From a virus (Duplodnaviria > Heunggongvirae > Uroviricota > Caudoviricetes): 64,000 bases of DNA. The notes under the pieces were generated by a model that searched no databases, was not told the DNA's origin, and worked only from the letters and a program-made list of their open reading frames with translations. A program made the position numbers and the translations under genes. This document shows, piece after piece, positions 1 to 64,000 of this stretch. Numbering within the stretch: position 1 is the first letter of the stretch; the number at the start of each line of letters is the position of its first letter. The DNA is taken from positions 11,541 through 75,540 of the IMG/VR virus record IMGVR_UViG_3300037423_000296. One strand, written 5' to 3'.

Positions 1-145
1 ACAGTCTCCTGATTACCAGGATTGGGATTGATGACGAGCCAATCCTTTGGTGCTACTCAGAGTTGACAATCTTGAGACCCGGCCTTGACTTGATTCAGCG
101 TGTTCGTGCTGTTGTTACTGAGCACTATACGTGATAGACTGAATC

Positions 146-307
146 ATGCGTAATGTTGATGAGGAGAAGGTGAAGAAACTCTTGCGGAGCATTGTTGCAC
201 AGCTTGAGTCTCTTCATGACCCCAACATGTATACCAGAATGACATTCAGTGAAGTTTACCGACTAATCGATAGGACAGATATTACAAGTGAAGAAGAAAG
301 CACTTAA
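146..307 (+). CDS. small hypothetical protein (53 aa)
   Basis: ATG-initiated ORF read manually; overlaps the GTG start of the next ORF. Confidence 0.3.
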   Translation: MRNVDEEKVKKLLRSIVAQLESLHDPNMYTRMTFSEVYRLIDRTDITSEEEST

Positions 308-692
308 GGCGGTCGCTCTAGCAGCCACCGCCTTTCTCATTTTGACAGCCGAGGGATGTCCTCCCGAGGGAAGTCAGGCGAAGCGAGCCACAACGCCGGT
401 TATCACTAGGAGTGGTGACTACAAAATCACCAATAACTTCCATCCCAACATCCAGGCTCCCAAGCCGACAAAGGATTGTGAGTGGTGGATTCTTTATGAT
501 ATTCCAGGCGGAACTGCTGGAGCAGATGCCGTACAATTGAAGCATGTCACGACAACCGTGAAGACATCAGTCAACCTTGGAAGGGAATATACATTCAACT
601 ATCCAAGTCCGAAGAATGGTACCAAGGTTACTGTAATCGGTCGTGGAACTACGTTTGTGACTAAGGGTTGCGGCCCGTGGTATAAGAAGTGA
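288..692 (+). CDS. putative secreted/lipoprotein (GTG start, N-terminal signal peptide, Cys after hydrophobic stretch)
   Basis: ORF track; N-terminus MKKKALKAVALAATAFLILTAEGC. Confidence 0.5.
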   Translation: MKKKALKAVALAATAFLILTAEGCPPEGSQAKRATTPVITRSGDYKITNNFHPNIQAPKPTKDCEWWILYDIPGGTAGADAVQLKHVTTTVKTSVNLGREYTFNYPSPKNGTKVTVIGRGTTFVTKGCGPWYKK

Positions 693-839
693 GTTACAAC
701 GACGACGAGACTTGGACTATCACCGAGGAAGGGCGGGTTCTCACCAAGAAAGCCCACGTTCTCTTGGATGAAGGATGGGAAATGGACGAGGTTGCAAACT
801 TCCTTGGCCTTCCAAGTAAGCTCCATCTAATGATTCTGA

Positions 840-1112
840 TTGCTATGGATGCTGGGTATGAGTTGTGAGCATCGAGAGAGAACTCCAAAAGCCGCCGAAA
901 TGACGCTAGAGGACTCTCTCGACCACTTTCTAACCTGCTTCACACGAGAAGAGCAATTGCATTACTGGCAGTATTTCCGTGAAGACCAGCACACTGCCAG
1001 AAGGTGCCGTCAGAATGAGCATGAATATCTTATTCGTGAGCACCAAAACTACATTACTGTTTTGAGGAACCAACTTGACAAATACAGAGAGCAATCTCTC
1101 ACAGAAGATTGA
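840..1112 (+). CDS. hypothetical protein
   Basis: ORF track; overlaps thyX-like start by 38 nt. Confidence 0.4.
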   Translation: MLWMLGMSCEHRERTPKAAEMTLEDSLDHFLTCFTREEQLHYWQYFREDQHTARRCRQNEHEYLIREHQNYITVLRNQLDKYREQSLTED

Positions 1113-1785
1113 CGTACTTGACCATGGTTATGTGCGTTACATTAAGCATATGGGCGATGACCTTGACCCTGTTAATTCGGCTAAGGTCTCATTTGCGAAA
1201 GAATCCGCCGAATTCGGTGAGCGAGAAGCAAGACTTCTCGCATTCCTAGCCCGCGAAGAGCACACATCGGTATTTCGTCACTCTGCGTTAACATTTGAAG
1301 TCTATGCACCTTTGATGGTTGCCCGACAGTGGTTTAAGTACATTGTCGCTAGCTCTCACACCGAAGACCAGCAGGGGTGGAATGAATCTAGCCGTCGATA
1401 TGTGACCGAAGAGCCTACGTTCTACGTTCCTGAAGCACATCAGTGGCGCTCAGCCCCAGATAACAGGAAGCAAGGCTCCGGGGAACCGCTGGATTATCTT
1501 GAAGGAAGAGAGCAGATGCTTTCGTTGATGGAATACATTGAAGATGGCGAGCGTAGATATGAAAGGGCTTTGGAAGTAGGAGTTTGTGCCGAGCAGGCTC
1601 GACTCTTCTTGCCAGCCTACGGAATGTATGTTCGTTGGCGCTGGACTGCAAGTCTCGGTGCCGTAATGCACTTCTTGCATCAAAGACTTGAGCATGATGC
1701 TCAAAAGGAAATTCAGGATTTCGCTAAGGCAGTTCATGCACTTACAGCGCAACACTTCCCCGTAACGATGGAGACATTGGTATGA
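1075..1785 (+). CDS. thyX: ThyX-like flavin-dependent thymidylate synthase homolog with RHR motif replaced by KYI
   Basis: Recalled alignment to T. maritima ThyX: KIDVLDHGYV.., APLMVARQWF[KYI]VAS.., SSRRY, ARLFLP.., LHQRLEHDAQKEIQ. Confidence 0.85.
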   Translation: MTNTESNLSQKIDVLDHGYVRYIKHMGDDLDPVNSAKVSFAKESAEFGEREARLLAFLAREEHTSVFRHSALTFEVYAPLMVARQWFKYIVASSHTEDQQGWNESSRRYVTEEPTFYVPEAHQWRSAPDNRKQGSGEPLDYLEGREQMLSLMEYIEDGERRYERALEVGVCAEQARLFLPAYGMYVRWRWTASLGAVMHFLHQRLEHDAQKEIQDFAKAVHALTAQHFPVTMETLV

Positions 1786-1937
1786 AAAAGTTGGGAATTC
1801 TACTCTTCCCGTTGGTTTGGCTTATGGCTAGAGCACCAGGAAAGGCCGATAAGTGCCTCATTACCTTGGCTGCAATGGTCGGGTCTATGGCACTATGGGC
1901 GGCATTGGCAACCGGAGTGGTTAAGGTATTGGTATGA
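1782..1937 (+). CDS. small membrane protein (51 aa)
   Basis: manual ORF; hydrophobic; ATGA overlap with next ORF. Confidence 0.35.
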   Translation: MKKLGILLFPLVWLMARAPGKADKCLITLAAMVGSMALWAALATGVVKVLV

Positions 1938-2110
1938 ACAACAAGCACATCTATATCGGTGGACCTGCTGATGGAGTTCGGACGGAAGTCGTAATCGATG
2001 GTCAGCCTAAAGAACTGGACAGTATTAGGCGCGATGGAACCTTGTATAGATTTAATGGAGTAGTCAATCACGACGGGTATCGAGAAATGATGTGTGAGGA
2101 AGTTGGCTAA
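1934..2110 (+). CDS. small hypothetical protein (58 aa)
   Basis: manual ORF, translationally coupled (ATGA). Confidence 0.35.
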   Translation: MNNKHIYIGGPADGVRTEVVIDGQPKELDSIRRDGTLYRFNGVVNHDGYREMMCEEVG

Positions 2111-2280
2111 TGATGAATAACTTGCGGGTATTCAATGGCAACTACAGGTTCCATGTCTACAAGGGTCGCAAGCTCGTGTACAATGGGAACAGTAGGTTCA
2201 TCGCCGGGATTTATCGGCTGATTGAACGATTCGACAAAAATTATTACGTGGGTGATTTGAATGGCACAAAAGGTAGGTAG
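2110..2280 (+). CDS. small hypothetical protein (56 aa)
   Basis: manual ORF. Confidence 0.3.
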   Translation: MMNNLRVFNGNYRFHVYKGRKLVYNGNSRFIAGIYRLIERFDKNYYVGDLNGTKGR

Positions 2281-2566
2281 CCTTCACGTACACGAACTTC
2301 CAGATAACCGCGACATCGAAATTAGGTCCGAAGTTTACCAATGTAACTGTGGTAGGGAGTTCTTCGTGGAGGAGAATAAGGAGTCCGGATGGGCTAAGCA
2401 ACCTAAGAAGTGGGTTGAGGTTGACTCGTCCTCCTTCTTGGTTGAGTATGACAGGACTGTCGAAGGACAGACCTTCATCGGACGGGCCACAGCAGAAACA
2501 GTATTCGATGAGCCTGCCTCAGAGGAGGTAATCGATGGCGGAACAGAACCAGCAACCACCGATTGA
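2261..2566 (+). CDS. hypothetical protein
   Basis: ORF track. Confidence 0.45.
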   Translation: MAQKVGSLHVHELPDNRDIEIRSEVYQCNCGREFFVEENKESGWAKQPKKWVEVDSSSFLVEYDRTVEGQTFIGRATAETVFDEPASEEVIDGGTEPATTD

Positions 2567-2744
2567 TTCGGTCTTTCATCCTGATAACATTGGGCCAGTA
2601 ACAGTCATCCAGCTAACCCGGCTTTATGATGCTGCGATGGCCTTGCTGGCTATTGCTGACCCAGAGAAGGCTCTTAAGATGGCTGAGGCTCACGCCAAGG
2701 GCATCACACTCACACCAGCCCCGGCTTTTACAGAAGAGGATTAA
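2535..2744 (+). CDS. hypothetical protein
   Basis: ORF track. Confidence 0.4.
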   Translation: MAEQNQQPPIDSVFHPDNIGPVTVIQLTRLYDAAMALLAIADPEKALKMAEAHAKGITLTPAPAFTEED

Positions 2745-3185
2745 ATGCTTACGTATTACACAGATGGTTCATGCGCTCCAACCAATCCAGGTCCGGGTGG
2801 TTTCGCCGTTATTCAAGACGGCAAGCCAGTCTATCTAGGCAAGGATGAATGGACAACCAATATCCGGATGGAGGGTGAAGCGATGCTTCACGCCATTGTT
2901 CATTCCAAAGGCAAGACGTGCACCATCTACTCAGACTCCGAATTCTGGATTAACGTCCTCACCAAGTGGGCTCCAGGCTGGAAGGGTAAGGGTTGGAAGA
3001 AGTCGAGTGGCGAAATCAAGAATCTCGACCTTGTGAAGGAGCTATACTCTGCCTACGTAGCATCTGATGCCAGGCTTGTTTGGGTCAAGGGCCACGCCGA
3101 TGATGTCGGAAATATCGCGGCTGATGAGTGGGCCAACAAAGCCAGAGAAGGTGTAACCCTTGATTTTCAAGACAATCACCGTTGA
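2745..3185 (+). CDS. rnhA: ribonuclease H (RNase HI family)
   Basis: YTDGSC N-terminal motif, overall RNase H-like sequence. Confidence 0.9.
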   Translation: MLTYYTDGSCAPTNPGPGGFAVIQDGKPVYLGKDEWTTNIRMEGEAMLHAIVHSKGKTCTIYSDSEFWINVLTKWAPGWKGKGWKKSSGEIKNLDLVKELYSAYVASDARLVWVKGHADDVGNIAADEWANKAREGVTLDFQDNHR

Positions 3186-3357
3186 ATTCTATGAGCCATG
3201 GGGTAAAGGGTTTCGGACATTCAACGGCTGGGTATATTACCTGGCAACAGTAAGTGACTACGTATTTTACGAAATTAGTCCCAGTGAGCACAAGCACAAG
3301 CCTCTTGCTACAATCGATAAGTCAAGGGTAAAGGCTATTACGGAGAAATTTCTATGA
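3160..3357 (+). CDS. hypothetical protein
   Basis: ORF track. Confidence 0.4.
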   Translation: MIFKTITVEFYEPWGKGFRTFNGWVYYLATVSDYVFYEISPSEHKHKPLATIDKSRVKAITEKFL

Positions 3358-3636
3358 ATGGCAAGGTCGCTTCATTCGTCCTAAGCGCTGTAGTCGCAGG
3401 ATTCCTTATGAGCCAATCCGACCACAAAGCATTGGACGACTGTAACCATAAGGACGGGATTTACATAAGTGGAGCCTGCCAAGAAAAGGAGGTAGTGTAA
3501 TGATTAAGGTCTATAAGGCTGGTAAGCTTGTAGCTTCATATGACCCAGCGCTGTATTATGCCGACCCAGCCGGTGGCAAGCTGAACATCCGCTTGCTCAC
3601 CACTCACGCAATTACAACCACCTATCAAATCGGTCA

Positions 3637-3828
3637 ATGGACGGACGTGAAGTGAAGAAAGTATGGATTGATATTAGCGAGGGCCATGTAGTTCTCTTTG
3701 ATAGTCATACCGGCGAGCCAATCGTCGGCTGGGCTGACGATGAGGACTGGGGTCTTAAGGAAGCCTACGCATACGTTGAACGCTACGGATTCCATGTTAC
3801 GCACGAAGTGAGGCCATTAGTTGACTGA
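3637..3828 (+). CDS. hypothetical protein
   Basis: ORF track. Confidence 0.4.
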   Translation: MDGREVKKVWIDISEGHVVLFDSHTGEPIVGWADDEDWGLKEAYAYVERYGFHVTHEVRPLVD

Positions 3829-4171
3829 CAATTGTGTATTTTGTGAAATTGTGAAAACTGGGGATGCTGAAGAGTTCTACCGGCATGACAAATTTGTCGT
3901 TTCGTTCGTCCCTCTTAACCCAGTAACGCCGGGTCACAGATTGTTTGTACCAGCAAGACATGGTGATGACATTGCCGATGACCCCACATGGGGAACTCTT
4001 GCAGTAAGAGCGGCAGCAGATTACGCTAATGCAAATGGACACGACTTCAACCTGATTACTTCTGGTGGCTCATTCGCTACCCAGACAGTGTTCCATACGC
4101 ACATTCACTATGTGCCCCGTCGAGAAAACGACGGGCTCTTCTTGCCATGGACGGAGCACTGGTGTCTATGA
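3821..4171 (+). CDS. HIT-family (histidine triad) nucleotide hydrolase
   Basis: HTHIHYVP histidine-triad motif, CVFC N-terminus. Confidence 0.85.
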   Translation: MTDNCVFCEIVKTGDAEEFYRHDKFVVSFVPLNPVTPGHRLFVPARHGDDIADDPTWGTLAVRAAADYANANGHDFNLITSGGSFATQTVFHTHIHYVPRRENDGLFLPWTEHWCL

Positions 4172-4410
4172 GACTAGTAATCGAATATCTTGATGGTACC
4201 AAGGATATTACTGGTGTTCTCGATAATGTAGAAACCTGGGAAGAATTTAACAAGATGTTCAGCGGTGGACCAGTTCACAGCATGACGGTACCTAAGTCGG
4301 ATGTCGGAATGATGTGGATTCCGGGTTCAGCTATCAAGAAAATTTACGAATACGTTCCCGTGCAAGAACCTATCAAGGTAAAGAAGGTTCCAAAATGGAG
4401 TTCGAAATGA
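4147..4410 (+). CDS. hypothetical protein
   Basis: ORF track. Confidence 0.45.
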   Translation: MDGALVSMRLVIEYLDGTKDITGVLDNVETWEEFNKMFSGGPVHSMTVPKSDVGMMWIPGSAIKKIYEYVPVQEPIKVKKVPKWSSK

Positions 4411-4562
4411 ACGATATCGACAAAAGAATCGAGAGGGCAGGAGAATATCAAGACACTCGCGGCAAATGTGTAATTTGCGGCGGCTGGTTTCAGGTCTGTC
4501 CTCACAGTATGACTCAGTGTAATCTTGCGATAGAGTACTATAGAATGAGGAGGTGTACATGA
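4407..4562 (+). CDS. small zinc-ribbon protein
   Basis: CVICGG...CPHSMTQC; ATGA overlap with upstream gene. Confidence 0.35.
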   Translation: MNDIDKRIERAGEYQDTRGKCVICGGWFQVCPHSMTQCNLAIEYYRMRRCT

Positions 4563-4888
4563 ACATCGTAAAACCAACTTTGCCAGATGGATGGACATTC
4601 TCCGTTTACTTTGACGATACCCTTGGAACTTCAGTAATCCAATGCTCAGGTCCAGGGTATAACTGGTCAGCACAGGTTGTTAAAAGCGCCGACCCAAATG
4701 CTGTCGAGCAGAATGTTAATAGCATTCTCGCGGATTACGCAGATAGAGCGGCGGCTGCCGAAAAGGTTAGAGCAGACTGGTCAAAGAAGCAGCTAGCAGA
4801 AGCACAAGACAGGATTGCTGCAAAGGCTCTGTCCGATGAAATCAAGCGGGCTCTTCCAGGCACTCCACGACAGATTCAGGGAAGATAA
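4553..4888 (+). CDS. hypothetical protein
   Basis: ORF track. Confidence 0.45.
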   Translation: MYMNIVKPTLPDGWTFSVYFDDTLGTSVIQCSGPGYNWSAQVVKSADPNAVEQNVNSILADYADRAAAAEKVRADWSKKQLAEAQDRIAAKALSDEIKRALPGTPRQIQGR

Positions 4889-4890
4889 TC

Positions 4891-5085
4891 ATGATGGAAG
4901 CATACGCAGCAGTTCACGGAGTGGATGAAGATGATAAGTTTGTCATTACAATTCATGAAAGGGATACTGATACTCTACAAGTGAAGTTCCGAATTAACAA
5001 TTGCACTAAGTTCACCGTCAAGATTATGCAGTTCGTTGAAGAGGAAGCTTCAAAAAGGAATTACAACGTAGTGGAGTGGAGATGA
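4891..5085 (+). CDS. hypothetical protein
   Basis: ORF track. Confidence 0.4.
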   Translation: MMEAYAAVHGVDEDDKFVITIHERDTDTLQVKFRINNCTKFTVKIMQFVEEEASKRNYNVVEWR

Positions 5086-5282
5086 CCGTACAAAAGGGAC
5101 CGGCTCTATGCAATGAATACCTCATCCTAGATGAGGGAACAACTCTAGCCGTATGCTACACAGAGCTTCCTTGCTCAAAGGAGCATGCAACGGAGCGAGA
5201 AATCGCGGCTTGGCGTGAGCGTGTAGAATCACGTATTGCAGAACTAGAAGCAGAGTATTGGAGATTGAAGGATTCAGAATGA
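5076..5282 (+). CDS. hypothetical protein
   Basis: ORF track. Confidence 0.4.
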   Translation: MEMTVQKGPALCNEYLILDEGTTLAVCYTELPCSKEHATEREIAAWRERVESRIAELEAEYWRLKDSE

Positions 5283-5476
5283 AAGATTTCGCCGGAAAGG
5301 AATTTGAGGTCGGCCAAACGGTAGCCTTGTGTCTTCCCTACTACAAACATCTCGTAAAAGGCCGGGTTGAGAAGATTGGTAACAAGATGGTCTCCTGTTC
5401 ATACAAAGGCCCATGGGGAGAAGACACCACAGCAAGGTATCCCAATCAGGTGATTATCATGGACGACAATGACTGA
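5258..5476 (+). CDS. hypothetical protein
   Basis: ORF track. Confidence 0.4.
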   Translation: MEIEGFRMKDFAGKEFEVGQTVALCLPYYKHLVKGRVEKIGNKMVSCSYKGPWGEDTTARYPNQVIIMDDND

Positions 5477-5660
5477 CCTAGACAAGCTAAAGAGTCTTCT
5501 CGATGAATGGGAAGTCCCATACGAAGAAGAGGATAACGCCATCACGCTCGAAGCCAATCAGTGGGATGACGATGCAAAGGTAACCGGCTATAGCGGCTTT
5601 GTAACACATGTTACTTTTGATGAAGAAGGCAAATTTCGCCGGATTGGTATTTGGGAATGA
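5469..5660 (+). CDS. hypothetical protein
   Basis: ORF track. Confidence 0.4.
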   Translation: MTDLDKLKSLLDEWEVPYEEEDNAITLEANQWDDDAKVTGYSGFVTHVTFDEEGKFRRIGIWE

Positions 5661-5817
5661 CAGAAACAGAACTAGATGAACTAAAGAACAAATGGTTCCA
5701 TCTCGGATGGGAGGCGGCTCTACGAGAGGTCGTCCTTTGCGAAGAATCTACAGATTACGGCGGTGTAGAATTCGCACGGGATTGGTTGAAGAGTCATGCC
5801 AAGGAGGTAGGTAAGTA

Positions 5818-6045
5818 ATGACAGATATCGGTCCCAAGACATATGTACTCAAGGGAGGGGCTCATGACGGATTAATTCTAAGGTCAATAAGCCCTATTAA
5901 GTCGATTGCTGTCGATGACAACGCATATGCAGATATGGGCGATGTCGATGAGAACGGATTCGTAGTACTAGAGAATGCAGTCGTCCTTGGATTGTCAAAA
6001 CTCGGCAAAGACCCTCTTGGTGGAGATGGCAAGAAGCTCTTCTGA
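5818..6045 (+). CDS. hypothetical protein
   Basis: ORF track. Confidence 0.4.
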   Translation: MTDIGPKTYVLKGGAHDGLILRSISPIKSIAVDDNAYADMGDVDENGFVVLENAVVLGLSKLGKDPLGGDGKKLF

Positions 6046-6126
6046 TGCGGCGCGAATCCTAGTCAACTAGAATTTCTATTCCCCAAATGTCCAAATTTGT
6101 GTTAGATGTATGATATGGGGTTCCTA

Positions 6127-6147
6127 AATCGAAAATGCTTTCGATTA
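6127..6147. terminator. hairpin aatcgaaaATGCtttcgatt (first of two at convergent junction)
   Basis: inverted repeat read in sequence. Confidence 0.45.
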
Positions 6148-6155
6148 GTGCGCAC

Positions 6156-6192
6156 AGAAAGGCATATAGGAATTGACCCTATATGCCTTTCT
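6156..6192. terminator. bidirectional intrinsic terminator, 14-15 bp perfect stem (agaaaggcatatagg / cctatatgcctttct)
   Basis: perfect inverted repeat between convergent gene blocks. Confidence 0.7.
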
Positions 6193-6295
6193 CCGCAATT
6201 CGCCGGATTACCCTATGACCATTCCAATGAGAACAACAATTCCCATTAGAACGAATGCCAACATAACCGCATAAACCAATAGGGTAATCACTACG

Positions 6296-6547
6296 TCACG
6301 CAATTGCCTTAGCCCAATACAGGACACCGTTGCATTCTTGCTCGAATGGCAAGGGTGAATTGCGCAAGGCAGAATAGATAGGCGCGTATATCTCATCCGC
6401 ACCCTCGCCTATCTCGTCATAGGCCTTATCCCAATTGCTTTCTACCTTGAGCAATAGTTCGGCTATGCATTCGTATGGGTTATCCCTTTTGATGATGGTA
6501 AAAGGCTCATTCCCTACAGCCTGCCATCCTGCCGCGTATCCGCTCAT
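6296..6547 (-). CDS. hypothetical protein
   Basis: ORF track. Confidence 0.4.
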   Translation of the reverse strand: MSGYAAGWQAVGNEPFTIIKRDNPYECIAELLLKVESNWDKAYDEIGEGADEIYAPIYSALRNSPLPFEQECNGVLYWAKAIA

Positions 6548-6651
6548 ATCCCTATCCCTACGGTCACAGCCCTACCCATGCGGGTAGGGCTTTAGCTGTG
6601 TGCCTAAGCCTGTCTAGCTAGGCAGTGTGCCTATGCCTAAAGGCACGGGCT

Positions 6652-6924
6652 CTATGCTGGGATAGGCCTGTAGATATCCACCCTCTCACCCTTGCCTACA
6701 GACACAGGGAAAGGCTGATTGAACGAACCGAAATAGGTCTCTACTTTCTCCCCCGACACGCTAGCTACGCGGGTATAGGTGGCAATGTCGATTCCCCGTA
6801 CGGGCACTAGTACACGCAAGTAGTCACCCTCTCGGATGCTACGCACGGTCCTGTCAGTGAGCCTGTCTACCCTGAGAGTCTGCATATTCGGGAGGGTAAT
6901 CGTCGCCTTAATTGCCTTTGCCAT
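6652..6924 (-). CDS. hypothetical protein (start moved to MAKAIKAT)
   Basis: ORF track, internal ATG chosen. Confidence 0.4.
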   Translation of the reverse strand: MAKAIKATITLPNMQTLRVDRLTDRTVRSIREGDYLRVLVPVRGIDIATYTRVASVSGEKVETYFGSFNQPFPVSVGKGERVDIYRPIPA

Positions 6925-7104
6925 AGTGCTAAATGCCTTTCTAGTGGTTTTTGGTGGGTAATTGGCATTAATTGGGCCAATATCCCTTGTTTTTCGCCAA
7001 AATCGGCGCTTTTTGCGGTGAAAACAGGAACTTGTTCCTGTTTTATTACCCATAGTAACAATGGCAGAATATTGACGTTAGTTAACATTCTGCTAGGTAA
7101 AGCA

Positions 7105-7485
7105 TTAGGCAGGCTCGACTACTGCCAAAGCCAACGGTTGCGTGTCGTCGTCGGTAATGTGCAGCTTGATAACCGCATCCGGATAGTGCTCACGCGGATA
7201 CCTGAAAAGCAGTTCCGATTCGTCTGGGCTTTCGATGGGGTCGGAGTACCAAAGCCACATCTCCGAATCCTCGCCCACATTCGGAGTCAACTTCGAATCC
7301 GGCTCACGGTTGACGTAGTCGAAATCTTGCGTCAGCCAATGTCCCGACACGTACCTATCCACCAAAGCATCTTTGGCAGCTTCAAGGGTGGGGAATGTTT
7401 CTAAGTATTCCCATGGGTAGGACATGGCGTAGTTAGTGCCTCCGTACCATTCGACCCAGACCCGCGATTTTTCGTCAGTGCTCAT
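7105..7485 (-). CDS. hypothetical protein
   Basis: ORF track. Confidence 0.5.
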   Translation of the reverse strand: MSTDEKSRVWVEWYGGTNYAMSYPWEYLETFPTLEAAKDALVDRYVSGHWLTQDFDYVNREPDSKLTPNVGEDSEMWLWYSDPIESPDESELLFRYPREHYPDAVIKLHITDDDTQPLALAVVEPA

Positions 7486-7580
7486 CCTGCCTAGACCTTT
7501 CGTGATTGTCCCTAGATTCGATTCTGAGAGACTTTGGCACAGTGAGGGTAGGTCACCCCACCCTCACCCGCCATGATGCC

Positions 7581-7790
7581 TCAGACTCGCTTGTACGCCG
7601 TCCGTGGATTCGGTAGCGGCTGACTGCCTTCCGGCCACGTGTAAATGTGGTACTGGCCTGCCGGATATTTGTCTTTGCGCAGACCAAAGCGAATGACGTT
7701 ATCGACACTCGCGTAATGCTCGAAAGACTGGTCATCCGTCCCGAGCTTTTCTCGTCCGCTCTCAGTGAGTGCGACGACTAGATAGCGCAT
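7581..7790 (-). CDS. hypothetical protein
   Basis: ORF track. Confidence 0.45.
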   Translation of the reverse strand: MRYLVVALTESGREKLGTDDQSFEHYASVDNVIRFGLRKDKYPAGQYHIYTWPEGSQPLPNPRTAYKRV

Positions 7791-7793
7791 GTC

Positions 7794-8126
7794 TCAATCC
7801 CTTTCCGCATGGTCGTATTCGAACGGGCATCGTGCGGACGGGTAAAGGTCTGGGAATGACTTGCCACACTCTCCGCAAGTCACCACATCGGAGCGGGTAG
7901 GGATTCCCTCGCCTTCCCATGTCTCTACCCATTCGCTTTGGTCACCCTCACTGAAAACAAGGGTGACGCTAAAGCGGTCCTCTCCGAAGTAATCCGGATT
8001 CATTCGGGATTTCAACTCATCCCGAATTGCCACGTAGGCCGATTCCCTTCCACCATCACGGGTAACCCCGGTAACCAGCGCGTGCCAGTTACCGAAGTTG
8101 TCAGCCCATGTCTGCACGCTAGCCAT
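7794..8126 (-). CDS. hypothetical protein (Cys-rich C-terminus)
   Basis: ORF track. Confidence 0.5.
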   Translation of the reverse strand: MASVQTWADNFGNWHALVTGVTRDGGRESAYVAIRDELKSRMNPDYFGEDRFSVTLVFSEGDQSEWVETWEGEGIPTRSDVVTCGECGKSFPDLYPSARCPFEYDHAERD

Positions 8127-8373
8127 TGGTCAATTTCTCCAATCGGTATTCGGTGTCAGTGTCAAGGAAGAAATCCTCACCCTTGACGATGATGTAAACG
8201 CTCGCGGAATTGCCGTAGGCCATGGCGTAAACCCGTCGCCAAATACCCGCGTATTTCAGCATGTAGCGGGTAGGAATCTTCCCTCCGTACCCGCTCACTG
8301 TCTGCCCGCTACGCGGAACATCGGTCACCCTCGCGTCAGTCACAAGCTGACTGTCTGTGCGCTGCACTGTCAT
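8119..8373 (-). CDS. hypothetical protein
   Basis: ORF track. Confidence 0.45.
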   Translation of the reverse strand: MTVQRTDSQLVTDARVTDVPRSGQTVSGYGGKIPTRYMLKYAGIWRRVYAMAYGNSASVYIIVKGEDFFLDTDTEYRLEKLTNG

Positions 8374-8428
8374 GTCTCATCCCTTCCAAGCCTGTAAGGC
8401 ATGGGAAAGCGGTTGCTAAGGCTCTAAC

Positions 8429-8462
8429 GGGTCCGACCCTAGGGAAGGCCTAGGGTCGGACC
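8429..8462. repeat. perfect 14-bp inverted repeat ggtccgaccctagg/cctagggtcggacc (hairpin/operator)
   Basis: read in sequence; intergenic. Confidence 0.5.
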
Positions 8463-8539
8463 TTGAAATCGTCTCTGTGAGCCCTACAGGCTCACTGCCG
8501 TAGGCACAGGCTTACAGGCCTGCCTAGCGGACACAGGCT

Positions 8540-8931
8540 CTACGCGCCTGCCGGACCCCATGACGGAGACTGGTCTACGGTGCCTCCGTCGTCACCCTCA
8601 CCCTCCCAATCGGCGTATTGGTCCTCAAGCTGCCGGTAGCGACGGATGAGGTCCGATTCCGCGTGATAGCGGGTGATGTGGATAAACCCTTGCGAGTCAG
8701 TCATCACGAGAAAGTAACCGACTGCCTCACGCAATTGCTCGTCAGTCATGCCGTAAGCGCTGATGACATCAGCGAATGAGTCTTTGATTCCTCCCGGCCA
8801 TCCGAAGACTTCCGACTCACTGTTGCTAATGCGCGCGAAATGACCGGTAGGGCTTTCAACGTCTCCGTCCGATTCGTTCGCCCACCCTCCGGTAATCATG
8901 GCGTCGAATAGGGCTTCAAGCGGAGTACGCA
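8540..8931 (-). CDS. hypothetical protein (start at MRTPLEALF)
   Basis: ORF track trimmed to internal ATG adjacent to upstream stop. Confidence 0.45.
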
Positions 8932-8945
8932 TGATGTGCTGCCTT

Positions 8946-9347
8946 TCAGTCGTCGTAACGTGCCCAGTACGGGTCACTGGTTGGAAGGGATGCCGCGAGA
9001 TTGCACATCCCTTGATAGCGAGAGGTAGTGGGCGAGTAGGACACGTCAGGGATAACCCATCCGTGAGTTTCCTTTGGTCCACCCTCGCTAGTGGGTACCC
9101 ACCATGCAATAGGCGTGTCATAGGACCACACAACGTATTGCGCTCCGGAGTGAATGAAACGGTCCTGCCATTCGGCAGGCAGTTGCGTGTCTGTCGGCAG
9201 GCTGAGGCTCGCACCCTCGCGGATGTTCTCTCCCCTGTGCGAGAGGGTGGCAGTGCGGAAATTCCGCATCATGTTCACCTCTCGTGCTACCTGCCTACGG
9301 GTGACCTTGCGAGTCATGGCAATTTCCTTTCTTGGCTTTGCCTTCAT
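8946..9347 (-). CDS. hypothetical protein
   Basis: ORF track. Confidence 0.4.
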   Translation of the reverse strand: MKAKPRKEIAMTRKVTRRQVAREVNMMRNFRTATLSHRGENIREGASLSLPTDTQLPAEWQDRFIHSGAQYVVWSYDTPIAWWVPTSEGGPKETHGWVIPDVSYSPTTSRYQGMCNLAASLPTSDPYWARYDD

Positions 9348-9416
9348 TGGTCGCTAGTGAGCACTAGCTTTCGCGTCACCCGCGATTTTTCGCACGGGTG
9401 ACACAAGAGTCATTGC

Positions 9417-9758
9417 TCACTCTGGGCTGTAACCGTCCGCATGTTCCTGCTCCGTGATTTCGTACAGCCTGCCGCTCGAATGGCGCTGTCTCGCAGTAGG
9501 TGGCTTAGGCGGGTTAGTGAACAACTCCGATTCACTCGCCCACCATCCGCACCTACGCTGCAAAGCTTCAAGCGCGCTTGCCTTAGATGCGACTCGCACA
9601 TCACTGCCCGTGGAAAACACGTAGAGCGGATTCCGGTCATCGTCAATCAGCCGGATTTCCCATCCGGCATCGATGACTGTCACGTATCGACGGGTGAAGC
9701 CTGCCTGTATCGACACGCGGAATTCAATCCGGTTGTTAATGGGCTCGAATGTCGCCAT
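9417..9758 (-). CDS. hypothetical protein
   Basis: ORF track. Confidence 0.45.
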   Translation of the reverse strand: MATFEPINNRIEFRVSIQAGFTRRYVTVIDAGWEIRLIDDDRNPLYVFSTGSDVRVASKASALEALQRRCGWWASESELFTNPPKPPTARQRHSSGRLYEITEQEHADGYSPE

Positions 9759-10018
9759 TCCTTACCACCTACTCACTCTCACTAGTGATTCCGTGAGCAA
9801 CGCATTTAGCTTGCGTCCGCTCTCCAATAAATCCCGTGCGAATGCTGCCAATCGCTTGGGGTCGGTTGTGTAAATCCCGAATTCGCTACCGATAAAAGTA
9901 GCGACTCTGATTGTGTCTGTGCGTCGATTCATTCCCTCACCCCTTTGTAAGTTCCCAGCATGAGCAACGCCATGGCAGCGCTAGGCCTGCCGTAAGGCCT
10001 AGCGTCACCAAAGGTCTC

Positions 10019-10321
10019 TCAGTCTGCCGCGTACCAACGTTCCGTCATCGGGTCCAAGACAGGCATGAGAGTGACTGTGTAGTCGTTAATGACTTCATCC
10101 GGCTCATTGCCTAGCACGAAGTAAACGAATCCTTCGTGGTCATCCTTACTGACGTAAAGGTGAGCCGAATCAAGCGCCATGATTGCAGCGATTGCCTCAC
10201 CCTCCTTTGTGACTGGGATGGACTCCTCACCATCCCAGACCGAATCAAGTTCCCACCCTGCCGCACGTAGTGCGCGGATGGTTTGGCGAATACCTGCTTT
10301 GTCGCTAGTCGGCGCTGCCAT
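10019..10321 (-). CDS. hypothetical protein (start at MAAPTSDK)
   Basis: ORF track trimmed. Confidence 0.4.
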   Translation of the reverse strand: MAAPTSDKAGIRQTIRALRAAGWELDSVWDGEESIPVTKEGEAIAAIMALDSAHLYVSKDDHEGFVYFVLGNEPDEVINDYTVTLMPVLDPMTERWYAAD

Positions 10322-10335
10322 GTCAGTAGTTCCAA

Positions 10336-10641
10336 TCAGTGAGTGACGATGAATCGGTAACCAGTGTGAATCACGCGGTAAGCCTTGAGCATGCCGAACC
10401 GACGAAATCGGTAGGCGGTTGACCATGAAAGGTGAGGCAGGGTGAATCTCACGCTATGACGTGTCCACCCTGCCGCATTGTCGTAAGGCCTATCCCATGC
10501 GACGAATGCACGCGGGTAGAACGTGCCTGCCTTTGCATTCATATCTAGGCCGAACGTCACCCGTCCGTACCCGCGAACTTTCGTCTCACAATCCACGATT
10601 AGCGCTTGTGAGAGTTTGGTGGGTTTGTTTCGACGTTGCAT
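10336..10641 (-). CDS. hypothetical protein (101 aa, C-terminal part of the longer R-rich ORF)
   Basis: ATG directly after stop of upstream gene. Confidence 0.4.
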   Translation of the reverse strand: MQRRNKPTKLSQALIVDCETKVRGYGRVTFGLDMNAKAGTFYPRAFVAWDRPYDNAAGWTRHSVRFTLPHLSWSTAYRFRRFGMLKAYRVIHTGYRFIVTH

Positions 10642-10642
10642 G

Positions 10643-11155
10643 TCAGTAACCCGCCATTTCCGCGTATTGGTCATAGACCGTGTTTCTCGGAGTCTCGCAT
10701 TCGTCAGTGCACATATAGATTTCTCTGTGCCTGTATCCCTCTTCCGTGGATTCCGACCATTCCGCTTTGTAGTCGAATTGCGAATACGGGTCACTCTGTA
10801 CCCGCATCGTTCCGTCAATCGCACAGGGTGAGGACAACCAATGCACGTGGAATGACCAAAATCCGAATGCGTCGATTTCTCCGGATTCGGCATCGATGAA
10901 ACGCTCATCGTCGCGACCCCAATAAATCCCGTGGTCACCGTGCCCACCATCACAGTCACGGGATGACTCTTCCCAGTGAATGTGAACGTTGGGGAATTGC
11001 TCGCGGTCAATCTGCAAAGCCTCTGCGTGCCGAATGTCCTCCAATGACTCAGGACCAATCGGGTGACGCCATGTCGGAATTTCGCACTCGCCATCCCAGT
11101 AGGCGAGTTCGTTCCCTGTGCTGGTCGGAGTGCAGTTTTCAAGCGTGTAACTCAT
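10643..11155 (-). CDS. hypothetical protein (171 aa, Cys/His-rich)
   Basis: ORF track trimmed to MSYTLENC; preceded by repeated upstream element A. Confidence 0.5.
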   Translation of the reverse strand: MSYTLENCTPTSTGNELAYWDGECEIPTWRHPIGPESLEDIRHAEALQIDREQFPNVHIHWEESSRDCDGGHGDHGIYWGRDDERFIDAESGEIDAFGFWSFHVHWLSSPCAIDGTMRVQSDPYSQFDYKAEWSESTEEGYRHREIYMCTDECETPRNTVYDQYAEMAGY

Positions 11156-11161
11156 GTCGGC

Positions 11162-11258
11162 ACCTTTCCTGTGTTGGCTGTATGCCGTTGTGCGTGTATC
11201 TGACACGCCATGGCTGAGACAGGGATTGCATGGTCCTGTCTCGCCAAAGTCAGTCAGC
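11162..11258 (-). promoter_or_regulatory. repeated upstream element copy A (cctttcctgtgttggctg ... hairpin gagacagg-N11-cctgtctc ... gtcagtcag)
   Basis: three-copy element with covarying stems. Confidence 0.55.
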
Positions 11259-11432
11259 CTGCCTTCACTCCGAGTCCGGGCGTCCACATACCCTCGCCCA
11301 CCTTGAATTTGAAGCCTGACGAATCGACACAGAGTCGAAATCGCCTGTCAAAGTTCCGAGCATTCGTCAGCGCTTCGAGCAATTGCGCTTGCTCGCGTTC
11401 TGACAATTCGATGATGTTCACTGCACAACCTT

Positions 11433-11738
11433 TCAGATTGTCGGAATGTCGTTAGGGTGCTGCCGTACCCATTCGGCGCAATAGGCAGTGTCCTCCATGC
11501 AATCGACCCATACCGCGTATACCGACCATGCGGATACATGCGGGTAGGCAGCCGCGATAGCGGCTAGGAACAAGGCCTGTGAAGCCTTGTATGTGTCTGT
11601 CCAGCATCCCGAAACGTCATTGCTGGGATGAGCCGAAACGATGTGGTGATGCCGCCTAGCCTCCTCCGCAATCTGCCGCGCCAAATCCTGCCGCGTGACT
11701 CCGAATGACTCCTCTGTCACTGTCTCGAAAACTGCCAT
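11433..11738 (-). CDS. hypothetical protein
   Basis: ORF track trimmed to MAVFETV. Confidence 0.5.
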   Translation of the reverse strand: MAVFETVTEESFGVTRQDLARQIAEEARRHHHIVSAHPSNDVSGCWTDTYKASQALFLAAIAAAYPHVSAWSVYAVWVDCMEDTAYCAEWVRQHPNDIPTI

Positions 11739-11745
11739 GGTGGCT

Positions 11746-11824
11746 TTCCCTTTCCTGTGTTGGCTGAGTTGCCATGGTTGCGGCAGGGAATGCATGTTCC
11801 TGCCGCACCAAAGTCAGTCAGTCA
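11746..11824 (-). promoter_or_regulatory. repeated upstream element copy B (hairpin gcggcagg-N11-cctgccgc)
   Basis: see copy A. Confidence 0.55.
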
Positions 11825-12066
11825 AGGACTCCCCTGCTCCGAAGTTCCGCCACTACGTCATCACGCCGTGCGCGTTGACGCGAGGTGTGCGACTCACCGC
11901 GAGCGCATGACATCTTGTATTCGACAAACTCTCGGACTAATTCCGGAGTCGTCATGACTTGGGGGTCCGCTCCAAGAATGTCTCCGAGCAATGTCCGCAT
12001 CATTCGCATGGTCTCAATTCCTAACGAATCGGAGGGATGGGCTTTCAGTGAGTAGAGCAACCGCAT
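11818..12066 (-). CDS. hypothetical protein
   Basis: ORF track. Confidence 0.4.
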   Translation of the reverse strand: MRLLYSLKAHPSDSLGIETMRMMRTLLGDILGADPQVMTTPELVREFVEYKMSCARGESHTSRQRARRDDVVAELRSRGVLD

Positions 12067-12232
12067 TCGAATAGGGAACGTTTATCCCTACCCGTTCCCA
12101 ATGCGTACCGTTCACGCTGTATGCCGAATAGGTCGCATAAGCGTTGAAACGGTCTGTGAGCTTCAAGCCTGACAAGGCGAGTTGAGTGTCAGTCATGACA
12201 ACCGGTCTCCTACGTAATCGCCCTCGCCCCAA
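12014..12232 (-). CDS. hypothetical protein
   Basis: ORF track; overlaps neighbour. Confidence 0.3.
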   Translation of the reverse strand: MGRGRLRRRPVVMTDTQLALSGLKLTDRFNAYATYSAYSVNGTHWERVGINVPYSNAVALLTESPSLRFVRN

Positions 12233-12399
12233 ACGACACTGTTGTAACCGGGGCCGTATTCCACGTTCACCCGAAGCGCATTCACCCGCACTCCGTAACC
12301 CTCCAAAAGCAGGGTTAGCGCGAGGGAAGTAGCCTCCTCAGCATTCGGCGCTGTAATGCCTCCGCTGAAACCGTCAATCGTAATGTGCATTTCCTGCAT
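12193..12399 (-). CDS. hypothetical protein
   Basis: ORF track trimmed to MQEMHITIDG. Confidence 0.45.
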   Translation of the reverse strand: MQEMHITIDGFSGGITAPNAEEATSLALTLLLEGYGVRVNALRVNVEYGPGYNSVVWGEGDYVGDRLS

Positions 12400-12478
12400 T
12401 CCTTTCCTGTGTTGGCTGAAATGCCATTCGGGCTGACAGCGCATGTCTGTCAGCCCTAGATGACGTGTCAGTCAGTGA
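12398..12478 (-). promoter_or_regulatory. repeated upstream element copy C (hairpin ggctgacag-N7-ctgtcagcc)
   Basis: see copy A. Confidence 0.55.
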
Positions 12479-12743
12479 CCCGCTCCGCATAGGCCAAATC
12501 CTCGCGGTACTGCAAAGCCCATTGGTCACCCGCTGCCTTAACGAACGGATGGAAGTAGGTAGACACGTTGTCATCCGCTGCCACACATCCAACGTTCCAA
12601 CCAACCGTGACCCCATCCGCTTTGAAGCTGAAAGGCTCAGCCACTACGCGGAACAACGTTCCACCTTCGTTCACTACGTCACCCGGTTTCAATTCCGAGT
12701 AGTGCACTCTGTGTGTCGTCATTGCATGTCCTCTCACAGGCAA
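12468..12743 (-). CDS. hypothetical protein
   Basis: ORF track. Confidence 0.5.
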   Translation of the reverse strand: MPVRGHAMTTHRVHYSELKPGDVVNEGGTLFRVVAEPFSFKADGVTVGWNVGCVAADDNVSTYFHPFVKAAGDQWALQYREDLAYAERVTD

Positions 12744-13559
12744 GGCCTACAGACTGTCTGTCTGCCTTGTGAGTGCTAGGCATGCGTCGGAGTCCGCTTG
12801 TTTCGAGTGACTGTCTCCGAGTAGTCACTCACCCTTACCTGTGCCCACATCATCGCGTCGGTGTCTTGCATCCGCGCTAGCGCCATGTCCTAAGGGAACC
12901 TGCCGTGAATAGCATTCCGACCTTGCACGTCAGCCGGAGTATTCCAACGGGCCTTGAGATTCAGTTGTCCTGCTTACCCTGTGCGGGTTGTCCTGCTCTC
13001 CGCGCTTCCCTCGCGTGCCCGATGGGCTGACTTGCGAGTGCCTGTGCTCCGAGCGGAGCGGCTGGCGGGGTGTTTCGGTGTTGCAATGAGGACACTACGT
13101 AGGCCGTAGAGACGCACAAAGTCGTCAAGGCCCATATCCCATCATCGTTATCATTCCGTTATCAAAAACTACGCTCTGTGCATGAAATTAGCGCTCGCTA
13201 TCTACGCAGAGTGAGATTGAGCGTAGACAGTGTGTCAGTCTGTGAGACGGATTGTCTCAGCATTCGAGAAATAACCGACAATGATGTTCAATAAGGCCGA
13301 TTCCGAGCCTGTGCCTATGCAGTGTTTATCTATATGCGCTCCGCACAGGCCTGCCGTGAGCCTGTGAGCCTGCCTAGTGACTGTGCGCCTGTCTCAGCCG
13401 CAGACACTGCCGGTAGGCCTGTCGGCATGCGCTCCGAGACTGCCTGTCAGGTGACTTCGGAGGGTGCCTGTCTGTTGCTACAGGCAACATAGTTACTCAG
13501 AGTGAAAATCGCCTGTAATCGACGTTTAGCCTTCGGTAGGTATGTGACCCTAGCTAGGC

Positions 13560-13990
13560 ACTCTCAATCGCTTAGCAAGCGCTTTCCGAGATAACGCTTT
13601 CCGTAAACAACCTTTCCGATTGAAGCGGTTGTTTGAATCTTGAGCGCAGCACATTCGAACAAATGTTCGTTCGAACAGATTTTCGAAAATTCTCAATTAG
13701 TAAAGGTCCGTTCGTTTAGTAAGTCTGAGGTTACTTAGTAAAGGTTCGTTATTAATCCCGGCGGAATTAGTAAAGAAGCCTTCTTATCTATTCGAACAAG
13801 CGTTCGATTTGGTAAGCGCTTTCCCGGTAAACGCTTTCCGACAACGATTTTCATTCCCAACTGTGGGGGCCGGGGGCCATTTACGAATGGGGCTTACGAA
13901 AGCGGGAGTTTTACGACCGGGACTTTTAAAAGCGGGAGTTACGAATTACGAATTGATTTACAAAAGAGGAAAACCCCGGCTCTTTGCCGG
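13560..13990. repeat. repeat-dense non-coding hub: CGCTTTCCG x4, TTAGTAAAGGTyCGTT x2-3, CGAACA-NN-YGTTCG palindromes x2, TTACGAA x4, AGCGGGAGTT x2
   Basis: direct reading; no ORF >=60 aa from 12780 to 13809. Confidence 0.7.
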
Positions 13991-13998
13991 GGTCTCTC

Positions 13999-14190
13999 TT
14001 AGTATCTGGGAGTCACTGATTTGATTGCACCATCTCCAGCGCCGTGATTTCCGTCAGTCAGTTGCTCAAGAGTTTGCAGCAACGTTTCACGAACGTCATC
14101 CTTGACTGCCTGAGCAGTGTTGTCGATGCCGTAACAAGAAGCCCATTCGTCCTTGTCAACCTCTACAGTGACACTGAAGATTACCTTCAT
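13999..14190 (-). CDS. hypothetical protein
   Basis: ORF track. Confidence 0.45.
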   Translation of the reverse strand: MKVIFSVTVEVDKDEWASCYGIDNTAQAVKDDVRETLLQTLEQLTDGNHGAGDGAIKSVTPRY

Positions 14191-14194
14191 TTGT

Positions 14195-14334
14195 CAGTCC
14201 TCCGAGTTACGAGTCTGGACACGAACCTCAAAGCCGCCGACATAAGTGCCAGTGTTCAGGCCTTGAGTCACCTTCCGCGCTCCGAGACGAGTGTACGTCT
14301 TACGAGCCTGCGGACGACGAACGCGCTTACCCAT
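14195..14334 (-). CDS. small basic protein (46 aa)
   Basis: manual ORF MGKRVRRPQARK.. Confidence 0.3.
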
Positions 14335-14399
14335 AGCTTACTCCTTAATACGAACTTCCAGTTGAAAATCCGGGGTTTTCCCGGCTGCTTGTGAGTACT

Positions 14400-14428
14400 A
14401 CTCTAGTGCGTGAGAGTCAGCCTGTCAA
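14400..14428 (-). promoter_or_regulatory. promoter TTGACA-N17-TAGAGT
   Basis: consensus match on minus strand. Confidence 0.55.
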
Positions 14429-14634
14429 GTCCTGATTAGATGACTTCCAGTCTTGTCTAGGTGCTTCTGGTTGATGGTCCATACGAACATGTCATAGTCA
14501 ACGTTGACAGTCACGGGCTCTTGCCTGTCCCTGAGATATACGCGGGTTGTCCCATGAGGGTCTAGCTCGTCTTCCTCAGCAAATACAATGTCGTCTGTCT
14601 CAATGAATTGAGACTTGGTTACTTGTACCTTCAT
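14425..14634 (-). CDS. hypothetical protein
   Basis: ORF track. Confidence 0.45.
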   Translation of the reverse strand: MKVQVTKSQFIETDDIVFAEEDELDPHGTTRVYLRDRQEPVTVNVDYDMFVWTINQKHLDKTGSHLIRT

Positions 14635-14887
14635 CGGCGGTCCTTGTGCTGAGCCGTGCTAATCCAGTTGAGAGAATGACGCCTGATGCTATTACCCAAT
14701 CCCTCTTCTCGGAGGGTACTCATGAGTGGCAAGAGTCCCAAGATTGAGAGTGTGGACGACCCAACGCCTCCACGCAGGAGAACACCTAGGCCTTCAGCCT
14801 CCTCGCGGGAAAGCTCCAGTGTGTAACCGCCCTTTTCGACAACGACTACCTCAGTAACGTCTTCTCGCTTTGTCAGTGTTGCCATAT
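14631..14887 (-). CDS. hypothetical protein (start at MATLTKRE)
   Basis: ORF track; longer ATG at 14909 lies inside iteron array. Confidence 0.45.
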
Positions 14888-14891
14888 TTGT

Positions 14892-14966
14892 GACCGAAAA
14901 TCCTTTCAATTATGAATGCCGACCGAAAATCTGACCGAAAATCGACCGAAATCTTGACCGAAAATC
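14892..14966. repeat. iteron-like array: 5 direct copies of GACCGAAA(A)TC, last four at about 11-12 bp spacing
   Basis: copies at 14892, 14921, 14933, 14944, 14956. Confidence 0.8.
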
Positions 14967-14984
14967 CATTTGAAATCAGATTTC

Positions 14985-15344
14985 TCACTCAATTTCAAAT
15001 TTGAGACGCTTGAGAATTTCTGAATTCCAACCCGCCGTGTATTCGTGCGTGGTGACATCGTGAGTGTTGTTATTGAAAAGGACGTGCCCCCAACCATGAA
15101 TGAATTCATCCCATCGGACCATGTACCCACATTCATCACACCAAGGCTTACGACCGTTATCTAGGTACTTTTGGTATGCCTGGTCAACATAAGGCTTACG
15201 TTCGTCCAGCAAGAGCCGGTGAATCGTCTGCCGAGTCTCCCACACCTTTTCGTCAGCGTAGAGATTGCCAGTGTGTGGACTGGGTAGATTCTCTACCTCG
15301 TTGATGAGCTTGTTTAGCAGGTTGATTGCTTCCCAGTCCTTCAC
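14985..15344 (-). CDS. hypothetical protein
   Basis: ORF track. Confidence 0.5.
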   Translation of the reverse strand: MKDWEAINLLNKLINEVENLPSPHTGNLYADEKVWETRQTIHRLLLDERKPYVDQAYQKYLDNGRKPWCDECGYMVRWDEFIHGWGHVLFNNNTHDVTTHEYTAGWNSEILKRLKFEIE

Positions 15345-15502
15345 TTGGCTTCCACCATCTCAATCTGGAAATTGTCAATGGTGAACAACTGAATAACCGG
15401 GTTGTTTCCGTCGAAGGTAATCTCCACACGCTCACCAGACGGCAAGTCAACAATTACCTTGTCGTCCTCATCGTTGATACAGCGCCGGTCGATGTTCCAC
15501 AT

Positions 15503-15700
15503 TTAGACTCCTACGAGTTGACGAGCTTCACGCTCTAGCTTCTCTACCTTTAGGGACAATGCTAGGTTCTCCTGCCGTAGCCTGTCAAGCTCAGCGAGGA
15601 CGGCAATGTGGTGCGAATCGTGCCGGGTTGTGTTGCGAACATCAACGCCACATTCGGCGCACATCTTTGCCTCTCCTACGCCAATGTAGGTAGGCTTCAT
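15503..15700 (-). CDS. hypothetical protein (CxxC, possible Zn-binding)
   Basis: ORF track. Confidence 0.4.
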   Translation of the reverse strand: MKPTYIGVGEAKMCAECGVDVRNTTRHDSHHIAVLAELDRLRQENLALSLKVEKLEREARQLVGV

Positions 15701-15909
15701 TTATACTTCACCTCTTTGTATGAAAATGGTTCGGGAACCCAGCGGACTCCCTGAATTGCATATCTAGTGTTAGGCTTGCCGTGCTGTCTAATCCAAGCTT
15801 CGGCTTCCCATTCGGTCAGGTGGTCAAGGAATACCTTAGACCAGAATGGAGTGTCAGCATTGGTCACGTATTCCCATACATGCCAGTAGCGATGAGGGTA
15901 ATTCTCCAT
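15697..15909 (-). CDS. hypothetical protein
   Basis: ORF track. Confidence 0.45.
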   Translation of the reverse strand: MENYPHRYWHVWEYVTNADTPFWSKVFLDHLTEWEAEAWIRQHGKPNTRYAIQGVRWVPEPFSYKEVKYK

Positions 15910-15911
15910 CC

Positions 15912-16136
15912 TTACTCCTTGGCCGATGGTTCGGGGTTGAGGAATAGGTCAAGATAGTCAGCAGCTTGTTCGGTGTTGCCGAGAGCCCGAATGACAACCC
16001 CGCGCTCGTGGAGAGCATCAAGCGACGGAGCAATCTCAGCCTTGAGACTGTCATCCACCTCACCAAGAAGCTTGACAGCCTTGTCAAGGGCAGCTTTTGC
16101 TCGCTCAACCTTCTGCCGGTCTGACTTCTTCATCAT
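15912..16136 (-). CDS. hypothetical protein
   Basis: ORF track. Confidence 0.45.
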   Translation of the reverse strand: MMKKSDRQKVERAKAALDKAVKLLGEVDDSLKAEIAPSLDALHERGVVIRALGNTEQAADYLDLFLNPEPSAKE

Positions 16137-16324
16137 TCCTCCGGTGGATTTCTCTCGATGTATGTTTGGATTGTCGTATAGCCACCGAGAGCACTTCTCT
16201 TTGCGAAGAATTCCATCATCCGCATGTATTCTTCGGCACCCTCAATTGGCTCTTCCATGTCCCATTCAAGGAGCATGCGCATTCGCACTCTAGCCATTAC
16301 TCTTCCGGCTTCTCGCCGGTCCAC
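16133..16324 (-). CDS. hypothetical protein
   Basis: ORF track. Confidence 0.4.
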   Translation of the reverse strand: MDRREAGRVMARVRMRMLLEWDMEEPIEGAEEYMRMMEFFAKRSALGGYTTIQTYIERNPPEE

Positions 16325-16593
16325 AATTCGTGGGCCGAAATGGTAGAAGCCTGCGGAGTCTGCCTCTGCATTGCCTCAGCTTCAATTGCCTGAGCCGCCG
16401 ATGCAAGCCCGTTGACGAATACGAATGCCTCACGCAGCGAGCGCAATTCCAAGTCCGCTCCGCTAGCCAGGTGGACAATGTATCGGTCTCCCGGCTTACG
16501 CGGGTCAAGAATCCACGAGCCAATCCGGCGCTTGTCAGCGTGCATCGTGAGAGCCCGCTCGACGGATTCCTTGCTGTAACCCTTGCCTGCCAT
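16297..16593 (-). CDS. hypothetical protein
   Basis: ORF track; RBS and promoter upstream. Confidence 0.5.
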   Translation of the reverse strand: MAGKGYSKESVERALTMHADKRRIGSWILDPRKPGDRYIVHLASGADLELRSLREAFVFVNGLASAAQAIEAEAMQRQTPQASTISAHELWTGEKPEE

Positions 16594-16628
16594 GATGTCT
16601 CCCTACCTAGTGTTCCGTTGATGTATCT

Positions 16629-16657
16629 AGACTAACAGAGTCTAGCTTGAGAGTCAA
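16629..16657 (-). promoter_or_regulatory. promoter TTGACT-N17-TAGTCT
   Basis: consensus match. Confidence 0.55.
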
Positions 16658-16828
16658 TCGTTGTCGTACGGACCAAAAGTGCGGGTGACATCGAAGGTGA
16701 AAATCCGACCTTCCTCATCCTCAACGTGAACAACGGTAGGATGAAAGGCGTCAACCCGGCAGTTGAGATTCGGGTCGTCCTCATTGAGCAGTCGGACAAT
16801 CTTGGTGGCGAGCTTGATTCTGGTCATT
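16655..16828 (-). CDS. small hypothetical protein (57 aa)
   Basis: manual ORF MTRIKLATKIV.., GGGAG RBS. Confidence 0.4.
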
Positions 16829-16839
16829 GTAACTCCCTG

Positions 16840-17130
16840 TTATCGCGGGTCTTTGTGGTATTTGTAATAGAAAGCCAGGTTCGAACGAAACCGCTCTTTG
16901 TACGAGCCGATAGCTCTCTCTAGTTCGTTCTCTGGCCCGTCAGGCAATGCCTCATCCAGCTTATTGACAATGTTTGCCATGATGGCAACTGCTTCGGCTA
17001 GGTCGGAATTCGCAACCTGCCAAGCTTTTCCCTGCTCTATTGCGTAGTCCACCTCCCAGTGAAGTCGGTTCAATGCCGAACGTGCATCGCGTGCACGGAT
17101 ATCAACTCCTACGAATTGCATCTTCGGCAT
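16840..17130 (-). CDS. hypothetical protein
   Basis: ORF track. Confidence 0.5.
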   Translation of the reverse strand: MPKMQFVGVDIRARDARSALNRLHWEVDYAIEQGKAWQVANSDLAEAVAIMANIVNKLDEALPDGPENELERAIGSYKERFRSNLAFYYKYHKDPR

Positions 17131-17143
17131 TGTGACTCCTCAG

Positions 17144-17167
17144 CTAGGGTGTATAGGTACACCCTAG
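17144..17167. repeat. perfect 10-bp hairpin ctagggtgta-tagg-tacaccctag
   Basis: read in sequence, intergenic. Confidence 0.5.
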
Positions 17168-17185
17168 CCAAGAGAGCCGGGATTG

Positions 17186-17629
17186 TCAATAGGCGGCAAC
17201 CCACCGGATTAGAAAGCGAGGGTCGAAAGAGCGAGAGCACTTGCCACAAGCCCTATTGCCACTAGGCTTACGGTGCCGCTTGATGATGTGACCATTCGGA
17301 CAAAGCCCGTGCCACTTGTAAGACACCTCTACCTTGTCAGCGCTGCAACGCTTGCCGTCACAGCCAATTGAGAGAGCCTTTCGACGCCATACCGCATCGT
17401 GGCCGTGGGAAGCTCCTACAAGCGCGTGAGCGATTTCGTGGAGCATGGTGTTTCGTACTGCCTCTTCGGTACGCTGCACCGTGAGAACCCGGCTCAGAGA
17501 GATAAGCCTGTCAGAGTGGCGGCAGCGTCCAAACCGGCTTTTGGCGTTGTCCCACTCGAATCTCCAGCCGGTCAAGCCGTGTGCGGCCATCAGCAGTTTG
17601 GCCTGTCGCTCAGCTTGGAAAAGGTCCAT
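17186..17629 (-). CDS. SprT-like zinc metalloprotease
   Basis: HEIAHAL (HExxH) followed by Cys-rich zinc ribbon (CPNGH..CGKC). Confidence 0.75.
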   Translation of the reverse strand: MDLFQAERQAKLLMAAHGLTGWRFEWDNAKSRFGRCRHSDRLISLSRVLTVQRTEEAVRNTMLHEIAHALVGASHGHDAVWRRKALSIGCDGKRCSADKVEVSYKWHGLCPNGHIIKRHRKPSGNRACGKCSRSFDPRFLIRWVAAY

Positions 17630-17696
17630 CGTCTTGCCCTTTCGGTCGATTTGCTTGGTGTAAGCTTACCAGCCTAGAGAGTGTGGGTCAAGCCCT

Positions 17697-17873
17697 AATT
17701 TGTGCGGGTACTGGGATTCGAACCCAGATATCAGTACGCTCGACATTGCTAGCATTTAGTCGAGACTAGACTGAGACTGTGCACCATCTCTGCCTAGAGA
17801 ACCATACTGCATTCGACGGAATTGCTCCCTTAGCCTTGCTCTTCACAAGCGGCTTTACCATTTGCCTATACCC
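17697..17873 (-). ncRNA. tRNA-like element (7-bp acceptor GCGGGUA/UACCCGC, D-arm, T-arm CUGGG-UUCGAAU-CCCAG) with about 100-nt insertion; identity unresolved
   Basis: manual folding; perfect acceptor pairing 177 nt apart. Confidence 0.35.
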
Positions 17874-19306
17874 GCATGAAGGGCTAGATGACCCCCGTTA
17901 AGAACCCATCTAGCCCTAGTGCTCTTCCGCACGACGGTTTGAGCAGTTAACCAATCAGGCACCTGACAAATGCTATTGGTTCTCTGTGCTTCCGGTTGTC
18001 AGCCTCACAGAGTGGGCTTATGCCTCCGTTATCTCAACCACCATTAGCACGGAAGCTACACTAATGGTGTGTAAAAGTGAAGAGAGCCAGCCGACGCATT
18101 GCATCACAGCAAAGCATTCAGTCTAAATGCCTTTCATCGTTGACTAGACGATTAAGCTCTCCCCAACTTGCGCTCCCAGCGGGAGTTGAACCCGCGCTAA
18201 TACATTGACAATGTATCGTGCTGCCGTAACACTTTGAGAGCAATCGCCGGGTTTTGTTAAGTGGCTCCCTGCTAATACCCGGCTGATTAGCAGAAATCTT
18301 GAGCCGATGAGTGAATGCGCCTACCCATTCCACAGGGCTTTAGTACGCATTCGCTAGTGGAATTCCCTAACTCGCCTTGAGCGTCGGGCTAGCCTCACCA
18401 CGTGTTTTTGTCGTTGCCATGACTAGTATTGGCTTTCCCGTCTCGCCAGACGTTCCACGCAATGAGTAACCTTTGACGTTATCGCCGGTTGCGGTCCTTG
18501 AATGCTACCCGGTAAACCGGACATCTTCACCTAACCTCACTGCCGCTCTATGCCTAAGGATGCTATTTATACTCGCATAGACGAGTGTTGAGGCGCATTA
18601 GCTGTCGTATGCTATGCGAATTGATAGGTCAGTCCGGGGCTCGTTCTACAGGTTCCAGCCTTCGCCACTTCAACCCGCTTCCACCCTAACCATTCCATTC
18701 TGGCTCTCCGCACAAGGGACTAGAACCCAAGCTCTCCTCAACGTGTCACCCCATCCGGTTAATTCCGGTCCTGCCAACCCCAGTTAAAGGCTGACTATGC
18801 TTTCCTGCTTAACGGCAGGCCTATACACTAATGGGAAGCTTATGGGGTGGACGCTAAGACCAGTGTTCTTCATTCCGGGCGTACCGGACTTCCACTTACG
18901 TCTCTTATCTAACACAAGACCCCGCAGAATTTCGAATCGGTGCCAGTTCACCCTGTGATTCTCCATTCTGACCCCGGCTTTTTCTAGCAAGCGTGACCAA
19001 GCCACCGGGGATTTGCTTTTGCTGGTGTGGGTGGCGTTTATACACTCTCCCCTAATCCGGGCGTACCCAGAAGCCACATGCCCATCTTGTCTAGTGTTAG
19101 ACCAGCAATTCGCTATTCAGTTGTCAAGGTGTTGCCTAACTTCCTTGGTTTGTATATCTTAATCTTGCCTTGATTCTCGGAGCTTGTCAAGTAGCTGTGG
19201 GAAGTTTTTCATCATCTCGGCCCACTGCTCAGACTCAGCCTTGAGACACTTGGCACACCGCTCCTCGTGCCAACCAGTAGTCTCACTACCCGGCTTGCAG
19301 TCGCAG

Positions 19307-19540
19307 TCAGTCATCCCTATACCAGTCTTTCAGGAACAGAGTCCCTACCTTGTGATACCGCCTGCCATATCGCCACTGTACTTCGCAACCGGCAGGACAT
19401 TGAAGCTTTGTTCGTGGACCAGCACCCTTGTTGGAAAGGGTTCTATGCCAAGTGGCTACAGCATGGCACTCTGGACACCTGTGAGGCTTGTCCTCGTTGC
19501 GCTTAACCCACCGCATACTGAGCCAGCTTAGCCTCTGCAA
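19307..19540 (-). CDS. hypothetical Cys-rich (zinc-finger-like) protein
   Basis: ORF track; CPEC..CPAGC. Confidence 0.4.
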   Translation of the reverse strand: MQRLSWLSMRWVKRNEDKPHRCPECHAVATWHRTLSNKGAGPRTKLQCPAGCEVQWRYGRRYHKVGTLFLKDWYRDD

Positions 19541-19698
19541 TAGCCCGCAGGCTTTGCATGTGCCAATCCATGAGGTTGTGTACGTCTTGCGGGTGCATGT
19601 TCAGCTTCTTGGCTGTCATGGTCTCAGCTTCGGTTACTTCACAACCCATGTCGTTGTGGTAATCCTCGCAAACTGGAATGTTCATGAATCCTCCATCT

Positions 19699-19935
19699 TC
19701 ATAACCAACCCCGGCTTCTCAGTCGGGCGACAGCCTCTTTCTTCGTGGGGAACTCTTCCAACTCTTCCCATTCGCCATTAGGCGTTACGGGTCGCTGAGT
19801 GATTACCCAAACGGAAGATGTGGTCTCAACATATCGCTGCTCTTTGACCGACCATCCCTCACCAAGGGAGTCAATCCTCTCGACACGGTATTGTCCGTCG
19901 TTTGTCTGATAAACCCCCGATTCAATACGCTTCAT
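19699..19935 (-). CDS. hypothetical protein
   Basis: ORF track; AGGAGGA RBS. Confidence 0.5.
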   Translation of the reverse strand: MKRIESGVYQTNDGQYRVERIDSLGEGWSVKEQRYVETTSSVWVITQRPVTPNGEWEELEEFPTKKEAVARLRSRGWL

Positions 19936-19946
19936 GGATAATCCTC

Positions 19947-20150
19947 CTAAACCTTGAGAGTCTTGTCAAGGCCTTTAGCCTTCTTCAAGGCCAAATCCGC
20001 GACTTCTTCGTAGTCCCAACAGCTAAAACTCTCAGCCTTGACAGTCTCCATGGCTTCATCCCAAAGCTCATTCAGGTGGTCTACCTCGTACTGGTCGTTT
20101 CGCCTGCGAGCCTTCCAAATGAGATTGTTGAATTGCTCAAGCCGGGTCAT
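19947..20150 (-). CDS. hypothetical protein
   Basis: ORF track. Confidence 0.45.
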   Translation of the reverse strand: MTRLEQFNNLIWKARRRNDQYEVDHLNELWDEAMETVKAESFSCWDYEEVADLALKKAKGLDKTLKV

Positions 20151-20338
20151 GTCGTCAACTGCAATTCTGAGCCGTAGGCAACAAAAGTATCTGCGCCACT
20201 CATCCAGGGGTCGGTGTACCTCACGAGAAACAGGCGACCGGTGTACGCATCCTTAACTTCAGAGACGATTTCAACCAAACCCGCTGGAAAAGCCGGGTTG
20301 TTATTTTCATGCTGAAACAACAGCGCTGGCTCAGTCAA
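20147..20338 (-). CDS. hypothetical protein
   Basis: ORF track. Confidence 0.45.
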   Translation of the reverse strand: MTEPALLFQHENNNPAFPAGLVEIVSEVKDAYTGRLFLVRYTDPWMSGADTFVAYGSELQLTT

Positions 20339-20540
20339 TTGGCACCTCTGTGTCCAATTCGAAAACCCGTGCTCCCTGGCCTCCGTCGTAATGCTTCACC
20401 GGAACGAAAACCATCTTCTTTCCGTCCTCAACGCTCCACGCTACGACGGCATCGCCGGTAGCTTTCCAGTCACCGTGAATCCGACCCCTTTCGTCGCGAT
20501 TGGTGTAGGTGTTGCCGGTCTTGATGTCCTGAGCTTTCAT
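20331..20540 (-). CDS. hypothetical protein (start at MKAQDIK)
   Basis: ORF track trimmed. Confidence 0.4.
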   Translation of the reverse strand: MKAQDIKTGNTYTNRDERGRIHGDWKATGDAVVAWSVEDGKKMVFVPVKHYDGGQGARVFELDTEVPID

Positions 20541-20541
20541 G

Positions 20542-20847
20542 TCACTCTCCAAACGTCTTGAAGTGCGATTCAAGGAATGCGATTGATTCCTCAATGGTGC
20601 TACCAATGATACTACCACCACTGTGGGGTTCGCCGGTAGTGTAGTAGTAGGCAATTGCCCAGCTTTGAGACCAAACTGGATATGCCACCAACAATTGCGA
20701 TTTCCCCTCAGGTTGAAGGTTCGCATTGCAATTGACGTAGGCCGGTGCGTATCCAATCGTTGCCCGCGTCTTGCCGCCAGACTTCCGCACTGACGACTCT
20801 TCGAATTGTTGGATAAGCTCTTGAAGTCGGTCGAATTTGGTTGTCAT
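20542..20847 (-). CDS. hypothetical protein
   Basis: ORF track; GGAGGA RBS. Confidence 0.5.
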   Translation of the reverse strand: MTTKFDRLQELIQQFEESSVRKSGGKTRATIGYAPAYVNCNANLQPEGKSQLLVAYPVWSQSWAIAYYYTTGEPHSGGSIIGSTIEESIAFLESHFKTFGE

Positions 20848-20993
20848 TACTCCTCCTCAACTTCCTGAGCCGCGATTTCCTCGTCGGTCGGCGTGCACAG
20901 ATATCCCTTCATGCCATTCGCGTACTCAACCTCTACCCGCACCATTTTTCCTCCAGAGAGTAAGAGACCCTAGCTTGACTAGGTTAGGGGTAC

Positions 20994-21022
20994 AGCTTAG
21001 CGTACCGGGAGGAGCTTGTCAA
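20994..21022 (-). promoter_or_regulatory. promoter TTGACA-N17-TAAGCT
   Basis: consensus match. Confidence 0.5.
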
Positions 21023-21193
21023 CCAGTTGATTCTAAGTACCCACTCATGATAGATATAAACCCGCCACTGAAACGGGGGTTTGAAGTGGGGGCCGGTCAG
21101 CGGGACGGACATGAGGGGTTATGGGGGTCAACGTCCCGCCGACCGGTGATTAATAGTACACCAAGCGTGATTACTGGTCAAATGTGAATTTGG

Positions 21194-21394
21194 TTACAGA
21201 CCGTCACTAAGGTCGGCATGGTCCATCATACCTCGTGCCGTAGAACCCTCGTCCAGAACCCTCAGATAGCCGTCTGCGCCACGTTTGCACATCTCCCACA
21301 GTGGTGCCTCAGGACGGCTTCCCAGAGCCTTACGGACCAGCCAGTCGCCTCGGTGCCAGCCCTCATGGTCACGAGTCCAGGTAGTCTCCATCAA
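21194..21394 (-). CDS. hypothetical protein
   Basis: ORF track. Confidence 0.4.
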   Translation of the reverse strand: MMETTWTRDHEGWHRGDWLVRKALGSRPEAPLWEMCKRGADGYLRVLDEGSTARGMMDHADLSDGL

Positions 21395-21609
21395 TGCCGT
21401 CCTCGCGTAGCCTCGCTGTACGATTCGATGATGGTTTGCGCCTCTTCCAGCCCGCCCAAATGTGCGGACAATCGGGCAATCCTCATTCGGTCAACAAGAG
21501 TGACCTTCTCCTGCGCTTCGAGGGTTCGAACTTTCTTTCGAATTTTCTCGATGCGCGCTTGCAGTGCAGCTTCGGCCACCCCGTCAGGCATGGCGCTCCT
21601 TGTTGGCAC
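21391..21609 (-). CDS. hypothetical protein
   Basis: ORF track. Confidence 0.45.
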   Translation of the reverse strand: MPTRSAMPDGVAEAALQARIEKIRKKVRTLEAQEKVTLVDRMRIARLSAHLGGLEEAQTIIESYSEATRGRH

Positions 21610-21784
21610 GAGCCTCGGCCAGCTTGCCCTTCATGTACTGAAGAGCGGCGGTTCTGTTGGTGATTACCTCATCCTGAAACACGTACTTAGTCGGACCTTT
21701 CGGGTCAGGCTGAGTTGCGTAATGGAAAAGGTCTTGCCCCGTCAGGTTTACGTACTCCTGATTCAGAGCTTGGAATTCGCTCAT
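21584..21784 (-). CDS. hypothetical protein
   Basis: ORF track. Confidence 0.45.
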   Translation of the reverse strand: MSEFQALNQEYVNLTGQDLFHYATQPDPKGPTKYVFQDEVITNRTAALQYMKGKLAEARANKERHA

Positions 21785-21823
21785 GCCACCGGCTCCCTTC
21801 GACTGATTGGTACTTAGGGCTGA

Positions 21824-21853
21824 AGCCTATCAAGCGGGATAAGCCGATGTCAA
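21824..21853 (-). promoter_or_regulatory. promoter TTGACA-N18-TAGGCT
   Basis: consensus match. Confidence 0.5.
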
Positions 21854-21875
21854 GGCCTGTCTCAGCATTCAGTCG

Positions 21876-22094
21876 TCATACAACTTCAATGGGCGGGCAG
21901 TAAATGTGTATGCCACTGCCATTTGGATACGGGGTGTGTACGCAGTGATTCTTGGTCTTGTAAATTACCGCCCGGATTTGGTCATCAATCGGACCATCAA
22001 ACGTCTCAAGGTCAACAACCGATGCAAGCATAATGAGAGCCGTAACCTCTTTTCCGGTGAATACGGTGTCTCGTGAACGATTCCAGAACATCAA
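21876..22094 (-). CDS. hypothetical protein
   Basis: ORF track. Confidence 0.45.
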   Translation of the reverse strand: MMFWNRSRDTVFTGKEVTALIMLASVVDLETFDGPIDDQIRAVIYKTKNHCVHTPYPNGSGIHIYCPPIEVV

Positions 22095-22179
22095 TCCTCC
22101 CCTTTGAATCTAGCTTGAATAAGAAGCCACATGGAAATGACGATGAGGATAATGAGAGCAATAAATCCGAGAATCCTCA

Positions 22180-22398
22180 TCAGTCACCCTTATAAGGTGA
22201 AGTCCAGCCGGGTGGAAAGTCGTATGTCTCCAGTACTACACCATCCCGAATAATCCGGATTGTCGCGTAGTAATCTGCGTCATTGCTCAGGCCGTATTCC
22301 TTGACCCATTTGATTGCCTGTGCATAGGACAGGGTTTCTCCAACCTCTGCCTTAAATCCGTCGTATTCTCGCTGTACCACAAAAGGCTTAATTGCCAT
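22180..22398 (-). CDS. hypothetical protein (start trimmed to MAIKPFVV)
   Basis: ORF track. Confidence 0.4.
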   Translation of the reverse strand: MAIKPFVVQREYDGFKAEVGETLSYAQAIKWVKEYGLSNDADYYATIRIIRDGVVLETYDFPPGWTSPYKGD

Positions 22399-22444
22399 GT
22401 TCGCCACCGCATATACTTGAGCAGTTTGCCCAGGTCCGTACAAG

Positions 22445-22684
22445 TCAACTCCTATGTTCAAACGGCCACGTTGGGTCGTAATCAAATGCCCACAATGTGA
22501 CATCTCCGACATATTCAAATACCGTACCGACTAGCAAGTCGGTTGGGCCGGATGATTGTGCGTAAACAGCATACTCCGTCTTATCGCGCTCCGCAACACC
22601 TTCGGCAGCAGCAATGCAGCCTTTCAAGGTAGGGAACAATCCCGAAGTATCTTCTGTCTTAACGTTCTCGTAGTAATATCCCAC
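22445..22684 (-). CDS. hypothetical protein
   Basis: ORF track. Confidence 0.45.
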   Translation of the reverse strand: MGYYYENVKTEDTSGLFPTLKGCIAAAEGVAERDKTEYAVYAQSSGPTDLLVGTVFEYVGDVTLWAFDYDPTWPFEHRS

Positions 22685-22700
22685 ATTTCCTCCAGGGGAT

Positions 22701-23072
22701 TTATGCAGCCGCGTAACGGCTCCTATCTAGCGTTTTGTGCTGGTCCCACTTAGTGTTTACCCAGACAGTCTTGCACCGCCAAGGCTTATCCCCGTTGGGA
22801 ATCAATACTATGCAAAGGTCACGCTGGTCGTCAAGGCGACCGCGAAAAAGAATCTTGGAAACGGTTTTACCGACCATTCCAACCTCAATTACCCGCATCC
22901 TGTGCAGGCTGAGAGTCTTGGGAAGCCGGATTTCTCCGTAGCGGTCGGCGCGAGCTTCAGCGCGAGCGTGAGAGTCAGGACTGGAACCGTAGTTGATTTC
23001 GATGCGGTGAGTCGGGGCCACAAAGCCCTTGGGGAGTCCGAGTTCAGCGTGGTAAAGCGTCTCAGTCAGCAT
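22701..23072 (-). CDS. hypothetical protein
   Basis: ORF track. Confidence 0.5.
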   Translation of the reverse strand: MLTETLYHAELGLPKGFVAPTHRIEINYGSSPDSHARAEARADRYGEIRLPKTLSLHRMRVIEVGMVGKTVSKILFRGRLDDQRDLCIVLIPNGDKPWRCKTVWVNTKWDQHKTLDRSRYAAA

Positions 23073-23079
23073 GTGTAAG

Positions 23080-23109
23080 AGACTACAGCCTGACTGAGAC
23101 GCTTGTCAA
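23080..23109 (-). promoter_or_regulatory. promoter TTGACA-N18-TAGTCT
   Basis: consensus match. Confidence 0.5.
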
Positions 23110-23372
23110 CCCTTATTCAGAGACTCAAGCCAGTCTCTTACAGCAGACTCCAGCATGTCTTCGGCGTAATCGATTTCGTCGCCTGCATGAGGATTCTCCG
23201 GACGCTCGTCGGCAGACTGCCAGGCATTCTTGAGTCGCGTGGCCCAGATTACCACAATGGACAAATCGCTTGGAGGATTGCCGGTAGAAATTCCGTAATC
23301 CTCTGCCATTCCCCTAATGAATCCCCACTCCTCTTCCTGAGTCGCAAGGCGGGTTTCGTAGAAATCACTCAT
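23106..23372 (-). CDS. hypothetical protein
   Basis: ORF track. Confidence 0.5.
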   Translation of the reverse strand: MSDFYETRLATQEEEWGFIRGMAEDYGISTGNPPSDLSIVVIWATRLKNAWQSADERPENPHAGDEIDYAEDMLESAVRDWLESLNKG

Positions 23373-24007
23373 AGTGTCTTAATCCAATCTCTGATGACCG
23401 AATGGTGAACCGGCGTGTAATCGTTCACATCCACACCGACATTGAACATATTTCCTTCAATCCGGCGCTTCTCGTGAATGTGTCCGTGAATGAGAGGCAA
23501 GTTAGAGTCAGTCGGCCTCTTGTCAACGTGCCGGTCATTCTCCTGAGAATCCCCCGAGTAAGGGAAGTGACTCAGGGTAATGTAGGACTCCAGATGCGGA
23601 ATCCACGTCTGAACAATCTCAGGCCAAATGACATTGAAGACCTTACGGTATTCAGGGTCGAAGCGATTTCGAGACTTCTCCTTTTCACCAGAGAAAACCC
23701 TATCATGGTTACCCGGCACCAATACCTTGCAGCCATTCAGCAGGCCGACCAAAGGTAGACTATCAGCAATCTTGCCCAGTGCAACATCCCCCAAGTGAAT
23801 AGCCAAATCCTCCGAACGTACAACGGTATTCCAGTTGTCAATGAGAGTTTGGTCGTGAAGGTCGATGTCCGGCTCATTGTGAGTTAAGAAAGGCCGGTTA
23901 CTCAGATTGATGATATTCCGGTGACTGAAGTGGGTATCACTGGTGAACCACACATTGTCGAATTTCATGAAAAATGCGGCAATTGCGCCAGTGTTGAAAG
24001 TAAGCAT
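23369..24007 (-). CDS. calcineurin-like metallophosphoesterase
   Basis: SDTHF.., LGDV, GNHD motifs. Confidence 0.8.
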   Translation of the reverse strand: MLTFNTGAIAAFFMKFDNVWFTSDTHFSHRNIINLSNRPFLTHNEPDIDLHDQTLIDNWNTVVRSEDLAIHLGDVALGKIADSLPLVGLLNGCKVLVPGNHDRVFSGEKEKSRNRFDPEYRKVFNVIWPEIVQTWIPHLESYITLSHFPYSGDSQENDRHVDKRPTDSNLPLIHGHIHEKRRIEGNMFNVGVDVNDYTPVHHSVIRDWIKTL

Positions 24008-24013
24008 GTGAAG

Positions 24014-24042
24014 AGCCTATCTGACTAGCTAGAGTTTGTCAA
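24014..24042 (-). promoter_or_regulatory. promoter TTGACA-N17-TAGGCT
   Basis: consensus match. Confidence 0.55.
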
Positions 24043-24050
24043 TGGAGGGG

Positions 24051-24248
24051 TCACCGGTCTTGTGCATTCTTCTTCTCCATATCAATGATGAATTGGGCAG
24101 CCTCGTCTTTGACGGACTGCGGTGATTGAAGCAATAGCTCAGCAAGCCGGTTCTTTCCCGTGCCATCCGGCAGGAAATCTAGCTGCTGAAACAGAAAGGC
24201 GAATGTCCGAGCCGCCCACTCGTTGGTCTCCATAGGAAAGTCTCCCAA
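24051..24248 (-). CDS. hypothetical protein
   Basis: ORF track. Confidence 0.45.
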   Translation of the reverse strand: MGDFPMETNEWAARTFAFLFQQLDFLPDGTGKNRLAELLLQSPQSVKDEAAQFIIDMEKKNAQDR

Positions 24249-24322
24249 AATAGTAGTGATTGTGTAACGCCATTCACAGTCTATCGTAGGAGACTTGCCA
24301 TGTCAACGAAGGAAAACCTTCT

Positions 24323-24565
24323 TCACCAGAACTTTGCAATGAAGTGGATTGCCACGTAGATAATCCCGGCTGTCAGAGCAAGGCTAAGCAGTGCCCCGAT
24401 AAGCCAGACAATCACAAAGCCAATGCCAACCTTGCGTTCAATGTCACGCAATGTAACTCCTCCCTTAATCCTCGTCATCTGGAGTGCCGAATTCAAACAC
24501 AATGAAATCCGGCAGAAATATTGAGAGTACAACCACTGCAATTCCGACCATGACCAAAGCTGCAC
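24323..24565 (-). CDS. small membrane protein
   Basis: ORF track; hydrophobic. Confidence 0.4.
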   Translation of the reverse strand: MQLWSWSELQWLYSQYFCRISLCLNSALQMTRIKGGVTLRDIERKVGIGFVIVWLIGALLSLALTAGIIYVAIHFIAKFW

Positions 24566-24656
24566 CGACGAAAAGCCCGAGCACCATCAGAGCCATTCCA
24601 ACAGAGTACCCGATTTCATCCAGCGAAATGAAGTGATGCCCAATGTTGATTTTCAT
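24465..24656 (-). CDS. small membrane protein
   Basis: ORF track; overlaps neighbour. Confidence 0.3.
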   Translation of the reverse strand: MKINIGHHFISLDEIGYSVGMALMVLGLFVGAALVMVGIAVVVLSIFLPDFIVFEFGTPDDED

Positions 24657-25400
24657 TTACCGGCCCTTCTGCTTGAGCGTACTATCCAAGGAAACCTTAC
24701 CGGAGAATGCAGCCCTCATCAAGCCGGGGAACTGATTCAAGGTAATGATTGACGCAACGGTGTTGTGTCGGAACATCTTGGAAAGCTCGTCGGCAACCCG
24801 CTCATCTGCGACAGACTCAACCCCGACATGGACAGCAGGCTCACGGAGAGCGTCAGCCAAATTTATGTCCAGAGCGAATCCCTTGGTGACCGTGAATCGA
24901 ATTGCCCTGAGAGCCCTCAGCGGGTCTTCTGACAGCCTTTCTAGTGGGTCACCTACAGCCCTAACAATCCGGCGCTTGATGTCCCTAAAGCCGTCGTGAG
25001 GGTCAATGAAGTTACCAGTGCTATCCTTGGCAATGGCATTCATGGTGAAATCCCGCCGCTTTAGGTCGTCGCCAAGCTTACCCGGCTCAACCTTGTCAGG
25101 CCTGCGTCCGTCCGTGTAATCCGACTCCTTGCGAGCCAGCACAAAGTCGGCAGCCATGCCAGGGTAAGTCGGGTGATTCTTCGGGAATTGTCCACGAGCC
25201 GTCAAGAATTCGGGGGTCGTCACGAAAATGGTGAATCCCTGCTTCTTCAGCATGTCCACCATCGTTTGAAACGGATTGAATTCCAGCCCGCCAATTGGGT
25301 TCCAATCGTACTGAGCGAGAACGCAAGTGAAATCAATGTCCTTCGATGGAATACCCAGGATTTCATCCCGAACACAACCGCCTACTTCAAAGAGTTGCAT
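24657..25400 (-). CDS. cca: tRNA nucleotidyltransferase (CCA-adding enzyme / polyA polymerase head domain)
   Basis: GGCVRDEILG..DIDF and RRDFTMNAIA motifs. Confidence 0.85.
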   Translation of the reverse strand: MQLFEVGGCVRDEILGIPSKDIDFTCVLAQYDWNPIGGLEFNPFQTMVDMLKKQGFTIFVTTPEFLTARGQFPKNHPTYPGMAADFVLARKESDYTDGRRPDKVEPGKLGDDLKRRDFTMNAIAKDSTGNFIDPHDGFRDIKRRIVRAVGDPLERLSEDPLRALRAIRFTVTKGFALDINLADALREPAVHVGVESVADERVADELSKMFRHNTVASIITLNQFPGLMRAAFSGKVSLDSTLKQKGR

Positions 25401-25403
25401 AAT

Positions 25404-25589
25404 TCAGTCCAATCCCCTAGGGTCAAACTTGGTGTAATTCAGACCGTTAGCCTCAACGAAATCAACAAGTGTATCCCAGCACTCTTGCTCAGCCCGGATA
25501 TTAGCTTCAGAGTCATCATCAATCAGACGATTACTCGCCTTGACCCACAAATCTCGTAGCCTCAAAGCTTCCTTCTCAATCTCGGTCAT
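25404..25589 (-). CDS. hypothetical protein
   Basis: ORF track. Confidence 0.45.
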   Translation of the reverse strand: MTEIEKEALRLRDLWVKASNRLIDDDSEANIRAEQECWDTLVDFVEANGLNYTKFDPRGLD

Positions 25590-25596
25590 GAGACCT

Positions 25597-25626
25597 ACTC
25601 TACCTTGAGAGTCTTGAGGTTGTCAA
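25597..25626 (-). promoter_or_regulatory. promoter TTGACA-N18-TAGAGT
   Basis: consensus match. Confidence 0.5.
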
Positions 25627-25886
25627 GAGCCTTCATCGGGCCGCGTCTCCTCGCGGTTGAAACGGCGGGCTGCCCGCTCAGCGCATTTCCGGGCGGTGCC
25701 GGGGCTGTTGTGAGCATGCGGGCAACGCTCGAATTCCAAACCTTTCTCGCCCCTTCGGACGACGACCCCTCGCCAGACATTCACACGCTGATGGACAAGG
25801 CCGCCGCTGTCCCGCCGCAACATGGTGCGTTTGTCAACGAACTGGATTGGGTCTGACGCATACCAATCGCTAGGCATCGCTCTCAC
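25623..25886 (-). CDS. hypothetical protein
   Basis: ORF track. Confidence 0.45.
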   Translation of the reverse strand: MRAMPSDWYASDPIQFVDKRTMLRRDSGGLVHQRVNVWRGVVVRRGEKGLEFERCPHAHNSPGTARKCAERAARRFNREETRPDEGS

Positions 25887-26073
25887 ATTCCTGACAGCCG
25901 TACTTAGGTTGTTCCTCGTGGTCTGGGCAGATTTCTACGACGGACAAATCGTCGGCATTCGCCGGGTCTTCCGAGATGTATTCACCAAGACGTTCCTGTG
26001 CAGAAAAGTCACTGTAGAAACCTGTCTCTACAAACCCGCCGTCGCTCGCAGTCCAAATGCCGTATTCCTGCAT
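25870..26073 (-). CDS. hypothetical protein
   Basis: ORF track. Confidence 0.45.
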   Translation of the reverse strand: MQEYGIWTASDGGFVETGFYSDFSAQERLGEYISEDPANADDLSVVEICPDHEEQPKYGCQECESDA

Positions 26074-26237
26074 TATTCGCCGTCCTCACCATCAACGTGA
26101 CCTACGACTCGCCAACCCTCGGTCAGCAATTCCTTAACCTCGTCGGTGTCAGGGTCTTCGAACAATGGGCAATGCGACACGTAGGCATAGCGGGTAGGCT
26201 CGTTCTTCTCTCGCCGTAGCATCAATCTGGTTGCCAT
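26073..26237 (-). CDS. small hypothetical protein (54 aa)
   Basis: manual ORF MATRLMLRRE..; AGGAGA RBS. Confidence 0.4.
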   Translation of the reverse strand: MATRLMLRREKNEPTRYAYVSHCPLFEDPDTDEVKELLTEGWRVVGHVDGEDGE

Positions 26238-26268
26238 TGGTATCTCCTTAGCTTGAGTTGATACTCAG

Positions 26269-26297
26269 AGTCTAGTCTGAGAATGTCGGCCTGTCAA
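26269..26297 (-). promoter_or_regulatory. promoter TTGACA-N17-TAGACT
   Basis: consensus match. Confidence 0.55.
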
Positions 26298-26587
26298 GCA
26301 TCGCCGTCCATCAGCTTCCGGAAGAAACGCTTGATACCCTCGCGTCGAGCAATCCGGCGAGAATGCCTGAGTTCCTGTTCGGTCAATGGGTAATCGGCAT
26401 GCCGACTCCGGTAATTCCGGTCGTCTTGGCAGAATTGGCATGGACAAATACTCTGAAAATGCTTCATTAGATTGACCCCGGCTTTCTGCGGGAGGTACTT
26501 AGCGACTTGGCGAGAGGAAACCTGATAGCCGTACCGGGGTCTTCCGATGTTTACTGTTACCAGCTTACCAGAAAACCCCGATTTCCG

Positions 26588-26779
26588 CTACTCCATTTCG
26601 TCGTCTCGGTTGTCCTTACCCAGAAGTTCTCGGAGGACGGCATTACGTCCTCGTTCCCACGCCAGAGCTTCACGATTCGACGGAGTGAACACATCGTCAG
26701 GCTGTGCCTCAAGCTCATCCAGCCGCGCCTCAGATGCTTCGAACAATTCCAATGCTCTGAGCTTGAATTCGTCAGCCAT
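26588..26779 (-). CDS. hypothetical protein (start at MADEFKL)
   Basis: ORF track trimmed; ATGA-type overlap with upstream small ORF. Confidence 0.4.
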   Translation of the reverse strand: MADEFKLRALELFEASEARLDELEAQPDDVFTPSNREALAWERGRNAVLRELLGKDNRDDEME

Positions 26780-27035
26780 TAGCGTCCTCCTGCTCATTCA
26801 TCATTTTGGCAGTCTTCTCAGCCTCTTGCTTGGTCATCAAATCAGTGGCGTATCCGAGATGAGTGTCTTGTACGTAGAAGCGTACGGGCGTGTCATTCTC
26901 CCACGGACCAAGCTCCTTCACCACGTATCTCATCCCTCGTGCTCCTCGTCCTTGACCATGGTAATCATGTAGACGATGTGGTCATCCACTTCCTCTTCGG
27001 TGCCTTCGAATTCACAGTATGGACATTTAGGCATT

Positions 27036-27383
27036 TTACCGACCTTCCTCGCAGAGGTACTGGGTCGCTCCGTCGTAAATCCGGCGACCGGCTCCAGGGT
27101 ACTGAAGCTCAGCCATGTTTGTCAACGTAGTCTCGGAGAAGCTGTGTAGCTCCCCGCAAATCTTGTAGCCGACAAACAGCAGGTTGCCGTTCGGCTCACT
27201 GTTTAGCTCAGGATTGTTCATCCTGACATAGTTGAGGTAGGCGTCGTTGAGCTTGGCGGATTCATCCGATGTGCGACCGTGAGCGGTCATCTCAGGCTCG
27301 CTCGCCTCGTGGATGGCCAGCCCTAGGCCGACGCCTGCAAGAGCCAGCACAACGGCTCCTACGGCCAGCCACCAGCGCTTCAT
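27036..27383 (-). CDS. secreted/membrane-anchored protein (signal peptide)
   Basis: MKRWWLAVGAVVLALAGVGLGLA. Confidence 0.5.
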   Translation of the reverse strand: MKRWWLAVGAVVLALAGVGLGLAIHEASEPEMTAHGRTSDESAKLNDAYLNYVRMNNPELNSEPNGNLLFVGYKICGELHSFSETTLTNMAELQYPGAGRRIYDGATQYLCEEGR

Positions 27384-27694
27384 GACGCGCTCAACTCCCA
27401 GCCAGGGAAGTAAGCAATCAGACCGTCGCCCAGCGGGTCAATCTGAAGGTGAGCGCCGAGCAGACCAGCGTCGTCAGGATTGACGTAATCGGAGCGAGTG
27501 TGGTTCCAGTCCATCTCCCGATACATGGAATCACCGCCCAGCTTCACAAGAAAGCTACCGAGTTCTCCGAAGGTGTCGAATTGAATTCCGAAACCCGGCT
27601 CCAAGTGGGGCTTGATGTGGCTTTTGTAGGACAGGTAGAAATCTCCCGCGTGAACCGCAGCGTTCCGAATGTCCTTGCCAGTGATGGTCAGCAT
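27380..27694 (-). CDS. paralog family A member 1 (C-terminal YFPGWEL)
   Basis: shared FGI(Q/E)FD and (V/A)YFPGW(T/E)L motifs with two neighbours. Confidence 0.5.
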   Translation of the reverse strand: MLTITGKDIRNAAVHAGDFYLSYKSHIKPHLEPGFGIQFDTFGELGSFLVKLGGDSMYREMDWNHTRSDYVNPDDAGLLGAHLQIDPLGDGLIAYFPGWELSAS

Positions 27695-27739
27695 GTTATC
27701 TCCTTCTACTAATTGTTACGGTGTGTTACTGCTACTGAA

Positions 27740-27768
27740 AGTCTAACCTAGGGTCAGACTAATGTCCA
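27740..27768 (-). promoter_or_regulatory. promoter TGGACA-N17-TAGACT
   Basis: consensus match. Confidence 0.5.
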
Positions 27769-28080
27769 GCCAGGGAAGTATACAACCGTGTGAGAAGTAA
27801 GGGCACTCATCCTTCCGGCACGGGCAAGCTCAAAAGCCCTCTCGCTGGTCAGAGACTCGTCGTCATTGTCATCAGCGTATTGGTCCATAACCCCGCCCTC
27901 AATGCCAAGAGACGTGAAGAATGCAAATACGTGCGACATGGCGTCGAACTCGATTCCGAAGCCCTCTGGCAAATCCCACCCGCCACGGTAAGCCGGGACA
28001 ATTGCGTCCTCGCCTTCGAATACATTCGCGGCTTCCAGCGCGGCCAGAACTTCCTTGCGACTGATGACCTTCTCCATCAT
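27754..28080 (-). CDS. paralog family A member 2 (C-terminal VYFPGWTLV)
   Basis: see member 1. Confidence 0.5.
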   Translation of the reverse strand: MMEKVISRKEVLAALEAANVFEGEDAIVPAYRGGWDLPEGFGIEFDAMSHVFAFFTSLGIEGGVMDQYADDNDDESLTSERAFELARAGRMSALTSHTVVYFPGWTLV

Positions 28081-28109
28081 GACTCCTTAGCTTGAGATTG
28101 TGGCTTCAC

Positions 28110-28361
28110 CTACACCATAATCAGGACAACTGTCCAGTACTTCTCCGTGCCACCCCATGCACCTCTCGGCACTGATTCGGCAATTGCGTTCATGCCCTGT
28201 TTCTGCAAACGTCGAGCTTCCCGGCGAGCTTCAATTTGTGACATCGGTCGGCCCAATGGACACTCTGGCAAATGAGCCTGCGTAACCCTCGCAAAACAAA
28301 CCGGGCATTCTGGGAAATAAACATTTGCCTCATCGTTCGGAATCATCGTCGCTCTCCGCAT
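28110..28361 (-). CDS. hypothetical Cys-rich protein
   Basis: ORF track; CPVC..CPLG. Confidence 0.4.
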   Translation of the reverse strand: MRRATMIPNDEANVYFPECPVCFARVTQAHLPECPLGRPMSQIEARREARRLQKQGMNAIAESVPRGAWGGTEKYWTVVLIMV

Positions 28362-28683
28362 CCAATAGCCTGATGTAAGCGCATCCGACAGAATGAGTCA
28401 TCGTCTTGGCACCCTTACCCACCTTCGGAGTGAGTTTGAATTTCGCGCCACAGGCTGGACAATCCTCGCCTCGTGCAATTGCTTCAAACCACTCGTCCAA
28501 TGGATTGGAGACATTGCCAGTAATGTCCAGCGGGTCACCATCGGCCTTGAGAGCCCAGCGGCGAAGCTGATGGGGAATGCCGGTCATCCCTTCGACAACC
28601 GGCTTTCCAGCCTCATCGTAGCCCAGCAATTTGACTCTCGGCGTATCGAGCACTTGTCGCTGTTGCTTAGTGAGCTTGTTCAT
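28330..28683 (-). CDS. hypothetical protein with CPACG / C..C motifs
   Basis: ORF track. Confidence 0.5.
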   Translation of the reverse strand: MNKLTKQQRQVLDTPRVKLLGYDEAGKPVVEGMTGIPHQLRRWALKADGDPLDITGNVSNPLDEWFEAIARGEDCPACGAKFKLTPKVGKGAKTMTHSVGCAYIRLLDAESDDDSER

Positions 28684-28994
28684 CAGTAGAGAGTCCAGCC
28701 CTTGAAGTACACCGTCAACTTTTCGGGGGTGTATTCCAGAGAAGCATCGTCAGCGAGCCCCTGAGCCTTCTCATCCTCGTAGTTGTACGTCTCACCGGTA
28801 CCGAGAACATATCCAGCCTCTCGACCCATCTGAGTAAAGAACCGAGCCACCTGAGCGAAGTTCTCAAAGTCAATGCAGAGGCAATCTCTCACGCCATCCT
28901 TGTTGACAATCTCGTAGGGGTTCAGGTTCGAAGAGCCCCCGGCCTTGTTCAAAGCGTAAACCACGCTGTCTCGGTCAATCTTGTTCAACGGCAT
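28683..28994 (-). CDS. paralog family A member 3 (C-terminal VYFKGWTLY)
   Basis: trimmed from ORF 28683..29111 to MPLNKIDRD; GGGAGG RBS. Confidence 0.5.
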   Translation of the reverse strand: MPLNKIDRDSVVYALNKAGGSSNLNPYEIVNKDGVRDCLCIDFENFAQVARFFTQMGREAGYVLGTGETYNYEDEKAQGLADDASLEYTPEKLTVYFKGWTLY

Positions 28995-29029
28995 GATGTC
29001 CTCCCCTAGCTCGTGATTGTTACAGGTAA

Positions 29030-29070
29030 AGCCTAACAAGAAAAGAGCCGGGGCACAATGGCCCCGGCTC
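29030..29070 (-). terminator. intrinsic terminator (gagccggggc/gccccggctc stem followed by U-run on minus strand)
   Basis: read in sequence downstream of 29077..30075. Confidence 0.65.
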
Positions 29071-29076
29071 AATTTC

Positions 29077-30075
29077 TTAGACAGCCGCCAGGAAGCGCTG
29101 CCAGACTGCATTCCGGCTGTCGTTGGTCACGTTGTCGAAACCAGCGCCAGCGGCAAACAGGTTCTCGTCCTTACCGGCGCGAACCTCACGGAACCACTGC
29201 TGGTGCTCAGTGACAGCGTTGAGACCCTTCCAGACCGTGTTGTCAAGGTTGCCCATGGACTCCGTACCGTTGCTCCAAATGGTCTCCAGAGCGTCAACCT
29301 TGAATTCCCACTTGCTCATCCGGCCACGGGTGTTGTCCTCAGGCTTCGGGTAAATGTCCTCAACAATCTTGAGGAAAGCGTCCTTGGTCATCTCGGCCTC
29401 AATCATGGCCTTGGCCTCAGCCTCAAAGGCGTCGTCGTAAGCCTGAGCGAATCCAAGGGCGGCCTGAGCGTCGGCCAGCTTGGTCTCCATACCCTGAGTG
29501 TGACGAATGCGGAATTCGTCTCCACGCTCGCCCAGAGCCACGTTGAGGGTGTTCTGACAAACAACCCTCACGTTCGTCTTCTTGGCAATCAGGGTGCCGG
29601 AACCATCGTGCGAGGAGGTCAGCATCAGATAGCGCTTGATGACATCCTTGGAACCCTTCGGGTCCAGCACGATATCGTTGGTCTCAACCAGCGTGGCAAA
29701 TACCTGAGCACCACCCTTGATAGAACCGGCAGTCTCCCAGCGGCGACGGCCATTCGTGAGCTTGTCTCCGAAGTCGAAAATCGACTCGTTGGAGAAGATG
29801 TTGTAACGCTTGCCAACCGTGCCCAGAACATCCTTCTGGCCCTTCTTGAAGGGGTTGTCACGGATGACGAGCTTGGCTTCCTTGGCAAAGTTGTAGTGCG
29901 GAAGCTCTTCCTTCAGGTCAAGGAAGCGAATGTTCCAACCGTGAAGGTGAGCGAGCTTGAGCATTTCCTCAGTGGAAACCGGCTTGTCGAAGACGGTACC
30001 GAGTCGGTGCCAGGCGGGCTCACGCAGGGAAGCGAAAGCAGCCAGGTCGCCGTAGGTCTCGATTCCTGCGGGCAT
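29077..30075 (-). CDS. hypothetical protein, 332 aa, likely highly expressed (own promoter, AGGAGGA RBS, terminator); function unknown
   Basis: ORF track; regulatory context. Confidence 0.65.
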   Translation of the reverse strand: MPAGIETYGDLAAFASLREPAWHRLGTVFDKPVSTEEMLKLAHLHGWNIRFLDLKEELPHYNFAKEAKLVIRDNPFKKGQKDVLGTVGKRYNIFSNESIFDFGDKLTNGRRRWETAGSIKGGAQVFATLVETNDIVLDPKGSKDVIKRYLMLTSSHDGSGTLIAKKTNVRVVCQNTLNVALGERGDEFRIRHTQGMETKLADAQAALGFAQAYDDAFEAEAKAMIEAEMTKDAFLKIVEDIYPKPEDNTRGRMSKWEFKVDALETIWSNGTESMGNLDNTVWKGLNAVTEHQQWFREVRAGKDENLFAAGAGFDNVTNDSRNAVWQRFLAAV

Positions 30076-30112
30076 TATGTCCTCCTAGTGTCTGTTTGAC
30101 TTGGTACCTAGT

Positions 30113-30141
30113 ACTCTACCGGAGTCTACCTAGACTGTCAA
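30113..30141 (-). promoter_or_regulatory. promoter TTGACA-N17-TAGAGT
   Basis: perfect -35, consensus -10. Confidence 0.6.
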
Positions 30142-30169
30142 GCACCCAGCCTAGGTAGACTTTGTGGCC

Positions 30170-30409
30170 TCAGTCACTCAGGGTGAGCCGACGATACTCC
30201 ACCTCTGCCTCGCGGACAGCCTGAAAGAATGCCTCAATTTCGCGGGGTTCATCCGTGAATGCGTCCACGAAATCATCAGCAGTCTGGACTTTTGTCAAGA
30301 TGACAGAGACGTAGGGCTTCCGAATTCCACCACTGATATTGTGCTCCTTTACGGTGACATCAATATCAATATTTTCGTGCCCGTAGGCATCCTCGAATTC
30401 AGCAGCCAT
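30170..30409 (-). CDS. paralog pair B member 1
   Basis: shares C-terminal (E/A)FF(Q/R)xV(R/E)EA..Y(R/Y)RL motif with neighbour. Confidence 0.5.
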   Translation of the reverse strand: MAAEFEDAYGHENIDIDVTVKEHNISGGIRKPYVSVILTKVQTADDFVDAFTDEPREIEAFFQAVREAEVEYRRLTLSD

Positions 30410-30627
30410 TACTTGTCAGCCTTGAGACGGTAGTAATCCTTCTTGGCCTCTTCGACTTGCCGGAAGAACTCTTCGATGTCCTCGTGACTGTCCGTCTGAA
30501 ACTCGATGGTCTTCCCGTCGTCACTCTCGAAAATCACCGCCATGAACAGGGTCTCATCTACCTCGCAGGTAATGTCGAATCGAACCTGTTCGCTGCCGTA
30601 ATTGACATTCTCCAGAAATGCGGTCAT
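30409..30627 (-). CDS. paralog pair B member 2
   Basis: see member 1. Confidence 0.5.
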   Translation of the reverse strand: MTAFLENVNYGSEQVRFDITCEVDETLFMAVIFESDDGKTIEFQTDSHEDIEEFFRQVEEAKKDYYRLKADK

Positions 30628-30636
30628 CGCTACCTC

Positions 30637-30984
30637 CTACATCTTGAACTGGTCGAGCGTATCCTTCAGGCGCATTGCATCTCTGGCAACATCGTCTTGA
30701 TAAACCCCGTGCTCCCACTGAGACGCATAGTGCTTGATGATGCCAATAGCAATACCAAGAATCCGCCGACGCATTTCATTGCCGCCTTCTACGGCAAGCA
30801 GGTAGGCAAATGACGAAGTATCGAATGACATCTTATCCAGAAGTCCTACAAGGGTGCGTGCAGCCTTGCCTTCTGGAGTCCTGTAGTTGGTTGTACCTCT
30901 GTCGTAATGTGCGGAGCTTGGGATGTCTGGCTGGTTAATACCTCCACCACCATAGCCACCGAATTGAAAAGACCTTCCACTCAT
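30637..30984 (-). CDS. hypothetical protein (Gly-rich N-terminus)
   Basis: ORF track. Confidence 0.5.
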   Translation of the reverse strand: MSGRSFQFGGYGGGGINQPDIPSSAHYDRGTTNYRTPEGKAARTLVGLLDKMSFDTSSFAYLLAVEGGNEMRRRILGIAIGIIKHYASQWEHGVYQDDVARDAMRLKDTLDQFKM

Positions 30985-30997
30985 TCAGTACCCCGAT

Positions 30998-31579
30998 TCA
31001 GTTGTCGTCGCTGACGGAAACTCCACCCTCAGGCCATCCCTTTCGGACTCCCCAAGAGCCGTTCACCTTAGCGTGCCACTTCTTCCCAGTCTTGTCAATG
31101 AAGTGCGTGAAACCCTCGCTGTCAGGAAACTCGCTCACAACCCTGAGAGTCATGCCCTGCGGGTTGCAGACGAAGTTACCGAAGGCGAACACCTTCTCGT
31201 ACCACGAAAGCGGCGGGTGAGTCGGCTTACCATCCTCGCCAAGCTTGACAGCGTTGGACGGCTTACCCTCAACGATGACAGCCTCACGACTATTGTTCGG
31301 GGTTGAAGCCTTGCGAATCCGCTTCGGGCCACTTTCAGCCCGCTCCTGCGCCGCAAGAACGTGCGCCGGAAGCTTAAAGACGACACCCTCAGACTCAGCC
31401 TTGGCAATAGCCTCCTTGGCAGCAGGACTCATTCGGCCCCGGCCCATCTTGGCAAGTCCGAGACTCGCGGCATACTCACGCGCAGTCATCTCCGAACGCT
31501 TGTCCATAGTTGCAGTAAGCACTTTCTCTCCTTCAGTAGGTTGTGTCTCAACCCTAACAGACTCAAGTTTGGGAGTCAA
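30998..31579 (-). CDS. protein with Lsr2-type C-terminal-domain-like DNA-binding motif (REYAASLGLAKMGRGRMSPAAKEAIAKA) near N-terminus
   Basis: spacing-identical match to REWARKNGYDINARGRIPFSVMDAFTKA of the Lsr2 at 62317. Confidence 0.55.
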   Translation of the reverse strand: MTPKLESVRVETQPTEGEKVLTATMDKRSEMTAREYAASLGLAKMGRGRMSPAAKEAIAKAESEGVVFKLPAHVLAAQERAESGPKRIRKASTPNNSREAVIVEGKPSNAVKLGEDGKPTHPPLSWYEKVFAFGNFVCNPQGMTLRVVSEFPDSEGFTHFIDKTGKKWHAKVNGSWGVRKGWPEGGVSVSDDN

Positions 31580-31732
31580 GAGCTAGCTCAAAAGAATCCC
31601 GGCGATTATCGCGAGTGCAACAATCGTAAGGATACCTAAACAGCTACCACATCCGCCAGTGTTAAGAGGCAGGGTATCTCTGATTTCCCCCGCCTCTATC
31701 CGGTCGTCTCTTGTCAGAGACCGGTAAAGCAG

Positions 31733-31978
31733 TCACCGAATGGCGACGGCAAGCTCCCGAGCGGTAGCCTTCGGCAGGCGACCCTTCGACGGAACCTCCA
31801 GACCCAGGAAGTCGCCCAGTTCGCGAGCGGTCTTCGGCTGAGTCACAAGGTAGTCAGCGATGACATCTACGGAAACCCGCCCAATGCTGCCGACAGCCTT
31901 TCCAGCCTCACGAGCGTGCTCACGAGCCGCGTTCGCGATGTTGGAGGTGTCCAGTACGAGAGTAGTGTACTTAGCCAT
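31733..31978 (-). CDS. hypothetical protein
   Basis: ORF track. Confidence 0.5.
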   Translation of the reverse strand: MAKYTTLVLDTSNIANAAREHAREAGKAVGSIGRVSVDVIADYLVTQPKTARELGDFLGLEVPSKGRLPKATARELAVAIR

Positions 31979-32030
31979 TTCAGTTTCTCCTTCTTGTTCC
32001 GGTTGTGGGCTTGTTGCCCCGTTGAGTAAG

Positions 32031-32060
32031 ACTCTAGGGCCAGACTGTCTAGCTTGTCAA
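32031..32060 (-). promoter_or_regulatory. promoter TTGACA-N18-TAGAGT
   Basis: consensus match. Confidence 0.5.
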
Positions 32061-32074
32061 CCCTACTTCCCGAA

Positions 32075-32380
32075 TTAGTTTTGGGCAGTTGCCGGAAGGT
32101 AGTAGATGTCGTTGCCTACAAGGTAGGCAGCCTGAGCCTCAGTCACAGGCTGACGAGTCTGGACATCCACATACTTACCGATAGAGCAGACGTAACGAAG
32201 CCGGTTCCACCGTGACACCTCCGCGTGAGGACGGATAACCTTCTCCGTCGCCTCTGTCACGACTCCCCGCAACTTCCCATTGATTGCTACGTCCTGTAGA
32301 ACCACAGTCTTTACCTTGACAACCTTACCCTTGATGTTGAGAGCAAGTCCATCACTGGTTTGATTCACTGCACCACGCAT
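32075..32380 (-). CDS. hypothetical protein
   Basis: ORF track; AGGAGGA RBS. Confidence 0.5.
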   Translation of the reverse strand: MRGAVNQTSDGLALNIKGKVVKVKTVVLQDVAINGKLRGVVTEATEKVIRPHAEVSRWNRLRYVCSIGKYVDVQTRQPVTEAQAAYLVGNDIYYLPATAQN

Positions 32381-32424
32381 TTACGTATCCTCCTGGGGGT
32401 TGGAGCTAATTAACTTGTAGCCAG

Positions 32425-32453
32425 ACACTATCGGTAACTCTCGTGCCTGTCAA
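32425..32453 (-). promoter_or_regulatory. promoter TTGACA-N17-TAGTGT
   Basis: consensus match. Confidence 0.55.
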
Positions 32454-32510
32454 CTCTGTGTGTCTGATTAGTCGCTACTTATCTCGGTGTAATTTCGTAC
32501 TGAGTCTACT

Positions 32511-32684
32511 CGAAAGTGCGTTCGAGTGCAATCTTTCAAACGATTGATTCAATCGAACGTTTGTTCGAATACCTCGCGGGGCTGTCGAACAGGTGTTCGG
32601 TTGCTCGCGGGCACCCGAAACCAATTTTTGCCCTTTACGAAAGGGTCCAAAAGTGTACGGGACTTTTTCGCCCTTTACGAAAGG
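32511..32684. promoter_or_regulatory. regulatory region with CGAAMR-NN-YGTTCG palindromes (32511, 32554, 32586) and two CCCTTTACGAAAGG hairpin motifs 40 bp apart (32631, 32671)
   Basis: direct reading. Confidence 0.6.
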
Positions 32685-32869
32685 TCACCGATTTCGACGG
32701 GACTTAAAATCCGAGATTCGGATTGCTCGTGTGTACGTCGTCGGAATTCCGGCTCCTCGTACTCAATCTCTTCTTCCGGCCAATCAAATTCCACAAGACC
32801 ATACCAGACTTCTGTGCTGGGGTCTACAATTAACTCGACATACATGATGCCTCCCGAGTTAATTATACC

Positions 32870-33283
32870 TCAAAGACCCTCATTATCATATCTGGCATGG
32901 GCACAACGAATCTCTTCGTTCAAGTCCTTGATTTCGTTCTCAGCGTAGGCAAGGTCTTCTTCAAGAGCCCTGATTTTCTCGTATTGAGCGTAGTTGTCAT
33001 CCATGAGAACCCCGCAGTTTTTGCACAAGGTGTCCCAGTTCAGCGCGTCCTCGTTGAGAATTAGAATGCGCGTAGCCATCTCTTCCTGAGAGAACCAACC
33101 AGCCTCATCGTACTGCTGGACAAGCCTCAGTGCCTCCTTAAATGCCGGAAGCTCACGATATCTCTCTTTGAATAGCTCTGCCATATCAGCCCCAGATGAC
33201 GACTTTGGTTTCGACCTGTGGGTCGTCGCCGTACTCGCCGTTCTCGATGTCTTCCCAGGAAGCCGGGTATTCGTCTCCGTCAA
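32870..33283 (-). CDS. hypothetical protein
   Basis: ORF track. Confidence 0.45.
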   Translation of the reverse strand: MTETNTRLPGKTSRTASTATTHRSKPKSSSGADMAELFKERYRELPAFKEALRLVQQYDEAGWFSQEEMATRILILNEDALNWDTLCKNCGVLMDDNYAQYEKIRALEEDLAYAENEIKDLNEEIRCAHARYDNEGL

Positions 33284-33410
33284 CGAACTTCTCCTCCTGA
33301 ATACACCAGATGGTGTCGAAGCCGTTACCCTCTTCGTCCTTCGATTTAATGATGGGCAAGTCCTGGTTGAACTTCAGTAGTTCCTTTACCACATCTCCTA
33401 CGGTGTTCAC
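33186..33410 (-). CDS. hypothetical protein
   Basis: ORF track. Confidence 0.4.
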   Translation of the reverse strand: MNTVGDVVKELLKFNQDLPIIKSKDEEGNGFDTIWCIQEEKFVDGDEYPASWEDIENGEYGDDPQVETKVVIWG

Positions 33411-33592
33411 TCAACACTCCTTAGCTTGTCAGCGTGCTTGATAATCCATCTGGCAAGAGAACTTTCGGCATCTACCAATGCGGCGTATTCAACGTCCTGC
33501 AATTGCCACGCCTCAAACTTCTTCCTCGCCTTGTCATAGGCCTTGCGTGCCTCGGTTGCTCGTGTTATAAGCAGAGCCAGCTTCTCGTTCAT
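33407..33592 (-). CDS. hypothetical protein
   Basis: ORF track; CCTTTCGTAAAGGG motif immediately upstream of ATG. Confidence 0.45.
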   Translation of the reverse strand: MNEKLALLITRATEARKAYDKARKKFEAWQLQDVEYAALVDAESSLARWIIKHADKLRSVE

Positions 33593-33628
33593 TTTACCCC
33601 TTTACGAAAGGTCTCCAGAAGTCATGGA

Positions 33629-33656
33629 GAAACCCGGCCTTTTTCGACCGGGTTTC
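33629..33656. repeat. hairpin gaaacccgg-N10-ccgggtttc (possible terminator)
   Basis: read in sequence. Confidence 0.45.
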
Positions 33657-33727
33657 AACCAGAATACAACCAGATGACCAGAAATGCGACCGAAAATCCA
33701 GCCAAAAGCCCCAGTGTGACTAGAATT

Positions 33728-33943
33728 CTACCCAATAACTAGCAAATCCCTCGGTGCAAACCAGAGAGTGGAAATGCTACGACCAATCTCGTCTCTCGAC
33801 TCTTCAGAGAGGACTACCTTGACGGTTCGCTCGGGGTTGATTGGCCCTCTGTCACGCATCTCGCGGACGTGGCCGAAAAGTGTCTTGGTACCCCACTGAG
33901 ATGTCCATTCTGGTGTGGTTCTGACTCTATCTCCGATGTTCAT
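33728..33943 (-). CDS. hypothetical protein
   Basis: ORF track. Confidence 0.45.
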   Translation of the reverse strand: MNIGDRVRTTPEWTSQWGTKTLFGHVREMRDRGPINPERTVKVVLSEESRDEIGRSISTLWFAPRDLLVIG

Positions 33944-34176
33944 TCTACCTCCACCCGAGTGATTGCTCCACCGTCGTCAATGTAGAAGAAGCCCCCTTCC
34001 TTAGACCCGCCGACTGCCCGGTTACCATGCAAGTCGGGGTAGGCAAGGATGTCTTGAACAGTACAGCCGTTCTCTTTGTCCTGCTCTCGACGGGCATCCT
34101 CGAAGTTCCAAAAGGCTCGTGGTCCTGAGTTCCGACCTTCATAAATCCAAACTATAGCCAAATTGTTATGCCTCAA
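33940..34176 (-). CDS. hypothetical protein
   Basis: ORF track. Confidence 0.45.
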   Translation of the reverse strand: MRHNNLAIVWIYEGRNSGPRAFWNFEDARREQDKENGCTVQDILAYPDLHGNRAVGGSKEGGFFYIDDGGAITRVEVE

Positions 34177-34571
34177 ATCTTGTCGTTATAGAAATCATCA
34201 AGTAGTGAGTCAATGTCCATTACCTCTTCGCCCTCAGGCACCAGAACGCGGGTCTGGTCAAGGAAGAGGCTCACCTCATTGAGCGGGTACAGAACGTTCT
34301 GGTAGCCGCCGTCGAATCGTAGGTGCATGCCTACCATTAGCTGTGTGACCGAAAAACTGATTGAACCTTCACCGGCATATCCCATTGCTCGTTCACGGTT
34401 CACTACCGGCTGTACAGCTTCGCTCAGTAGCTCCCGGCCAAAGATAATGTCCGCGCCGGTCACGTTCTGTAGCCTAATCTCGAATGGTCGAGTCTCGTCG
34501 TAAATGAAATTGGTAACCATTTTCTGGTCACCGCCGACGCCTACATGACCTGTAATTGGGCGTGCAAACAT
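34173..34571 (-). CDS. SsgB/SsgA-like protein (SALP family) homolog
   Basis: recalled alignment to S. coelicolor SsgB: YDETRPFEI.. vs YDTADPYAV.., IIFGRELLSEAV vs WVFARDLLAEGL, SLFLDQTRVLVPEGEE vs SFLKRTDAAVPPGTE; ATG start chosen (track used GTG upstream). Confidence 0.6.
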   Translation of the reverse strand: MFARPITGHVGVGGDQKMVTNFIYDETRPFEIRLQNVTGADIIFGRELLSEAVQPVVNRERAMGYAGEGSISFSVTQLMVGMHLRFDGGYQNVLYPLNEVSLFLDQTRVLVPEGEEVMDIDSLLDDFYNDKI

Positions 34572-34798
34572 GCCCCAGTTCCCCACCTCTCGTGTCCCCT
34601 GCTCCCCCACCTTGCCCTCTGCTGGACACGATGCTGGGAGGAATCCTACCTGTTAAACGGTTTGAGCCGCAAAGCGTTACGTAACGCTTAGGTCTCGGCC
34701 TGTCCACAGCCTGTGGACATCCTATGTCACCTGTAGTGACACTACAAGTCCACGGAGTGACAAGACCGGGTTCCTTTACGAAACCCGGTCTACGACAA

Positions 34799-35686
34799 TT
34801 ACTTACTTGGTGCTACGATGCCAACACCCGAAGAGCCAGAGCAATTCCAGCCAGCGGGAAGAGGACCATTCTTGTTCTGGTCCCAGTTATTCGTGACATC
34901 AAGGCAAAAGCGCTGGTTAGCCTGAGGAGTCAGAATGCCAGACTTCTCACGAATCTCAGCAGTCTTGGCCTCAGTCAAAGCCTTTTGACGCTCAAGCTCA
35001 GCACGAGCCAAATCCTGTTGAGCAATGACAACCTTCTCAATGCTGGCCTGCGTCTTCTCGTCCAAGCCTACATTGGTAACCCGGACATTATCAACTTCAA
35101 GACCATACTTCGCAAAGTCCAAAGAAAGCTGAGTCTTGACGGCTTCAGAAATCTCATTTCCCTTTGCCTGAGCATCAGTCGGAATGTACTTGCCAGCAGC
35201 ATCACGAACTGCTGCCTCGGCACTGTTCTGCACAAGTTCCTTCTGAACCCGCTTAAAGGACTTGTAACGCTCCCACAGAGCCTTGGCTTCCTTGTCAGAA
35301 ATCTTCCAAGAGACGGTAGCAGCAATCGAACCCTGACCGCCGCCCTTGTAAGTGACATTGACGCGGTTCACGTGCACAACGTTGTCATCATTGTCGTCAC
35401 CACCATCAAGGTAGAGAGTCTGAATCTGAGTGCTGAACTCTTCGACCGAAGAAGTCGGGTTGGTCCAGTGGAATCCGTTGTCCAGCGTCTTCTGGTACTT
35501 CCCGAAGCCGGTCTGAATTCCGACAGACCGGGCTGAAACAGTGGTAGCCGAACAGATACCAAAGACCAGCAACCAGAGCATAATAACCGCTCCAGCCGCA
35601 ATCTTACCACCGGTCGTGACGAACGCAAAGCCAATTGATACGACAAATGCAATCGCCAGGATGATGGTCAGAATGATGAACAGCAA
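34799..35686 (-). CDS. SPFH/band-7 (stomatin/prohibitin/HflK-like) membrane protein
   Basis: N-terminal TM segments then band-7 core and coiled-coil (AQQDLARAELERQKALTEAK). Confidence 0.8.
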   Translation of the reverse strand: MLFIILTIILAIAFVVSIGFAFVTTGGKIAAGAVIMLWLLVFGICSATTVSARSVGIQTGFGKYQKTLDNGFHWTNPTSSVEEFSTQIQTLYLDGGDDNDDNVVHVNRVNVTYKGGGQGSIAATVSWKISDKEAKALWERYKSFKRVQKELVQNSAEAAVRDAAGKYIPTDAQAKGNEISEAVKTQLSLDFAKYGLEVDNVRVTNVGLDEKTQASIEKVVIAQQDLARAELERQKALTEAKTAEIREKSGILTPQANQRFCLDVTNNWDQNKNGPLPAGWNCSGSSGVGIVAPSK

Positions 35687-35965
35687 TTAAAACTCCTTAC
35701 ATTTTGGGCAGGCCACTGTATAGCCGCCGATTGTTTGGGGGTCATGCTTATAACCTACGAAGGCATTCTCAGACAATAGTTCATGCTCATTGTCCCAATC
35801 TCTTCGTAGCAAATCCCGCGCCATCTTGTCGGCACGCTCCTGCTTGAGCTTCCGAGACATCTCTTTAGCTTTATCTTTGGTCTTCTTCATTTGAAGACCC
35901 CAGTATACTGCAAATCCGGTCCCGCCTGTGAGGACGACACCGAGACTCACTAGTCCTTGTCGCAT
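35687..35965 (-). CDS. membrane protein
   Basis: ORF track; N-terminal TM. Confidence 0.45.
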   Translation of the reverse strand: MRQGLVSLGVVLTGGTGFAVYWGLQMKKTKDKAKEMSRKLKQERADKMARDLLRRDWDNEHELLSENAFVGYKHDPQTIGGYTVACPKCKEF

Positions 35966-36159
35966 TATTCCTCACAGTAGTCGGGGTTATCGAGCGGCGT
36001 AGGCGTTCTCGCTTTATTGCCGCATGACACACAATACATATCTAGGGAGTACGATGCAATCTCATACTCATCAAATGTTGCCAGAATCTTCCAAGTGTCA
36101 CATCCACAGATACAAATGTGGGTAACCACGCCAAGGTCAAGAGGTCTTTCGTTGGACAC
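35965..36159 (-). CDS. small zinc-ribbon protein
   Basis: CICGCD..CVSCGN. Confidence 0.4.
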   Translation of the reverse strand: MSNERPLDLGVVTHICICGCDTWKILATFDEYEIASYSLDMYCVSCGNKARTPTPLDNPDYCEE

Positions 36160-36308
36160 TTTTCTTCTTCTGGCCTTCCTTCTTATTGTGACACTTACAG
36201 TGACACTTCAAATCCCCGTTTTGTTTGGTGCACACTTCGTGCTGATTTGTCAAGCACCAGCCGAACTTGGATTTCCCCTCAGTTACAGCAGAAACGGGCA
36301 TGATTCTC

Positions 36309-36632
36309 CTATCGGCGGATTTCGGAAGCTAGCTGAAGTGCTGTACGAGCCTTAATTTCTCGACCCTCAACACCATTACGGGCGTCCTCATAGAACCAAA
36401 CCTGTGGCACTGACATGATGCCAAATTGCTCCTTGACACCTTCAACGTGGTCAACATCAGCGTCAAGGAAAGTGTAATCAGGCATGGTCTGAGCCGCTGC
36501 CTTTACGTGTGGCGCAAGTCTCTGACAAGGGACGCACCAATCAACTGCTGAGAAGGTTACCACAACATTCGGTGTAGTATCAAGTACATCCAGCAATTCG
36601 TCTAGACTCTCTACCTTGATAACCTCACTCAA
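36309..36632 (-). CDS. trx: thioredoxin
   Basis: WCVPC active-site motif in thioredoxin-length protein. Confidence 0.85.
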   Translation of the reverse strand: MSEVIKVESLDELLDVLDTTPNVVVTFSAVDWCVPCQRLAPHVKAAAQTMPDYTFLDADVDHVEGVKEQFGIMSVPQVWFYEDARNGVEGREIKARTALQLASEIRR

Positions 36633-37035
36633 AGTGAACCCGCACCTCCTTCAGCACACCGTTCGGGAATAGCCGCTCGAAATCAGCCTTGGCGTCTTCC
36701 AACGAAGTTCCCTCGAAGGTGTACTCTACTGGAGAGTGGCCCACAAGCACAAACTTGTGAGTGTTGCTCTCGGCAGCCTTACCGGCTCCGATGAAGGTCA
36801 AGCTACTGACATTCATGAACGTGTTGAACTTTCCCTTGATATTCGTGTTGTAATAGTTACCGGCAGACCCAGCCTTGATGAATGCGTCCCAAGTCCACGA
36901 AGGAACCTTGGAATATCCATAAAGACCGTTGCCAGAGAACTTCACGAATAGATTCTGCTCGCCTCGGTGATAGTAAGCCACGCTGACAAGCGTGCTGTCC
37001 GGACTGAAGCTATCCGTGTATTTGTAATCTGTCAC
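36625..37035 (-). CDS. KTSC-domain-like protein
   Basis: VKFSGNGLYGYSKVP..AGSAGNYYNTNIKGKF resembles KTSC domain (recalled). Confidence 0.45.
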   Translation of the reverse strand: MTDYKYTDSFSPDSTLVSVAYYHRGEQNLFVKFSGNGLYGYSKVPSWTWDAFIKAGSAGNYYNTNIKGKFNTFMNVSSLTFIGAGKAAESNTHKFVLVGHSPVEYTFEGTSLEDAKADFERLFPNGVLKEVRVHFE

Positions 37036-37325
37036 TCAATTTCTCCCATTCTCAAGAATACCTCTACTTTACCAGATTCAGACTGCTTAAACAAGAGGTG
37101 TCGCATGATTACCTGCGCACTTGTGTTCTTCACATGAGAATTCACGGCTTGGTATTCTACTTCAAACTTTGCCCTGTCTAGTACTGCTTGGATGTCTTCG
37201 GCAGTAGGAACTCTTTGAGACCCGCCGATTTTCCAGGTGAGATTGTGCTTTACGAAAAGCTCCGCAATCTCACCAGCTAGAGCGGTGATGGGTTCGCTTG
37301 ACGGCATCAGATACTCCCTGTGCAA
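37032..37325 (-). CDS. hypothetical protein
   Basis: ORF track. Confidence 0.45.
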   Translation of the reverse strand: MHREYLMPSSEPITALAGEIAELFVKHNLTWKIGGSQRVPTAEDIQAVLDRAKFEVEYQAVNSHVKNTSAQVIMRHLLFKQSESGKVEVFLRMGEIE

Positions 37326-37500
37326 TGTCAGTGCTTCGTAGATTTGGAATGTTGATGACTGGCTTGGAGTCGTCTAGCTTGACACTCTTCACTCCAAAGT
37401 CAGAATCCTCAATGTTGGCAAGCAAATCTCCGAGACGAGAATATACTTCACTCTCGAATTCCGTCTCAATCTCTAGCTCAAGCGTTACTTTCTTACGCAT
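37270..37500 (-). CDS. hypothetical protein
   Basis: ORF track. Confidence 0.4.
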   Translation of the reverse strand: MRKKVTLELEIETEFESEVYSRLGDLLANIEDSDFGVKSVKLDDSKPVINIPNLRSTDIAQGVSDAVKRTHHRSSW

Positions 37501-38122
37501 TTGCGTAAATCTCCTTTAGTGGTGTTGGGCTTCCGTGGACGTTAATCAAGTGGTCGAGACCCATGCGGCCTCTGCGCTGTACCGCCTTGCAATCTTGTGC
37601 TGTCCACAAGCCTTGAACAATACCCCCGGCGAATCGAGCAGGCAGGAATCTTCCGCCCCCCTTTGCCTCGTGCTGGTGATACCTTCTGTGCTCAGCAATA
37701 GCCAAGCATTGTACGGCATACAAGAATGTCTGTGGATGAAGGCTGTCTGTCCATAGCTCACCTTCATCGCCGGGGTTTTCCGGTAGAAGGTGATATGTTG
37801 GCCTATGCCAATCAAGCTTGGCAGGGTCTTCACCAAAGACTACCTTAACGTAATCCACGAAGAATTGCTCTGTGGTGTAAAGGTCGTCGCCGCATTTCTT
37901 TTCAATGTCGTGAAAGAGGTCGTCATGAGTGAACTGGTGATTTACCCAGCCTAGTCTTTCATCACTTACCATTACGACAAAATCCCCGCCTTCCGGGGTT
38001 GTGTCTTTCTGATGTCTTCCCGGCATTGCAAGAACCACGCCATTATATGGAGTCATAGTCATGACGTGGTTCTTACCACCAGTTGCGTAGGGAATCATCT
38101 TATGCAGTGTGTCGAATTTCAA
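37493..38122 (-). CDS. hypothetical protein (209 aa)
   Basis: ORF track. Confidence 0.5.
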   Translation of the reverse strand: MKFDTLHKMIPYATGGKNHVMTMTPYNGVVLAMPGRHQKDTTPEGGDFVVMVSDERLGWVNHQFTHDDLFHDIEKKCGDDLYTTEQFFVDYVKVVFGEDPAKLDWHRPTYHLLPENPGDEGELWTDSLHPQTFLYAVQCLAIAEHRRYHQHEAKGGGRFLPARFAGGIVQGLWTAQDCKAVQRRGRMGLDHLINVHGSPTPLKEIYANA

Positions 38123-38202
38123 AATTGCCTTTTAGGTCACACGGTCGATGACTGCCCAAGCCATTTCTTGACCGAATTCAAGTACCGAACGCCAGTAGAG
38201 TT

Positions 38203-38436
38203 TCAACGGGATAACCTCAATTGAGTCTTTCTATCCATGTAGATATACTCTACCTGCTTTTTTGGTACCAACTCGTGAGCCATTCGCATGGCTCCACGGA
38301 TATTCCTATGAATCCCAGAAAATTCTGCCCTATCAGGGTCAAACGGCCAGTCGTGCGGTTCGATTGGTTGCAAATGCCAACCCCAGTACTTTGATGCCGT
38401 GTTCTGAATCAAACACAGCTTGTACACAATAGCCAT
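38203..38436 (-). CDS. hypothetical protein
   Basis: ORF track. Confidence 0.45.
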   Translation of the reverse strand: MAIVYKLCLIQNTASKYWGWHLQPIEPHDWPFDPDRAEFSGIHRNIRGAMRMAHELVPKKQVEYIYMDRKTQLRLSR

Positions 38437-38448
38437 CAGTCCTCCTTA

Positions 38449-38622
38449 GAAGAGAGCCTTAATTTCCTCTGAAATGCGGTGAGAAGCTTCTTCAATACTT
38501 TCTTCTTCACCACCGGCCAAAAACTCAAACTCTTCATCATTGAGTTCCTGACCAATTCCCCAAGTGTAGACGTTATCCGTCTCCTTGGTGATGTATACAT
38601 ATAGTTCGTAAGTATCCATTAA
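38449..38622 (-). CDS. small acidic protein (57 aa)
   Basis: manual ORF MDTYELYVYITKE.. Confidence 0.35.
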
Positions 38623-38909
38623 TTCCTCTCAACAATACGACATCCGCCGTCACACGATGACCAAAACACCTTGAACAATGAATCGGGGTAACCCAGAGTC
38701 ACTGATGCAGTTTCAGGAGCGTAAGCAATGTCCATCAACTCTAGCCTGTAAGTCTCTGGGATTTGCCCGAGTTGGTACATGTATACGTTGCCAATTAGCT
38801 CAACAAAATCATCGATGCTACGTTCAGCGGATTCATATTCACTCTCATAGAGTACCACACCTTGAGGTGTAATACTAACGATATGAAAGTGTCTATCGGA
38901 GATATCCAA
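38619..38909 (-). CDS. hypothetical protein
   Basis: ORF track. Confidence 0.45.
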   Translation of the reverse strand: MDISDRHFHIVSITPQGVVLYESEYESAERSIDDFVELIGNVYMYQLGQIPETYRLELMDIAYAPETASVTLGYPDSLFKVFWSSCDGGCRIVERN

Positions 38910-39231
38910 GTGCTCGTAGCTTCCTATTCATTTCTTCCGAACTTCTAGCTTCATAGTCTACGTAGGTAGCGTAATCTCCATCGGCAGGCATTAGCTTGCC
39001 TTCGAATACTGCCACAATCGCCAGATGAAGCCCGCGCTCTTTCGCTTCCATTTGTGCAAGGTCTTCGGCCATTTGCGGGGTCAGGCAGTCATAGTGACCG
39101 GCCCAACGCTCCCACGATTCATGCCAAAACCCTACCACAGTCCACCAGTCATGGCGGATGTCATCCTGAAGTTCATTCTCAACATAGTCACTCACCCGAA
39201 CCATCTCCAAACTTTGCATACAGGATTCCAA
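38893..39231 (-). CDS. hypothetical protein
   Basis: ORF track. Confidence 0.45.
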   Translation of the reverse strand: MESCMQSLEMVRVSDYVENELQDDIRHDWWTVVGFWHESWERWAGHYDCLTPQMAEDLAQMEAKERGLHLAIVAVFEGKLMPADGDYATYVDYEARSSEEMNRKLRALGYLR

Positions 39232-39370
39232 TGGTGACCCATGGAATCATTGCTGCTGCCCAGAGAATCGGACTGTCCATAGCTAGTGCATAAATCGACT
39301 CTACCAATGAAGTAAACGAGCCGACAATAATTGAATTACGAGCTTCCGGTGTCACAAGCCCTCCTTGTAG
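39232..39370 (-). CDS. small membrane protein (46 aa)
   Basis: manual ORF, hydrophobic. Confidence 0.3.
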
Positions 39371-39442
39371 AAGTACCAGATAGTGAAAATACCCCCGCCA
39401 ACAACAAGGCCGATAGCAAGGCCAATAATTAGTTCCTTCATT
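39353..39442 (-). CDS. tiny single-TM protein (29 aa, MKELIIGLAIGLVVGGGIFTIWYFYKEGL)
   Basis: manual ORF. Confidence 0.3.
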
Positions 39443-39498
39443 TCCCCTCCTATAAAGAAAAGAGTACCACCCTTACGAGTGGTACTCCAAATCCATAG

Positions 39499-40191
39499 TC
39501 AGCGTCGGCTGGTACGAATTCCACCGGAAGAGGAAGACTTGCTACTCCAACCGGAGCTATTCCTGCTGCTACTTCCAGTCCTGTAACCGCCGCCACTTGA
39601 GGAAGGCTTCCAACTACTAGACTTTTCCTGCTTCTTGTACCACTTGTCTGCATTATTCTTCACAGACTTGCCATTGTCACCCCGAATTCCAGAGCCGCCC
39701 TTGGAGCGAACACCGCCTCCGAATTGCGAAGTCTGAACACGGTCACCATCAACCTTGTTACCCTTGTTGTCAACGTAGACAGCCTTCTTCTGAGCAACCT
39801 TAATATCCTTTGCCCAAGTGGTCTCAAAGTCACGAACATAGACCGCATAAATCTTGCGGTTCGAAGCCGGAACGTAGTAGTCGCGGTATTCAGGGGATTC
39901 GTAATACTTTACGTAACGAACCTGCCAAGACCAAGGAGCCTGAGCCGGTCGCCAGGTGGGCTGGCAAAGACCCTCTCGAATGAGCATATCTGCTTCGGCC
40001 TGAGTCTGCATGTAGTAACACATGCCATTCTCACCGAATGATGCAGGCCGATAATAATTGGTCTTGTTCCAGTTCGGACCACAGGCCGATGCACCAACGA
40101 GAACCGCCAGAACACCGAACAATCCGAGCAACTTCTTGAGCAATTTATCCTCCTCTTTGGGGGTTATACATAGCAATAACCCCGGCTTCAT
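39499..40191 (-). CDS. secreted/lipoprotein candidate with Ser/Gly-rich C-terminal tail
   Basis: signal peptide ..LVGASAC, long S/G-rich tail. Confidence 0.55.
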   Translation of the reverse strand: MKPGLLLCITPKEEDKLLKKLLGLFGVLAVLVGASACGPNWNKTNYYRPASFGENGMCYYMQTQAEADMLIREGLCQPTWRPAQAPWSWQVRYVKYYESPEYRDYYVPASNRKIYAVYVRDFETTWAKDIKVAQKKAVYVDNKGNKVDGDRVQTSQFGGGVRSKGGSGIRGDNGKSVKNNADKWYKKQEKSSSWKPSSSGGGYRTGSSSRNSSGWSSKSSSSGGIRTSRR

Positions 40192-40217
40192 CGTTGAGAG
40201 GAAATCCGGGGTTTACG

Positions 40218-40290
40218 AGCGTATGGCCGGGTTCGAACCGGCGACATCAACGTTGGCAACGTTGCACTCTACCTACTGAGTTACATACGC
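40218..40290 (-). tRNA. tRNA-Gly (GCC)
   Basis: manual cloverleaf; loop UUGCCAA. Confidence 0.8.
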
Positions 40291-40364
40291 AAAGGCAGGA
40301 TATGTAGGCGTCATCGGTATTTAGCAATGTGAGTGATAGGTAACCGATTAACTTCGACCCTGCG

Positions 40365-40441
40365 TGGGGTGACTGACGGGGTTCGAACCCGCGTACTCTG
40401 CTTCACAGGCAGATATCTGAGACCGCTCGATTACAGCCACC
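40365..40441 (-). tRNA. tRNA-His (GUG) with G-1 and encoded CCA
   Basis: manual cloverleaf; loop CUGUGAA; 8-bp acceptor incl G-1:C73. Confidence 0.8.
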
Positions 40442-40457
40442 ATAGCGCTTACGCGCA

Positions 40458-40652
40458 TTAATCCAATGGGATTATTGTTACTTCGAATCCCTGAGCATTC
40501 AGCTTCTTCCAAGCTTCCTGTCCATGGTGATTGCAAAATACTAGCATCAATGTGCCCTTTTCTGCAACCATATACCCTCGTGCGCCGCACTTGTCACATC
40601 GTTGTGACACAGGATTGTGTTCCTGCAACTTCTCTACAACATTCATTGACAT
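40458..40652 (-). CDS. small zinc-ribbon protein
   Basis: CDKCGARG..CNHHG. Confidence 0.4.
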   Translation of the reverse strand: MSMNVVEKLQEHNPVSQRCDKCGARGYMVAEKGTLMLVFCNHHGQEAWKKLNAQGFEVTIIPLD

Positions 40653-40682
40653 AGCGCCTCCTATAGAATCGGGGGTACCGAG

Positions 40683-40753
40683 AGCGGATGACCAGAATCG
40701 AACTGGCTTCTCTAGCTTGGAAGGCTAGGGCACAACCAATATACCACATCCGC
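40683..40753 (-). tRNA. tRNA-Gly (UCC)
   Basis: manual cloverleaf; loop CUUCCAA. Confidence 0.75.
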
Positions 40754-40777
40754 AATGACATTCTTTCGAATGTCTCG

Positions 40778-40848
40778 CACTCCTACGGAGAATTGAACTC
40801 CGACTAACAACTTGAGAGGCTGTCGTACTACCCTTATACGATAGGAGC
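40778..40848 (-). tRNA. tRNA-Glu (CUC)
   Basis: manual cloverleaf; loop CUCUCAA. Confidence 0.65.
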
Positions 40849-40936
40849 AAAATCGGGTTTTTAGGAGCCCGTCTCCTGCCAGGTGTTTCACTGGCTGCCC
40901 TGATGTTTCTATTCTATCAGAGCGTTTGCACCACTG

Positions 40937-41239
40937 TCAAGCCGATGTCTCAGGGGTTGTTTGTGTTGGGGCTTTTGAGGTATCTCCCTGACCCATCTTA
41001 TACTTGATGAACTCGTCCATTAGAGCGTAGTACTTCACACGCCACTTGTCAAGCTCTTCTTCTGTCTTGGCAAGCTCTAGACGAAGTTCTTTAATGTCTG
41101 ACCGCAACTCGTTACGAAAGTCTGTTGCAGTGTCATCTTTAGATTTAGACCTGTTTAGCCAGTGCTCGATGACCTTCAGTCCGGAACCCCCGAGAAGAGC
41201 ACCAATGAGTGCTAGCCAAGCCTGATTAATTTCCGGCAT
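40937..41239 (-). CDS. membrane/coiled-coil protein
   Basis: ORF track. Confidence 0.45.
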   Translation of the reverse strand: MPEINQAWLALIGALLGGSGLKVIEHWLNRSKSKDDTATDFRNELRSDIKELRLELAKTEEELDKWRVKYYALMDEFIKYKMGQGDTSKAPTQTTPETSA

Positions 41240-41663
41240 CTTGTGTATCCATCTCCCACTTTAGTCTCAAGTGGCAAACAGCCGAGATGAGTGCCAGACC
41301 AAATGTCTGCAACCAGGATAGTCTCTGGGTTCCAAAGAGAATAACCCCGGAAAAACCATAAAAGGTCAGCAACAGAAAGGACGTGAACGTTACAATTCTG
41401 CGAACCTGCTGCCTCCTAGGCCACTTCTTACGGAGCAGAGCATACAGCATCGGTCCAGCCATCAAGATTTGCACAGTACCAAACAATATTGACAGAGTAA
41501 TTCCATCAATAATTTTCAGCTGTGAAGCCGCCCCAGGATTCGGTGTGTACCACGGTGTCATAAACCAAATCCCCGTCAAGAACAGAATGAAGGCGATGAT
41601 AGACTCGATTGCTTCCATCGGTCGCTTCGCAATGGACTTGAAAAAGGTAATTGGCTCAATCAT
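41226..41663 (-). CDS. integral membrane protein (about 4 TM)
   Basis: ORF track; hydrophobic segments. Confidence 0.5.
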   Translation of the reverse strand: MIEPITFFKSIAKRPMEAIESIIAFILFLTGIWFMTPWYTPNPGAASQLKIIDGITLSILFGTVQILMAGPMLYALLRKKWPRRQQVRRIVTFTSFLLLTFYGFSGVILFGTQRLSWLQTFGLALISAVCHLRLKWEMDTQDAGN

Positions 41664-41716
41664 GGTCTAATTATAGCCCGGAACGGATTAGGTGCCAAAA
41701 AGGTAACTCTCAGTAA

Positions 41717-41962
41717 CTAGCCCAGCAATTCTTTTGCAGTGATTTCTGGACCACAATACCGGCGATGCTTGATGTATTCACGAAAAGTCTCATCGCCGCC
41801 AATACGACCGGCCAAGATGATAAAGCTTCGTGGTTCCATCTTACTGTTAATGCAGGTCTGACACAGAAGAATCTTAGTCTTCTTCCAAAGCTTTGATTCC
41901 TTGGCATGAAGCTCAGCCTTCTGCTTGCCACAACTCTGGCACTCCATTAATTCCCCTCCCAT
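41717..41962 (-). CDS. zinc-ribbon protein
   Basis: CQSCGK..CQTC. Confidence 0.45.
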   Translation of the reverse strand: MGGELMECQSCGKQKAELHAKESKLWKKTKILLCQTCINSKMEPRSFIILAGRIGGDETFREYIKHRRYCGPEITAKELLG

Positions 41963-42213
41963 TTACGGTACGGCACCGGGTTTGTAGAGCCCTGAATGTG
42001 ACACTTGGTACCGGTCAGTCTAATTGCATCTCGCAGCTTGTATAGGTAATCAGCTAGGCCTAGTTTCTGTGGTTCGCTGAATGATTCAATATTGTCTTTG
42101 TAAACCCGCAACTCAAGGTAATCTTGGTGCTCAACCATATCAACAAAGAACCCCCGATATGGACACTTTGTTGTCTTGAAGATACGCTGAACCTCAGATG
42201 TGTAAAGGCTCAT
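41947..42213 (-). CDS. hypothetical protein
   Basis: ORF track. Confidence 0.45.
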   Translation of the reverse strand: MSLYTSEVQRIFKTTKCPYRGFFVDMVEHQDYLELRVYKDNIESFSEPQKLGLADYLYKLRDAIRLTGTKCHIQGSTNPVPYRKWEGN

Positions 42214-42548
42214 GATACCTTCCTCTCAATTGCATCCCAAATTTCTTGAGTTTTGTGTGAATTCTTGTTCTTGTCTGGCTTACCGGAGCCATTCCAGTAA
42301 ACGCCACCCCAAACGCCAAACTCGCCATTCTGGAGTCCAGCAAAAAAGCAGTCTTTAATGACTGGGCATCCGAGACACACCGCGTCGGCTGCCTTAGCAA
42401 TCTCGGTGTCAGATTCGTATTTGTCGCAGAAAATTTCCGGCTCAAGATGTTGGCAGGCAGCCAAGTGATGCCATTCGAATTCTTCCGGGTCAACTCCGAG
42501 ACTTTCTAGCAGTGAAGACATCCTTCTTGCTAACCTCCCAATTGCCAT
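42210..42548 (-). CDS. whiB: WhiB-like (Wbl) Fe-S transcription factor
   Basis: four Cys (C..C..CLGCP..C) plus GVWGG motif. Confidence 0.8.
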   Translation of the reverse strand: MAIGRLARRMSSLLESLGVDPEEFEWHHLAACQHLEPEIFCDKYESDTEIAKAADAVCLGCPVIKDCFFAGLQNGEFGVWGGVYWNGSGKPDKNKNSHKTQEIWDAIERKVS

Positions 42549-42735
42549 CCGCGTTTACCGAGACGCGCTTTTCCACGCCCCAACGTCCATCACGGAAGGC
42601 CCCGTTTACATCCTTGTAACCATAGTGGGTTGGCTTGAAGAAAACCATGTCCCATCCTTCCCAGCGAACCTTATTGCCGAGGTGACGCTGCTCCCGCATA
42701 AACTTGTGGGCAGCGGAGTAATCGAGAATCAACAT
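42490..42735 (-). CDS. hypothetical protein
   Basis: ORF track. Confidence 0.45.
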   Translation of the reverse strand: MLILDYSAAHKFMREQRHLGNKVRWEGWDMVFFKPTHYGYKDVNGAFRDGRWGVEKRVSVNADGNWEVSKKDVFTARKSRS

Positions 42736-42870
42736 TGTTAGTTAATCCTTTCATTTGTAGGAAACATCATGGTTTAATATTAACATGTGCTTAACATGAG
42801 AGTCAAGCGTTTGTTTGACGCTTTTGCCAAACAAAACCCGGCAATGTCATTTTGGTGACCATTGCCGGGG

Positions 42871-42944
42871 TGGAGCCCAATACCTGAGTCGAACAGGCAC
42901 ATCCTCATTACGAAAGAGGCGCACTGCCATTATGCTAATCGGGC
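42871..42944 (-). tRNA. tRNA-Thr (CGU), CCA encoded
   Basis: manual cloverleaf; loop UUCGUAA. Confidence 0.7.
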
Positions 42945-43056
42945 AAATTCAGCTTGACGAACTGATTACGAGATGAAGGGCCTAGAAACCTTCATCACCG
43001 GGGGTTATATGGAATACCCCTCACCAGTGTGCCGTTAGGCTTTACCTTAACACACT

Positions 43057-43131
43057 TGGAGCCCACTGTGGGAATTGAACCCACGACCTTCTCCTTACCA
43101 AGGAGACATTCTACCACTGAACCAAGCGGGC
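43057..43131 (-). tRNA. tRNA-Thr (GGU), CCA encoded
   Basis: manual cloverleaf; loop UUGGUAA. Confidence 0.8.
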
Positions 43132-43399
43132 AAATTACATAACAAAGCAATAATAGCCGGGGTTCTGTTATTTCATGCAAGCATCTGTCTCGGGTTCTTT
43201 TACGAACCCGGCGATTTCGTTGCCTCCATCGCTGCCCTCTACCCGACATCCTATGGGAATGAAACCGGATGTCTGCTTGAGGTTGCTCCCATCCTACACC
43301 CTGCTTTTTCGGTTGGGCTTAGTGGACGCACCACACGGCTTTCATTCTGGGAGCCCCGAACTTGTCCTCTGCGTTAACCGCAGCGCTCGCATCATGCTT

Positions 43400-43450
43400 T
43401 GTTAAAACTATTTTAGCAAAAGAGAGGGGACTTTGGCAAGTCCCCTCTCT
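43400..43450 (-). terminator. intrinsic terminator (agagaggggac/gtcccctctct stem, U-run)
   Basis: read in sequence downstream of 43456..43758. Confidence 0.65.
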
Positions 43451-43455
43451 TAGAC

Positions 43456-43758
43456 TCACTTCTCGTTCTTCTTGGTTGCCTCGTCTGAAGTTACAACTCC
43501 AGCGTCAGAAGCACCAACCTCACGACGGAAAGCTGCATCTGCGAAAGAGGTTCCGTTTTCACGGGCACGACGCTGCTCCAATGTCTCAACGTCTGGACGG
43601 CTCTCGTAGTTCTCAAGAGCGGCCTCGTAGTCAACGTACTCCGGGGCGACCTTACCAGCCTCAGCGGCTCGTGCAGCGGCCTCCTCGTCAACCTTGTTTC
43701 CGCGCTCCTCTGGAGCTAGAAGACCTGAGTAATCGTAGTCCTTCTTGTCATCTGCCAT
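43456..43758 (-). CDS. hypothetical acidic protein
   Basis: ORF track. Confidence 0.5.
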   Translation of the reverse strand: MADDKKDYDYSGLLAPEERGNKVDEEAAARAAEAGKVAPEYVDYEAALENYESRPDVETLEQRRARENGTSFADAAFRREVGASDAGVVTSDEATKKNEK

Positions 43759-43795
43759 ATGTGTTACACCTCCTTAAGAATAGATTGCACCCTAG

Positions 43796-44566
43796 CTAGG
43801 TACCCAATCCATTCCATTCTACCTTGAATTCGTTCCTAAAGAGAAATTCTTGTGTTTCAAGGTCAAGAATTCCCCAACTATCCCATGTTCCATCCATATC
43901 TAGACCAATTGTTTTGGTGTAATGATTGTCTGCAACAAGGTTCTCCCAGACATAGCGGGTGTGCATATGTCCGTGAAAATGCATCTCTGGCCTAACCCGG
44001 CTCAAAATCGCATCGATACGCTGCCGGTTAGCCAGACTGTCCATGTCAGGCTTGAGTCGGCCCTTCCATGGAGTCCTGTTAGAACAGTCGTGAGTGACTA
44101 AGTAGTCAATCTTACCGGTCTTGATGGAGTCAACCATCTCGTCGGTGACTTCCTCATTCCGCCACCAAGTCTGGCCCTCAACTCTCCACTGCTTATCGAC
44201 CGAGACAGCCCCAGCAACCATGAGAAACTTCTTGCCTTCCCACCCCCAATAATGGACACGTGGAGCTAGCAAGATGTGAGACCGCAGATATGCAAAGCCA
44301 TGGTAGGACTTCGGCATATTCTTTACGAACCAATCCCAGTGGTCCCAATTCTCATGGTTACCGCCGACAGCGTAAATCTTTACGCCCTCTCTTCGGGCAA
44401 CCTCGTTCAATTGGTCTAGAAAACGAATGCCATCCTCGTAGTGACTCCAGAGTCCGAAATCGCCTGTCTGGATAATCTTCTTGACCCCGGCTTTTGACGC
44501 CTCCTTCACCATGTTAATGGCGTGCTTGGTGTTGCCGTGCCAGTCGCCTGCTACGAGTACCTTCAT
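43796..44566 (-). CDS. calcineurin-like metallophosphoesterase (Ser/Thr phosphatase-like)
   Basis: GDWHG, GDFG, GNHE motifs. Confidence 0.8.
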   Translation of the reverse strand: MKVLVAGDWHGNTKHAINMVKEASKAGVKKIIQTGDFGLWSHYEDGIRFLDQLNEVARREGVKIYAVGGNHENWDHWDWFVKNMPKSYHGFAYLRSHILLAPRVHYWGWEGKKFLMVAGAVSVDKQWRVEGQTWWRNEEVTDEMVDSIKTGKIDYLVTHDCSNRTPWKGRLKPDMDSLANRQRIDAILSRVRPEMHFHGHMHTRYVWENLVADNHYTKTIGLDMDGTWDSWGILDLETQEFLFRNEFKVEWNGLGT

Positions 44567-44575
44567 TTCGCCTCC

Positions 44576-44851
44576 TTAAACCCAGTCGTTTTCGTTGATG
44601 CCTTCCTTGCCATGTTTGCACAAGTCTACATGACGACCACACCTTGAGCAAATGGCTTCCTGAGATGCGTAGTAGTGCTTAGGGGGAGCGCTAGGCGACT
44701 CCCCCATTACACTCTCAGCCTTATCAGGCTCAGTAGTCGTCATCTTCGTCGTCGTCTTCATCGTACTCTGGACACTCGTAGTACTCGTGGTCATCGTCAC
44801 CGCAATTCTCACAGTACAAAGTGTCGAAGTCGTTCTCGTCCAACTCGCCAA
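44576..44851 (-). CDS. hypothetical Cys-containing protein (true start probably internal)
   Basis: ORF track. Confidence 0.35.
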   Translation of the reverse strand: MASWTRTTSTLCTVRIAVTMTTSTTSVQSTMKTTTKMTTTEPDKAESVMGESPSAPPKHYYASQEAICSRCGRHVDLCKHGKEGINENDWV

Positions 44852-45680
44852 CTACATTGGCATAATCGGACTTGAGCAGAGGAGCGCTGACCTCTTCATC
44901 GGCAACGTCAATTACGACGTAGCGACAAACGCGAATCTTCGCCTCGTTGTGCTCAGTCGGCACAGAGACAACATCGCGAGGGTTGATAGCAACCTTCACA
45001 CGACCATTTCCGTAACCACGGGCATAGTCGAACGTTCCGGCATGCAGACCAGTCGAGCATCCCTCGGCAGGGTTGAATTCAACCTCGCTACGCGGCATCT
45101 CAACCGTGTCACCAATGCGCTGGGGAATCTGCTGGTTCTCGAACAACTCGCCATTGACGATTGCCGTACCAGAGTGCCACGACTTGTAGACCTTGCCGTT
45201 CTCATCCTCCTCAACGTAGAGACCCTTGTAGGCAACAAGGTCACCGTCAGAGGTAATCGTGATTGACGGACGAGCCTTGACCCAGCCGTAAAGCTGCTCA
45301 CGGCTGTGAGGCTCAGGGTTGAGAGACACCTTGTCTAGGAAGTTGACCAAAGGCATGAAGTCTTCGTCAGCCTCAAGCATTCGCAGAATGTGGTCAGTGA
45401 TGGCGTTGTCAACGTGGTCACCGTCGAAGTATACCTTGCCATTGGCAACGGAGATTCGGTCGGTCAGACGCTCAAAACGCTTTGCCACCTCTTCAGCCGG
45501 GTCAAAGAGTCGGACGACAGACTCATCACCGGAAGTAATCCCGGCAACAATCTGGTCCCAATTCTTGTGGTCCTGGTTTGCAACGTACATCTCACCGTCA
45601 ATAAAAGCGGTGACGCTGGACTCATTTCCAACGCTTACGAGATTATACTTGATTGTTCTTCTCCTTCTGGTAAATTGCAT
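44730..45680 (-). CDS. rIIB: rIIB-like protein (by size and position immediately downstream of rIIA-like)
   Basis: 316 aa, overlaps rIIA-like end; acidic C-terminus; no motif-level confirmation. Confidence 0.5.
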   Translation of the reverse strand: MQFTRRRRTIKYNLVSVGNESSVTAFIDGEMYVANQDHKNWDQIVAGITSGDESVVRLFDPAEEVAKRFERLTDRISVANGKVYFDGDHVDNAITDHILRMLEADEDFMPLVNFLDKVSLNPEPHSREQLYGWVKARPSITITSDGDLVAYKGLYVEEDENGKVYKSWHSGTAIVNGELFENQQIPQRIGDTVEMPRSEVEFNPAEGCSTGLHAGTFDYARGYGNGRVKVAINPRDVVSVPTEHNEAKIRVCRYVVIDVADEEVSAPLLKSDYANVVGELDENDFDTLYCENCGDDDHEYYECPEYDEDDDEDDDY

Positions 45681-47559
45681 TCATGTATAGGTAGACATGC
45701 TCTTTATTGCTACCACAGTTACCCCTGGCAAGCGGGTACTTATTGAATGGGTCGGTAATATCTTCCGACTTAATCTCTCCGTGAGCGTACTCGATTGCCC
45801 TGGCAAATTCACACGCCGCGTACCAATCCTTCATGGTGTCGGTGAGCGGTTCCTGCTTCGCATTGCATGCATTGATGAATGCGACCATCTCAGGGTCGTC
45901 AATGCGAGTGGGGTCAAGCTTCTGAGCGTTGACTCTGGAGTAGTAATCTACGTCAGTCATTCTACGCCTATCGGTCTTGGTAAGTCCAGCCTTCGCGAAC
46001 ATTACCTTGTCCTTAATCCACTGCTCCAAATCCTCAGAGTCAGGGTTGGCTTTCTTGAACCTATCAAGCTCATTCTTGTACAGAATGACGATTTCGTAAT
46101 CCTTGAGAATAGTGGTGAGGTTCTTCCACTTAATCTTCCGGCGACCCGGCACAATGTACATGACATTCTTGGTGTCATCCAAATCAGCCTTGGTTGTCGT
46201 GTATCCGTGCGCAGTCAGGGTGTTGTACTCAACAACCTTCTTGTCAGACTTGGCACGAACTAGCTTGATAGCCTTGATAGTCTCAAAGGGCACCGTCCGA
46301 ATTTCGGCCAGACGCTTCGTGTCAGGGTGCTTCTCCATCAAGAATACCTTGTACGGACGCTCGCCTGCCGGAAGATTCTCAATGTAGTGACGAATCTTCT
46401 GTCGGTAGTTCGTAGGAAGCTTCTCACCAGTAAACCCAGTGATGGTCAGATATTGAGAGAAATTCTTCCAGTCGATGTGCCTCGGGAAGGTTACTGCATG
46501 ACGCTCATGGCTGTGAGCGAAAGACATCGCTTCCGGCGCTTCACCGTAATTGAATTCCCACGTCTGCTTCAGTTCCTCACCCTTGTAGGTGTAATTGTGA
46601 GAAATCATGAATGAACGCTTGTCATGAGTCTTGAGAGCTTCAAGGTAGGTGGGCTGGGCATCAATCTCGGCCTGGATTTGGTTGGCAATTCCTGCCTTAG
46701 CCTCTGCCGACAGCTTGGAGATTGTCTCCTTGGTCTTGTCGGTGTACATCAATTCCTCGCGGTTCGGAGGAAATGCCACATCACCAATCTCGACAAAGGC
46801 TACCAAGTGATAATCGCCGTAGTGTTCGGCAAGACCGTCAGCCTTGTAGGGAACATTTCCCATAACTACGTACGATGTACCCTGACCGGGAAGAGCGACA
46901 ATGTTGTCAGTGACCCACAAAGCATCCTTGTGGTCTCCGATGAATTCCGGCTGCTTGTCGTCAACAAGAACAGTACCCGGAGTCCAGTACTTGAAGAAAT
47001 GCTCCACCCTTGCAGTGAAGTCACTAGTGTACTTGACGGGAATGATGATTTCCACACCAGACGGCTCATCGGTAATCGACGTGTCAACAATCTCCATTAC
47101 GCCAGAGCCGTACTCATCCTTGCTCACCATTACAAGAATCTTCACACCTTGGTGAATGGATACAATCTGGAATTGAGCCGTGTAAGTCAAGCCAGACTTA
47201 CTTCCAAGACCCAGCATTCCAACCTGAGAATCAGTATCTCTCTTGGTTGAATTCCAGTATTGAGAGTAGACGTTCTCAATGAAATCTACAGACATTCCAT
47301 TGCCAAAATCCCGAATTTTGAAGAACGGGCTAAGCGCGCTGGGACTGTGAATCTCGATTGGAACATTTGCCTTGCCAGCGTCAATATGAGCATCACGAGC
47401 ATTCGTGCTGTATTCTCGAATGATTGCCTTGATTGGGTCTGCGTACATATCTGTCAAGGTGCTCATGGCGAATTGTAGACTGTGCATATCCATCGTCATC
47501 TCAATACGCTTACCGCCGAGATTGCCGCTGGTTTGAATGTCTAGTGGTGCTGGACGCAT
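45643..47559 (-). CDS. rIIA: rIIA-like protein with N-terminal GHKL (HATPase_c) ATPase domain
   Basis: N box REYSTNARDA, G1 box IRDFGNGMS, G2 box GMLGLGSKSG. Confidence 0.75.
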   Translation of the reverse strand: MRPAPLDIQTSGNLGGKRIEMTMDMHSLQFAMSTLTDMYADPIKAIIREYSTNARDAHIDAGKANVPIEIHSPSALSPFFKIRDFGNGMSVDFIENVYSQYWNSTKRDTDSQVGMLGLGSKSGLTYTAQFQIVSIHQGVKILVMVSKDEYGSGVMEIVDTSITDEPSGVEIIIPVKYTSDFTARVEHFFKYWTPGTVLVDDKQPEFIGDHKDALWVTDNIVALPGQGTSYVVMGNVPYKADGLAEHYGDYHLVAFVEIGDVAFPPNREELMYTDKTKETISKLSAEAKAGIANQIQAEIDAQPTYLEALKTHDKRSFMISHNYTYKGEELKQTWEFNYGEAPEAMSFAHSHERHAVTFPRHIDWKNFSQYLTITGFTGEKLPTNYRQKIRHYIENLPAGERPYKVFLMEKHPDTKRLAEIRTVPFETIKAIKLVRAKSDKKVVEYNTLTAHGYTTTKADLDDTKNVMYIVPGRRKIKWKNLTTILKDYEIVILYKNELDRFKKANPDSEDLEQWIKDKVMFAKAGLTKTDRRRMTDVDYYSRVNAQKLDPTRIDDPEMVAFINACNAKQEPLTDTMKDWYAACEFARAIEYAHGEIKSEDITDPFNKYPLARGNCGSNKEHVYLYMNAIYQKEKNNQV

Positions 47560-47568
47560 TATGCTCCT

Positions 47569-47916
47569 TTACGCTGGTGTTTGAACTGTTGGCGGGTATG
47601 TTGTACCCAATTCAATGAGAAAGCCTTCCAATGGAAGTCCTCGCAAATTCTCGAAGACAAACCCACCAATGAAAGGCAAGTAGTTGATTCTAACAGCAGT
47701 CCATGGCTCTCCGCAACCCGGCTCACCGGAGCGCTCAGAGTATTCTGCAATCGTGATATGACCGTCTTCGCTTGGTCTGGCTCCTCTGTTACAGGCTAGA
47801 CACAGTGAGCTACTTCTGTCAATCTGAATCGTTGCCATAGTACTTTCCTTCATTCTTCTTAGCCTCAACCCAGGCTTGGTGCCGGTTCCATAGCTTCCTG
47901 GCCTCCGCAAGAACAC
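47569..47916 (-). CDS. hypothetical protein
   Basis: ORF track. Confidence 0.4.
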   Translation of the reverse strand: MFLRRPGSYGTGTKPGLRLRRMKESTMATIQIDRSSSLCLACNRGARPSEDGHITIAEYSERSGEPGCGEPWTAVRINYLPFIGGFVFENLRGLPLEGFLIELGTTYPPTVQTPA

Positions 47917-48097
47917 TGTTGTTGGTCAAGTCGTTGGAGACACCGGCCTCTTGAGGTTCCCACCAAAACCAATTCTTTTTCTCAAGAATGATGTAGTAGC
48001 AAAGAACTCCTGAGAGCTTTTCAGTAACCTCAACCTTCCAGCGGAAGTTCTTCGGCAATTCGGGGAGATTCAAGTTAGTCATTATCCTCCAATGCAA
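47819..48097 (-). CDS. hypothetical protein
   Basis: ORF track. Confidence 0.45.
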   Translation of the reverse strand: MHWRIMTNLNLPELPKNFRWKVEVTEKLSGVLCYYIILEKKNWFWWEPQEAGVSNDLTNNSVLAEARKLWNRHQAWVEAKKNEGKYYGNDSD

Positions 48098-48106
48098 AAA
48101 CCGCCA

Positions 48107-48307
48107 CTACTTAGAGTGACGGTTCTTTCGGTTCGGGTCTTTCATTAGTCTGGCAACGTGGTCAATCTCTTCCTGACCTCGCTTTGTCTTGCCCTTTGCA
48201 TGCAATAGTAGCGCAATGAGCAACGGTTCGCCAGTATGAACTAGGTCACCATCTCGAAGATAAGCTCTGTCCATCAATCGATAGCCAGGCTTGATATAAG
48301 TACTCAT
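48107..48307 (-). CDS. hypothetical protein
   Basis: ORF track. Confidence 0.45.
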   Translation of the reverse strand: MSTYIKPGYRLMDRAYLRDGDLVHTGEPLLIALLLHAKGKTKRGQEEIDHVARLMKDPNRKNRHSK

Positions 48308-48312
48308 TCTTA

Positions 48313-48342
48313 TATCATATCCTATAAGACTCTAGCCTGTCA
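48313..48342 (-). promoter_or_regulatory. promoter TTGACA-N18-TATGAT
   Basis: consensus match. Confidence 0.5.
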
Positions 48343-48423
48343 ACGTGGACGCGGCGGTGGAGGAGGTGGTGGTGCAGGTAGTTGTGACGGGTCATCATGT
48401 GGTTCCCATGGATTTCTCATAAG

Positions 48424-48506
48424 TAGCGACTGTGGGAGTCGAACCCACACCCCATTTCTGAGACTGCATTTTGAGTGCAGCGCGGCTGCCGTTACGCCAA
48501 GTCGCC
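48424..48506 (-). tRNA. tRNA-Leu (CAA), long variable arm
   Basis: manual cloverleaf; loop CUCAAAA. Confidence 0.75.
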
Positions 48507-48588
48507 AAATTCCTAGAAATCGGTCCCATTACTATTCTAGGCGGATTTCGGTTGCCACTAATGGGTTGAGCGAACCTACTTTCGTCTG

Positions 48589-48660
48589 TGGATGGTGAGG
48601 GAATCGAACCCCCGACGACTTGCGTGTCGAGCAAGCATTCTACCGCTGAATTAACCATCC
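48589..48660 (-). tRNA. tRNA with anticodon GAC (Val?) and non-canonical C33
   Basis: manual cloverleaf; loop UCGACAC; acceptor and T-arm perfect. Confidence 0.5.
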
Positions 48661-48661
48661 A

Positions 48662-48814
48662 TGGCCCCTCGTCTGGACTCGATACCAGAACCCCCGGTTT
48701 ATGAGACCGGAATGCTAACCGTGCGGGAACACGGGTTATGCCATTCGTTCAACCAGGGACTTGTACAGGTTCCCGCCCGTACAGAGGCTTAATTGAATAG
48801 AGGCATACTTACAC
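48662..48814 (-). ncRNA. unresolved tRNA-like segment (anticodon-arm-like hairpin CCGGU-CUCAUAA-ACCGG with CAU; T-like arm with 8-nt loop; no canonical acceptor)
   Basis: manual folding failed to give a canonical cloverleaf. Confidence 0.25.
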
Positions 48815-48886
48815 CATCTCGGGGTGCTCCCAGGGAATTTCGAAATCCCGGCCTTCTGTGTGTAAGACAGACGCTCTTCCTCTGAG
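48815..48886 (-). tRNA. tRNA-Val (UAC)
   Basis: manual cloverleaf; loop CUUACAC. Confidence 0.7.
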
Positions 48887-48972
48887 CTACAGGAGCTTGG
48901 AAGCGCGGTTTTAGAGCCCGCGCTACTTATCTCGTTACACTGTGTCACATTCTAGACTGCTCAACAATGCCT

Positions 48973-49046
48973 TGGCTGGGGAAGTAGGATTCGAACCCAC
49001 ACAGCAGGAACCAAAATCCTGCGTCCTGCCATTAGACGATTCCCCA
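48973..49046 (-). tRNA. tRNA-Gln (UUG), U1-A72, CCA encoded
   Basis: manual cloverleaf; loop UUUUGGU. Confidence 0.75.
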
Positions 49047-49115
49047 ATAAATGCAGAGGCTCTATTTGAGCTACACCCAACGGGGATGGGATTACACCCA
49101 CATCTCTCTGCACAG
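49047..49115 (-). pseudogene. possible tRNA remnant (acceptor/D-arm-like GGGUGUAGCUCAAAUAGAGC, no 3' half)
   Basis: manual reading. Confidence 0.25.
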
Positions 49116-49198
49116 TACGGATAACAGGAGTCGAACCTGCACGCCCTCTCGGGCACTGCGTTCTAAGCGCAGCGTGTCTGCCATTTCACCATATCCGC
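49116..49198 (-). tRNA. tRNA-Leu (UAG), long variable arm
   Basis: manual cloverleaf; loop CUUAGAA. Confidence 0.8.
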
Positions 49199-49286
49199 AT
49201 GTTCGGAGGGATGCTCAACCCTGAAGGTCTCTTGCCATTCCCTCCGAAGTACTTCTATTCTAGCACAGTCTCTCTGACTAGTGCAA

Positions 49287-49790
49287 CTACGGAAGAGCAA
49301 TCCACTTGGTGACAGTTACTTCCTTGCCGACAACCGGGAAAATCGTGCAGTTGCCGTGCCAGGGCTCAGTGCCATCGTAGGAAGAGTAGAAGTGGTCGAA
49401 CTTATAGTGCTGGTCGCCAATCTTGACGATAATCCACAACTCCTCGCCCATTCCCTCCCCACCGTAAGAATCTACCAAAGTAGCAATCCCAAGGCCGGGA
49501 AGCTCAACACCTTCCTTCGGGAAATCGTACGCCTCGTAGAAGCCTTCCGCAAGCTGGGTTGCAACATCTTCACGGTTGAACTCTTCGGGAGTCGTTGGGT
49601 AAGGAACCTTCTTAGGTTCACCCCTATAACCGCCGTAGCTGTACACCGTACGACCGCCGTACTTCTCGTTGTATTCCTTGTTATTCTTGATTGACTCGGC
49701 AATGCTAGCATCCACCTGAGACTCAGCCCAGGCATTGATGGCATTGTGAATCTGAGTGCCGGTGAAATAATTCACTTCTTGACCTTCCAA
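49287..49790 (-). CDS. paralog family C member 4 (C-terminal HYKFDHFYSSYDGTEPWHG)
   Basis: shared FFKK(T/E)G.Y.SY(D/E)G..WDG motif across four tandem ORFs. Confidence 0.5.
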   Translation of the reverse strand: MEGQEVNYFTGTQIHNAINAWAESQVDASIAESIKNNKEYNEKYGGRTVYSYGGYRGEPKKVPYPTTPEEFNREDVATQLAEGFYEAYDFPKEGVELPGLGIATLVDSYGGEGMGEELWIIVKIGDQHYKFDHFYSSYDGTEPWHGNCTIFPVVGKEVTVTKWIALP

Positions 49791-50128
49791 TCCGTAACAG
49801 TCTTCTCGAAAGGCTCGACCTCGAAAAGCTCGCCATCCCAGTTACTACCGTCATAAGACATGTAGTAACCCTCCTTCTTGAAGAACTGAGTGTTGCCTTC
49901 GCCATCCGTGACAGACCAAACCTGCCAGATGTACTCGGCAGAGCCCTCTCCACCAGTCTCACCGTCGATGTACTTGGCAAATCCGAATTCACCAAGATTC
50001 AGGTCTTCCTTGCCATAGTGAGCCTCGTGCCAGAATTCAGAGCCCTCTAGCTCGTAGTCGTCACCATCGTCAATACCCTCATCAATGAGGTTTTCGAACT
50101 GCTTTGCGGTAATCAAATCTCTACCCAT
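49772..50128 (-). CDS. paralog family C member 3
   Basis: FFKKEGYYMSYDGSNWDGE. Confidence 0.5.
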   Translation of the reverse strand: MGRDLITAKQFENLIDEGIDDGDDYELEGSEFWHEAHYGKEDLNLGEFGFAKYIDGETGGEGSAEYIWQVWSVTDGEGNTQFFKKEGYYMSYDGSNWDGELFEVEPFEKTVTDWKVKK

Positions 50129-50394
50129 TCCTCTCGTAGAACCTCGCGCTTTTCAACCTGCACGAGTGGACCGTCCCAGACAGCCCCTTCGTATGACTGG
50201 TAATAGCCGGTCTTCTTGAATGTCTGACCGTTCAAGCGGACGACCTTGTAAAGCTCGCCTTCATTGTTCTCGCCACGCTGGTTCTCTTCGACAATCTCCA
50301 CCAAGCCGTACGGAGTCGAAACTTCGTCTTCTTCGTAGTGGAGAAAGTACCAGTTAATGGCGCAATCTAGGTCTGTCAGCGTAAAGCTCATCAA
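50113..50394 (-). CDS. paralog family C member 2
   Basis: FKKTGYYQSYEGAVWDGP. Confidence 0.5.
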   Translation of the reverse strand: MMSFTLTDLDCAINWYFLHYEEDEVSTPYGLVEIVEENQRGENNEGELYKVVRLNGQTFKKTGYYQSYEGAVWDGPLVQVEKREVLREEWVEI

Positions 50395-50696
50395 TTACCC
50401 TTCGGGACAAAGACTATTACAGTCTTGGTGGTTCCGAATACCTCGGTGACTGGGCCGTCCCAACTACGGATTTCATCGTAGGAATCCATTCGACCAGTCT
50501 TCTTGAAGAACCGGTTGCCAACCTGGAAGATGACGTAAATCTCATCCTCACTCTGGAGGTAATCTCCATAGCCATCAGTTGGCCGGTTGTGAACTTCCAC
50601 AACGGTAGCCTCGGTTCCCTGAGCCAGCGGGACTACATTGTGCTTAGAGCCCAGGCCACTTCTGAACATGGCGTCCCAATTGTCTGTCGTGTACAT
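50391..50696 (-). CDS. paralog family C member 1
   Basis: FFKKTGRMDSYDEIRSWDGP. Confidence 0.5.
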   Translation of the reverse strand: MYTTDNWDAMFRSGLGSKHNVVPLAQGTEATVVEVHNRPTDGYGDYLQSEDEIYVIFQVGNRFFKKTGRMDSYDEIRSWDGPVTEVFGTTKTVIVFVPKGN

Positions 50697-50704
50697 TTTC
50701 TCCC

Positions 50705-51451
50705 TTAGAGTAGAATCAGTTTGTGTGACTTCGCCTTGTGTTGCGCTACGTAGTCAAAGTCAGGCTTGTAAAGGTCTTTGTAGTTCAAAATAATGAACAA
50801 AGCCCATTCATTCTTGAACAGCGACGTAATGGATTTCTTCATGGCCTTAGCATATGCCATGCGCGGGCTAACCCGGTAATCTGCTGGGATTACCCAGCGC
50901 TCAAGTGCTGTCGCATAGACTTCCTCGCGGATAGTCTTGAGCTTGTCCTCGTGGCTCATTGCCCAGAACTTATCGTTATCGACAAGGACATCTGAGCCCT
51001 CTTTCAGAATCCTAATATACATGGCTTCGTCGCCGTATGCAACACTGTCATGCAGAGAATCGTGGTCATACTTTCGGATAACCGCGTCTCCGAAGAAGTC
51101 TTTCTTGGTCTTGTTAAGGTTGACTCTCTTCTGGCCGTGAACTTCCATCCACACGGGATGGAGAATTTCCCACATAGCCCGGTCGAATTGTACGCCGTTA
51201 TGCTGGAAGAAGAGGATGTCATTCATGTGCTTCTCCCACGAGCCATTCTGCAATGCCCACGGAGAGTGACTGACCTTGATGGTGTAAAGCTCTCGCGGCC
51301 AGGCTACTCGATTGGTGCCCCACTCTTCCGGAAAAGACTCATGCCAGAAGTTGTCACCTGGCAAATCCGGGTCAGGAGAGAAATGGTCCTCATCCTTTGG
51401 CTCACGAAAGTCTGGATACCAACCCTTCATTGCTTTAGAACCGATTAGCAT
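50705..51451 (-). CDS. hypothetical protein (248 aa); weak nucleotidyltransferase-like GS...DED signature at N-terminus
   Basis: ORF track; IGSKAMKGWYPDFREPKDEDHF. Confidence 0.5.
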   Translation of the reverse strand: MLIGSKAMKGWYPDFREPKDEDHFSPDPDLPGDNFWHESFPEEWGTNRVAWPRELYTIKVSHSPWALQNGSWEKHMNDILFFQHNGVQFDRAMWEILHPVWMEVHGQKRVNLNKTKKDFFGDAVIRKYDHDSLHDSVAYGDEAMYIRILKEGSDVLVDNDKFWAMSHEDKLKTIREEVYATALERWVIPADYRVSPRMAYAKAMKKSITSLFKNEWALFIILNYKDLYKPDFDYVAQHKAKSHKLILL

Positions 51452-51465
51452 TTCTCTCCTAACTC

Positions 51466-51684
51466 TTAGATAAGACCCTTGGACTTTGCTGCAATTGCGG
51501 CGGCACTAAGAGCGCAAGCGCTATTCTCAGAACCCCAGCAACGAGCCTTCTTCGTAACCTTAATGCCATCACGAATTGCATCTGCAAGACTGTAGGGCTT
51601 GGTAAGAAGGTCAAGCTCGATGTTTGCCAGGTCGGCCTTCATAAGCTCAGAAAGCTCATCAGCCTTTGTCTCTCTAGTAATCAA
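51466..51684 (-). CDS. hypothetical protein
   Basis: ORF track. Confidence 0.45.
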   Translation of the reverse strand: MITRETKADELSELMKADLANIELDLLTKPYSLADAIRDGIKVTKKARCWGSENSACALSAAAIAAKSKGLI

Positions 51685-51685
51685 T

Positions 51686-52681
51686 TTAGTTCTCCTTTTC
51701 AGTGGTAGTACTATTGTCTCTCAAGGAGAGGTCTACGTCAAGACTCTCAAGCCAATCCGCGATTTCTTCTCGTGACCATTCTCCACTGCCATTCTCATGG
51801 TAACCCTTGTCATTAAGATGAATGATGATTGCCTGAATGGTATTAGATGTGCTCAGGCCCATCTTGCATCCACAGGGATACTTTACCTTCTCGTTGAGGC
51901 CGGGGCAAATCTCTCTCAGAAGGACGGCAGAGTCACCGTAGTCATCTCCTCCCATGTGCCCGCCAGTCGCCAAGTCCTTGTCAAACTTGGGAACAATGTC
52001 ACCCTTCTTCACTCCGTGATGCCACCAGTCCTTATTGACATCATTCATAATACCAAATTGGCGAGCCCGTTTATACGGATAGTAACCATTCGGGTTGTCC
52101 CAAAAGAAGTCTAGCTGGTCAAGGTAGCCCTTGGATTTTAGATATTCATAGGACTGCATGGTATGTGGGAATGTAGATGCAACCTGGTCAATGTCACCGA
52201 CATCCTTGGCAAAAATCGAATGCGCATTGTGAAGTGCATACATTATATGAAGTTTATCGTCACACGTCATGCACATCTTGCGCAGGGTGTCAAAGAAAGC
52301 ATCCTTGGTATTATTTCCAATAAAGTACTCAGAGGTAAACTTCATTGCAAAGATGGAAGTTTTTTGCATTGCCATAACACTGATAGCGAGTGAGAACATA
52401 TCAGTCTTCGGATGGTAATGCCATTCTTTGGTGACATTATCCACACCCCATAGATGAGCGGCGGCTTGTCCAAGGTAATCCGCCATTTTCTTAATGGCGT
52501 CATGTGGCAACAGCCACTCGGGCTCCGTGTATTGAAATGCAGAGATAATAGCCTCCCCGGACTCTTGTGCAGTTTTCTTCATGGCAAGCATACCGGCAGT
52601 CATACCGCCAAAATCAAAAGACACACTATCAATATCGATTTTCGAAATGATGTGTGTCTTCTTTGGAAATTCTTTTGTCAT
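51686..52681 (-). CDS. hypothetical protein (331 aa; start at MTKEFPKK because longer ORF overlaps tRNA-Ser)
   Basis: ORF track trimmed. Confidence 0.55.
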   Translation of the reverse strand: MTKEFPKKTHIISKIDIDSVSFDFGGMTAGMLAMKKTAQESGEAIISAFQYTEPEWLLPHDAIKKMADYLGQAAAHLWGVDNVTKEWHYHPKTDMFSLAISVMAMQKTSIFAMKFTSEYFIGNNTKDAFFDTLRKMCMTCDDKLHIMYALHNAHSIFAKDVGDIDQVASTFPHTMQSYEYLKSKGYLDQLDFFWDNPNGYYPYKRARQFGIMNDVNKDWWHHGVKKGDIVPKFDKDLATGGHMGGDDYGDSAVLLREICPGLNEKVKYPCGCKMGLSTSNTIQAIIIHLNDKGYHENGSGEWSREEIADWLESLDVDLSLRDNSTTTEKEN

Positions 52682-52704
52682 TACTAATCTTTCGGTCAAT
52701 GAAG

Positions 52705-52789
52705 CGGCGAGTGTGGGATTCGAACCCACGGTGGTTTTACCCACACAGACTTAGCAGGTCTGCCTAATCAGCCTCTCTAGCAACTCACC
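52705..52789 (-). tRNA. tRNA-Ser (GCU), long variable arm
   Basis: manual cloverleaf; loop CUGCUAA. Confidence 0.8.
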
Positions 52790-52912
52790 AAGTGGAAGTG
52801 GGCACATGACCGTTTGTCGTTTAAGTCAACGTGATTCCCGAATCCGGCCTTACCCGAGAGCCACCTTATCCTAGGTTGGTGGTCGGTGACACGTTAAACC
52901 CCTACTCCCAAG

Positions 52913-52995
52913 CGGTGGGTAAGGGATTCGAACCCTTGGGAGTTTCCTCCGCTGCCTTTCCAAGACAGTGCACTAGACCTCTATGCGAACCCACC
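52913..52995 (-). tRNA. tRNA-Ser (GGA), long variable arm
   Basis: manual cloverleaf; loop UUGGAAA. Confidence 0.8.
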
Positions 52996-53147
52996 AATAA
53001 GCAGCGCTCTTCCGCTGAGCTACCCGAACTTTTACATAAGGGGCTGGATTCGAACCAGCGACCTCTGCTGTCGGTAGCGCTCTGCCATTGAGCTACAACC
53101 CCGGTTGCCCGAAGCTGGCGGGACTCGAACCCGCAACCTCTACCACG
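52996..53147 (-). pseudogene. cluster of degenerate tRNA-like pieces (5' half GUUCGGG-UAGCUCAGCGGAAGAGC; near-complete tRNA-like with T-arm GCUGG-UUCGAAU-CCAGC but acceptor missing about 4 nt; T-arm GCGGG-UUCGAGU-CCCGC)
   Basis: manual folding; no canonical cloverleaf recoverable. Confidence 0.35.
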
Positions 53148-53229
53148 TGCACACAGAGAGATTCGAACTCTCACGCCACTAGGACACAGCGCCCTCAACA
53201 CTGCGCGTCTACCGTTCCGCCATGCGTGC
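53148..53229 (-). tRNA. tRNA-Leu (GAG), long variable arm
   Basis: manual cloverleaf; loop UUGAGGG. Confidence 0.75.
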
Positions 53230-53310
53230 AAATGCTACCATTCTGAGTTTCACAGTGTTTGGTAGCAGGAGTAAACTGAGCTTGATATTATCTCCTCAGC
53301 AATTACCCCT

Positions 53311-53388
53311 TGGAGCCCAGTGTCGGTTTCGAACCGACCGCCTCGAATTTACAAGATTCGCGCTCTACACCAAATGAGCTAACCGGGC
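53311..53388 (-). tRNA. tRNA-Thr (UGU), CCA encoded
   Basis: manual cloverleaf; loop CUUGUAA. Confidence 0.8.
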
Positions 53389-53481
53389 AGGACCGTACGT
53401 GCTATCTACACTACTTAGAGTCTCAGAGTTTGCAACCTCAATCAACCCTTACAGGGATTCTCACCACTGCTCTTTACGGAT

Positions 53482-53557
53482 GGCTGGCCTAATAGGACTC
53501 GAACCTATAACCGGTCGGTTAACAGCCGACTGCTCTGCCAATTGAGCTACAGACCAA
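53482..53557 (-). tRNA. tRNA-Asn (GUU), CCA encoded
   Basis: manual cloverleaf; loop CUGUUAA. Confidence 0.85.
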
Positions 53558-53936
53558 TATGTGCACCCCTCCACCAACTTAGGATGATGCACTGCTAAGT
53601 TTCCACCCGCCGTGGTAACGAATCTCAACCTAGCTTATTTATTGTATCACTCTTCTGATGTCCGCGTCAACTCTGCATTACAAGCCAGAACCATGATAAT
53701 CGCACCGAACATCAACAGGATTTCTGCCTGACACAAGAGAATAAAGCTTGAGACTGACATGCTCCAGAAGCCAAACCAGAGAGTTTTCCTATACACGATT
53801 TGCTTCTACTTCCTGCCGTAGTTGTGCAAGTCGCTCACTAAGCCGGTCGGCCTGCGACGTTTCGGCTTTTAGCACCTGCGCCTTCGGGTCTTTCAGAGAA
53901 TCGCGGTTCTTGTAACGTCTCGGGTAATACTCCACG

Positions 53937-54437
53937 TCACTCCTTAGCTAGTACCTGAAGAAGATGGTCTCCGTAACGTTCACTATCTAGACTCAGTTTA
54001 GTCTTTCTACCTAGTGTCTTTAGTTCGATAGAGACATCCTCTAGAAAGTCTTGCTTGTAGTCTACCAGAGCTACCTCTGTCGGTACAATTCTGGCGGCTT
54101 TCCGAAAGAGAGCCCGCGATGGTTCGTCATGCGGATGAGTGATGATGTTTCCCAGCTTAGCCGCTCTTTTGACCATAGCCATACCAATGCCCTTACCTCG
54201 GGCTTCCCGGCGAGTCCAGAAGCCAACTTCTCCGTCACTTCTCCTTAGACCCCAGCCAAGAAAAATGCCATCCTCTTCAACGAGAATGGCCTTAGTGTCT
54301 GCCCAATCGTCCCAGTGTCTAGCTTGATAGAGCCATTCACTGAGGTCTCCATATGACCGAAAACTGCTATTGTAGCAGTATCTTAGCTCCTGAGTGTCAA
54401 GTGACCTTGCAAGCTTAGTCAGAATCTTACGCGCCAA
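53937..54437 (-). CDS. GNAT-family N-acetyltransferase
   Basis: ARGKGIGMAMV acetyl-CoA binding motif. Confidence 0.7.
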   Translation of the reverse strand: MARKILTKLARSLDTQELRYCYNSSFRSYGDLSEWLYQARHWDDWADTKAILVEEDGIFLGWGLRRSDGEVGFWTRREARGKGIGMAMVKRAAKLGNIITHPHDEPSRALFRKAARIVPTEVALVDYKQDFLEDVSIELKTLGRKTKLSLDSERYGDHLLQVLAKE

Positions 54438-54697
54438 CTACCTCTCCTATAAGGAACTGTGTATCGGCCAAGAGTTGCCTCACGACCTGTAGGGCTGAGT
54501 CACAGTTGCGGATTACATCCTCTGTGGACCCGCCGTAAAAGAGCGGCGAAGTGTACTCAATGTTACCGTTCTTCGAAATTGCGAAGTATCGAGCATATCC
54601 CACATTCATTTCAAATGGGTTTGCTTCAACGGTGATTAATCGCACCTTCGTGTCGAGAGAGAAGAAGTCTTCCTTCTTGACAATCGTATCTGACATG
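54427..54697 (-). CDS. hypothetical protein (start at MSDTIVKK)
   Basis: ORF track trimmed to avoid tRNA-like element. Confidence 0.45.
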
Positions 54698-54712
54698 CTC
54701 TTCCTCTCTAAT

Positions 54713-54790
54713 TGTGGAGTCGCGGGGAATTGAACCCCGGTCCTTTGCATTCAATCGTACATCCGAATTACAGCCATCCCTATTCTTTAG
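54713..54790 (-). ncRNA. tRNA-like fragment (perfect T-arm CGGGG-UUCAAUU-CCCCG; no acceptor partner found)
   Basis: manual reading. Confidence 0.3.
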
Positions 54791-55108
54791 ACCTTTACGA
54801 TTGAAGGTGGTCCCAGGATAAGTCCGTCTACCTCTGGCCTTTTAAACTGATGCCGAGCAGTAGGGGGGGTGAACAGTTTGTAGGCGAAGCCACTGTTCGA
54901 TTTCCACCACTGACCTTTCTGTTCCTAGGCAGTCAGCGCCCGATGCTCAATCCTCAGACTGAAGCAAGGTCGTACTCAGCGCAAAGCGCCTCGTACTCTG
55001 CATCAATGTTGTCAGTTGCAGTTATTGTTTGTCAAGTGTTTAACGACTCTCTCAACGAAGTCGGGCTGCGTTCATACTCTCTAGTTCAAAGTCGATACCT
55101 TTCGACCC

Positions 55109-55423
55109 CTAAGGCAAATATACTTTTGCCAAGTTATTGTCTACAAGTAGTTTATTGAGACTTTCAGTACCGGCGAAAACCTCTGCCAGCCAGCGACCGT
55201 ACTTCTCTTTCTTGTAGGTATTGATTGTAACTGTTGGATTCTTTGCAAAGAAGGACTTTACGAAGGCTGTTGCCTCTGCCCATCCTACCTGACCACGCTC
55301 TGGCGTGTCAATTCCATACAATCTGAAAACCGTATCAACTCTAATATCAAATCCCAGGTCTACTGTTAGTTCTACAGTATCACCATCTACCGCTCTAACA
55401 AAGTCTGCCTTGTATTGGTACAT
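55109..55423 (-). CDS. thermonuclease (staphylococcal nuclease-like, SNase domain)
   Basis: VRAVDGDTVEL..RLYGIDTPE..KYGRWLA motifs. Confidence 0.8.
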   Translation of the reverse strand: MYQYKADFVRAVDGDTVELTVDLGFDIRVDTVFRLYGIDTPERGQVGWAEATAFVKSFFAKNPTVTINTYKKEKYGRWLAEVFAGTESLNKLLVDNNLAKVYLP

Positions 55424-55445
55424 GTTTCAATTATATCAGATTGCG

Positions 55446-55517
55446 TGTCCCTGCCCGGACTCGAACCGGGAATAGCTCCTTAGGAGGGAGCGGGTTTATC
55501 CATTAGCCTACAGAGAC
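55446..55517 (-). tRNA. tRNA-Arg (CCU)
   Basis: manual cloverleaf; loop CUCCUAA. Confidence 0.75.
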
Positions 55518-55588
55518 ATTCGCCAAGCCGTTGCAACCAGCAGGAATCGAACCCCGACTTGACTGAGCGTATTTCGAACTACGCTTTG
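55518..55588 (-). pseudogene. degenerate tRNA-like spacer with two T-arm-like hairpins (GCGUA-GUUCGAAA-UACGC; GGGGUUCGAUUCC)
   Basis: manual reading. Confidence 0.25.
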
Positions 55589-55659
55589 CTCTCCCACCTG
55601 GACTCGAACCAAGAAGACTTCGTTAACAGCGAAGCATGTTGCCATTACATCATAGGAGA
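55589..55659 (-). tRNA. tRNA-Asn (GUU), second copy with different backbone
   Basis: manual cloverleaf; loop CUGUUAA. Confidence 0.7.
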
Positions 55660-55698
55660 AAGAAAGGATTCTCATGAAAGGGGTAACTGAGAATCCTA

Positions 55699-55771
55699 GA
55701 GGTGCGTACCGGATTCGAACCGGTGTTTACAGCTTTGCAGGCTGCCGCCTAACCAGACTCGGCCAACACAC
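55699..55771 (-). tRNA. tRNA-Cys (GCA)
   Basis: manual cloverleaf; loop CUGCAAA. Confidence 0.8.
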
Positions 55772-55849
55772 CATAATGCAATCTTCTACTTTACCCATTA
55801 AGGGAGGCACTGCGCACCATTTGCTAAAGTAAAGTGACTGCAACTTGCG

Positions 55850-55921
55850 TGCCCCCAGAGAGATTCGAACTCCCGACTTACTGGTTCGAAGCCAGTTACT
55901 CTTCCGCTGAGTTATGAAGGC
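55850..55921 (-). tRNA. tRNA-Arg (UCG)
   Basis: manual cloverleaf; loop CUUCGAA. Confidence 0.75.
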
Positions 55922-56035
55922 ATTGGTGGGCGCGTGCTCAAGAAATCATCCTCAGCATCTTCCGTATAGCCGTTTCTCGGGATATTGTACAATTACCTCC
56001 GACGTACTACACGACATGTCTTTCGACGCGCCCAG

Positions 56036-56107
56036 TGGACCATACAGGATTTGAACCTGCGACTTCTTCCATGCCATGGAAGCACTCTACCGCTGAGTTA
56101 ATGGCCC
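56036..56107 (-). tRNA. tRNA-Ala (GGC) with G3-U70
   Basis: manual cloverleaf; loop AUGGCAU; G3:U70 identity pair. Confidence 0.8.
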
Positions 56108-56137
56108 ATTGCCATTTGAGGCATGGCTGCCGCGTTA

Positions 56138-56407
56138 CTATGCTTGAGTTGGAGTGAATGTTCCGAACTGTGGACCTGATACGCTTGCATATGCATATTG
56201 GAATTGCCAGCCATCGGCACCCAATAGTTCTGTCAGAGAATCAATGATTGCCTGATAACCCTCTTCCTGAGTTCCTGGCAACGTTCCAAAGCTAGGCTTA
56301 ATTTCAAGCCAATCCGCTGCCCATTCTTGAGGGTCTTGTGGGTCGTAATACCTAACAAATCTAACTGTAAGTTCCTGACCCATTGTGACAGTCTCAGTAA
56401 ATGGCAC
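56138..56407 (-). CDS. hypothetical protein
   Basis: ORF track. Confidence 0.45.
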   Translation of the reverse strand: MPFTETVTMGQELTVRFVRYYDPQDPQEWAADWLEIKPSFGTLPGTQEEGYQAIIDSLTELLGADGWQFQYAYASVSGPQFGTFTPTQA

Positions 56408-56424
56408 TTTTTCACCTCCCCTTA

Positions 56425-56805
56425 CTACGTGCGCGCTGATGGAGTCGAACCACCCGAGCCCGAAGACAACTGTTTTACAGACAGTCCCGCTACCTCTACG
56501 GAATAAGCACGCATTGCAAGTTGGTTTCTAATCAACTTGCTCTTGTAGTAGCTTACTCGACGCCTTCTCAGTCTGTCAAGCTTATCCGGCAGAGTTTCTG
56601 TAGTTTCATCTTGAACTACTTCTGTTCTTGCCGCTTGCCAGCTTGAGAATGACCCCAAGAACAAGGCTACCATGGATACTACACTTACGAAAACCACACT
56701 CTCAAGCCAGCCAATGTAGTAACTCAAGATAGTGAATGGCAACCAGAATAGTGTACACCATCCGTGGAATGCTCTCAAAACCCGTGGATTTTCGTAAAAT
56801 TTCAT
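56425..56805 (-). CDS. membrane protein (2 TM); 3' part of ORF overlaps tRNA-Tyr so true end uncertain
   Basis: ORF track; overlap with 56430..56512 tRNA. Confidence 0.35.
   Translation of the reverse strand: MKFYENPRVLRAFHGWCTLFWLPFTILSYYIGWLESVVFVSVVSMVALFLGSFSSWQAARTEVVQDETTETLPDKLDRLRRRRVSYYKSKLIRNQLAMRAYSVEVAGLSVKQLSSGSGGSTPSART
56430..56512 (-). tRNA. tRNA-Tyr (GUA), long variable arm
   Basis: manual cloverleaf; loop CUGUAAA. Confidence 0.8.
56560..56590 (-). promoter_or_regulatory. promoter TTGACA-N18-TAAGCT upstream of tRNA-Tyr
   Basis: consensus match. Confidence 0.45.
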
Positions 56806-56838
56806 GATACATCTAGCTTACCATAGTAAGCACGTGGG

Positions 56839-56906
56839 GGCAGGGCCGGATTCGAACCGGAATACGAGATTATGAGCCTCGTGTGATGCCGTTTCACTAC
56901 CCTGCA
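56839..56906 (-). tRNA. tRNA with anticodon CAU (Met or Ile2), short/non-canonical T-stem
   Basis: manual cloverleaf; loop CUCAUAA; acceptor GCAGGGU/GCCCUGC. Confidence 0.55.
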
Positions 56907-56908
56907 AG

Positions 56909-56981
56909 TAGCTGAGGTCAGAATCGAACTGACTATATAGTTCCTTATGAGAGAACTCGGATACCTTATCTCGTCCCAGCC
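56909..56981 (-). tRNA. second tRNA with anticodon CAU (Met or Ile2), atypical D-arm
   Basis: manual cloverleaf; loop CUCAUAA; acceptor GGCUGGG/CUCAGCU. Confidence 0.5.
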
Positions 56982-57056
56982 ATACTTCATTTATTCTATC
57001 ATACTTTCTTGATGCGAGTCAAGAAGGGCGGGCTTCCCCAGATAGCCCGCGCCATC

Positions 57057-58277
57057 TCACTTGTCTAGAACATTGAACTTCGTGAAGTCCCAGCGCTTGA
57101 ATACTCCCTTGGTATCAACAGGCTCAACACCATAAGAAATCTGACCAACGTGAGGGTCTGATGCGGCAGTGCGCATAATACCTCTGTTTGCCATATCCTT
57201 GGCGAATGCCTTGACATCAATTGTGCCACTGGTAATTGCTTGTGGAGCACCATCTGCCGGTACGTATGCAACGTAGTCAGGAGCACCATAATATACATCC
57301 CACTGGCGTCCATCAACTGTCACATTCTTGGCCTTGAGGTCACCATATGGTGACTGCCCCTGATTGTGAGTCCAAATCATCAACTCGGTCTGGTAATTTC
57401 CATCACCAATACCATTGAGCCAAATGTCGAATGCCTCTTCGTAAACACATCCGGCGCAATCAGTTGGGCTTTGGTGAGCAAACTCTACCTTTAGCTGTGG
57501 GAATGAGGATAGCTTAGGGTCAAGCGTGTAATCCTCTGGACCTCCCCAGTCGTGGTAAATCTTCCTAATGGAAGGGTAAGCCTGAACTGCTCCATCGCCA
57601 TGGTCGGTAGCCTTGATTTCGACGTACCAATCGTCCTTGGAGTAGGCACAGAGATTGGAGCTATAGTCATTCTTTACTGCCCACTGTTCGGCAGAAATGT
57701 CATACCCGTCTCCAATTGCGTCTGAGCCTTCTCCAGTGAAGTGGGCAATTGTGTTTGTTGGGCTGCATGACTTGTCAGCAGGAATCGTTGGACTTGCGGT
57801 TGGTGTTACCGTTGTCGTAGGAGTTGGCGTATTTGTCTCCGTTGGTGACGGAGTTGAGCTAGTCACTGTCGGTGACGGACTTGGCTCGATTGGCGCTCCC
57901 ACATAAGTGTAAACAACGTAATACTTGATGACAATTCCAGACTTGAACTTGGTGCCATCATGCCACAAGAACTTCACTGTATAGCTTGTGTCTGTGGTCT
58001 TGGATGGGTCAACCGTTGCATTCTGCCCCGGTCCTCCAGGGGTTACAACGATTGATGTTGGCTTGACTCCCAAGCCATGATTCACCGTACATGCGCTAGA
58101 AACATTGACTGTACACTGTTCGCTACGGCCAAGTGTCTGCTGAGTCGGTGGTGTTGTTGAATCATTAGCCTTTGCATTGAATGCGCTCATTAGCGCAATA
58201 ATGAAAGCTAGAGCCAGGGCGGCTACGAAAACTACTCGTACATTTGGCTTGCTAATGGCGGGCTTAGCGTGCTTCAT
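57057..58277 (-). CDS. secreted glycoside hydrolase, GH12-like catalytic domain, with N-terminal domain and Pro/Thr-rich linker
   Basis: signal peptide; PT linker; ELMIWTHNQG motif characteristic of GH12; AAGGAGA RBS before MKHAKP. Confidence 0.65.
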   Translation of the reverse strand: MKHAKPAISKPNVRVVFVAALALAFIIALMSAFNAKANDSTTPPTQQTLGRSEQCTVNVSSACTVNHGLGVKPTSIVVTPGGPGQNATVDPSKTTDTSYTVKFLWHDGTKFKSGIVIKYYVVYTYVGAPIEPSPSPTVTSSTPSPTETNTPTPTTTVTPTASPTIPADKSCSPTNTIAHFTGEGSDAIGDGYDISAEQWAVKNDYSSNLCAYSKDDWYVEIKATDHGDGAVQAYPSIRKIYHDWGGPEDYTLDPKLSSFPQLKVEFAHQSPTDCAGCVYEEAFDIWLNGIGDGNYQTELMIWTHNQGQSPYGDLKAKNVTVDGRQWDVYYGAPDYVAYVPADGAPQAITSGTIDVKAFAKDMANRGIMRTAASDPHVGQISYGVEPVDTKGVFKRWDFTKFNVLDK

Positions 58278-58352
58278 GTATTTCTCCTTATTTGTGATTG
58301 ACCTCACGGGTCTCTCACAAGCATAACATTAAGGTTACGATGAAGCAAGATG

Positions 58353-58425
58353 TACCCCTGACAGGATTCGAACCTGCATACGCGCTGGGTAGAAACCAGC
58401 CGTTCATCCTTTGAACTACAGAGGC
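58353..58425 (-). tRNA. tRNA-Arg (UCU)
   Basis: manual cloverleaf; loop UUUCUAC. Confidence 0.7.
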
Positions 58426-58678
58426 AAGACTGCCGGGTATTGTATCCCCATTTTCCCGGCAGCTTTCTATCGGGCAATTTTCCGGGTTCCCGATGGTTGT
58501 TACTGCTTCAGAGCTTTGTACAACTTTTCGAACATCGATTTAGCTCCCCGCTCACACGATGGTGAGCAGTAAACCAGCCCTCTCATGACCCACCGATGGG
58601 TGGTAATCTTTGTTCTGCACTTGCTACAATTCACATTATTGATTTATACCGTCTCTCGACGTGTGAGGTGTTACGGTA

Positions 58679-59113
58679 TCAGTAGTGATACCACCAAGAG
58701 GTGTCATTGCTGTGGTCAGCCTTCATCCTCTTCTTACCGGACTTTTTCAAGCATCCGGCGCAAATCTGAATTTCACGAGCCTCAAGCCAAGCTGCGTGCT
58801 CTTCTTGAGAATCGAACGGCATGTATCCGTGGAACATGCCGTCGTAGTTGGGGTTGTTGCGGTAGCACCACTTGTCTCGTACCTGGTCAAGGTAGATTCC
58901 GTTGTGAGTCGGCATGTAACGTGCGCCAATCCAGACGTAAACGTGGTTCTTACCGTCGTTTCCAGGGCAACCCGGCTTTTTCTTGGGTGCCTTCTTGGAC
59001 TTGTTCTTCTTGTGAGGTGTTTCCTCGTAACCGGCGCTCTTGTCGTGCCGGTTGTCTCGGGTGATGAGACTTGTTGCGTTCCAGTTGTCAGAACGTTCTT
59101 TCAATGTTGCCAT
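58679..59113 (-). CDS. hypothetical basic protein with Cys/His and aromatic-rich C-terminus
   Basis: ORF track. Confidence 0.5.
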   Translation of the reverse strand: MATLKERSDNWNATSLITRDNRHDKSAGYEETPHKKNKSKKAPKKKPGCPGNDGKNHVYVWIGARYMPTHNGIYLDQVRDKWCYRNNPNYDGMFHGYMPFDSQEEHAAWLEAREIQICAGCLKKSGKKRMKADHSNDTSWWYHY

Positions 59114-59192
59114 GTTAAGTATCCCTCCTTAGGTTACCTATACATGGCCGTCAACCTTTCGCATTACAAACCTCCTTTGAATAGAAGTTACG

Positions 59193-59266
59193 TAGGCCCC
59201 GTGGGATTCGAACCCACACTCTGACAGGGTAAAAGCCTGCGGTTTTGCCAATTAAACTAGAGACCC
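59193..59266 (-). tRNA. tRNA-Lys (UUU)
   Basis: manual cloverleaf; loop CUUUUAC. Confidence 0.8.
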
Positions 59267-59450
59267 AAAAACCTCAAGACCGCTAATCTTGAGGCTGTAA
59301 GCAATCACAGTACCTAGGATTGATTGCCCTTTGTGAGTTTTGGCTTCTCACTGCGCCACGGTTTTCTCTAACATTCAGAACCGCTCTGAACGGCTGCGCT
59401 CTGGTGTACAGCCACCATCTGTATTTTGCATCGCGTAATGCTCAACATTG

Positions 59451-59526
59451 TACTCCGGACGGGAATCGAACCCGCACCCTCTGGGGTGAAAACCCAGCGA
59501 ACCTGACCAATAGATTCTACCGGAGC
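59451..59526 (-). tRNA. tRNA-Glu (UUC)
   Basis: manual cloverleaf; loop UUUUCAC. Confidence 0.75.
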
Positions 59527-59636
59527 ATAAGCGGTAGTCCGCTAGCCAGTCGGTCTTTATACACAATAGCCCTATCCGACGACCTTGCTATTGCGTGGCC
59601 CGTTTATCTCGTGCCAAAACGGTTTCCATAAAAGCG

Positions 59637-59709
59637 TACCCCCAGACGGACTCGAACCGCCGACCCGATGATTAAGAGTCATCTGCTCTACCAACTGAGC
59701 TATAGAGGC
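59637..59709 (-). tRNA. tRNA-Lys (CUU)
   Basis: manual cloverleaf; loop CUCUUAA. Confidence 0.8.
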
Positions 59710-59725
59710 ATATTCAATTATTGCG

Positions 59726-59798
59726 TGGGTCGCCGGGGAATTGAACCCCGTCCCGAAGGGTAAGAGCCTTCTGTTGCTAACCGTTACACCCGCGACCC
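59726..59798 (-). tRNA. tRNA-Lys (CUU), second copy, different backbone
   Basis: manual cloverleaf; loop CUCUUAC. Confidence 0.65.
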
Positions 59799-60047
59799 AG
59801 AACCGGGCTGACTTCTTAACCCGGCCATCTTACTTTACAACTGTGGAAGAAGCAATAGGCAAAATACCAGACCCAATGCGAATCCAATTACTACTGCTAG
59901 CCAAAGGGGCATCATTTACCCCCTCACAGGATTAGTGATAGTAGCCATACGATTAGCAATACTACCACAACCACCATAAGAATGTAACCAATACTCATAT
60001 TACACACCTCCACTATCATGTTACCCAAGTTAGTGGAGGTTGAAACG

Positions 60048-60118
60048 TGGACCGTGTGGGAATCGAACCCCTCTTCTTCCTTGCAAGGGAAGTTTGCAAC
60101 CATTACAACTCACAGCCC
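60048..60118 (-). tRNA. tRNA-Ala (UGC) with G3-U70, imperfect T-stem
   Basis: manual cloverleaf; loop CUUGCAA. Confidence 0.55.
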
Positions 60119-60183
60119 AAAACCCGAACCACGAGGGAGCGGGTGGTTAATAACTCAAGTTTACCAGAACCCGCGCATTCTTG

Positions 60184-60390
60184 TCAACTAACAATGTGGA
60201 CGACGAACCATGCGAAGAAGATTCCAGATACAACCAACCATACCGTGCGTCCAAGGTGAGTGTCAACCCTGAACCACTTACGAAGATGCTCTGAGAGCGT
60301 GTCTTCGTCTACGTCATTGGAGATTGCTACAGCCTCAATAATAGCGAAGCTGACAATCCATAATACCCACAAGACATTCCAGATGTTCAT
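60184..60390 (-). CDS. small membrane protein
   Basis: ORF track; two hydrophobic segments. Confidence 0.45.
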   Translation of the reverse strand: MNIWNVLWVLWIVSFAIIEAVAISNDVDEDTLSEHLRKWFRVDTHLGRTVWLVVSGIFFAWFVVHIVS

Positions 60391-60629
60391 TCTTCTCCCA
60401 GGGATAGCTTATGTTCTACACTGATTAGGTCTAGACACTTCTGGCATACTGGGATAACGATTGGACCAAATTCTGTTGATGCAGTAATTTCACCAACCGC
60501 TGGATTTCCGTCAGTGAACAGTACCTCTGGGTTTTCAGAGTCAGTCCAAGTAATCCCGCACATCTGCTGAATCTGGATGTTATTACCCATTGCTTCGATG
60601 CTACTTTTGATTTGGCTTAGGTCGTTCAC
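60387..60629 (-). CDS. hypothetical protein
   Basis: ORF track. Confidence 0.45.
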   Translation of the reverse strand: MNDLSQIKSSIEAMGNNIQIQQMCGITWTDSENPEVLFTDGNPAVGEITASTEFGPIVIPVCQKCLDLISVEHKLSLGEE

Positions 60630-60780
60630 TGTCTACCTTGAAACTGTTGATGTCTACTCCGCACGTAGAGCCCTCGCCAAATGCGTCATGGACAGCATCA
60701 ATGGCATCGGCAAGGTCGAATGCTTCGACCTCAACCTCTAGGCTTACGTGCAACACATATCTTTCCATGCCTCTATTGTA

Positions 60781-60975
60781 CTACGAATTCTTTCCTCGTA
60801 GCCACCAGTCGGCCAAATCTACAGAGCAGTTTCCGCAGATTTCTCCTCTATCATCCACTGCCAGAACCGGCCCATTCTCATTGAACTGAGACTCAAGCCT
60901 TAGACTGACAATGCCAAGCGCCTTAAACTGAGAGACTACCTTGTTACAGTTCGGCCTTGCGCAAATTGTTGCCAT
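60781..60975 (-). CDS. zinc-ribbon protein (start at MATICARPNC)
   Basis: CARPNC..CGNC. Confidence 0.4.
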   Translation of the reverse strand: MATICARPNCNKVVSQFKALGIVSLRLESQFNENGPVLAVDDRGEICGNCSVDLADWWLRGKNS

Positions 60976-61516
60976 CAAGCACCTCCTTAAGATAGTTGTA
61001 TCTAACAATGTTAAACTTAGCATCTTCAAGAGCGTTGTGCAAGCCTTCCGGCTGCTTAGGCATGTCACAGTACTTAGCTAGTTTGTGTAGCTGCTTGATA
61101 TCGTAGGTCACCATCGGTACCTCGGGTGGAAGGTCAACCATCTTGCCAAAGAGTTGGGCTAGGCATACATGGTCATAGGCACTGTACCATGCCCATAGTT
61201 CTGCTGGCTGTCCTTGGCCGACAAATTCCAAGACCCCGCGCTTAATCTCCTCGCGGCTCATGGCTGCCGGGTCTGTGATGTCGAAGTCTCGATAGACAGG
61301 AAATCCTTCGGCATCGACAACAGCGTACGACTCATGGTCAATAGAAGACATAACATTCTCCATGAGCCACCAATGAGTTGCTACCCTGGAAGTGTCGAAT
61401 TCATTAGACACAGCGTAGAAAGTCTCATCTGTCTCGTAGTTCACGATTCCGATACTGATAAGGTCGATAATCTTTCCATCTTCATGGAATTCACAGTCAT
61501 AGAAAAACTTACTCAT
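60944..61516 (-). CDS. DEDDh-family 3'-5' exonuclease (DnaQ/RNase T-like)
   Basis: Exo I YDCEFHEDG, Exo II AWYSAYD, Exo III HNALEDAKFN motifs. Confidence 0.8.
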   Translation of the reverse strand: MSKFFYDCEFHEDGKIIDLISIGIVNYETDETFYAVSNEFDTSRVATHWWLMENVMSSIDHESYAVVDAEGFPVYRDFDITDPAAMSREEIKRGVLEFVGQGQPAELWAWYSAYDHVCLAQLFGKMVDLPPEVPMVTYDIKQLHKLAKYCDMPKQPEGLHNALEDAKFNIVRYNYLKEVLDGNNLRKAEL

Positions 61517-61691
61517 TACTCACAATCCAAAATAGTATTCAATTCGATGCCCTCCAGAACAAAAGTATAGCGTCTCCTGAGGAACTTCACCGGCTGCCGC
61601 GACGACTCCATTTGTAATGAATGCCAGCTTGAAAGTCCTGATACCAACCAGTCTGTCATCACAAGTAGCTCCGCACCACGCACACTCTTTC

Positions 61692-61958
61692 TCAGACATT
61701 GAAAGTCAGTGTTTCCTTTAGTGTAGTTGTGTCGATATCCCAATCAACAACCCCGGCTGTCACTGCGTTGAGAATCGCTAGGTCAGCTTGGTTGCGATGA
61801 GCCCAGTAGATTTCTGGGCAAAGTTCTAGTGCCTGCTTGATATTCAGCACGTACAGTGGCTCTCCGTTATCATCTGGTCCCACATAGTCATACACACCCA
61901 TAGTAACCAGTGCATCGAAATCTGTAACTGCGTCCATATTGTGAGACCTCCATATCAT
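61692..61958 (-). CDS. hypothetical protein
   Basis: ORF track. Confidence 0.5.
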   Translation of the reverse strand: MIWRSHNMDAVTDFDALVTMGVYDYVGPDDNGEPLYVLNIKQALELCPEIYWAHRNQADLAILNAVTAGVVDWDIDTTTLKETLTFNV

Positions 61959-61992
61959 AGAGAAAGGCCACTACCGAAGTAGTGGCCTCTTG

Positions 61993-62065
61993 CGCGCTAG
62001 AGAGGATTCGAACCTCCGACCGCTTGATTCGTAGTCAAGTACTCTATCCGCTGAGCTACTAGCGC
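61993..62065 (-). tRNA. tRNA-Arg (ACG)
   Basis: manual cloverleaf; loop CUACGAA. Confidence 0.85.
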
Positions 62066-62093
62066 ATGCTTTATACTAGCCCTTATGGGGCAG

Positions 62094-62166
62094 TGGGAAC
62101 TTAGGGAATCGAACCCTACTCTCTCGGGCTTCAACCGAGCGCATCTACCACTTCTACTTAGTCCCC
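62094..62166 (-). tRNA. tRNA-Phe (GAA)
   Basis: manual cloverleaf; loop UUGAAGC; D-arm imperfect. Confidence 0.7.
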
Positions 62167-62206
62167 TTGTAACAAGTAGTACCAGTGTAGCATCTGATTC
62201 AAACGC

Positions 62207-62235
62207 TTGTCAAGTAACGACTTCAGAACTAGTGC
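62207..62235 (+). promoter_or_regulatory. promoter TTGTCA-N17-TAGTGC upstream of lsr2
   Basis: same consensus as minus-strand promoters. Confidence 0.5.
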
Positions 62236-62316
62236 TTGACTTGCTGCGTGTTGCCCTGTACAACTGGTTGTGTACCAAGTAGTGCAACACCAACCGCAAC
62301 AGTTAGGAGAAACATC

Positions 62317-62673
62317 ATGAGCAAGCGGCAGATGGAAGTTCTCGTTGATGACATCGACGGAACCCCAATCATGGACGAGAGCCAGGGCCGGTCCATCCCG
62401 GTCAAAATCGGAGACGTGGAGACCACGCTCGACCTCACCAACGAGAACATCGCACGACTGGAGCAAACGTTCCGCGAATTCATCTCGGCAGGAGAGGGCA
62501 ATGTCGCCACTCGAAACACCGCCGCACCTCGTCGCACCGCACAGTCCACGGAAGACCTCTCAGTCATCCGCGAGTGGGCACGGAAGAATGGGTACGACAT
62601 CAACGCCAGAGGGCGTATCCCATTCTCTGTCATGGATGCCTTCACCAAGGCTCACATGGGCAAGCTCCGCTGA
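62317..62673 (+). CDS. lsr2: Lsr2 nucleoid-associated protein
   Basis: N-terminal VLVDDIDG dimerisation-domain pattern, C-terminal REWARKNGYDINARGRIP motif; AGGAGA RBS; track ORF had upstream extension. Confidence 0.85.
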   Translation: MSKRQMEVLVDDIDGTPIMDESQGRSIPVKIGDVETTLDLTNENIARLEQTFREFISAGEGNVATRNTAAPRRTAQSTEDLSVIREWARKNGYDINARGRIPFSVMDAFTKAHMGKLR

Positions 62674-62684
62674 ATTCCCAGAGT

Positions 62685-62716
62685 AAACCCCCGACCGTTT
62701 GGTCGGGGGTTTCTCG
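62685..62716 (+). terminator. intrinsic terminator aaacccccgacc-gttt-ggtcgggggttt followed by T-rich tract
   Basis: perfect 12-bp stem immediately after lsr2 stop. Confidence 0.8.
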
Positions 62717-62767
62717 TTGCCCTACCCGGCGTGTGCGACCCACCGCAAGTGCAACGGCGTAATCGTA

Positions 62768-62950
62768 TCATTCCAAAATGTTACTGTCAAGCTCTGAATC
62801 AGACTGTAGCATGTCACGTTTATGGTTGTCAAGGTCACGCAGAGCTATTGGTACGTTCTCAAAGCTGAGAGATACAACTCCATGGTCGAAGCAGTACCAG
62901 TACCAATTGTACATATCGTCATGAAACAATCGCGCCCTGCAAGTAAGCAT
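62768..62950 (-). CDS. hypothetical protein
   Basis: ORF track. Confidence 0.4.
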   Translation of the reverse strand: MLTCRARLFHDDMYNWYWYCFDHGVVSLSFENVPIALRDLDNHKRDMLQSDSELDSNILE

Positions 62951-62979
62951 ACACTTATTATTCCCAAGAATTACAAGGG

Positions 62980-63255
62980 TTAAACTAGAGCAATTCCGTA
63001 CTCGTGTTCGATGACTCCAGTATAGTTCCTGCGTTCTTCATGCCAGAAGTCGATATTGTATTCTCCAGCGGGAAGCACTGTCAACTCATCCGGCAACCCG
63101 GCTTCATCGATAAACCAGCCGACTGGACAAATCCACTCCAGATAACCCCGGCTAGCTTGAGTAGGGCATTCGGTAAGATGCTCAATTTCACACTCCCGAC
63201 CATGTTCGTCATCAACGATTGTCAGAATGTGGTGCATCATGATACCACCGGGCAT
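62980..63255 (-). CDS. hypothetical protein
   Basis: ORF track. Confidence 0.45.
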   Translation of the reverse strand: MPGGIMMHHILTIVDDEHGRECEIEHLTECPTQASRGYLEWICPVGWFIDEAGLPDELTVLPAGEYNIDFWHEERRNYTGVIEHEYGIALV

Positions 63256-63438
63256 TGTCCGGTATGGCCTCCGACCTCTCCGCAGTATTTGCAGCGTTCC
63301 GGTGTACCCTTGCCCCCAGCAAGGGTCTTATCCGTCACCAATCCCAGTACTTGCGCATCGCGGCCACCAGCTTTCATCTTCATTATATTCCCCATCCTTT
63401 CGTTAAAAAGGCGGGGTGACCAAAGCCACCCCGCTCAA

Positions 63439-64000
63439 TTACAGACGACCGGCTGAGAAGTCTGCGAAAACCTTTGGCGCGTTGCTGTCAAAGCCAACGA
63501 AATCCATCTGGTTCGCGTCCTTAGGGTCGGCCACAGTGTACTCGGTAGCAGCTACACCGAAGCTTGCCAGCTTCGCATTAATTCCCATCTTCTGGCGGTA
63601 GTCGGCCAAGGCCTGGGTAGGCTTACGACCGGTGTTAGCCTCGTTGTCGGTAATCATTGCGAACGTGTCAACCTCAATACGGTTCTTGATAGCGTAGTCG
63701 ATTGCAGCGGAAATGTTCGTTGCTCCGAAGGAACGCTGAACCCTTTGCATTGCACCTTCCAAGTTAGTCTTGGCCGTAATTCCAAGGTCAACGATGCTGG
63801 TTCCGAACCCTACAATCTCGCTGTACTTTTCAGTACGAGCAAGGTTCATTCCCATAGCCGCTGCAACCTGCGCGGCAGAAAGGTCTAGACCGTTAGCAGC
63901 GAATCCGGCCATGGAGCCAGAAACGTCAACTGCGAGCATAGTCCTCTTGCCGGAAGGCTCGACGTGCTTGAAAGCCTCGTAGAAGCCCTCGTTGAGAGCG
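63439..64000 (-). CDS. von Willebrand factor A (VWA) domain protein, 5' end beyond window
   Basis: MIDAS motif DVSGSM; reading frame stays open to the window edge. Confidence 0.7.
   Translation of the reverse strand, partial: ALNEGFYEAFKHVEPSGKRTMLAVDVSGSMAGFAANGLDLSAAQVAAAMGMNLARTEKYSEIVGFGTSIVDLGITAKTNLEGAMQRVQRSFGATNISAAIDYAIKNRIEVDTFAMITDNEANTGRKPTQALADYRQKMGINAKLASFGVAATEYTVADPKDANQMDFVGFDSNAPKVFADFSAGRL

What the first reader, a model, noticed from the sequence alone, without database searches (positions are those of the whole stretch)
49287..50696. Four tandem paralogs sharing FFKK(T/E)G-Y-SY(D/E)G--WDG, embedded between tRNA clusters
Four consecutive minus-strand ORFs of 93-167 aa all carry the same C-terminal motif. 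Gene boundaries overlap by 4-19 nt, which implies translational coupling. The motif is unfamiliar to me. It is possibly a novel small-domain family expanded by duplication.
Basis: seen in the sequence. Interest (0 to 1): 0.6.

Follow-up and report, generated by a model that had tools for sequence, protein, structure and literature searches.

The report
Four acidic partners of a phage nucleotidyltransferase
The four small genes are real duplicated copies of an uncharacterised phage protein domain that almost always sits directly behind a nucleotidyltransferase-like enzyme gene, so they most likely work with that enzyme; what the pair does is untested.

Summary
Four contiguous minus-strand genes (49287-50696) share a ~70-residue C-terminal beta-rich domain (GGEG...FFKKxGYYxSYDGxxWDG), are under purifying selection, and have start/stop overlaps.

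The main new point is the link to the upstream gene (50705-51451, Pfam DUF7277+DUF7275). In 82 of 85 informative loci from phages, prophages and metagenomes, a DUF7275 gene has 1-4 small-domain genes beside it on the same strand, nearly always just downstream. One phage has five copies.

All 219 small-family proteins examined are acidic (pI 4.05-5.36). One Ser is invariant in 237 of 237 domains.

Best reading: these are co-translated partner proteins, probably inhibitor- or immunity-like, of a phage nucleotidyltransferase. The genetic link is shown; the mechanism is inferred. The tRNA neighbourhood is common (32 of 74 loci) but not a constant feature.

The parts
50391..50696 (-). ORF1, 101 aa, pI 4.99. 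First small-domain paralog. ATG start lies 8 nt after the DUF7275 stop, with the Shine-Dalgarno sequence AAGGGAG spanning that stop.
   Evidence: (dN/dS 0.09). An identical protein (P0038) occurs on JGI metagenome contigs.
50113..50394 (-). ORF2, 92-93 aa, pI 4.33. Second paralog. The probable ATG start at 50391 shares 1 nt with the ORF1 stop (TGATG).
   Evidence: (dN/dS 0.07)
49772..50128 (-). ORF3, 118 aa (114 aa if it starts at TTG 50116, giving a TTGA overlap), pI 4.14. Third paralog and the one closest to the family consensus. AF2 model: two N-terminal helices plus a five-stranded antiparallel sheet, pLDDT 86.8.
   Evidence: (dN/dS 0.37)
49287..49790 (-). ORF4, 167 aa (162 aa if it starts at GTG 49775, giving a GTGA overlap), pI 4.72. 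Fourth paralog, with an ~85-aa N-terminal extension and a degenerate motif (HYKFDH...SYDG..WHG).
   Evidence: (dN/dS 0.16)
50705..51451 (-). Partner gene, 248 aa. Pfam DUF7277 (N-terminus, 25.7 bits, just below the 27-bit cutoff) plus DUF7275 (182.6 bits); phrog_6944. Invariant G4-S5...D20-x-D22 and a cluster of invariant His, Asp, Arg and Glu residues. The AF2 model is closest to the MenT4, MenT1 and MenT3 nucleotidyltransferase toxins.
   Evidence: dN/dS 0.11
51466..52744 (-). Two tightly packed upstream genes on the same strand (72 aa at 51466..51684; 352 aa at 51686..52744, called as 337 aa by JGI). Probably the same transcription unit, but found only in the closest relative, so not part of the conserved module.
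48423..49198 (-). Downstream tRNA cluster on the same strand: Leu-CAA, Val-GAC, Val-TAC, Gln-TTG, Leu-TAG.
52704..53556 (-). Upstream tRNA cluster on the same strand: Ser-GCT, Ser-GGA, Leu-GAG, Thr-TGT, Asn-GTT, plus a weak extra Rfam tRNA match at 53037-53102.
49202..49248 (-). Stable RNA hairpin (10-bp G+C-rich stem) between the ORF4 stop and tRNA-Leu. It could be a processing or termination signal. It has no U-tract.
   Evidence: z = -2.87; 0 of 200 shuffles fold as well

Best explanation
The four ORFs are diverged tandem paralogs of a small, uniformly acidic alpha+beta domain. They act as the partner component of a conserved two-part phage module. The other part is the gene directly upstream, a DUF7277/DUF7275 protein with a MenT/AbiEii-like nucleotidyltransferase (NTase) fold.

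All five genes are probably made from one transcript. Stop/start overlaps of 1-4 nt (or up to 19 nt with the longest ORFs) would tie partner synthesis to synthesis of the enzyme.

The preferred mode of action is that the acidic proteins bind the enzyme and restrain or gate it, as an antitoxin or immunity protein would. They may do so by occupying the surface that would otherwise hold a nucleic-acid substrate. Duplication would have produced several diverged binders.

Shown here: paralogy, coding status, the near-obligate gene linkage, family-wide acidity, and the invariant Ser and GGEG residues. Inferred: NTase activity, physical binding, the direction of regulation, and the substrate (tRNA or other RNA).
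For: **Gene linkage.**
- In 82 of 85 loci that carry a DUF7275 gene and have at least 400 nt of downstream DNA, 1-4 small-domain ORFs are present. All are on the same strand and none on the opposite strand. The median distance from the end of the DUF7275 match to the first small-domain hit is about 110 nt.
- The same arrangement is seen in Streptomyces phage Sham (genes 201 | 202, 203), Gordonia phage OneUp (gp10 | gp11, gp12) and Mycobacterium phage WXIN (one DUF7275 gene followed by five paralogs with 4-nt overlaps).
- It is also seen in Vibrio phage K460.
- Seven of the nine loci found through a small-domain motif alone have DUF7275 next to the small-domain genes. The other two are cut off at that point.
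- Record counts match by genus: Gordonia 25 and Streptomyces 21 for both families.

**The enzyme.**
- The AF2 model has pLDDT 91.4.
- G4-S5 is conserved in at least 90% of sequences. D20 and D22 are invariant and sit on a strand-helix-strand element, as in Pol-beta-type NTases.

**The partners.**
- All 219 small-family proteins examined have pI 4.05-5.36, median 4.38. DUF7275 proteins have a median pI of 6.1.
- MenT toxins have an electropositive substrate surface and are neutralised by small, diverse antitoxins (PMC7450476; PMC10435456 abstract).
- The partners diverge faster than the enzyme. Against L010, dN is 0.32-0.38 for ORF3 and ORF4 but 0.078 for DUF7275.
- Copy number varies from 1 to 5.
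- 20 of the 219 family proteins examined carry two small domains in one chain, which suggests that copies act together.

**Operon structure.** The spacer between DUF7275 and ORF1 is 8 nt and carries the Shine-Dalgarno sequence. The other three junctions overlap by 1-4 nt with the probable starts (4-19 nt with the longest ORFs), and no convincing internal terminator was found.
Against: - No physical interaction, enzyme activity or toxicity has been shown. No multimer model could be run.
- The G-S to D spacing is 14 residues, one more than the textbook x9-13.
- A Ser conserved in 237 of 237 domains, with a GGEG loop at 82-89%, suggests a conserved chemical role such as catalysis, ligand binding or a modification site, not just a binding surface that is free to drift.
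- A plain inhibitor should need one copy, not four.
- The partners lie downstream of the enzyme, unlike MenA and AbiEi antitoxins.
- The longer T4-type homologs (RB69 ORF134c) have no such partner.
- Three loci carrying the most distant DUF7275 genes also lack a partner.
Confidence: 0.5

Rival explanations
1. The small proteins are substrates or carriers. The NTase would covalently nucleotidylylate the invariant Ser (ORF3 S91, in the SYDG turn) or the neighbouring Tyr of each small protein. This would resemble GlnD acting on PII, or MNT acting on HEPN. The modified proteins would then carry out the real function.
For: - One Ser is conserved in 237 of 237 domains. The next residue is aromatic (Y, H or W) in 90% of them.
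- In the model the Ser lies in a turn between strands.
- The partner is an NTase-like enzyme with many invariant polar residues.
- Linkage is near-obligate.
- From established knowledge: NTase-fold enzymes do modify Tyr on small partner proteins, as GlnD does to PII and MntA does to HepT.
Against: - There is no direct evidence.
- The closest structural matches (MenT) act on tRNA 3' ends, not on proteins (PMC7450476).
- An S-x-D-G turn can be conserved for structural reasons alone.
- Solvent exposure of the Ser could not be measured, because the tools do not return model coordinates.
Confidence: 0.15
2. The small proteins are specificity adaptors. Each paralog would bind a different target, such as a particular host tRNA, RNA or protein, and present it to the single NTase. 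Copy number would then track the number of targets.
For: - One enzyme gene is paired with 1-5 diverged partner genes at 23-33% identity.
- N-terminal regions vary while the C-terminal domain is conserved.
- tRNA genes lie within 6 kb in 32 of 74 loci, and directly adjacent in this window and in OneUp.
Against: - Family-wide acidity (pI about 4.4) argues against direct RNA binding.
- More than half of the related loci have no nearby tRNA genes.
- No known RNA-binding or protein-binding fold was detected.
Confidence: 0.15
3. The small proteins have an independent function. They would be acidic decoys or inhibitors of host defence proteins, for example nucleic-acid mimics or inhibitors of host MenT/AbiEii-type toxins. 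Their position next to DUF7275 would reflect shared timing of expression, not a joint mechanism.
For: - The proteins are strongly acidic and small, occur in tandem arrays of variable copy number, and diverge quickly. From my own knowledge, these traits are typical of phage anti-defence genes.
- They lie in an early-type region with rIIA/rIIB-like genes and tRNAs.
Against: - Shared timing alone does not explain adjacency in 82 of 85 loci, always on the same strand, across phages of Actinomycetota and a Vibrio phage that share no other conserved neighbours.
Confidence: 0.15
4. The ORFs are not real genes, or the shared motif is a chance or low-complexity resemblance.
For: The weakest pairs (those with ORF1, 13.8-15 bits) score no better than the best of 2000 shuffles per query, which reached 14.6 bits.
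Against: - dN/dS is 0.07-0.37 against orthologs.
- Orthologs of each of the four exist on many contigs.
- All four match one PHROG profile at E 4e-10 or better.
- The AF2 model is confident.
Confidence: 0.01

Closest known systems
PHROG families phrog_18295, phrog_8206 and phrog_13591 (small domain) and phrog_6944 / Pfam DUF7275+DUF7277 (partner)
   Same: - All four ORFs match these small-domain profiles, and the upstream gene matches phrog_6944 and DUF7275.
- Members in Streptomyces, Gordonia and Mycobacterium phages have the same gene order.
   Different: - These are catalogue entries with no assigned function.
- No paper in the searchable library mentions them.
- The linkage between the two families is not recorded in either catalogue.
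MenAT (MenT1-4 with MenA) and AbiE (AbiEii with AbiEi) nucleotidyltransferase toxin-antitoxin systems
   Same: - They are two-gene modules made of an NTase-fold enzyme and a small or diverse neutralising partner.
- MenT4, MenT1 and MenT3 are the best structural matches of the DUF7275 model.
- MenT enzymes are found in Actinomycetota and act on tRNA acceptor ends (PMC7450476, PMC10435456, PMC11541572). The window module lies among tRNA genes.
   Different: - The partners lie downstream, not upstream, and occur in 1-5 copies.
- The partners are beta-rich, acidic and unrelated to MenA1 (MazE-like), MenA3 or AbiEi.
- The module is carried by lytic-type phages and by prophages, not by chromosomal TA loci.
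- Toxicity is untested.
NTase-modifies-partner systems: HEPN-MNT (type VII TA) and GlnD-PII
   Same: An NTase-fold enzyme is genetically or functionally paired with a small protein. That protein carries a strictly conserved hydroxyl residue, which is the site of nucleotidylylation (named from established knowledge).
   Different: - The small domain has neither the HEPN fold (all-alpha, Rx4-6H) nor the PII fold.
- No modification has been shown here.
Polymorphic toxin loci with tandem immunity-gene arrays
   Same: The enzyme gene is followed directly, on the same strand, by a variable number of small, fast-diverging, tightly packed paralogs. The comparison with immunity arrays is from my own knowledge.
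   Different: - The DUF7275 protein has no secretion or trafficking domain.
- There are no alternative toxin cassettes.
- The partner domain keeps invariant residues across all phyla sampled, which is unusual for immunity proteins.

Membership tests
phrog_18295 / phrog_8206 (uncharacterised phage small-domain family) | Significant profile-HMM match over the conserved C-terminal domain | tested here: met
   all four ORFs match phrog_18295 at E 3.9e-10, 8.9e-14, 2.3e-20 and 3.3e-12, and also match phrog_8206; family HMM E 6e-27 to 2e-40.
DUF7275 + small-domain module (defined here) | One or more small-domain genes on the same strand directly beside, usually downstream of, a DUF7275 gene | tested here: met
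   Window: the DUF7275 gene at 50705..51451 is followed after 8 nt by ORF1-4. The pattern is present in 82 of 85 informative loci.
MenAT / AbiE (DUF1814 NTase toxin-antitoxin) | The enzyme belongs to the DUF1814 / AbiEii sequence family | tested here: not met
   only DUF7275 and DUF7277 are reported; the profile gives no PDB or PADLOC sequence match.
MenAT / AbiE (DUF1814 NTase toxin-antitoxin) | Pol-beta-type NTase motif I, hG[GS]x9-13Dh[DE]h, on a strand-helix-strand element | tested here: inconclusive
   G4-S5 is conserved in at least 90% of sequences; D20 and D22 are invariant. They sit on the expected secondary-structure elements. The spacing is 14 residues, one more than the motif allows.
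MenAT / AbiE (DUF1814 NTase toxin-antitoxin) | Fold similarity to solved MenT or AbiEii structures | tested here: inconclusive
   [not shown]
MenAT / AbiE (DUF1814 NTase toxin-antitoxin) | An upstream antitoxin of MenA or AbiEi type (MazE-like, COG5340 or wHTH) | tested here: not met
   The partners are downstream. They have no Pfam, PADLOC or NCBIfam match. Their fold is a beta-sheet plus two helices with no PDB relative.
MenAT / AbiE (DUF1814 NTase toxin-antitoxin) | The enzyme is growth-inhibitory and is neutralised by its partner; the enzyme extends tRNA 3' ends | not testable with these tools
   This needs expression and toxicity assays and tRNA 3'-end sequencing.
HEPN-MNT type VII toxin-antitoxin | The partner is an all-alpha HEPN domain with an Rx4-6H motif | tested here: not met
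   The model is beta-rich, and there is no HEPN match in Pfam.
Acidic nucleic-acid-mimic anti-defence proteins (Ocr, ArdA or Ugi type) | Strong net negative charge together with structural similarity to a known mimic | tested here: inconclusive
   [not shown]

The most novel reading that the evidence does not exclude
A widespread and so far undescribed two-component phage system. A minimal MenT-like nucleotidyltransferase would work with a dedicated family of small acidic proteins through a conserved chemical step at their invariant Ser. That step could be covalent nucleotidylylation, or a Ser/GGEG site that binds the enzyme's nucleotide or tRNA-end substrate. The system would let tRNA-rich actinophages manipulate, or protect themselves from manipulation of, tRNA 3' ends during infection.
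Probability: 0.15. Interest if true: 0.75.

Novelty: new variant of a known kind. Interest (0 to 1): 0.5.

Why it matters
NTase toxins of the MenT/AbiEii type are an active topic in tuberculosis biology and in abortive-infection defence. They block translation by altering tRNA acceptor ends.

If phages of Actinomycetota and some Proteobacteria carry a distant relative of these enzymes that is always escorted by its own family of acidic partner proteins, three things follow:
- It points to a phage-side use, or counter-use, of the same chemistry.
- It gives a possible rationale for the module's position among phage tRNA genes.
- It assigns a testable role to thousands of 'hypothetical' genes: 3396 small-domain cluster representatives and 731 phage records with DUF7275.

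The small domain also has no solved structural relative and has an absolutely conserved Ser, which makes it a well-defined target for structure and mass-spectrometry work. If the link turns out to be only regulatory or incidental, the result is still useful. It would be a curated description of a common but ordinary phage gene pair.

Tried and rejected
**Database and fold searches that found nothing useful.**
- Megablast of the region against 50,697 phage records gave no match, so no close sequenced relative is available.
- Pfam, PADLOC and NCBIfam scans of the four ORFs gave nothing above noise.
- Profile searches of PDB sequences with A1, A2 and A4 gave nothing.
- Foldseek against BFVD returned only uncharacterised members of the same family.
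- The afdb50 library was unavailable.

**Locus searches that failed or were limited.**
- The search for related loci with the small-domain alignment failed, because the alignment had no stretch conserved enough to search with.
- A strict back-translated motif search found only 9 loci. This makes the reverse association (small domain implies DUF7275) thinner than the forward one.

**Analyses that were uninformative.**
- Assigning distant copies to ORF1-, ORF2-, ORF3- or ORF4-type orthologs was not informative beyond the closest relative. Most distant copies simply score best with ORF3, which is closest to the consensus.
- No fusion of DUF7275 with the small domain was found among 339 retrieved proteins.
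- The upstream 72-aa and 352-aa genes and the downstream small genes occur only in the closest relative. I rejected them as module components.
- Literature searches for DUF7275, DUF7277, the PHROG identifiers and phage-encoded MenT-like enzymes found nothing specific.
- The promoter and terminator scan gave no convincing internal signals.

Full report
**The observation**

The window holds four back-to-back minus-strand ORFs:
- 50391..50696, 101 aa
- 50113..50394, 93 aa
- 49772..50128, 118 aa
- 49287..49790, 167 aa

It covers about 70 C-terminal residues: a hydrophobic strand, a GGEG loop, a second strand, then FFKKxG-YYxSYDG-xxWDG and a final ExxVTxW stretch. ORF1 has one extra residue before WDG. 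ORF4 is degenerate (HYKFDH...SYDG..WHG).

Pairwise phmmer scores are 13.8-38 bits. The best of 2000 shuffled sequences per query reached 7-14.6 bits, so the weakest pairs would be doubtful alone. Homology is settled by three other results:
- All four match phrog_18295 at E 4e-10 to 2e-20.
- All four match a family HMM at E 6e-27 to 2e-40, and nothing else in the window matches.
- Orthologs of each of the four occur on many metagenome contigs.

Against the ortholog array of a related phage contig (L010, about 81% DNA identity), dN/dS is 0.09, 0.07, 0.37 and 0.16. These are real genes under purifying selection.

**Gene junctions**

- With the longest ORFs the overlaps are 4, 16 and 19 nt, as reported.
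- Reading the DNA alongside ortholog N-termini favours ATG 50391 for ORF2 and GTG 49775 for ORF4, and allows TTG 50116 for ORF3.
- Those starts give TGATG, TTGA and GTGA junctions.
- ORF1 starts 8 nt after the stop of the upstream gene, and its Shine-Dalgarno sequence (AAGGGAG) spans that stop.
- No convincing internal promoter or terminator was found.
- The arrangement fits a single transcript with translational coupling. That is an inference from sequence.

**Where the window comes from**

- The window carries 33 tRNA genes and a tmRNA.
- It has an rIIA-like gene that is 36% identical to those of ~130-kb Streptomyces phages, followed by an rIIB-like gene.
- It has no close relative in GenBank phages.
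- ORF1 is identical to a protein on JGI metagenome contigs that repeat the same gene order.
- The window is therefore a large, uncultured, tRNA-rich phage, probably of an actinobacterial host. The host assignment is an inference.

**What is known about the small domain**

Searches against characterised families and structures gave nothing:
- No Pfam, NCBIfam or PADLOC match.
- No PDB sequence match.
- The ORF3 AlphaFold2 model is confident (pLDDT 86.8) and shows two N-terminal helices and a five-stranded antiparallel sheet.
- In BFVD it matches only uncharacterised members of its own family.

The family is nevertheless large and already catalogued:
- It corresponds to three PHROG families of unknown function.
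- It occurs in 50 Streptomyces, Gordonia and Mycobacterium phage records, usually with two or more copies each, all annotated as hypothetical.
- An exhaustive HMM search found 3396 cluster representatives at E ≤ 1e-3 and 894 at E ≤ 1e-10.
- 20 of the 219 family proteins examined carry two domains in one chain.

Across 237 diverse domains:

| Position | Conservation |
|---|---|
| Ser (ORF3 S91) | 100% |
| Val (ORF3 V104) | 99% |
| GGEG loop | 82-89% |
| Two Gly and one Tyr (G85, Y87, G94) flanking the invariant Ser | about 87% |
| Trp of WDG | 81% |

Every one of the 219 family proteins examined is acidic, with pI 4.05-5.36 and a median of 4.38. The four ORFs here have pI 4.1-5.0.

**The linkage to the upstream gene**

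The gene directly upstream (50705..51451, 248 aa) matches Pfam DUF7275 strongly, DUF7277 just below threshold, and phrog_6944. The same pairing appears in cultured phages:
- Streptomyces phage Sham: gene 201 (46% identical) followed by two small-domain genes.
- Gordonia phage OneUp: gp10 followed by gp11 and gp12, then a tRNA cluster.
- Mycobacterium phage WXIN: one DUF7275 gene followed by five paralogs with 4-nt overlaps.

I then fetched 74 IMG/VR loci and 14 loci from bacterial genomes, using only the DUF7275 alignment as the query. I scanned all reading frames with an HMM of the small domain. The results were:
- 82 of the 85 loci with at least 400 nt of downstream DNA carry small-domain ORFs.
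- All copies are on the same strand and none on the opposite strand.
- The first copy typically begins about 110 nt past the end of the DUF7275 match.
- Copy number per locus is 1 (23 loci), 2 (19), 3 (25) or 4 (15).
- The three exceptions carry the most distant DUF7275 genes.

The bacterial loci are mostly Actinomycetota, presumably prophages (Nocardia, Nonomuraea, Mycolicibacterium, Micromonospora, Brevibacterium). There are a few others: a Saccharimonadales MAG, a Cellvibrionaceae MAG and a Pararhizobium MAG.

The link extends to Vibrio phage K460, whose DUF7275 gene is followed two genes later by a clear family member (E 9e-16).

The reverse test is thinner. Of nine loci found with a small-domain motif alone, seven have DUF7275 next to the small-domain genes and two are cut off at that point. 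Genus-level record counts are identical for the two families, at Gordonia 25 and Streptomyces 21.

Other neighbours in the window are not conserved beyond the closest relative. The conserved unit is therefore DUF7275 plus a variable number of small-domain genes.

**What the partner enzyme looks like**

- The DUF7275 protein has 33 invariant residues among 40 homologs at 49-96% identity. They include D20 and D22, with G4-S5 conserved in at least 90%, plus a cluster of His, Asp, Arg and Glu residues.
- Its AlphaFold2 model (pLDDT 91.4) has a short N-terminal strand-helix-strand-strand element carrying G-S and D-x-D, followed by a helical lobe.
- MenT proteins are DUF1814 nucleotidyltransferase toxins of Mycobacterium tuberculosis. 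They add nucleotides to tRNA 3' ends, have an electropositive substrate surface and are neutralised by diverse MenA antitoxins (PMC7450476; abstracts of PMC10435456, PMC11541572 and PMC11375011).
- I therefore treat 'NTase-like, nearest to MenT' as a reasonable inference and not as family membership.
- DUF7275 is far more widespread than the small domain, with 731 phage records that include T4-like phages. The longer T4-type form (RB69 ORF134c, 318 aa) has no small-domain neighbour.

**Most likely mechanism**

The genetic evidence strongly indicates that the four ORFs function together with the NTase-like protein. I put about 0.8 on a functional link of some kind.

Several features point to partners that bind the enzyme and restrain or gate it, like an antitoxin or immunity protein:
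- The partners are uniformly acidic, while the enzyme's nearest structural relatives bind tRNA on a basic surface.
- The partners lie directly downstream and have coupled translation.
- Copy number is variable.
- The partners diverge faster than the enzyme (dN 0.32-0.38 for ORF3 and ORF4 against 0.078).
- Two-domain fusions exist.

Against a purely steric inhibitor stand the absolutely conserved Ser and the GGEG loop, and the fact that one copy should suffice. Two alternatives therefore stay open:
- The Ser (or the adjacent Tyr) is nucleotidylylated by the enzyme, as in GlnD-PII or MNT-HEPN.
- The paralogs are adaptors that present different targets to the enzyme.

A fourth reading is that they are independent acidic anti-defence decoys that merely travel with DUF7275. 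That reading fits the acidity and the copy-number variation. It does not explain why adjacency and strand are kept in 82 of 85 loci across unrelated phage backbones.

**tRNA context**

- In this window the module lies between two tRNA clusters, and a stable hairpin sits between the ORF4 stop and tRNA-Leu.
- OneUp has tRNAs directly downstream of the module.
- 32 of 74 related loci have tRNA genes within 6 kb.
- I did not compute a background rate, and more than half of the loci have no nearby tRNA.
- The association is suggestive, given the MenT link to tRNA 3' ends, but it is not a defining feature.

**Novelty and verdict**

- The family is already catalogued, though not characterised, and I found no literature on either family.
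  - the near-obligate pairing with a MenT-like NTase-fold gene
  - the family-wide acidity
  - the invariant Ser
  - the variable copy number, with four copies here being at the high end
- By architecture the module resembles NTase toxin-partner systems, but it fails their sequence-membership tests and differs in gene order, partner fold and copy number.
- I rate it as a new variant of a known kind, with moderate interest. The mechanism is inferred and needs the experiments listed under next steps.

Noticed in passing
window 54712-55109 (-): A phage-encoded tmRNA (Rfam RF00023, 96 bits). ARAGORN predicts the tag peptide ATDNIDAEYEALCAEYDLASV, which is long, acidic and unlike the usual ...ALAA-type tags.
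   Followed up: partly
window 18170-62166 (-): 33 tRNA genes covering most amino acids, all on the minus strand, interleaved with small ORFs. Rfam finds one extra weak tRNA-like match at 53037-53102 (34.6 bits) that ARAGORN did not report.
   Followed up: partly
window 44730-47559 (-): An rIIA-like gene (45643..47559, 638 aa, phrog_612; 36% identical to Streptomyces phage rIIA-like proteins) is followed by a 316-aa gene that JGI tags as Phage_T4_rIIB.
   Followed up: partly
window 49202-49248 (-): A stable hairpin with a 10-bp G+C-rich stem (-33.9 kcal/mol for the 96-nt stretch, z -2.87) lies between the ORF4 stop and tRNA-Leu(TAG). It has no U-tract, so it may be an RNA processing site and not a terminator.
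   Followed up: partly
window 51686-52744 (-): The longest form of the 352-aa ORF overlaps tRNA-Ser (52704-52789), so its true start must be further downstream. JGI calls it as 337 aa. It has no informative family match and, like the 72-aa gene after it, occurs only in the closest relative.
   Followed up: partly
L093 (phage RB69, NC_004928.1 67958-68914) and other T4-like phages: DUF7275 occurs in 731 phage records, including many T4-like phages. There it takes a longer form (318 aa, phrog_2141) with the same N-terminal G-S...D-x-D motif but no small-domain neighbour. One Acinetobacter phage record annotates it as 'putative nucleotidyltransferase'.
   Followed up: partly
L094 4273-4581 (Vibrio phage K460, VPHK460_0175): The 102-aa gene between DUF7275 and the clear small-domain member has a GEGEESGDVW stretch that resembles the GGEG loop, but it does not reach significance with the family HMM. 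It may be a very diverged copy.
   Followed up: no
window ~1-6000 versus 6000-64000: GC skew and AT skew change sign near 6 kb, and the longer ORFs switch from the plus to the minus strand there. This looks like a boundary between divergently transcribed blocks.
   Followed up: no
window 49287-50128 versus L010 7343-8148: Within an otherwise ~81% identical collinear region, ORF3 and ORF4 are only about 60% identical to their L010 orthologs. ORF2 is 96% identical and DUF7275 90%. This could reflect faster evolution or a recombination patch in the distal half of the array.
   Followed up: partly

What the first reader, a model, noticed from the sequence alone, without database searches (positions are those of the whole stretch)
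57057..58277. Secreted GH12-type glycoside hydrolase with Pro/Thr linker encoded by a phage
The product has a signal peptide, an N-terminal domain, a PT-rich linker, and a C-terminal domain containing ELMIW. I recall ELMIW as the GH12 endo-beta-1,4-glucanase catalytic signature. In a phage of a filamentous actinomycete this could target the cellulose-like hyphal-tip glycan, or a capsule or EPS, to aid adsorption or release. It is not a typical endolysin fold.
Basis: partly seen in the sequence, partly recalled or inferred. Interest (0 to 1): 0.65.

Follow-up and report, generated by a model that had tools for sequence, protein, structure and literature searches.

The report
Phage-encoded exported lectin–GH12 glycanase
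A large, tRNA-rich phage of an actinobacterium carries a real, apparently active family-12 glycoside hydrolase that is exported from the infected cell and fused to a lectin-like targeting domain; it most likely cuts a sugar polymer on or around the host cell, and no sequenced cultured phage has a detectable homologue.

Summary
Window 57057-58277 (-) encodes a 406-aa protein with four parts: a Sec-type signal peptide, a 90-aa beta-sandwich, a Pro/Thr/Ser linker and a C-terminal GH12 domain. GH12 is supported by Pfam PF01670 (39.4 bits, cut-off 27), by PDB sequence hits to GH12 endoglucanases (E 1.6e-12) and by the predicted fold (TM 0.80). The nucleophile E298 (ELMIW), acid/base E385 (YGVEP) and D284 are invariant in 18 homologues.

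The window is phage: RIIA/RIIB, 33 tRNAs and a tmRNA. The gene holds the same slot in at least six related tRNA-rich phage contigs. tblastn against 50,697 sequenced phage records found nothing.

New points:
- The N-domain has no Pfam family, has a tail-fibre-tip / H-type-lectin-like fold, and recurs on GH12, GH16, GH6, GH26, GH114 and beta-helix enzymes.
- The nearest cellular relatives are in Propionibacteriales (Nocardioides, Friedmanniella), in one lineage inside a surface-polysaccharide biosynthesis cluster.
- In another phage the same architecture lies between endolysin and holin.

Best reading: an exported accessory depolymerase of a host envelope or matrix glycan. A virion or adsorption role is unlikely. 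The substrate and the host are unproven.

The parts
57057..58277 (-). Complete CDS: 406 codons plus stop at 57057-57059
   Evidence: ORF list. The database protein P0001 is identical. Translation checked.
58284..58289 (-). Shine-Dalgarno AAGGAG, 6 nt upstream of ATG 58277
   Evidence: Read from the sequence.
58167..58277 (-). Sec-type signal peptide, aa 1-37: MKHAKPAISKPNVR / VVFVAALALAFIIALMSAF / NAKA, with predicted cleavage after A37
   Evidence: The hydrophobic core and A-x-A site are conserved in homologues. AF2 models a helix at 11-33. No signal-peptide predictor was available, so the cleavage site is inferred.
57894..58142 (-). N-terminal beta-sandwich, aa 46-128, with invariant C55/C63 and the H-G-L-G-x-x-P motif; lectin-like targeting module
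57771..57890 (-). Pro/Thr/Ser-rich linker, aa 130-169
   Evidence: Composition. pLDDT <50 for 136-160. Length and sequence vary among homologues.
57060..57770 (-). GH12 catalytic domain, aa 170-406 (beta-jelly roll), with Cys171/210 and Cys274/277
   Evidence: Pfam PF01670, 39.4 bits. PDB phmmer hits. Foldseek top 39 hits are all GH12, TM up to 0.80.
57384..57386 (-). Codon of E298, predicted catalytic nucleophile (QTELMIW)
   Evidence: Aligns with E120 of 1oa4. Invariant in 18 homologues. Codon checked.
57123..57125 (-). Codon of E385, predicted general acid/base (YGVEP)
   Evidence: Aligns with E203 of 1oa4. Invariant. Codon checked.
58352..58425 (-). tRNA-Arg(tct) immediately upstream; marks the conserved slot of the gene in the tRNA array
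   Evidence: ARAGORN and Rfam. Same neighbour in L006, L003 and L015.
56835..56981 (-). Two tRNA-Met genes immediately downstream
   Evidence: ARAGORN. tRNA-Met also follows the gene in L006 and L015.

Best explanation
The gene encodes a modular enzyme that is exported across the membrane of the infected cell. The Sec system exports the precursor and signal peptidase I removes residues 1-37. This step is inferred from sequence.

Outside the membrane, three Cys pairs can form disulfides. The N-terminal lectin-like beta-sandwich holds the protein on a glycan. The flexible Pro/Thr linker lets the C-terminal GH12 domain reach the polymer. The GH12 domain then cleaves beta-glycosidic bonds by the retaining double-displacement mechanism of family 12, using E298 as nucleophile and E385 as acid/base. 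The residues are shown; the chemistry is inferred from the family.

The most likely substrate is a beta-linked polysaccharide of the host's own envelope or extracellular matrix, probably a substituted beta-1,4 backbone. The phage would gain by having this layer thinned during and after lysis, so that progeny escape and reach neighbouring cells. That is an accessory lysis or spread factor, comparable in role (not in chemistry) to mycobacteriophage LysB or to the soluble polymer hydrolases of Bacillus phage phiNIT1.

The gene was exchanged with Propionibacteriales-type hosts.
For: GH12 identity and an intact active site:
-.

Export signal and conserved A-x-A site:
-.

Selection in phages:
- The gene keeps the same slot (Ro60 ... 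tRNA-Arg > GH12 > tRNA-Met ... tmRNA) in the window, L001, L003, L004, L006 and L015, at 55-76% protein identity.

Lysis link:
- P0019 has the same signal-lectin-PT-GH12 architecture at 48% identity. It is tightly packed between a GH19 endolysin and an r1t-type holin in phage contig L019.
- A more distant phage GH12 lies about 1 kb after a holin-like gene and an amidase endolysin in L010.

Host-glycan link:
- The Friedmanniella-type cellular homologues (L013, L017) lie next to a Hexapep acetyltransferase, a beta-helix/NosD protein, a polysaccharide pyruvyl transferase, GT2 and GT4 glycosyltransferases and dTDP-sugar genes.
- Related phages carry a beta-helix protein homologous to the one in that cluster (E 6e-14).
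- Related phages also carry an SLT transglycosylase and an exported Rpf-like lipoprotein near the GH12 gene.

The N-domain as a glycan-targeting module:
- Fold matches to fibre tips and H-type lectins.
- It is fused to at least seven kinds of glycan-degrading domains.

Exchange with hosts:
- Phage P0038 is 56% identical over its full length to Nocardioides sp. BP30 P0034.
- Phage and cellular sequences interleave in a rough NJ tree.
Against: - No substrate was tested.
- The polysaccharide-cluster context comes from one cellular lineage only (two syntenic contigs). It is absent in Nocardioides BP30 (L005), in L014 and in Kribbella (L021).
- In the window itself the gene is not next to an endolysin or holin. 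It sits among tRNAs and small genes of unknown function.
- Homologues of the beta-helix, SLT and Rpf genes seen in relatives are absent from the window.
- The architecture of signal peptide, binding module, PT linker and catalytic domain is also the standard architecture of actinobacterial secreted plant-biomass glycanases.
- All characterized GH12 enzymes that I know of act on cellulose, xyloglucan or mixed-linkage glucan, not on bacterial envelope polymers.
- Signal-peptide cleavage and sugar binding by the N-domain are inferred, not computed with dedicated predictors.
Confidence: 0.55

Rival explanations
1. Auxiliary metabolic gene. The phage makes the infected cell secrete a beta-glucanase that digests plant or fungal polysaccharide (cellulose, xyloglucan, mixed-linkage glucan) in soil, releasing sugars that fuel phage replication.
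For: Every solved structural and sequence relative is a cellulase or xyloglucanase. The architecture (signal peptide, binding module, PT linker) is typical of secreted actinobacterial biomass enzymes. Host-type homologues exist in ordinary chromosomal contexts in Nocardioides, Kribbella and L014. The gene lies in the accessory, non-structural part of the genome.
Against: An enzyme secreted into soil gives a diffuse, slow return within one latent period. Homologues lie in lysis cassettes and next to tail or structural genes, not next to sugar uptake or catabolic genes. The clade replaces the conserved GH12 Asn of the NN.W motif with an invariant Glu (SAE.W), which hints at a non-canonical substrate. 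One cellular lineage places the gene inside a polysaccharide biosynthesis locus.
Confidence: 0.2
2. Receptor-destroying or exclusion enzyme. The same exported glycanase strips the polysaccharide that the phage uses as its receptor from the infected cell and its debris. This prevents superinfection and stops progeny being trapped on dead cells.
For: The N-domain has the fold of tail-fibre receptor-binding tips. That would fit recognition of the same glycan as the virion. Export begins before lysis (signal peptide).
Against: The same N-domain is found on cellular enzymes, for example in the Kribbella chromosome, so it need not derive from this phage's fibre. No similarity to any protein in the window was found, but the window lacks the tail genes. 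There is no direct evidence on the receptor.
Confidence: 0.12
3. Virion-associated depolymerase used for adsorption.
For: In L008 and L016 more distant homologues lie among structural genes, next to a collagen/beta-helix fibre and next to a 1067-aa GDSL protein.
Against: All family members have an N-terminal signal peptide. They also have conserved Cys pairs that suit an extracytoplasmic protein. There is no virion-anchor domain and no trimeric beta-helix. The window gene is far from any structural module, inside the tRNA array.
Confidence: 0.05
4. Neutral cargo. A recently captured host gene with no role in the phage life cycle.
For: Phage and host sequences interleave, so transfers are frequent.
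Against: The gene is kept at the same locus across phages whose copies have diverged to 55-76% identity, with catalytic residues, Cys pairs and the signal peptidase site all conserved. It has been duplicated or fused in some relatives (L020, P0006).
Confidence: 0.05

Closest known systems
Actinobacterial GH12 endo-beta-1,4-glucanases: Streptomyces lividans CelB2 (PDB 1nlr), Streptomyces sp. 11AG8 Cel12A (1oa4), Acidothermus GuxA GH12 domain (7mkr)
   Same: Same family by profile, fold and catalytic residues (E-x-M-I-W nucleophile, G-x-E acid/base, D-I-W helper Asp). Also secreted, with an N-terminal disulfide and a linker to an accessory module.
   Different: Only ~22-24% identical. Pfam aligns only the C-terminal half. 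The conserved Asn of the NN.W substrate-binding motif is an invariant Glu (SAE.W) in this clade. The accessory module is N-terminal and is not a recognised CBM. The gene is encoded by a phage.
GH12 xyloglucanases: NopAA effector domain of Sinorhizobium fredii (6sdu) and Bacillus licheniformis XG12 (2jem)
   Same: These are the best structural matches (Foldseek E 3e-14, TM 0.80). They cut substituted beta-1,4-glucan backbones, which is the kind of substrate proposed here.
   Different: 14-22% identity. Whether the phage enzyme tolerates branches was not tested.
Mycobacteriophage LysB (mycolyl-arabinogalactan esterase; PMC5707550)
   Same: A third lysis-cassette enzyme that removes an envelope layer outside the peptidoglycan. 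The homologue P0019 occupies the same place, between endolysin and holin.
   Different: LysB is a lipase/esterase, not a glycosidase. I recall it as lacking a signal peptide. The window gene itself is not in a lysis cassette.
Soluble polymer hydrolases of Bacillus phages: GH32 levan-degrading enzyme of SP10/phiNIT1/SPG24 (PMC4595243) and, from my own knowledge, phiNIT1 PghP
   Same: Non-virion, host-derived enzymes proposed to clear the host's extracellular polymer for the progeny phages.
   Different: A different enzyme family. Those phage GH32 proteins lack a signal peptide (PMC4595243). There is no lectin module.
Tail-fibre tip domain of Acinetobacter phage AP22 gp53 (4mtm) and H-type lectins (Helix pomatia agglutinin 2ccv, discoidin I 2w94, SLL-2 3wmp)
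   Different: 4-16% identity and no sequence-profile link. Here the domain sits on a secreted enzyme, not on a fibre. Sugar binding and trimerisation are untested.

Membership tests
Glycoside hydrolase family 12 (Pfam PF01670, clan GH-C) | Profile match above the curated threshold | tested here: met
   39.4 bits against a gathering score of 27, E 9.7e-10, aa 276-394. 17 PDB GH12 chains at E <= 1.
Glycoside hydrolase family 12 (Pfam PF01670, clan GH-C) | Beta-jelly-roll fold with a long substrate cleft | tested here: met
   AF2 model with domain pLDDT ~80-95. The top 39 Foldseek PDB hits are all GH12, with target TM 0.58-0.80; the first GH11 hit is at rank 40. This rests on a predicted structure, not a solved one.
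Glycoside hydrolase family 12 (Pfam PF01670, clan GH-C) | Catalytic nucleophile Glu in E-[ILV]-M-[IV]-W and acid/base Glu in G-x-E near the C-terminus | tested here: met
   E298 aligns with E120 and E385 with E203 of 1oa4. Both are invariant in 18 homologues, as is D284 of FDIW. Codons verified.
Glycoside hydrolase family 12 (Pfam PF01670, clan GH-C) | Conserved N-terminal N-N-x-W substrate-binding motif | tested here: not met
   The motif is replaced by S-A-E-[QHELM]-W throughout this clade, whereas Kribbella, P0051 and P0054 keep NN.W. The Trp is kept. This is a clade-level variation, not a reason to exclude the protein from the family.
Glycoside hydrolase family 12 (Pfam PF01670, clan GH-C) | Retaining endo-beta-glycanase activity | not testable with these tools
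   Needs an enzyme assay.
Sec-exported protein with a signal peptidase I site | Basic n-region, hydrophobic h-region, A-x-A at -3/-1; no lipobox; no twin-arginine motif | tested here: met
   K2, K5, K10 and R14; a 19-residue core with mean hydropathy 2.8; A35-K-A37. The A-x-A site is kept in nearly all homologues. There is no Cys at +1 and no RR. No dedicated predictor (such as SignalP) was available, and an uncleaved signal anchor is not excluded.
Phage endolysin | Peptidoglycan-cleaving catalytic domain | tested here: not met
   Only GH12 is detected. No amidase, lysozyme, transglycosylase or peptidase domain is present.
Virion-associated depolymerase / tailspike | N-terminal particle-anchor domain, trimeric beta-helix, cytoplasmic assembly (no signal peptide), gene in the tail module | tested here: not met
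   The protein has a signal peptide, a jelly-roll catalytic domain and a location in the tRNA array.
Accessory lysis enzyme of a lysis cassette (LysB-like role) | Gene located between or next to endolysin and holin | tested here: inconclusive
   Met for homologue P0019 in L019 (GH19 endolysin, then GH12, then holin) and approximately for L010. Not met in the window, where the neighbours are tRNAs, small ORFs without family matches (58679-59113, 56138-56407) and a conserved 2-TM protein with no holin family match.
H-type lectin / gp53-like tail-fibre C-terminal domain | Six-stranded beta-sandwich of that topology; sugar-binding site at the protomer interface of a trimer | tested here: inconclusive

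The most novel reading that the evidence does not exclude
Actinobacteria that carry a polysaccharide layer outside the peptidoglycan may be attacked by phages using a previously unrecognised third class of lysis or escape factor. This would be a Sec-exported 'envelope glycanase', made of a fibre-tip-like lectin module and a GH12 domain of the SAE.W clade. It would be borrowed from the host's own polysaccharide-processing enzymes. In small phages it is placed between endolysin and holin. In ~130-kb tRNA-rich phages it is uncoupled from the lysis cassette.
Probability: 0.3. Interest if true: 0.65.

Novelty: new member of a known kind. Interest (0 to 1): 0.48.

Why it matters
If the enzyme digests a host surface polysaccharide, three things follow:
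- It identifies an unstudied barrier, and the phage countermeasure to it, in soil Propionibacteriales and related actinobacteria.
- It adds a glycosidase counterpart to LysB-type accessory lysis enzymes.
- It provides a ready-made two-module reagent (lectin plus hydrolase) for probing or removing that polymer.

If the enzyme is instead a plant-glucan hydrolase, it would be a clean, full-length, phage-resident candidate for testing the much-debated idea that soil viruses carry carbon-degrading auxiliary genes. Here the context is unambiguous: a conserved locus in ~130-kb phage contigs, rather than read-level 'phageome' annotation.

Either way, the N-terminal domain is an unnamed family found on many glycanases and deserves a description.

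Tried and rejected
- **Cultured phages.** Megablast of the locus found only tRNA matches. tblastn of the whole protein, of the N-domain alone, of homologue P0019 and of the distant phage GH12 from L010 found nothing in 50,697 records. No annotated relative could be used.
- **PHROGs.** No meaningful family.
- **N-domain by sequence.** No Pfam hit. No PDB hit better than E 0.07.
- **Literature.**
  - The search for phage GH12 returned one false hit, which was GH120.
  - It also returned one read-level 'phageome' list.
  - No characterised phage GH12 was found in the library searched.
- **Collection scans.**
  - The metagenome-contig scan gave one locus.
  - The genome-contig scan gave one locus. 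Its patterns were narrow, so a systematic neighbourhood census was not possible.
- **afdb50.** The fold library was unavailable.
- **Neighbours seen in relatives.** I looked in the window for the beta-helix, SLT and Rpf genes and found none.
- **A second GH12 paralogue.** I looked for one like that of L020 and found none.
- **The conserved 2-TM protein downstream (56425-56805).** I tested whether it is a known holin. It has no Pfam or PHROG match and no similarity to the L019 holin.
- **Readings rejected.**
  - Endolysin, because there is no peptidoglycan-cleaving domain.
  - Tailspike, because of the signal peptide and the wrong fold.
Full report
**1. The observation**

The ORF table shows one long frame at 57057..58307 on the minus strand. 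It is preceded by AAGGAG (58284-58289) at a spacing of 6 nt. The identical 406-aa protein is called on a 75.5-kb JGI contig (P0001), and homologues all start MKHAKP.

- **Signal peptide (residues 1-37).**
  - It has a lysine/arginine n-region and a 19-residue hydrophobic core with mean hydropathy 2.8.
  - It ends in A-K-A before N38.
  - The A-x-A is kept in nearly all of 18 homologues, even though the rest of the peptide varies.
- **Beta-sandwich (residues ~46-128).** It is modelled with high confidence.
- **Linker (residues 130-169).** It is Pro/Thr/Ser-rich, predicted disordered, and variable in length among homologues.
- **Catalytic domain (residues 170-406).** It contains QTELMIW.

**2. 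Is it GH12?**

Yes.
- Pfam PF01670 matches at 39.4 bits against a gathering score of 27, with E 9.7e-10.
- phmmer against all PDB chains finds 17 GH12 enzymes at E <= 1. The best are the Acidothermus GuxA GH12 domain (7mkr, E 1.6e-12) and the Streptomyces enzymes 1oa4 and 1nlr.
- In the printed alignment to 1oa4, the query's E298 falls on E120 and E385 on E203. From the literature as I know it, these are the nucleophile and the acid/base of the Streptomyces GH12 enzymes.
- E298, E385 and D284 of FDIW are invariant in an alignment of 18 full-length homologues.
- An AlphaFold2 model (mean pLDDT 79, domain mostly 80-95) matches solved GH12 structures. The top 39 Foldseek hits are all GH12. The best are the xyloglucanase domain of NopAA (E 3e-14, target TM 0.80) and the Bacillus licheniformis xyloglucanase.

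One family motif differs. The N-terminal NN.W motif of classical GH12 reads S-A-E-x-W throughout this clade. More distant relatives (Kribbella, P0051, P0054, the L020 paralogue) keep NN.W. I take this as a clade signature that may reflect a different substrate. It was not tested.

**3. Is it a phage, and which?**

The window carries 33 tRNA genes and a tmRNA. It also carries RIIA and RIIB homologues, a tRNA nucleotidyltransferase, DUF932, a metallophosphoesterase and an SPFH protein with PHROG matches, and the end of a Ro60 gene. G+C is ~50%.

The best RIIA matches are the ~130-kb tRNA-rich Streptomyces phages (Jay2Jay, Mildred21, Gilson and others), but at only 35-36% identity. Megablast finds only tRNAs. 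So this is an uncultured lineage that resembles those phages in style.

The 'filamentous actinomycete' host is an assumption. The enzyme's nearest cellular relatives are all in Propionibacteriales:
- Nocardioides sp. BP30 (53% identity over the GH12 domain).
- Nocardioides sp. Iso805N.
- A Friedmanniella MAG.

**4. Conservation in phages**

Full-length homologues at 55-76% identity lie on long contigs of the same phage type: L001 (130 kb), L003 (79 kb), L004 (47 kb) and L006 (IMG/VR). The order is the same in each: Ro60, small genes, tRNA-Arg or other tRNAs, GH12, tRNA-Met, more tRNAs, then a tmRNA with a nearly identical tag peptide.

Variants on the theme:
- L015, a 129-kb contig of the same type, has a GH12 of the same clade in the same slot. 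Its N-terminal region is instead that of the Nocardioides enzyme, and the protein is 56% identical to it over the whole length.
- L020 has two adjacent lectin-GH12 genes.
- P0006 is a fused lectin-GH12-linker-GH12 protein.

A rough neighbour-joining tree interleaves phage and cellular sequences. The gene is therefore host-derived, exchanged more than once, and maintained in phages.

By contrast, tblastn of the protein against 50,697 sequenced phage records found nothing. The same was true for its N-domain, for P0019 and for a distant phage GH12. Only 6 of 2.9 million IMG/VR contigs matched.

**5. The N-terminal domain**

It has no Pfam, PHROG or PDB sequence match. A profile search over 1.8 billion representative proteins found 129 hits. 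Among the 111 hits scanned, the domain, usually right after a signal peptide, precedes the following catalytic domains:
- GH12 (14 proteins).
- GH16 (3 proteins).
- Beta-helix (3 proteins).
- GH6, GH26, GH114 and GHL15 (one protein each).
- SKN1-type domains (2 proteins).

It is therefore a portable accessory module of glycan-degrading enzymes.

Its model (pLDDT 91) is closest to the following:
- The cyanophage Pam1 tailspike receptor-binding domain.
- R-type pyocin fibre tips.
- The H-type lectins discoidin I, SLL-2 and Helix pomatia agglutinin.

In the viral structure library the hits are tail fibres, minor tail proteins, 'gp53-like C-terminal domain' and 'H-type lectin domain' proteins. Carbohydrate binding is the natural inference, but it was not shown.

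The same lectin-PT-GH12 architecture also exists in the chromosome of Kribbella antibiotica among housekeeping genes (31% identity). The module is therefore not phage-specific.

**6. What it acts on and why**

Three lines of context point to a bacterial envelope or matrix glycan rather than plant biomass.

(a) Lysis-cassette position.
- In phage contig L019, P0019 has the same architecture at 48% identity.
- It is packed between a GH19 endolysin and an r1t-type holin, with a 2-nt gap to the holin. This is the position LysB has in mycobacteriophages (PMC5707550).
- In L010 a more distant phage GH12 lies about 1 kb after a holin-like gene and an amidase endolysin.

(b) Polysaccharide-locus position in cells.
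- In two Friedmanniella-type contigs the cellular homologues lie in a polysaccharide locus; on L013 there are two in tandem.
- Next to them are a Hexapep acetyltransferase, a beta-helix/NosD protein, a pyruvyl transferase and GT2 and GT4 glycosyltransferases.
- Upstream on L013 there are dTDP-sugar, aminotransferase and methyltransferase genes.
- This is where processing hydrolases of exopolysaccharide systems usually sit.

(c) Other envelope enzymes near the gene in related phages.
- The related tRNA-rich phages carry a beta-helix protein near the GH12 gene. It is homologous to the beta-helix of the cellular cluster (E 6e-14).
- They also carry a PG_binding+SLT transglycosylase and an Rpf-like protein with a lipoprotein signal.
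- Other phage homologues sit beside GDSL/SGNH hydrolases and a GH16.

Against this:
- Clue (b) is effectively one lineage.
- Other cellular homologues have uninformative neighbours.
- The window itself lacks the beta-helix, SLT and Rpf genes and shows no endolysin or holin next to the gene.
- All characterised GH12 enzymes that I know of act on cellulose, xyloglucan or mixed-linkage glucans.

**7. Mechanism proposed**

What is shown: an intact GH12 active site, an export-type N-terminus, a lectin-like fold, and a conserved phage locus.

What is inferred:
- Sec export and cleavage after A37.
- Disulfide formation: C55-C63, C171-C210, C274-C277.
- Lectin-mediated docking on a glycan.
- Retaining endo-cleavage of a beta-linked, probably substituted, backbone.
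- Loosening of the host's outer polysaccharide layer, so that progeny escape and spread.

I give this 0.55. The other readings are:
- The soil-carbon AMG reading: 0.2.
- A receptor-destroying or exclusion role, with the same chemistry but a different benefit: about 0.1.
- A virion-borne adsorption enzyme: unlikely, because of the signal peptide and the location.
- Neutral cargo: unlikely, given conservation of the locus, the catalytic residues and the Cys pairs.

**8. Novelty and score**

The protein is a member of a known enzyme family with a standard modular layout. Phage-borne polymer hydrolases and soil-virus glycosidases are known kinds, so I rate it 'new member of a known kind'.

What is new:
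- The absence of any homologue detectable by tblastn in sequenced cultured phages.
- The SAE.W clade shared by Propionibacteriales and their presumed phages.
- The unnamed lectin-like module.
- The lysis-cassette placement in one phage lineage.

Interest is moderate (0.48). The finding is solid and testable, but the key functional claim remains inference.

Noticed in passing
window 18533-18586 (-): Rfam Pistol ribozyme match just above threshold: 37.9 bits against a gathering score of 34.5, E 0.0024. It lies about 290 nt from tRNA-Asp at 18170-18241.
   Followed up: no
window 54712-55109 (-): A phage-encoded tmRNA (Rfam 96 bits) with the unusual tag ATDNIDAEYEALCAEYDLASV*. Nearly the same tag occurs in relatives L001, L006 and L015; L003 has a different one. 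The SNase-like ORF 55109-55423 ends exactly where the tmRNA begins.
   Followed up: partly
window 56425-56805 (-): A small protein with two transmembrane segments and a charged tail. It is conserved (57-95% identity) in L001-L004, L006 and L020, always downstream of the GH12 gene. Its reading frame runs into tRNA-Tyr (56429-56512). It has no Pfam or PHROG match and is not similar to the L019 holin.
   Followed up: partly
window 63439-63939 (-), running off the window end: The vWA domain of a Ro60/TROVE orthologue (E 7.6e-45). Full Ro60 genes lie upstream of the GH12 gene in L003, L004 and L015. Together with a tRNA nucleotidyltransferase (24657-25400), an Rv2179c-like 3'-5' exoribonuclease (60944-61516), 33 tRNAs and the tmRNA, this makes a large RNA-handling toolkit. 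No Y-RNA family reached the Rfam threshold.
   Followed up: no
window 44730-47559 (-): Adjacent RIIA (638 aa) and RIIB (316 aa) homologues. RIIA is only ~36% identical to those of Streptomyces tRNA-rich phages.
   Followed up: partly
L020 980-1903 and 2006-3232; protein P0006: Some relatives carry two lectin-GH12 genes side by side. The first has no PT linker and has a classical NN.W GH12 domain. One protein (651 aa) fuses lectin-GH12-linker-GH12.
   Followed up: partly
L001 18409-19026; L001 5418-7025; L001 14292-15011: Related phages encode three further envelope-directed proteins in the same tRNA-rich region: an Rpf-like transglycosylase with a lipoprotein-type signal peptide, a 535-aa beta-helix protein, and a PG_binding_1+SLT protein. 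None has a homologue in the window.
   Followed up: partly
L013 10001-12638 and flanks; L017: Friedmanniella-type genomes have tandem GH12 genes inside a polysaccharide biosynthesis cluster containing a pyruvyl transferase, GT2/GT4 glycosyltransferases, an acetyltransferase, a beta-helix protein and dTDP-sugar genes. This may be a processing-hydrolase role for GH12 that I have not seen described.
   Followed up: partly
window 53037-53102 (-): An extra weak tRNA-like match in Rfam (34.6 bits) that ARAGORN did not report.
   Followed up: no
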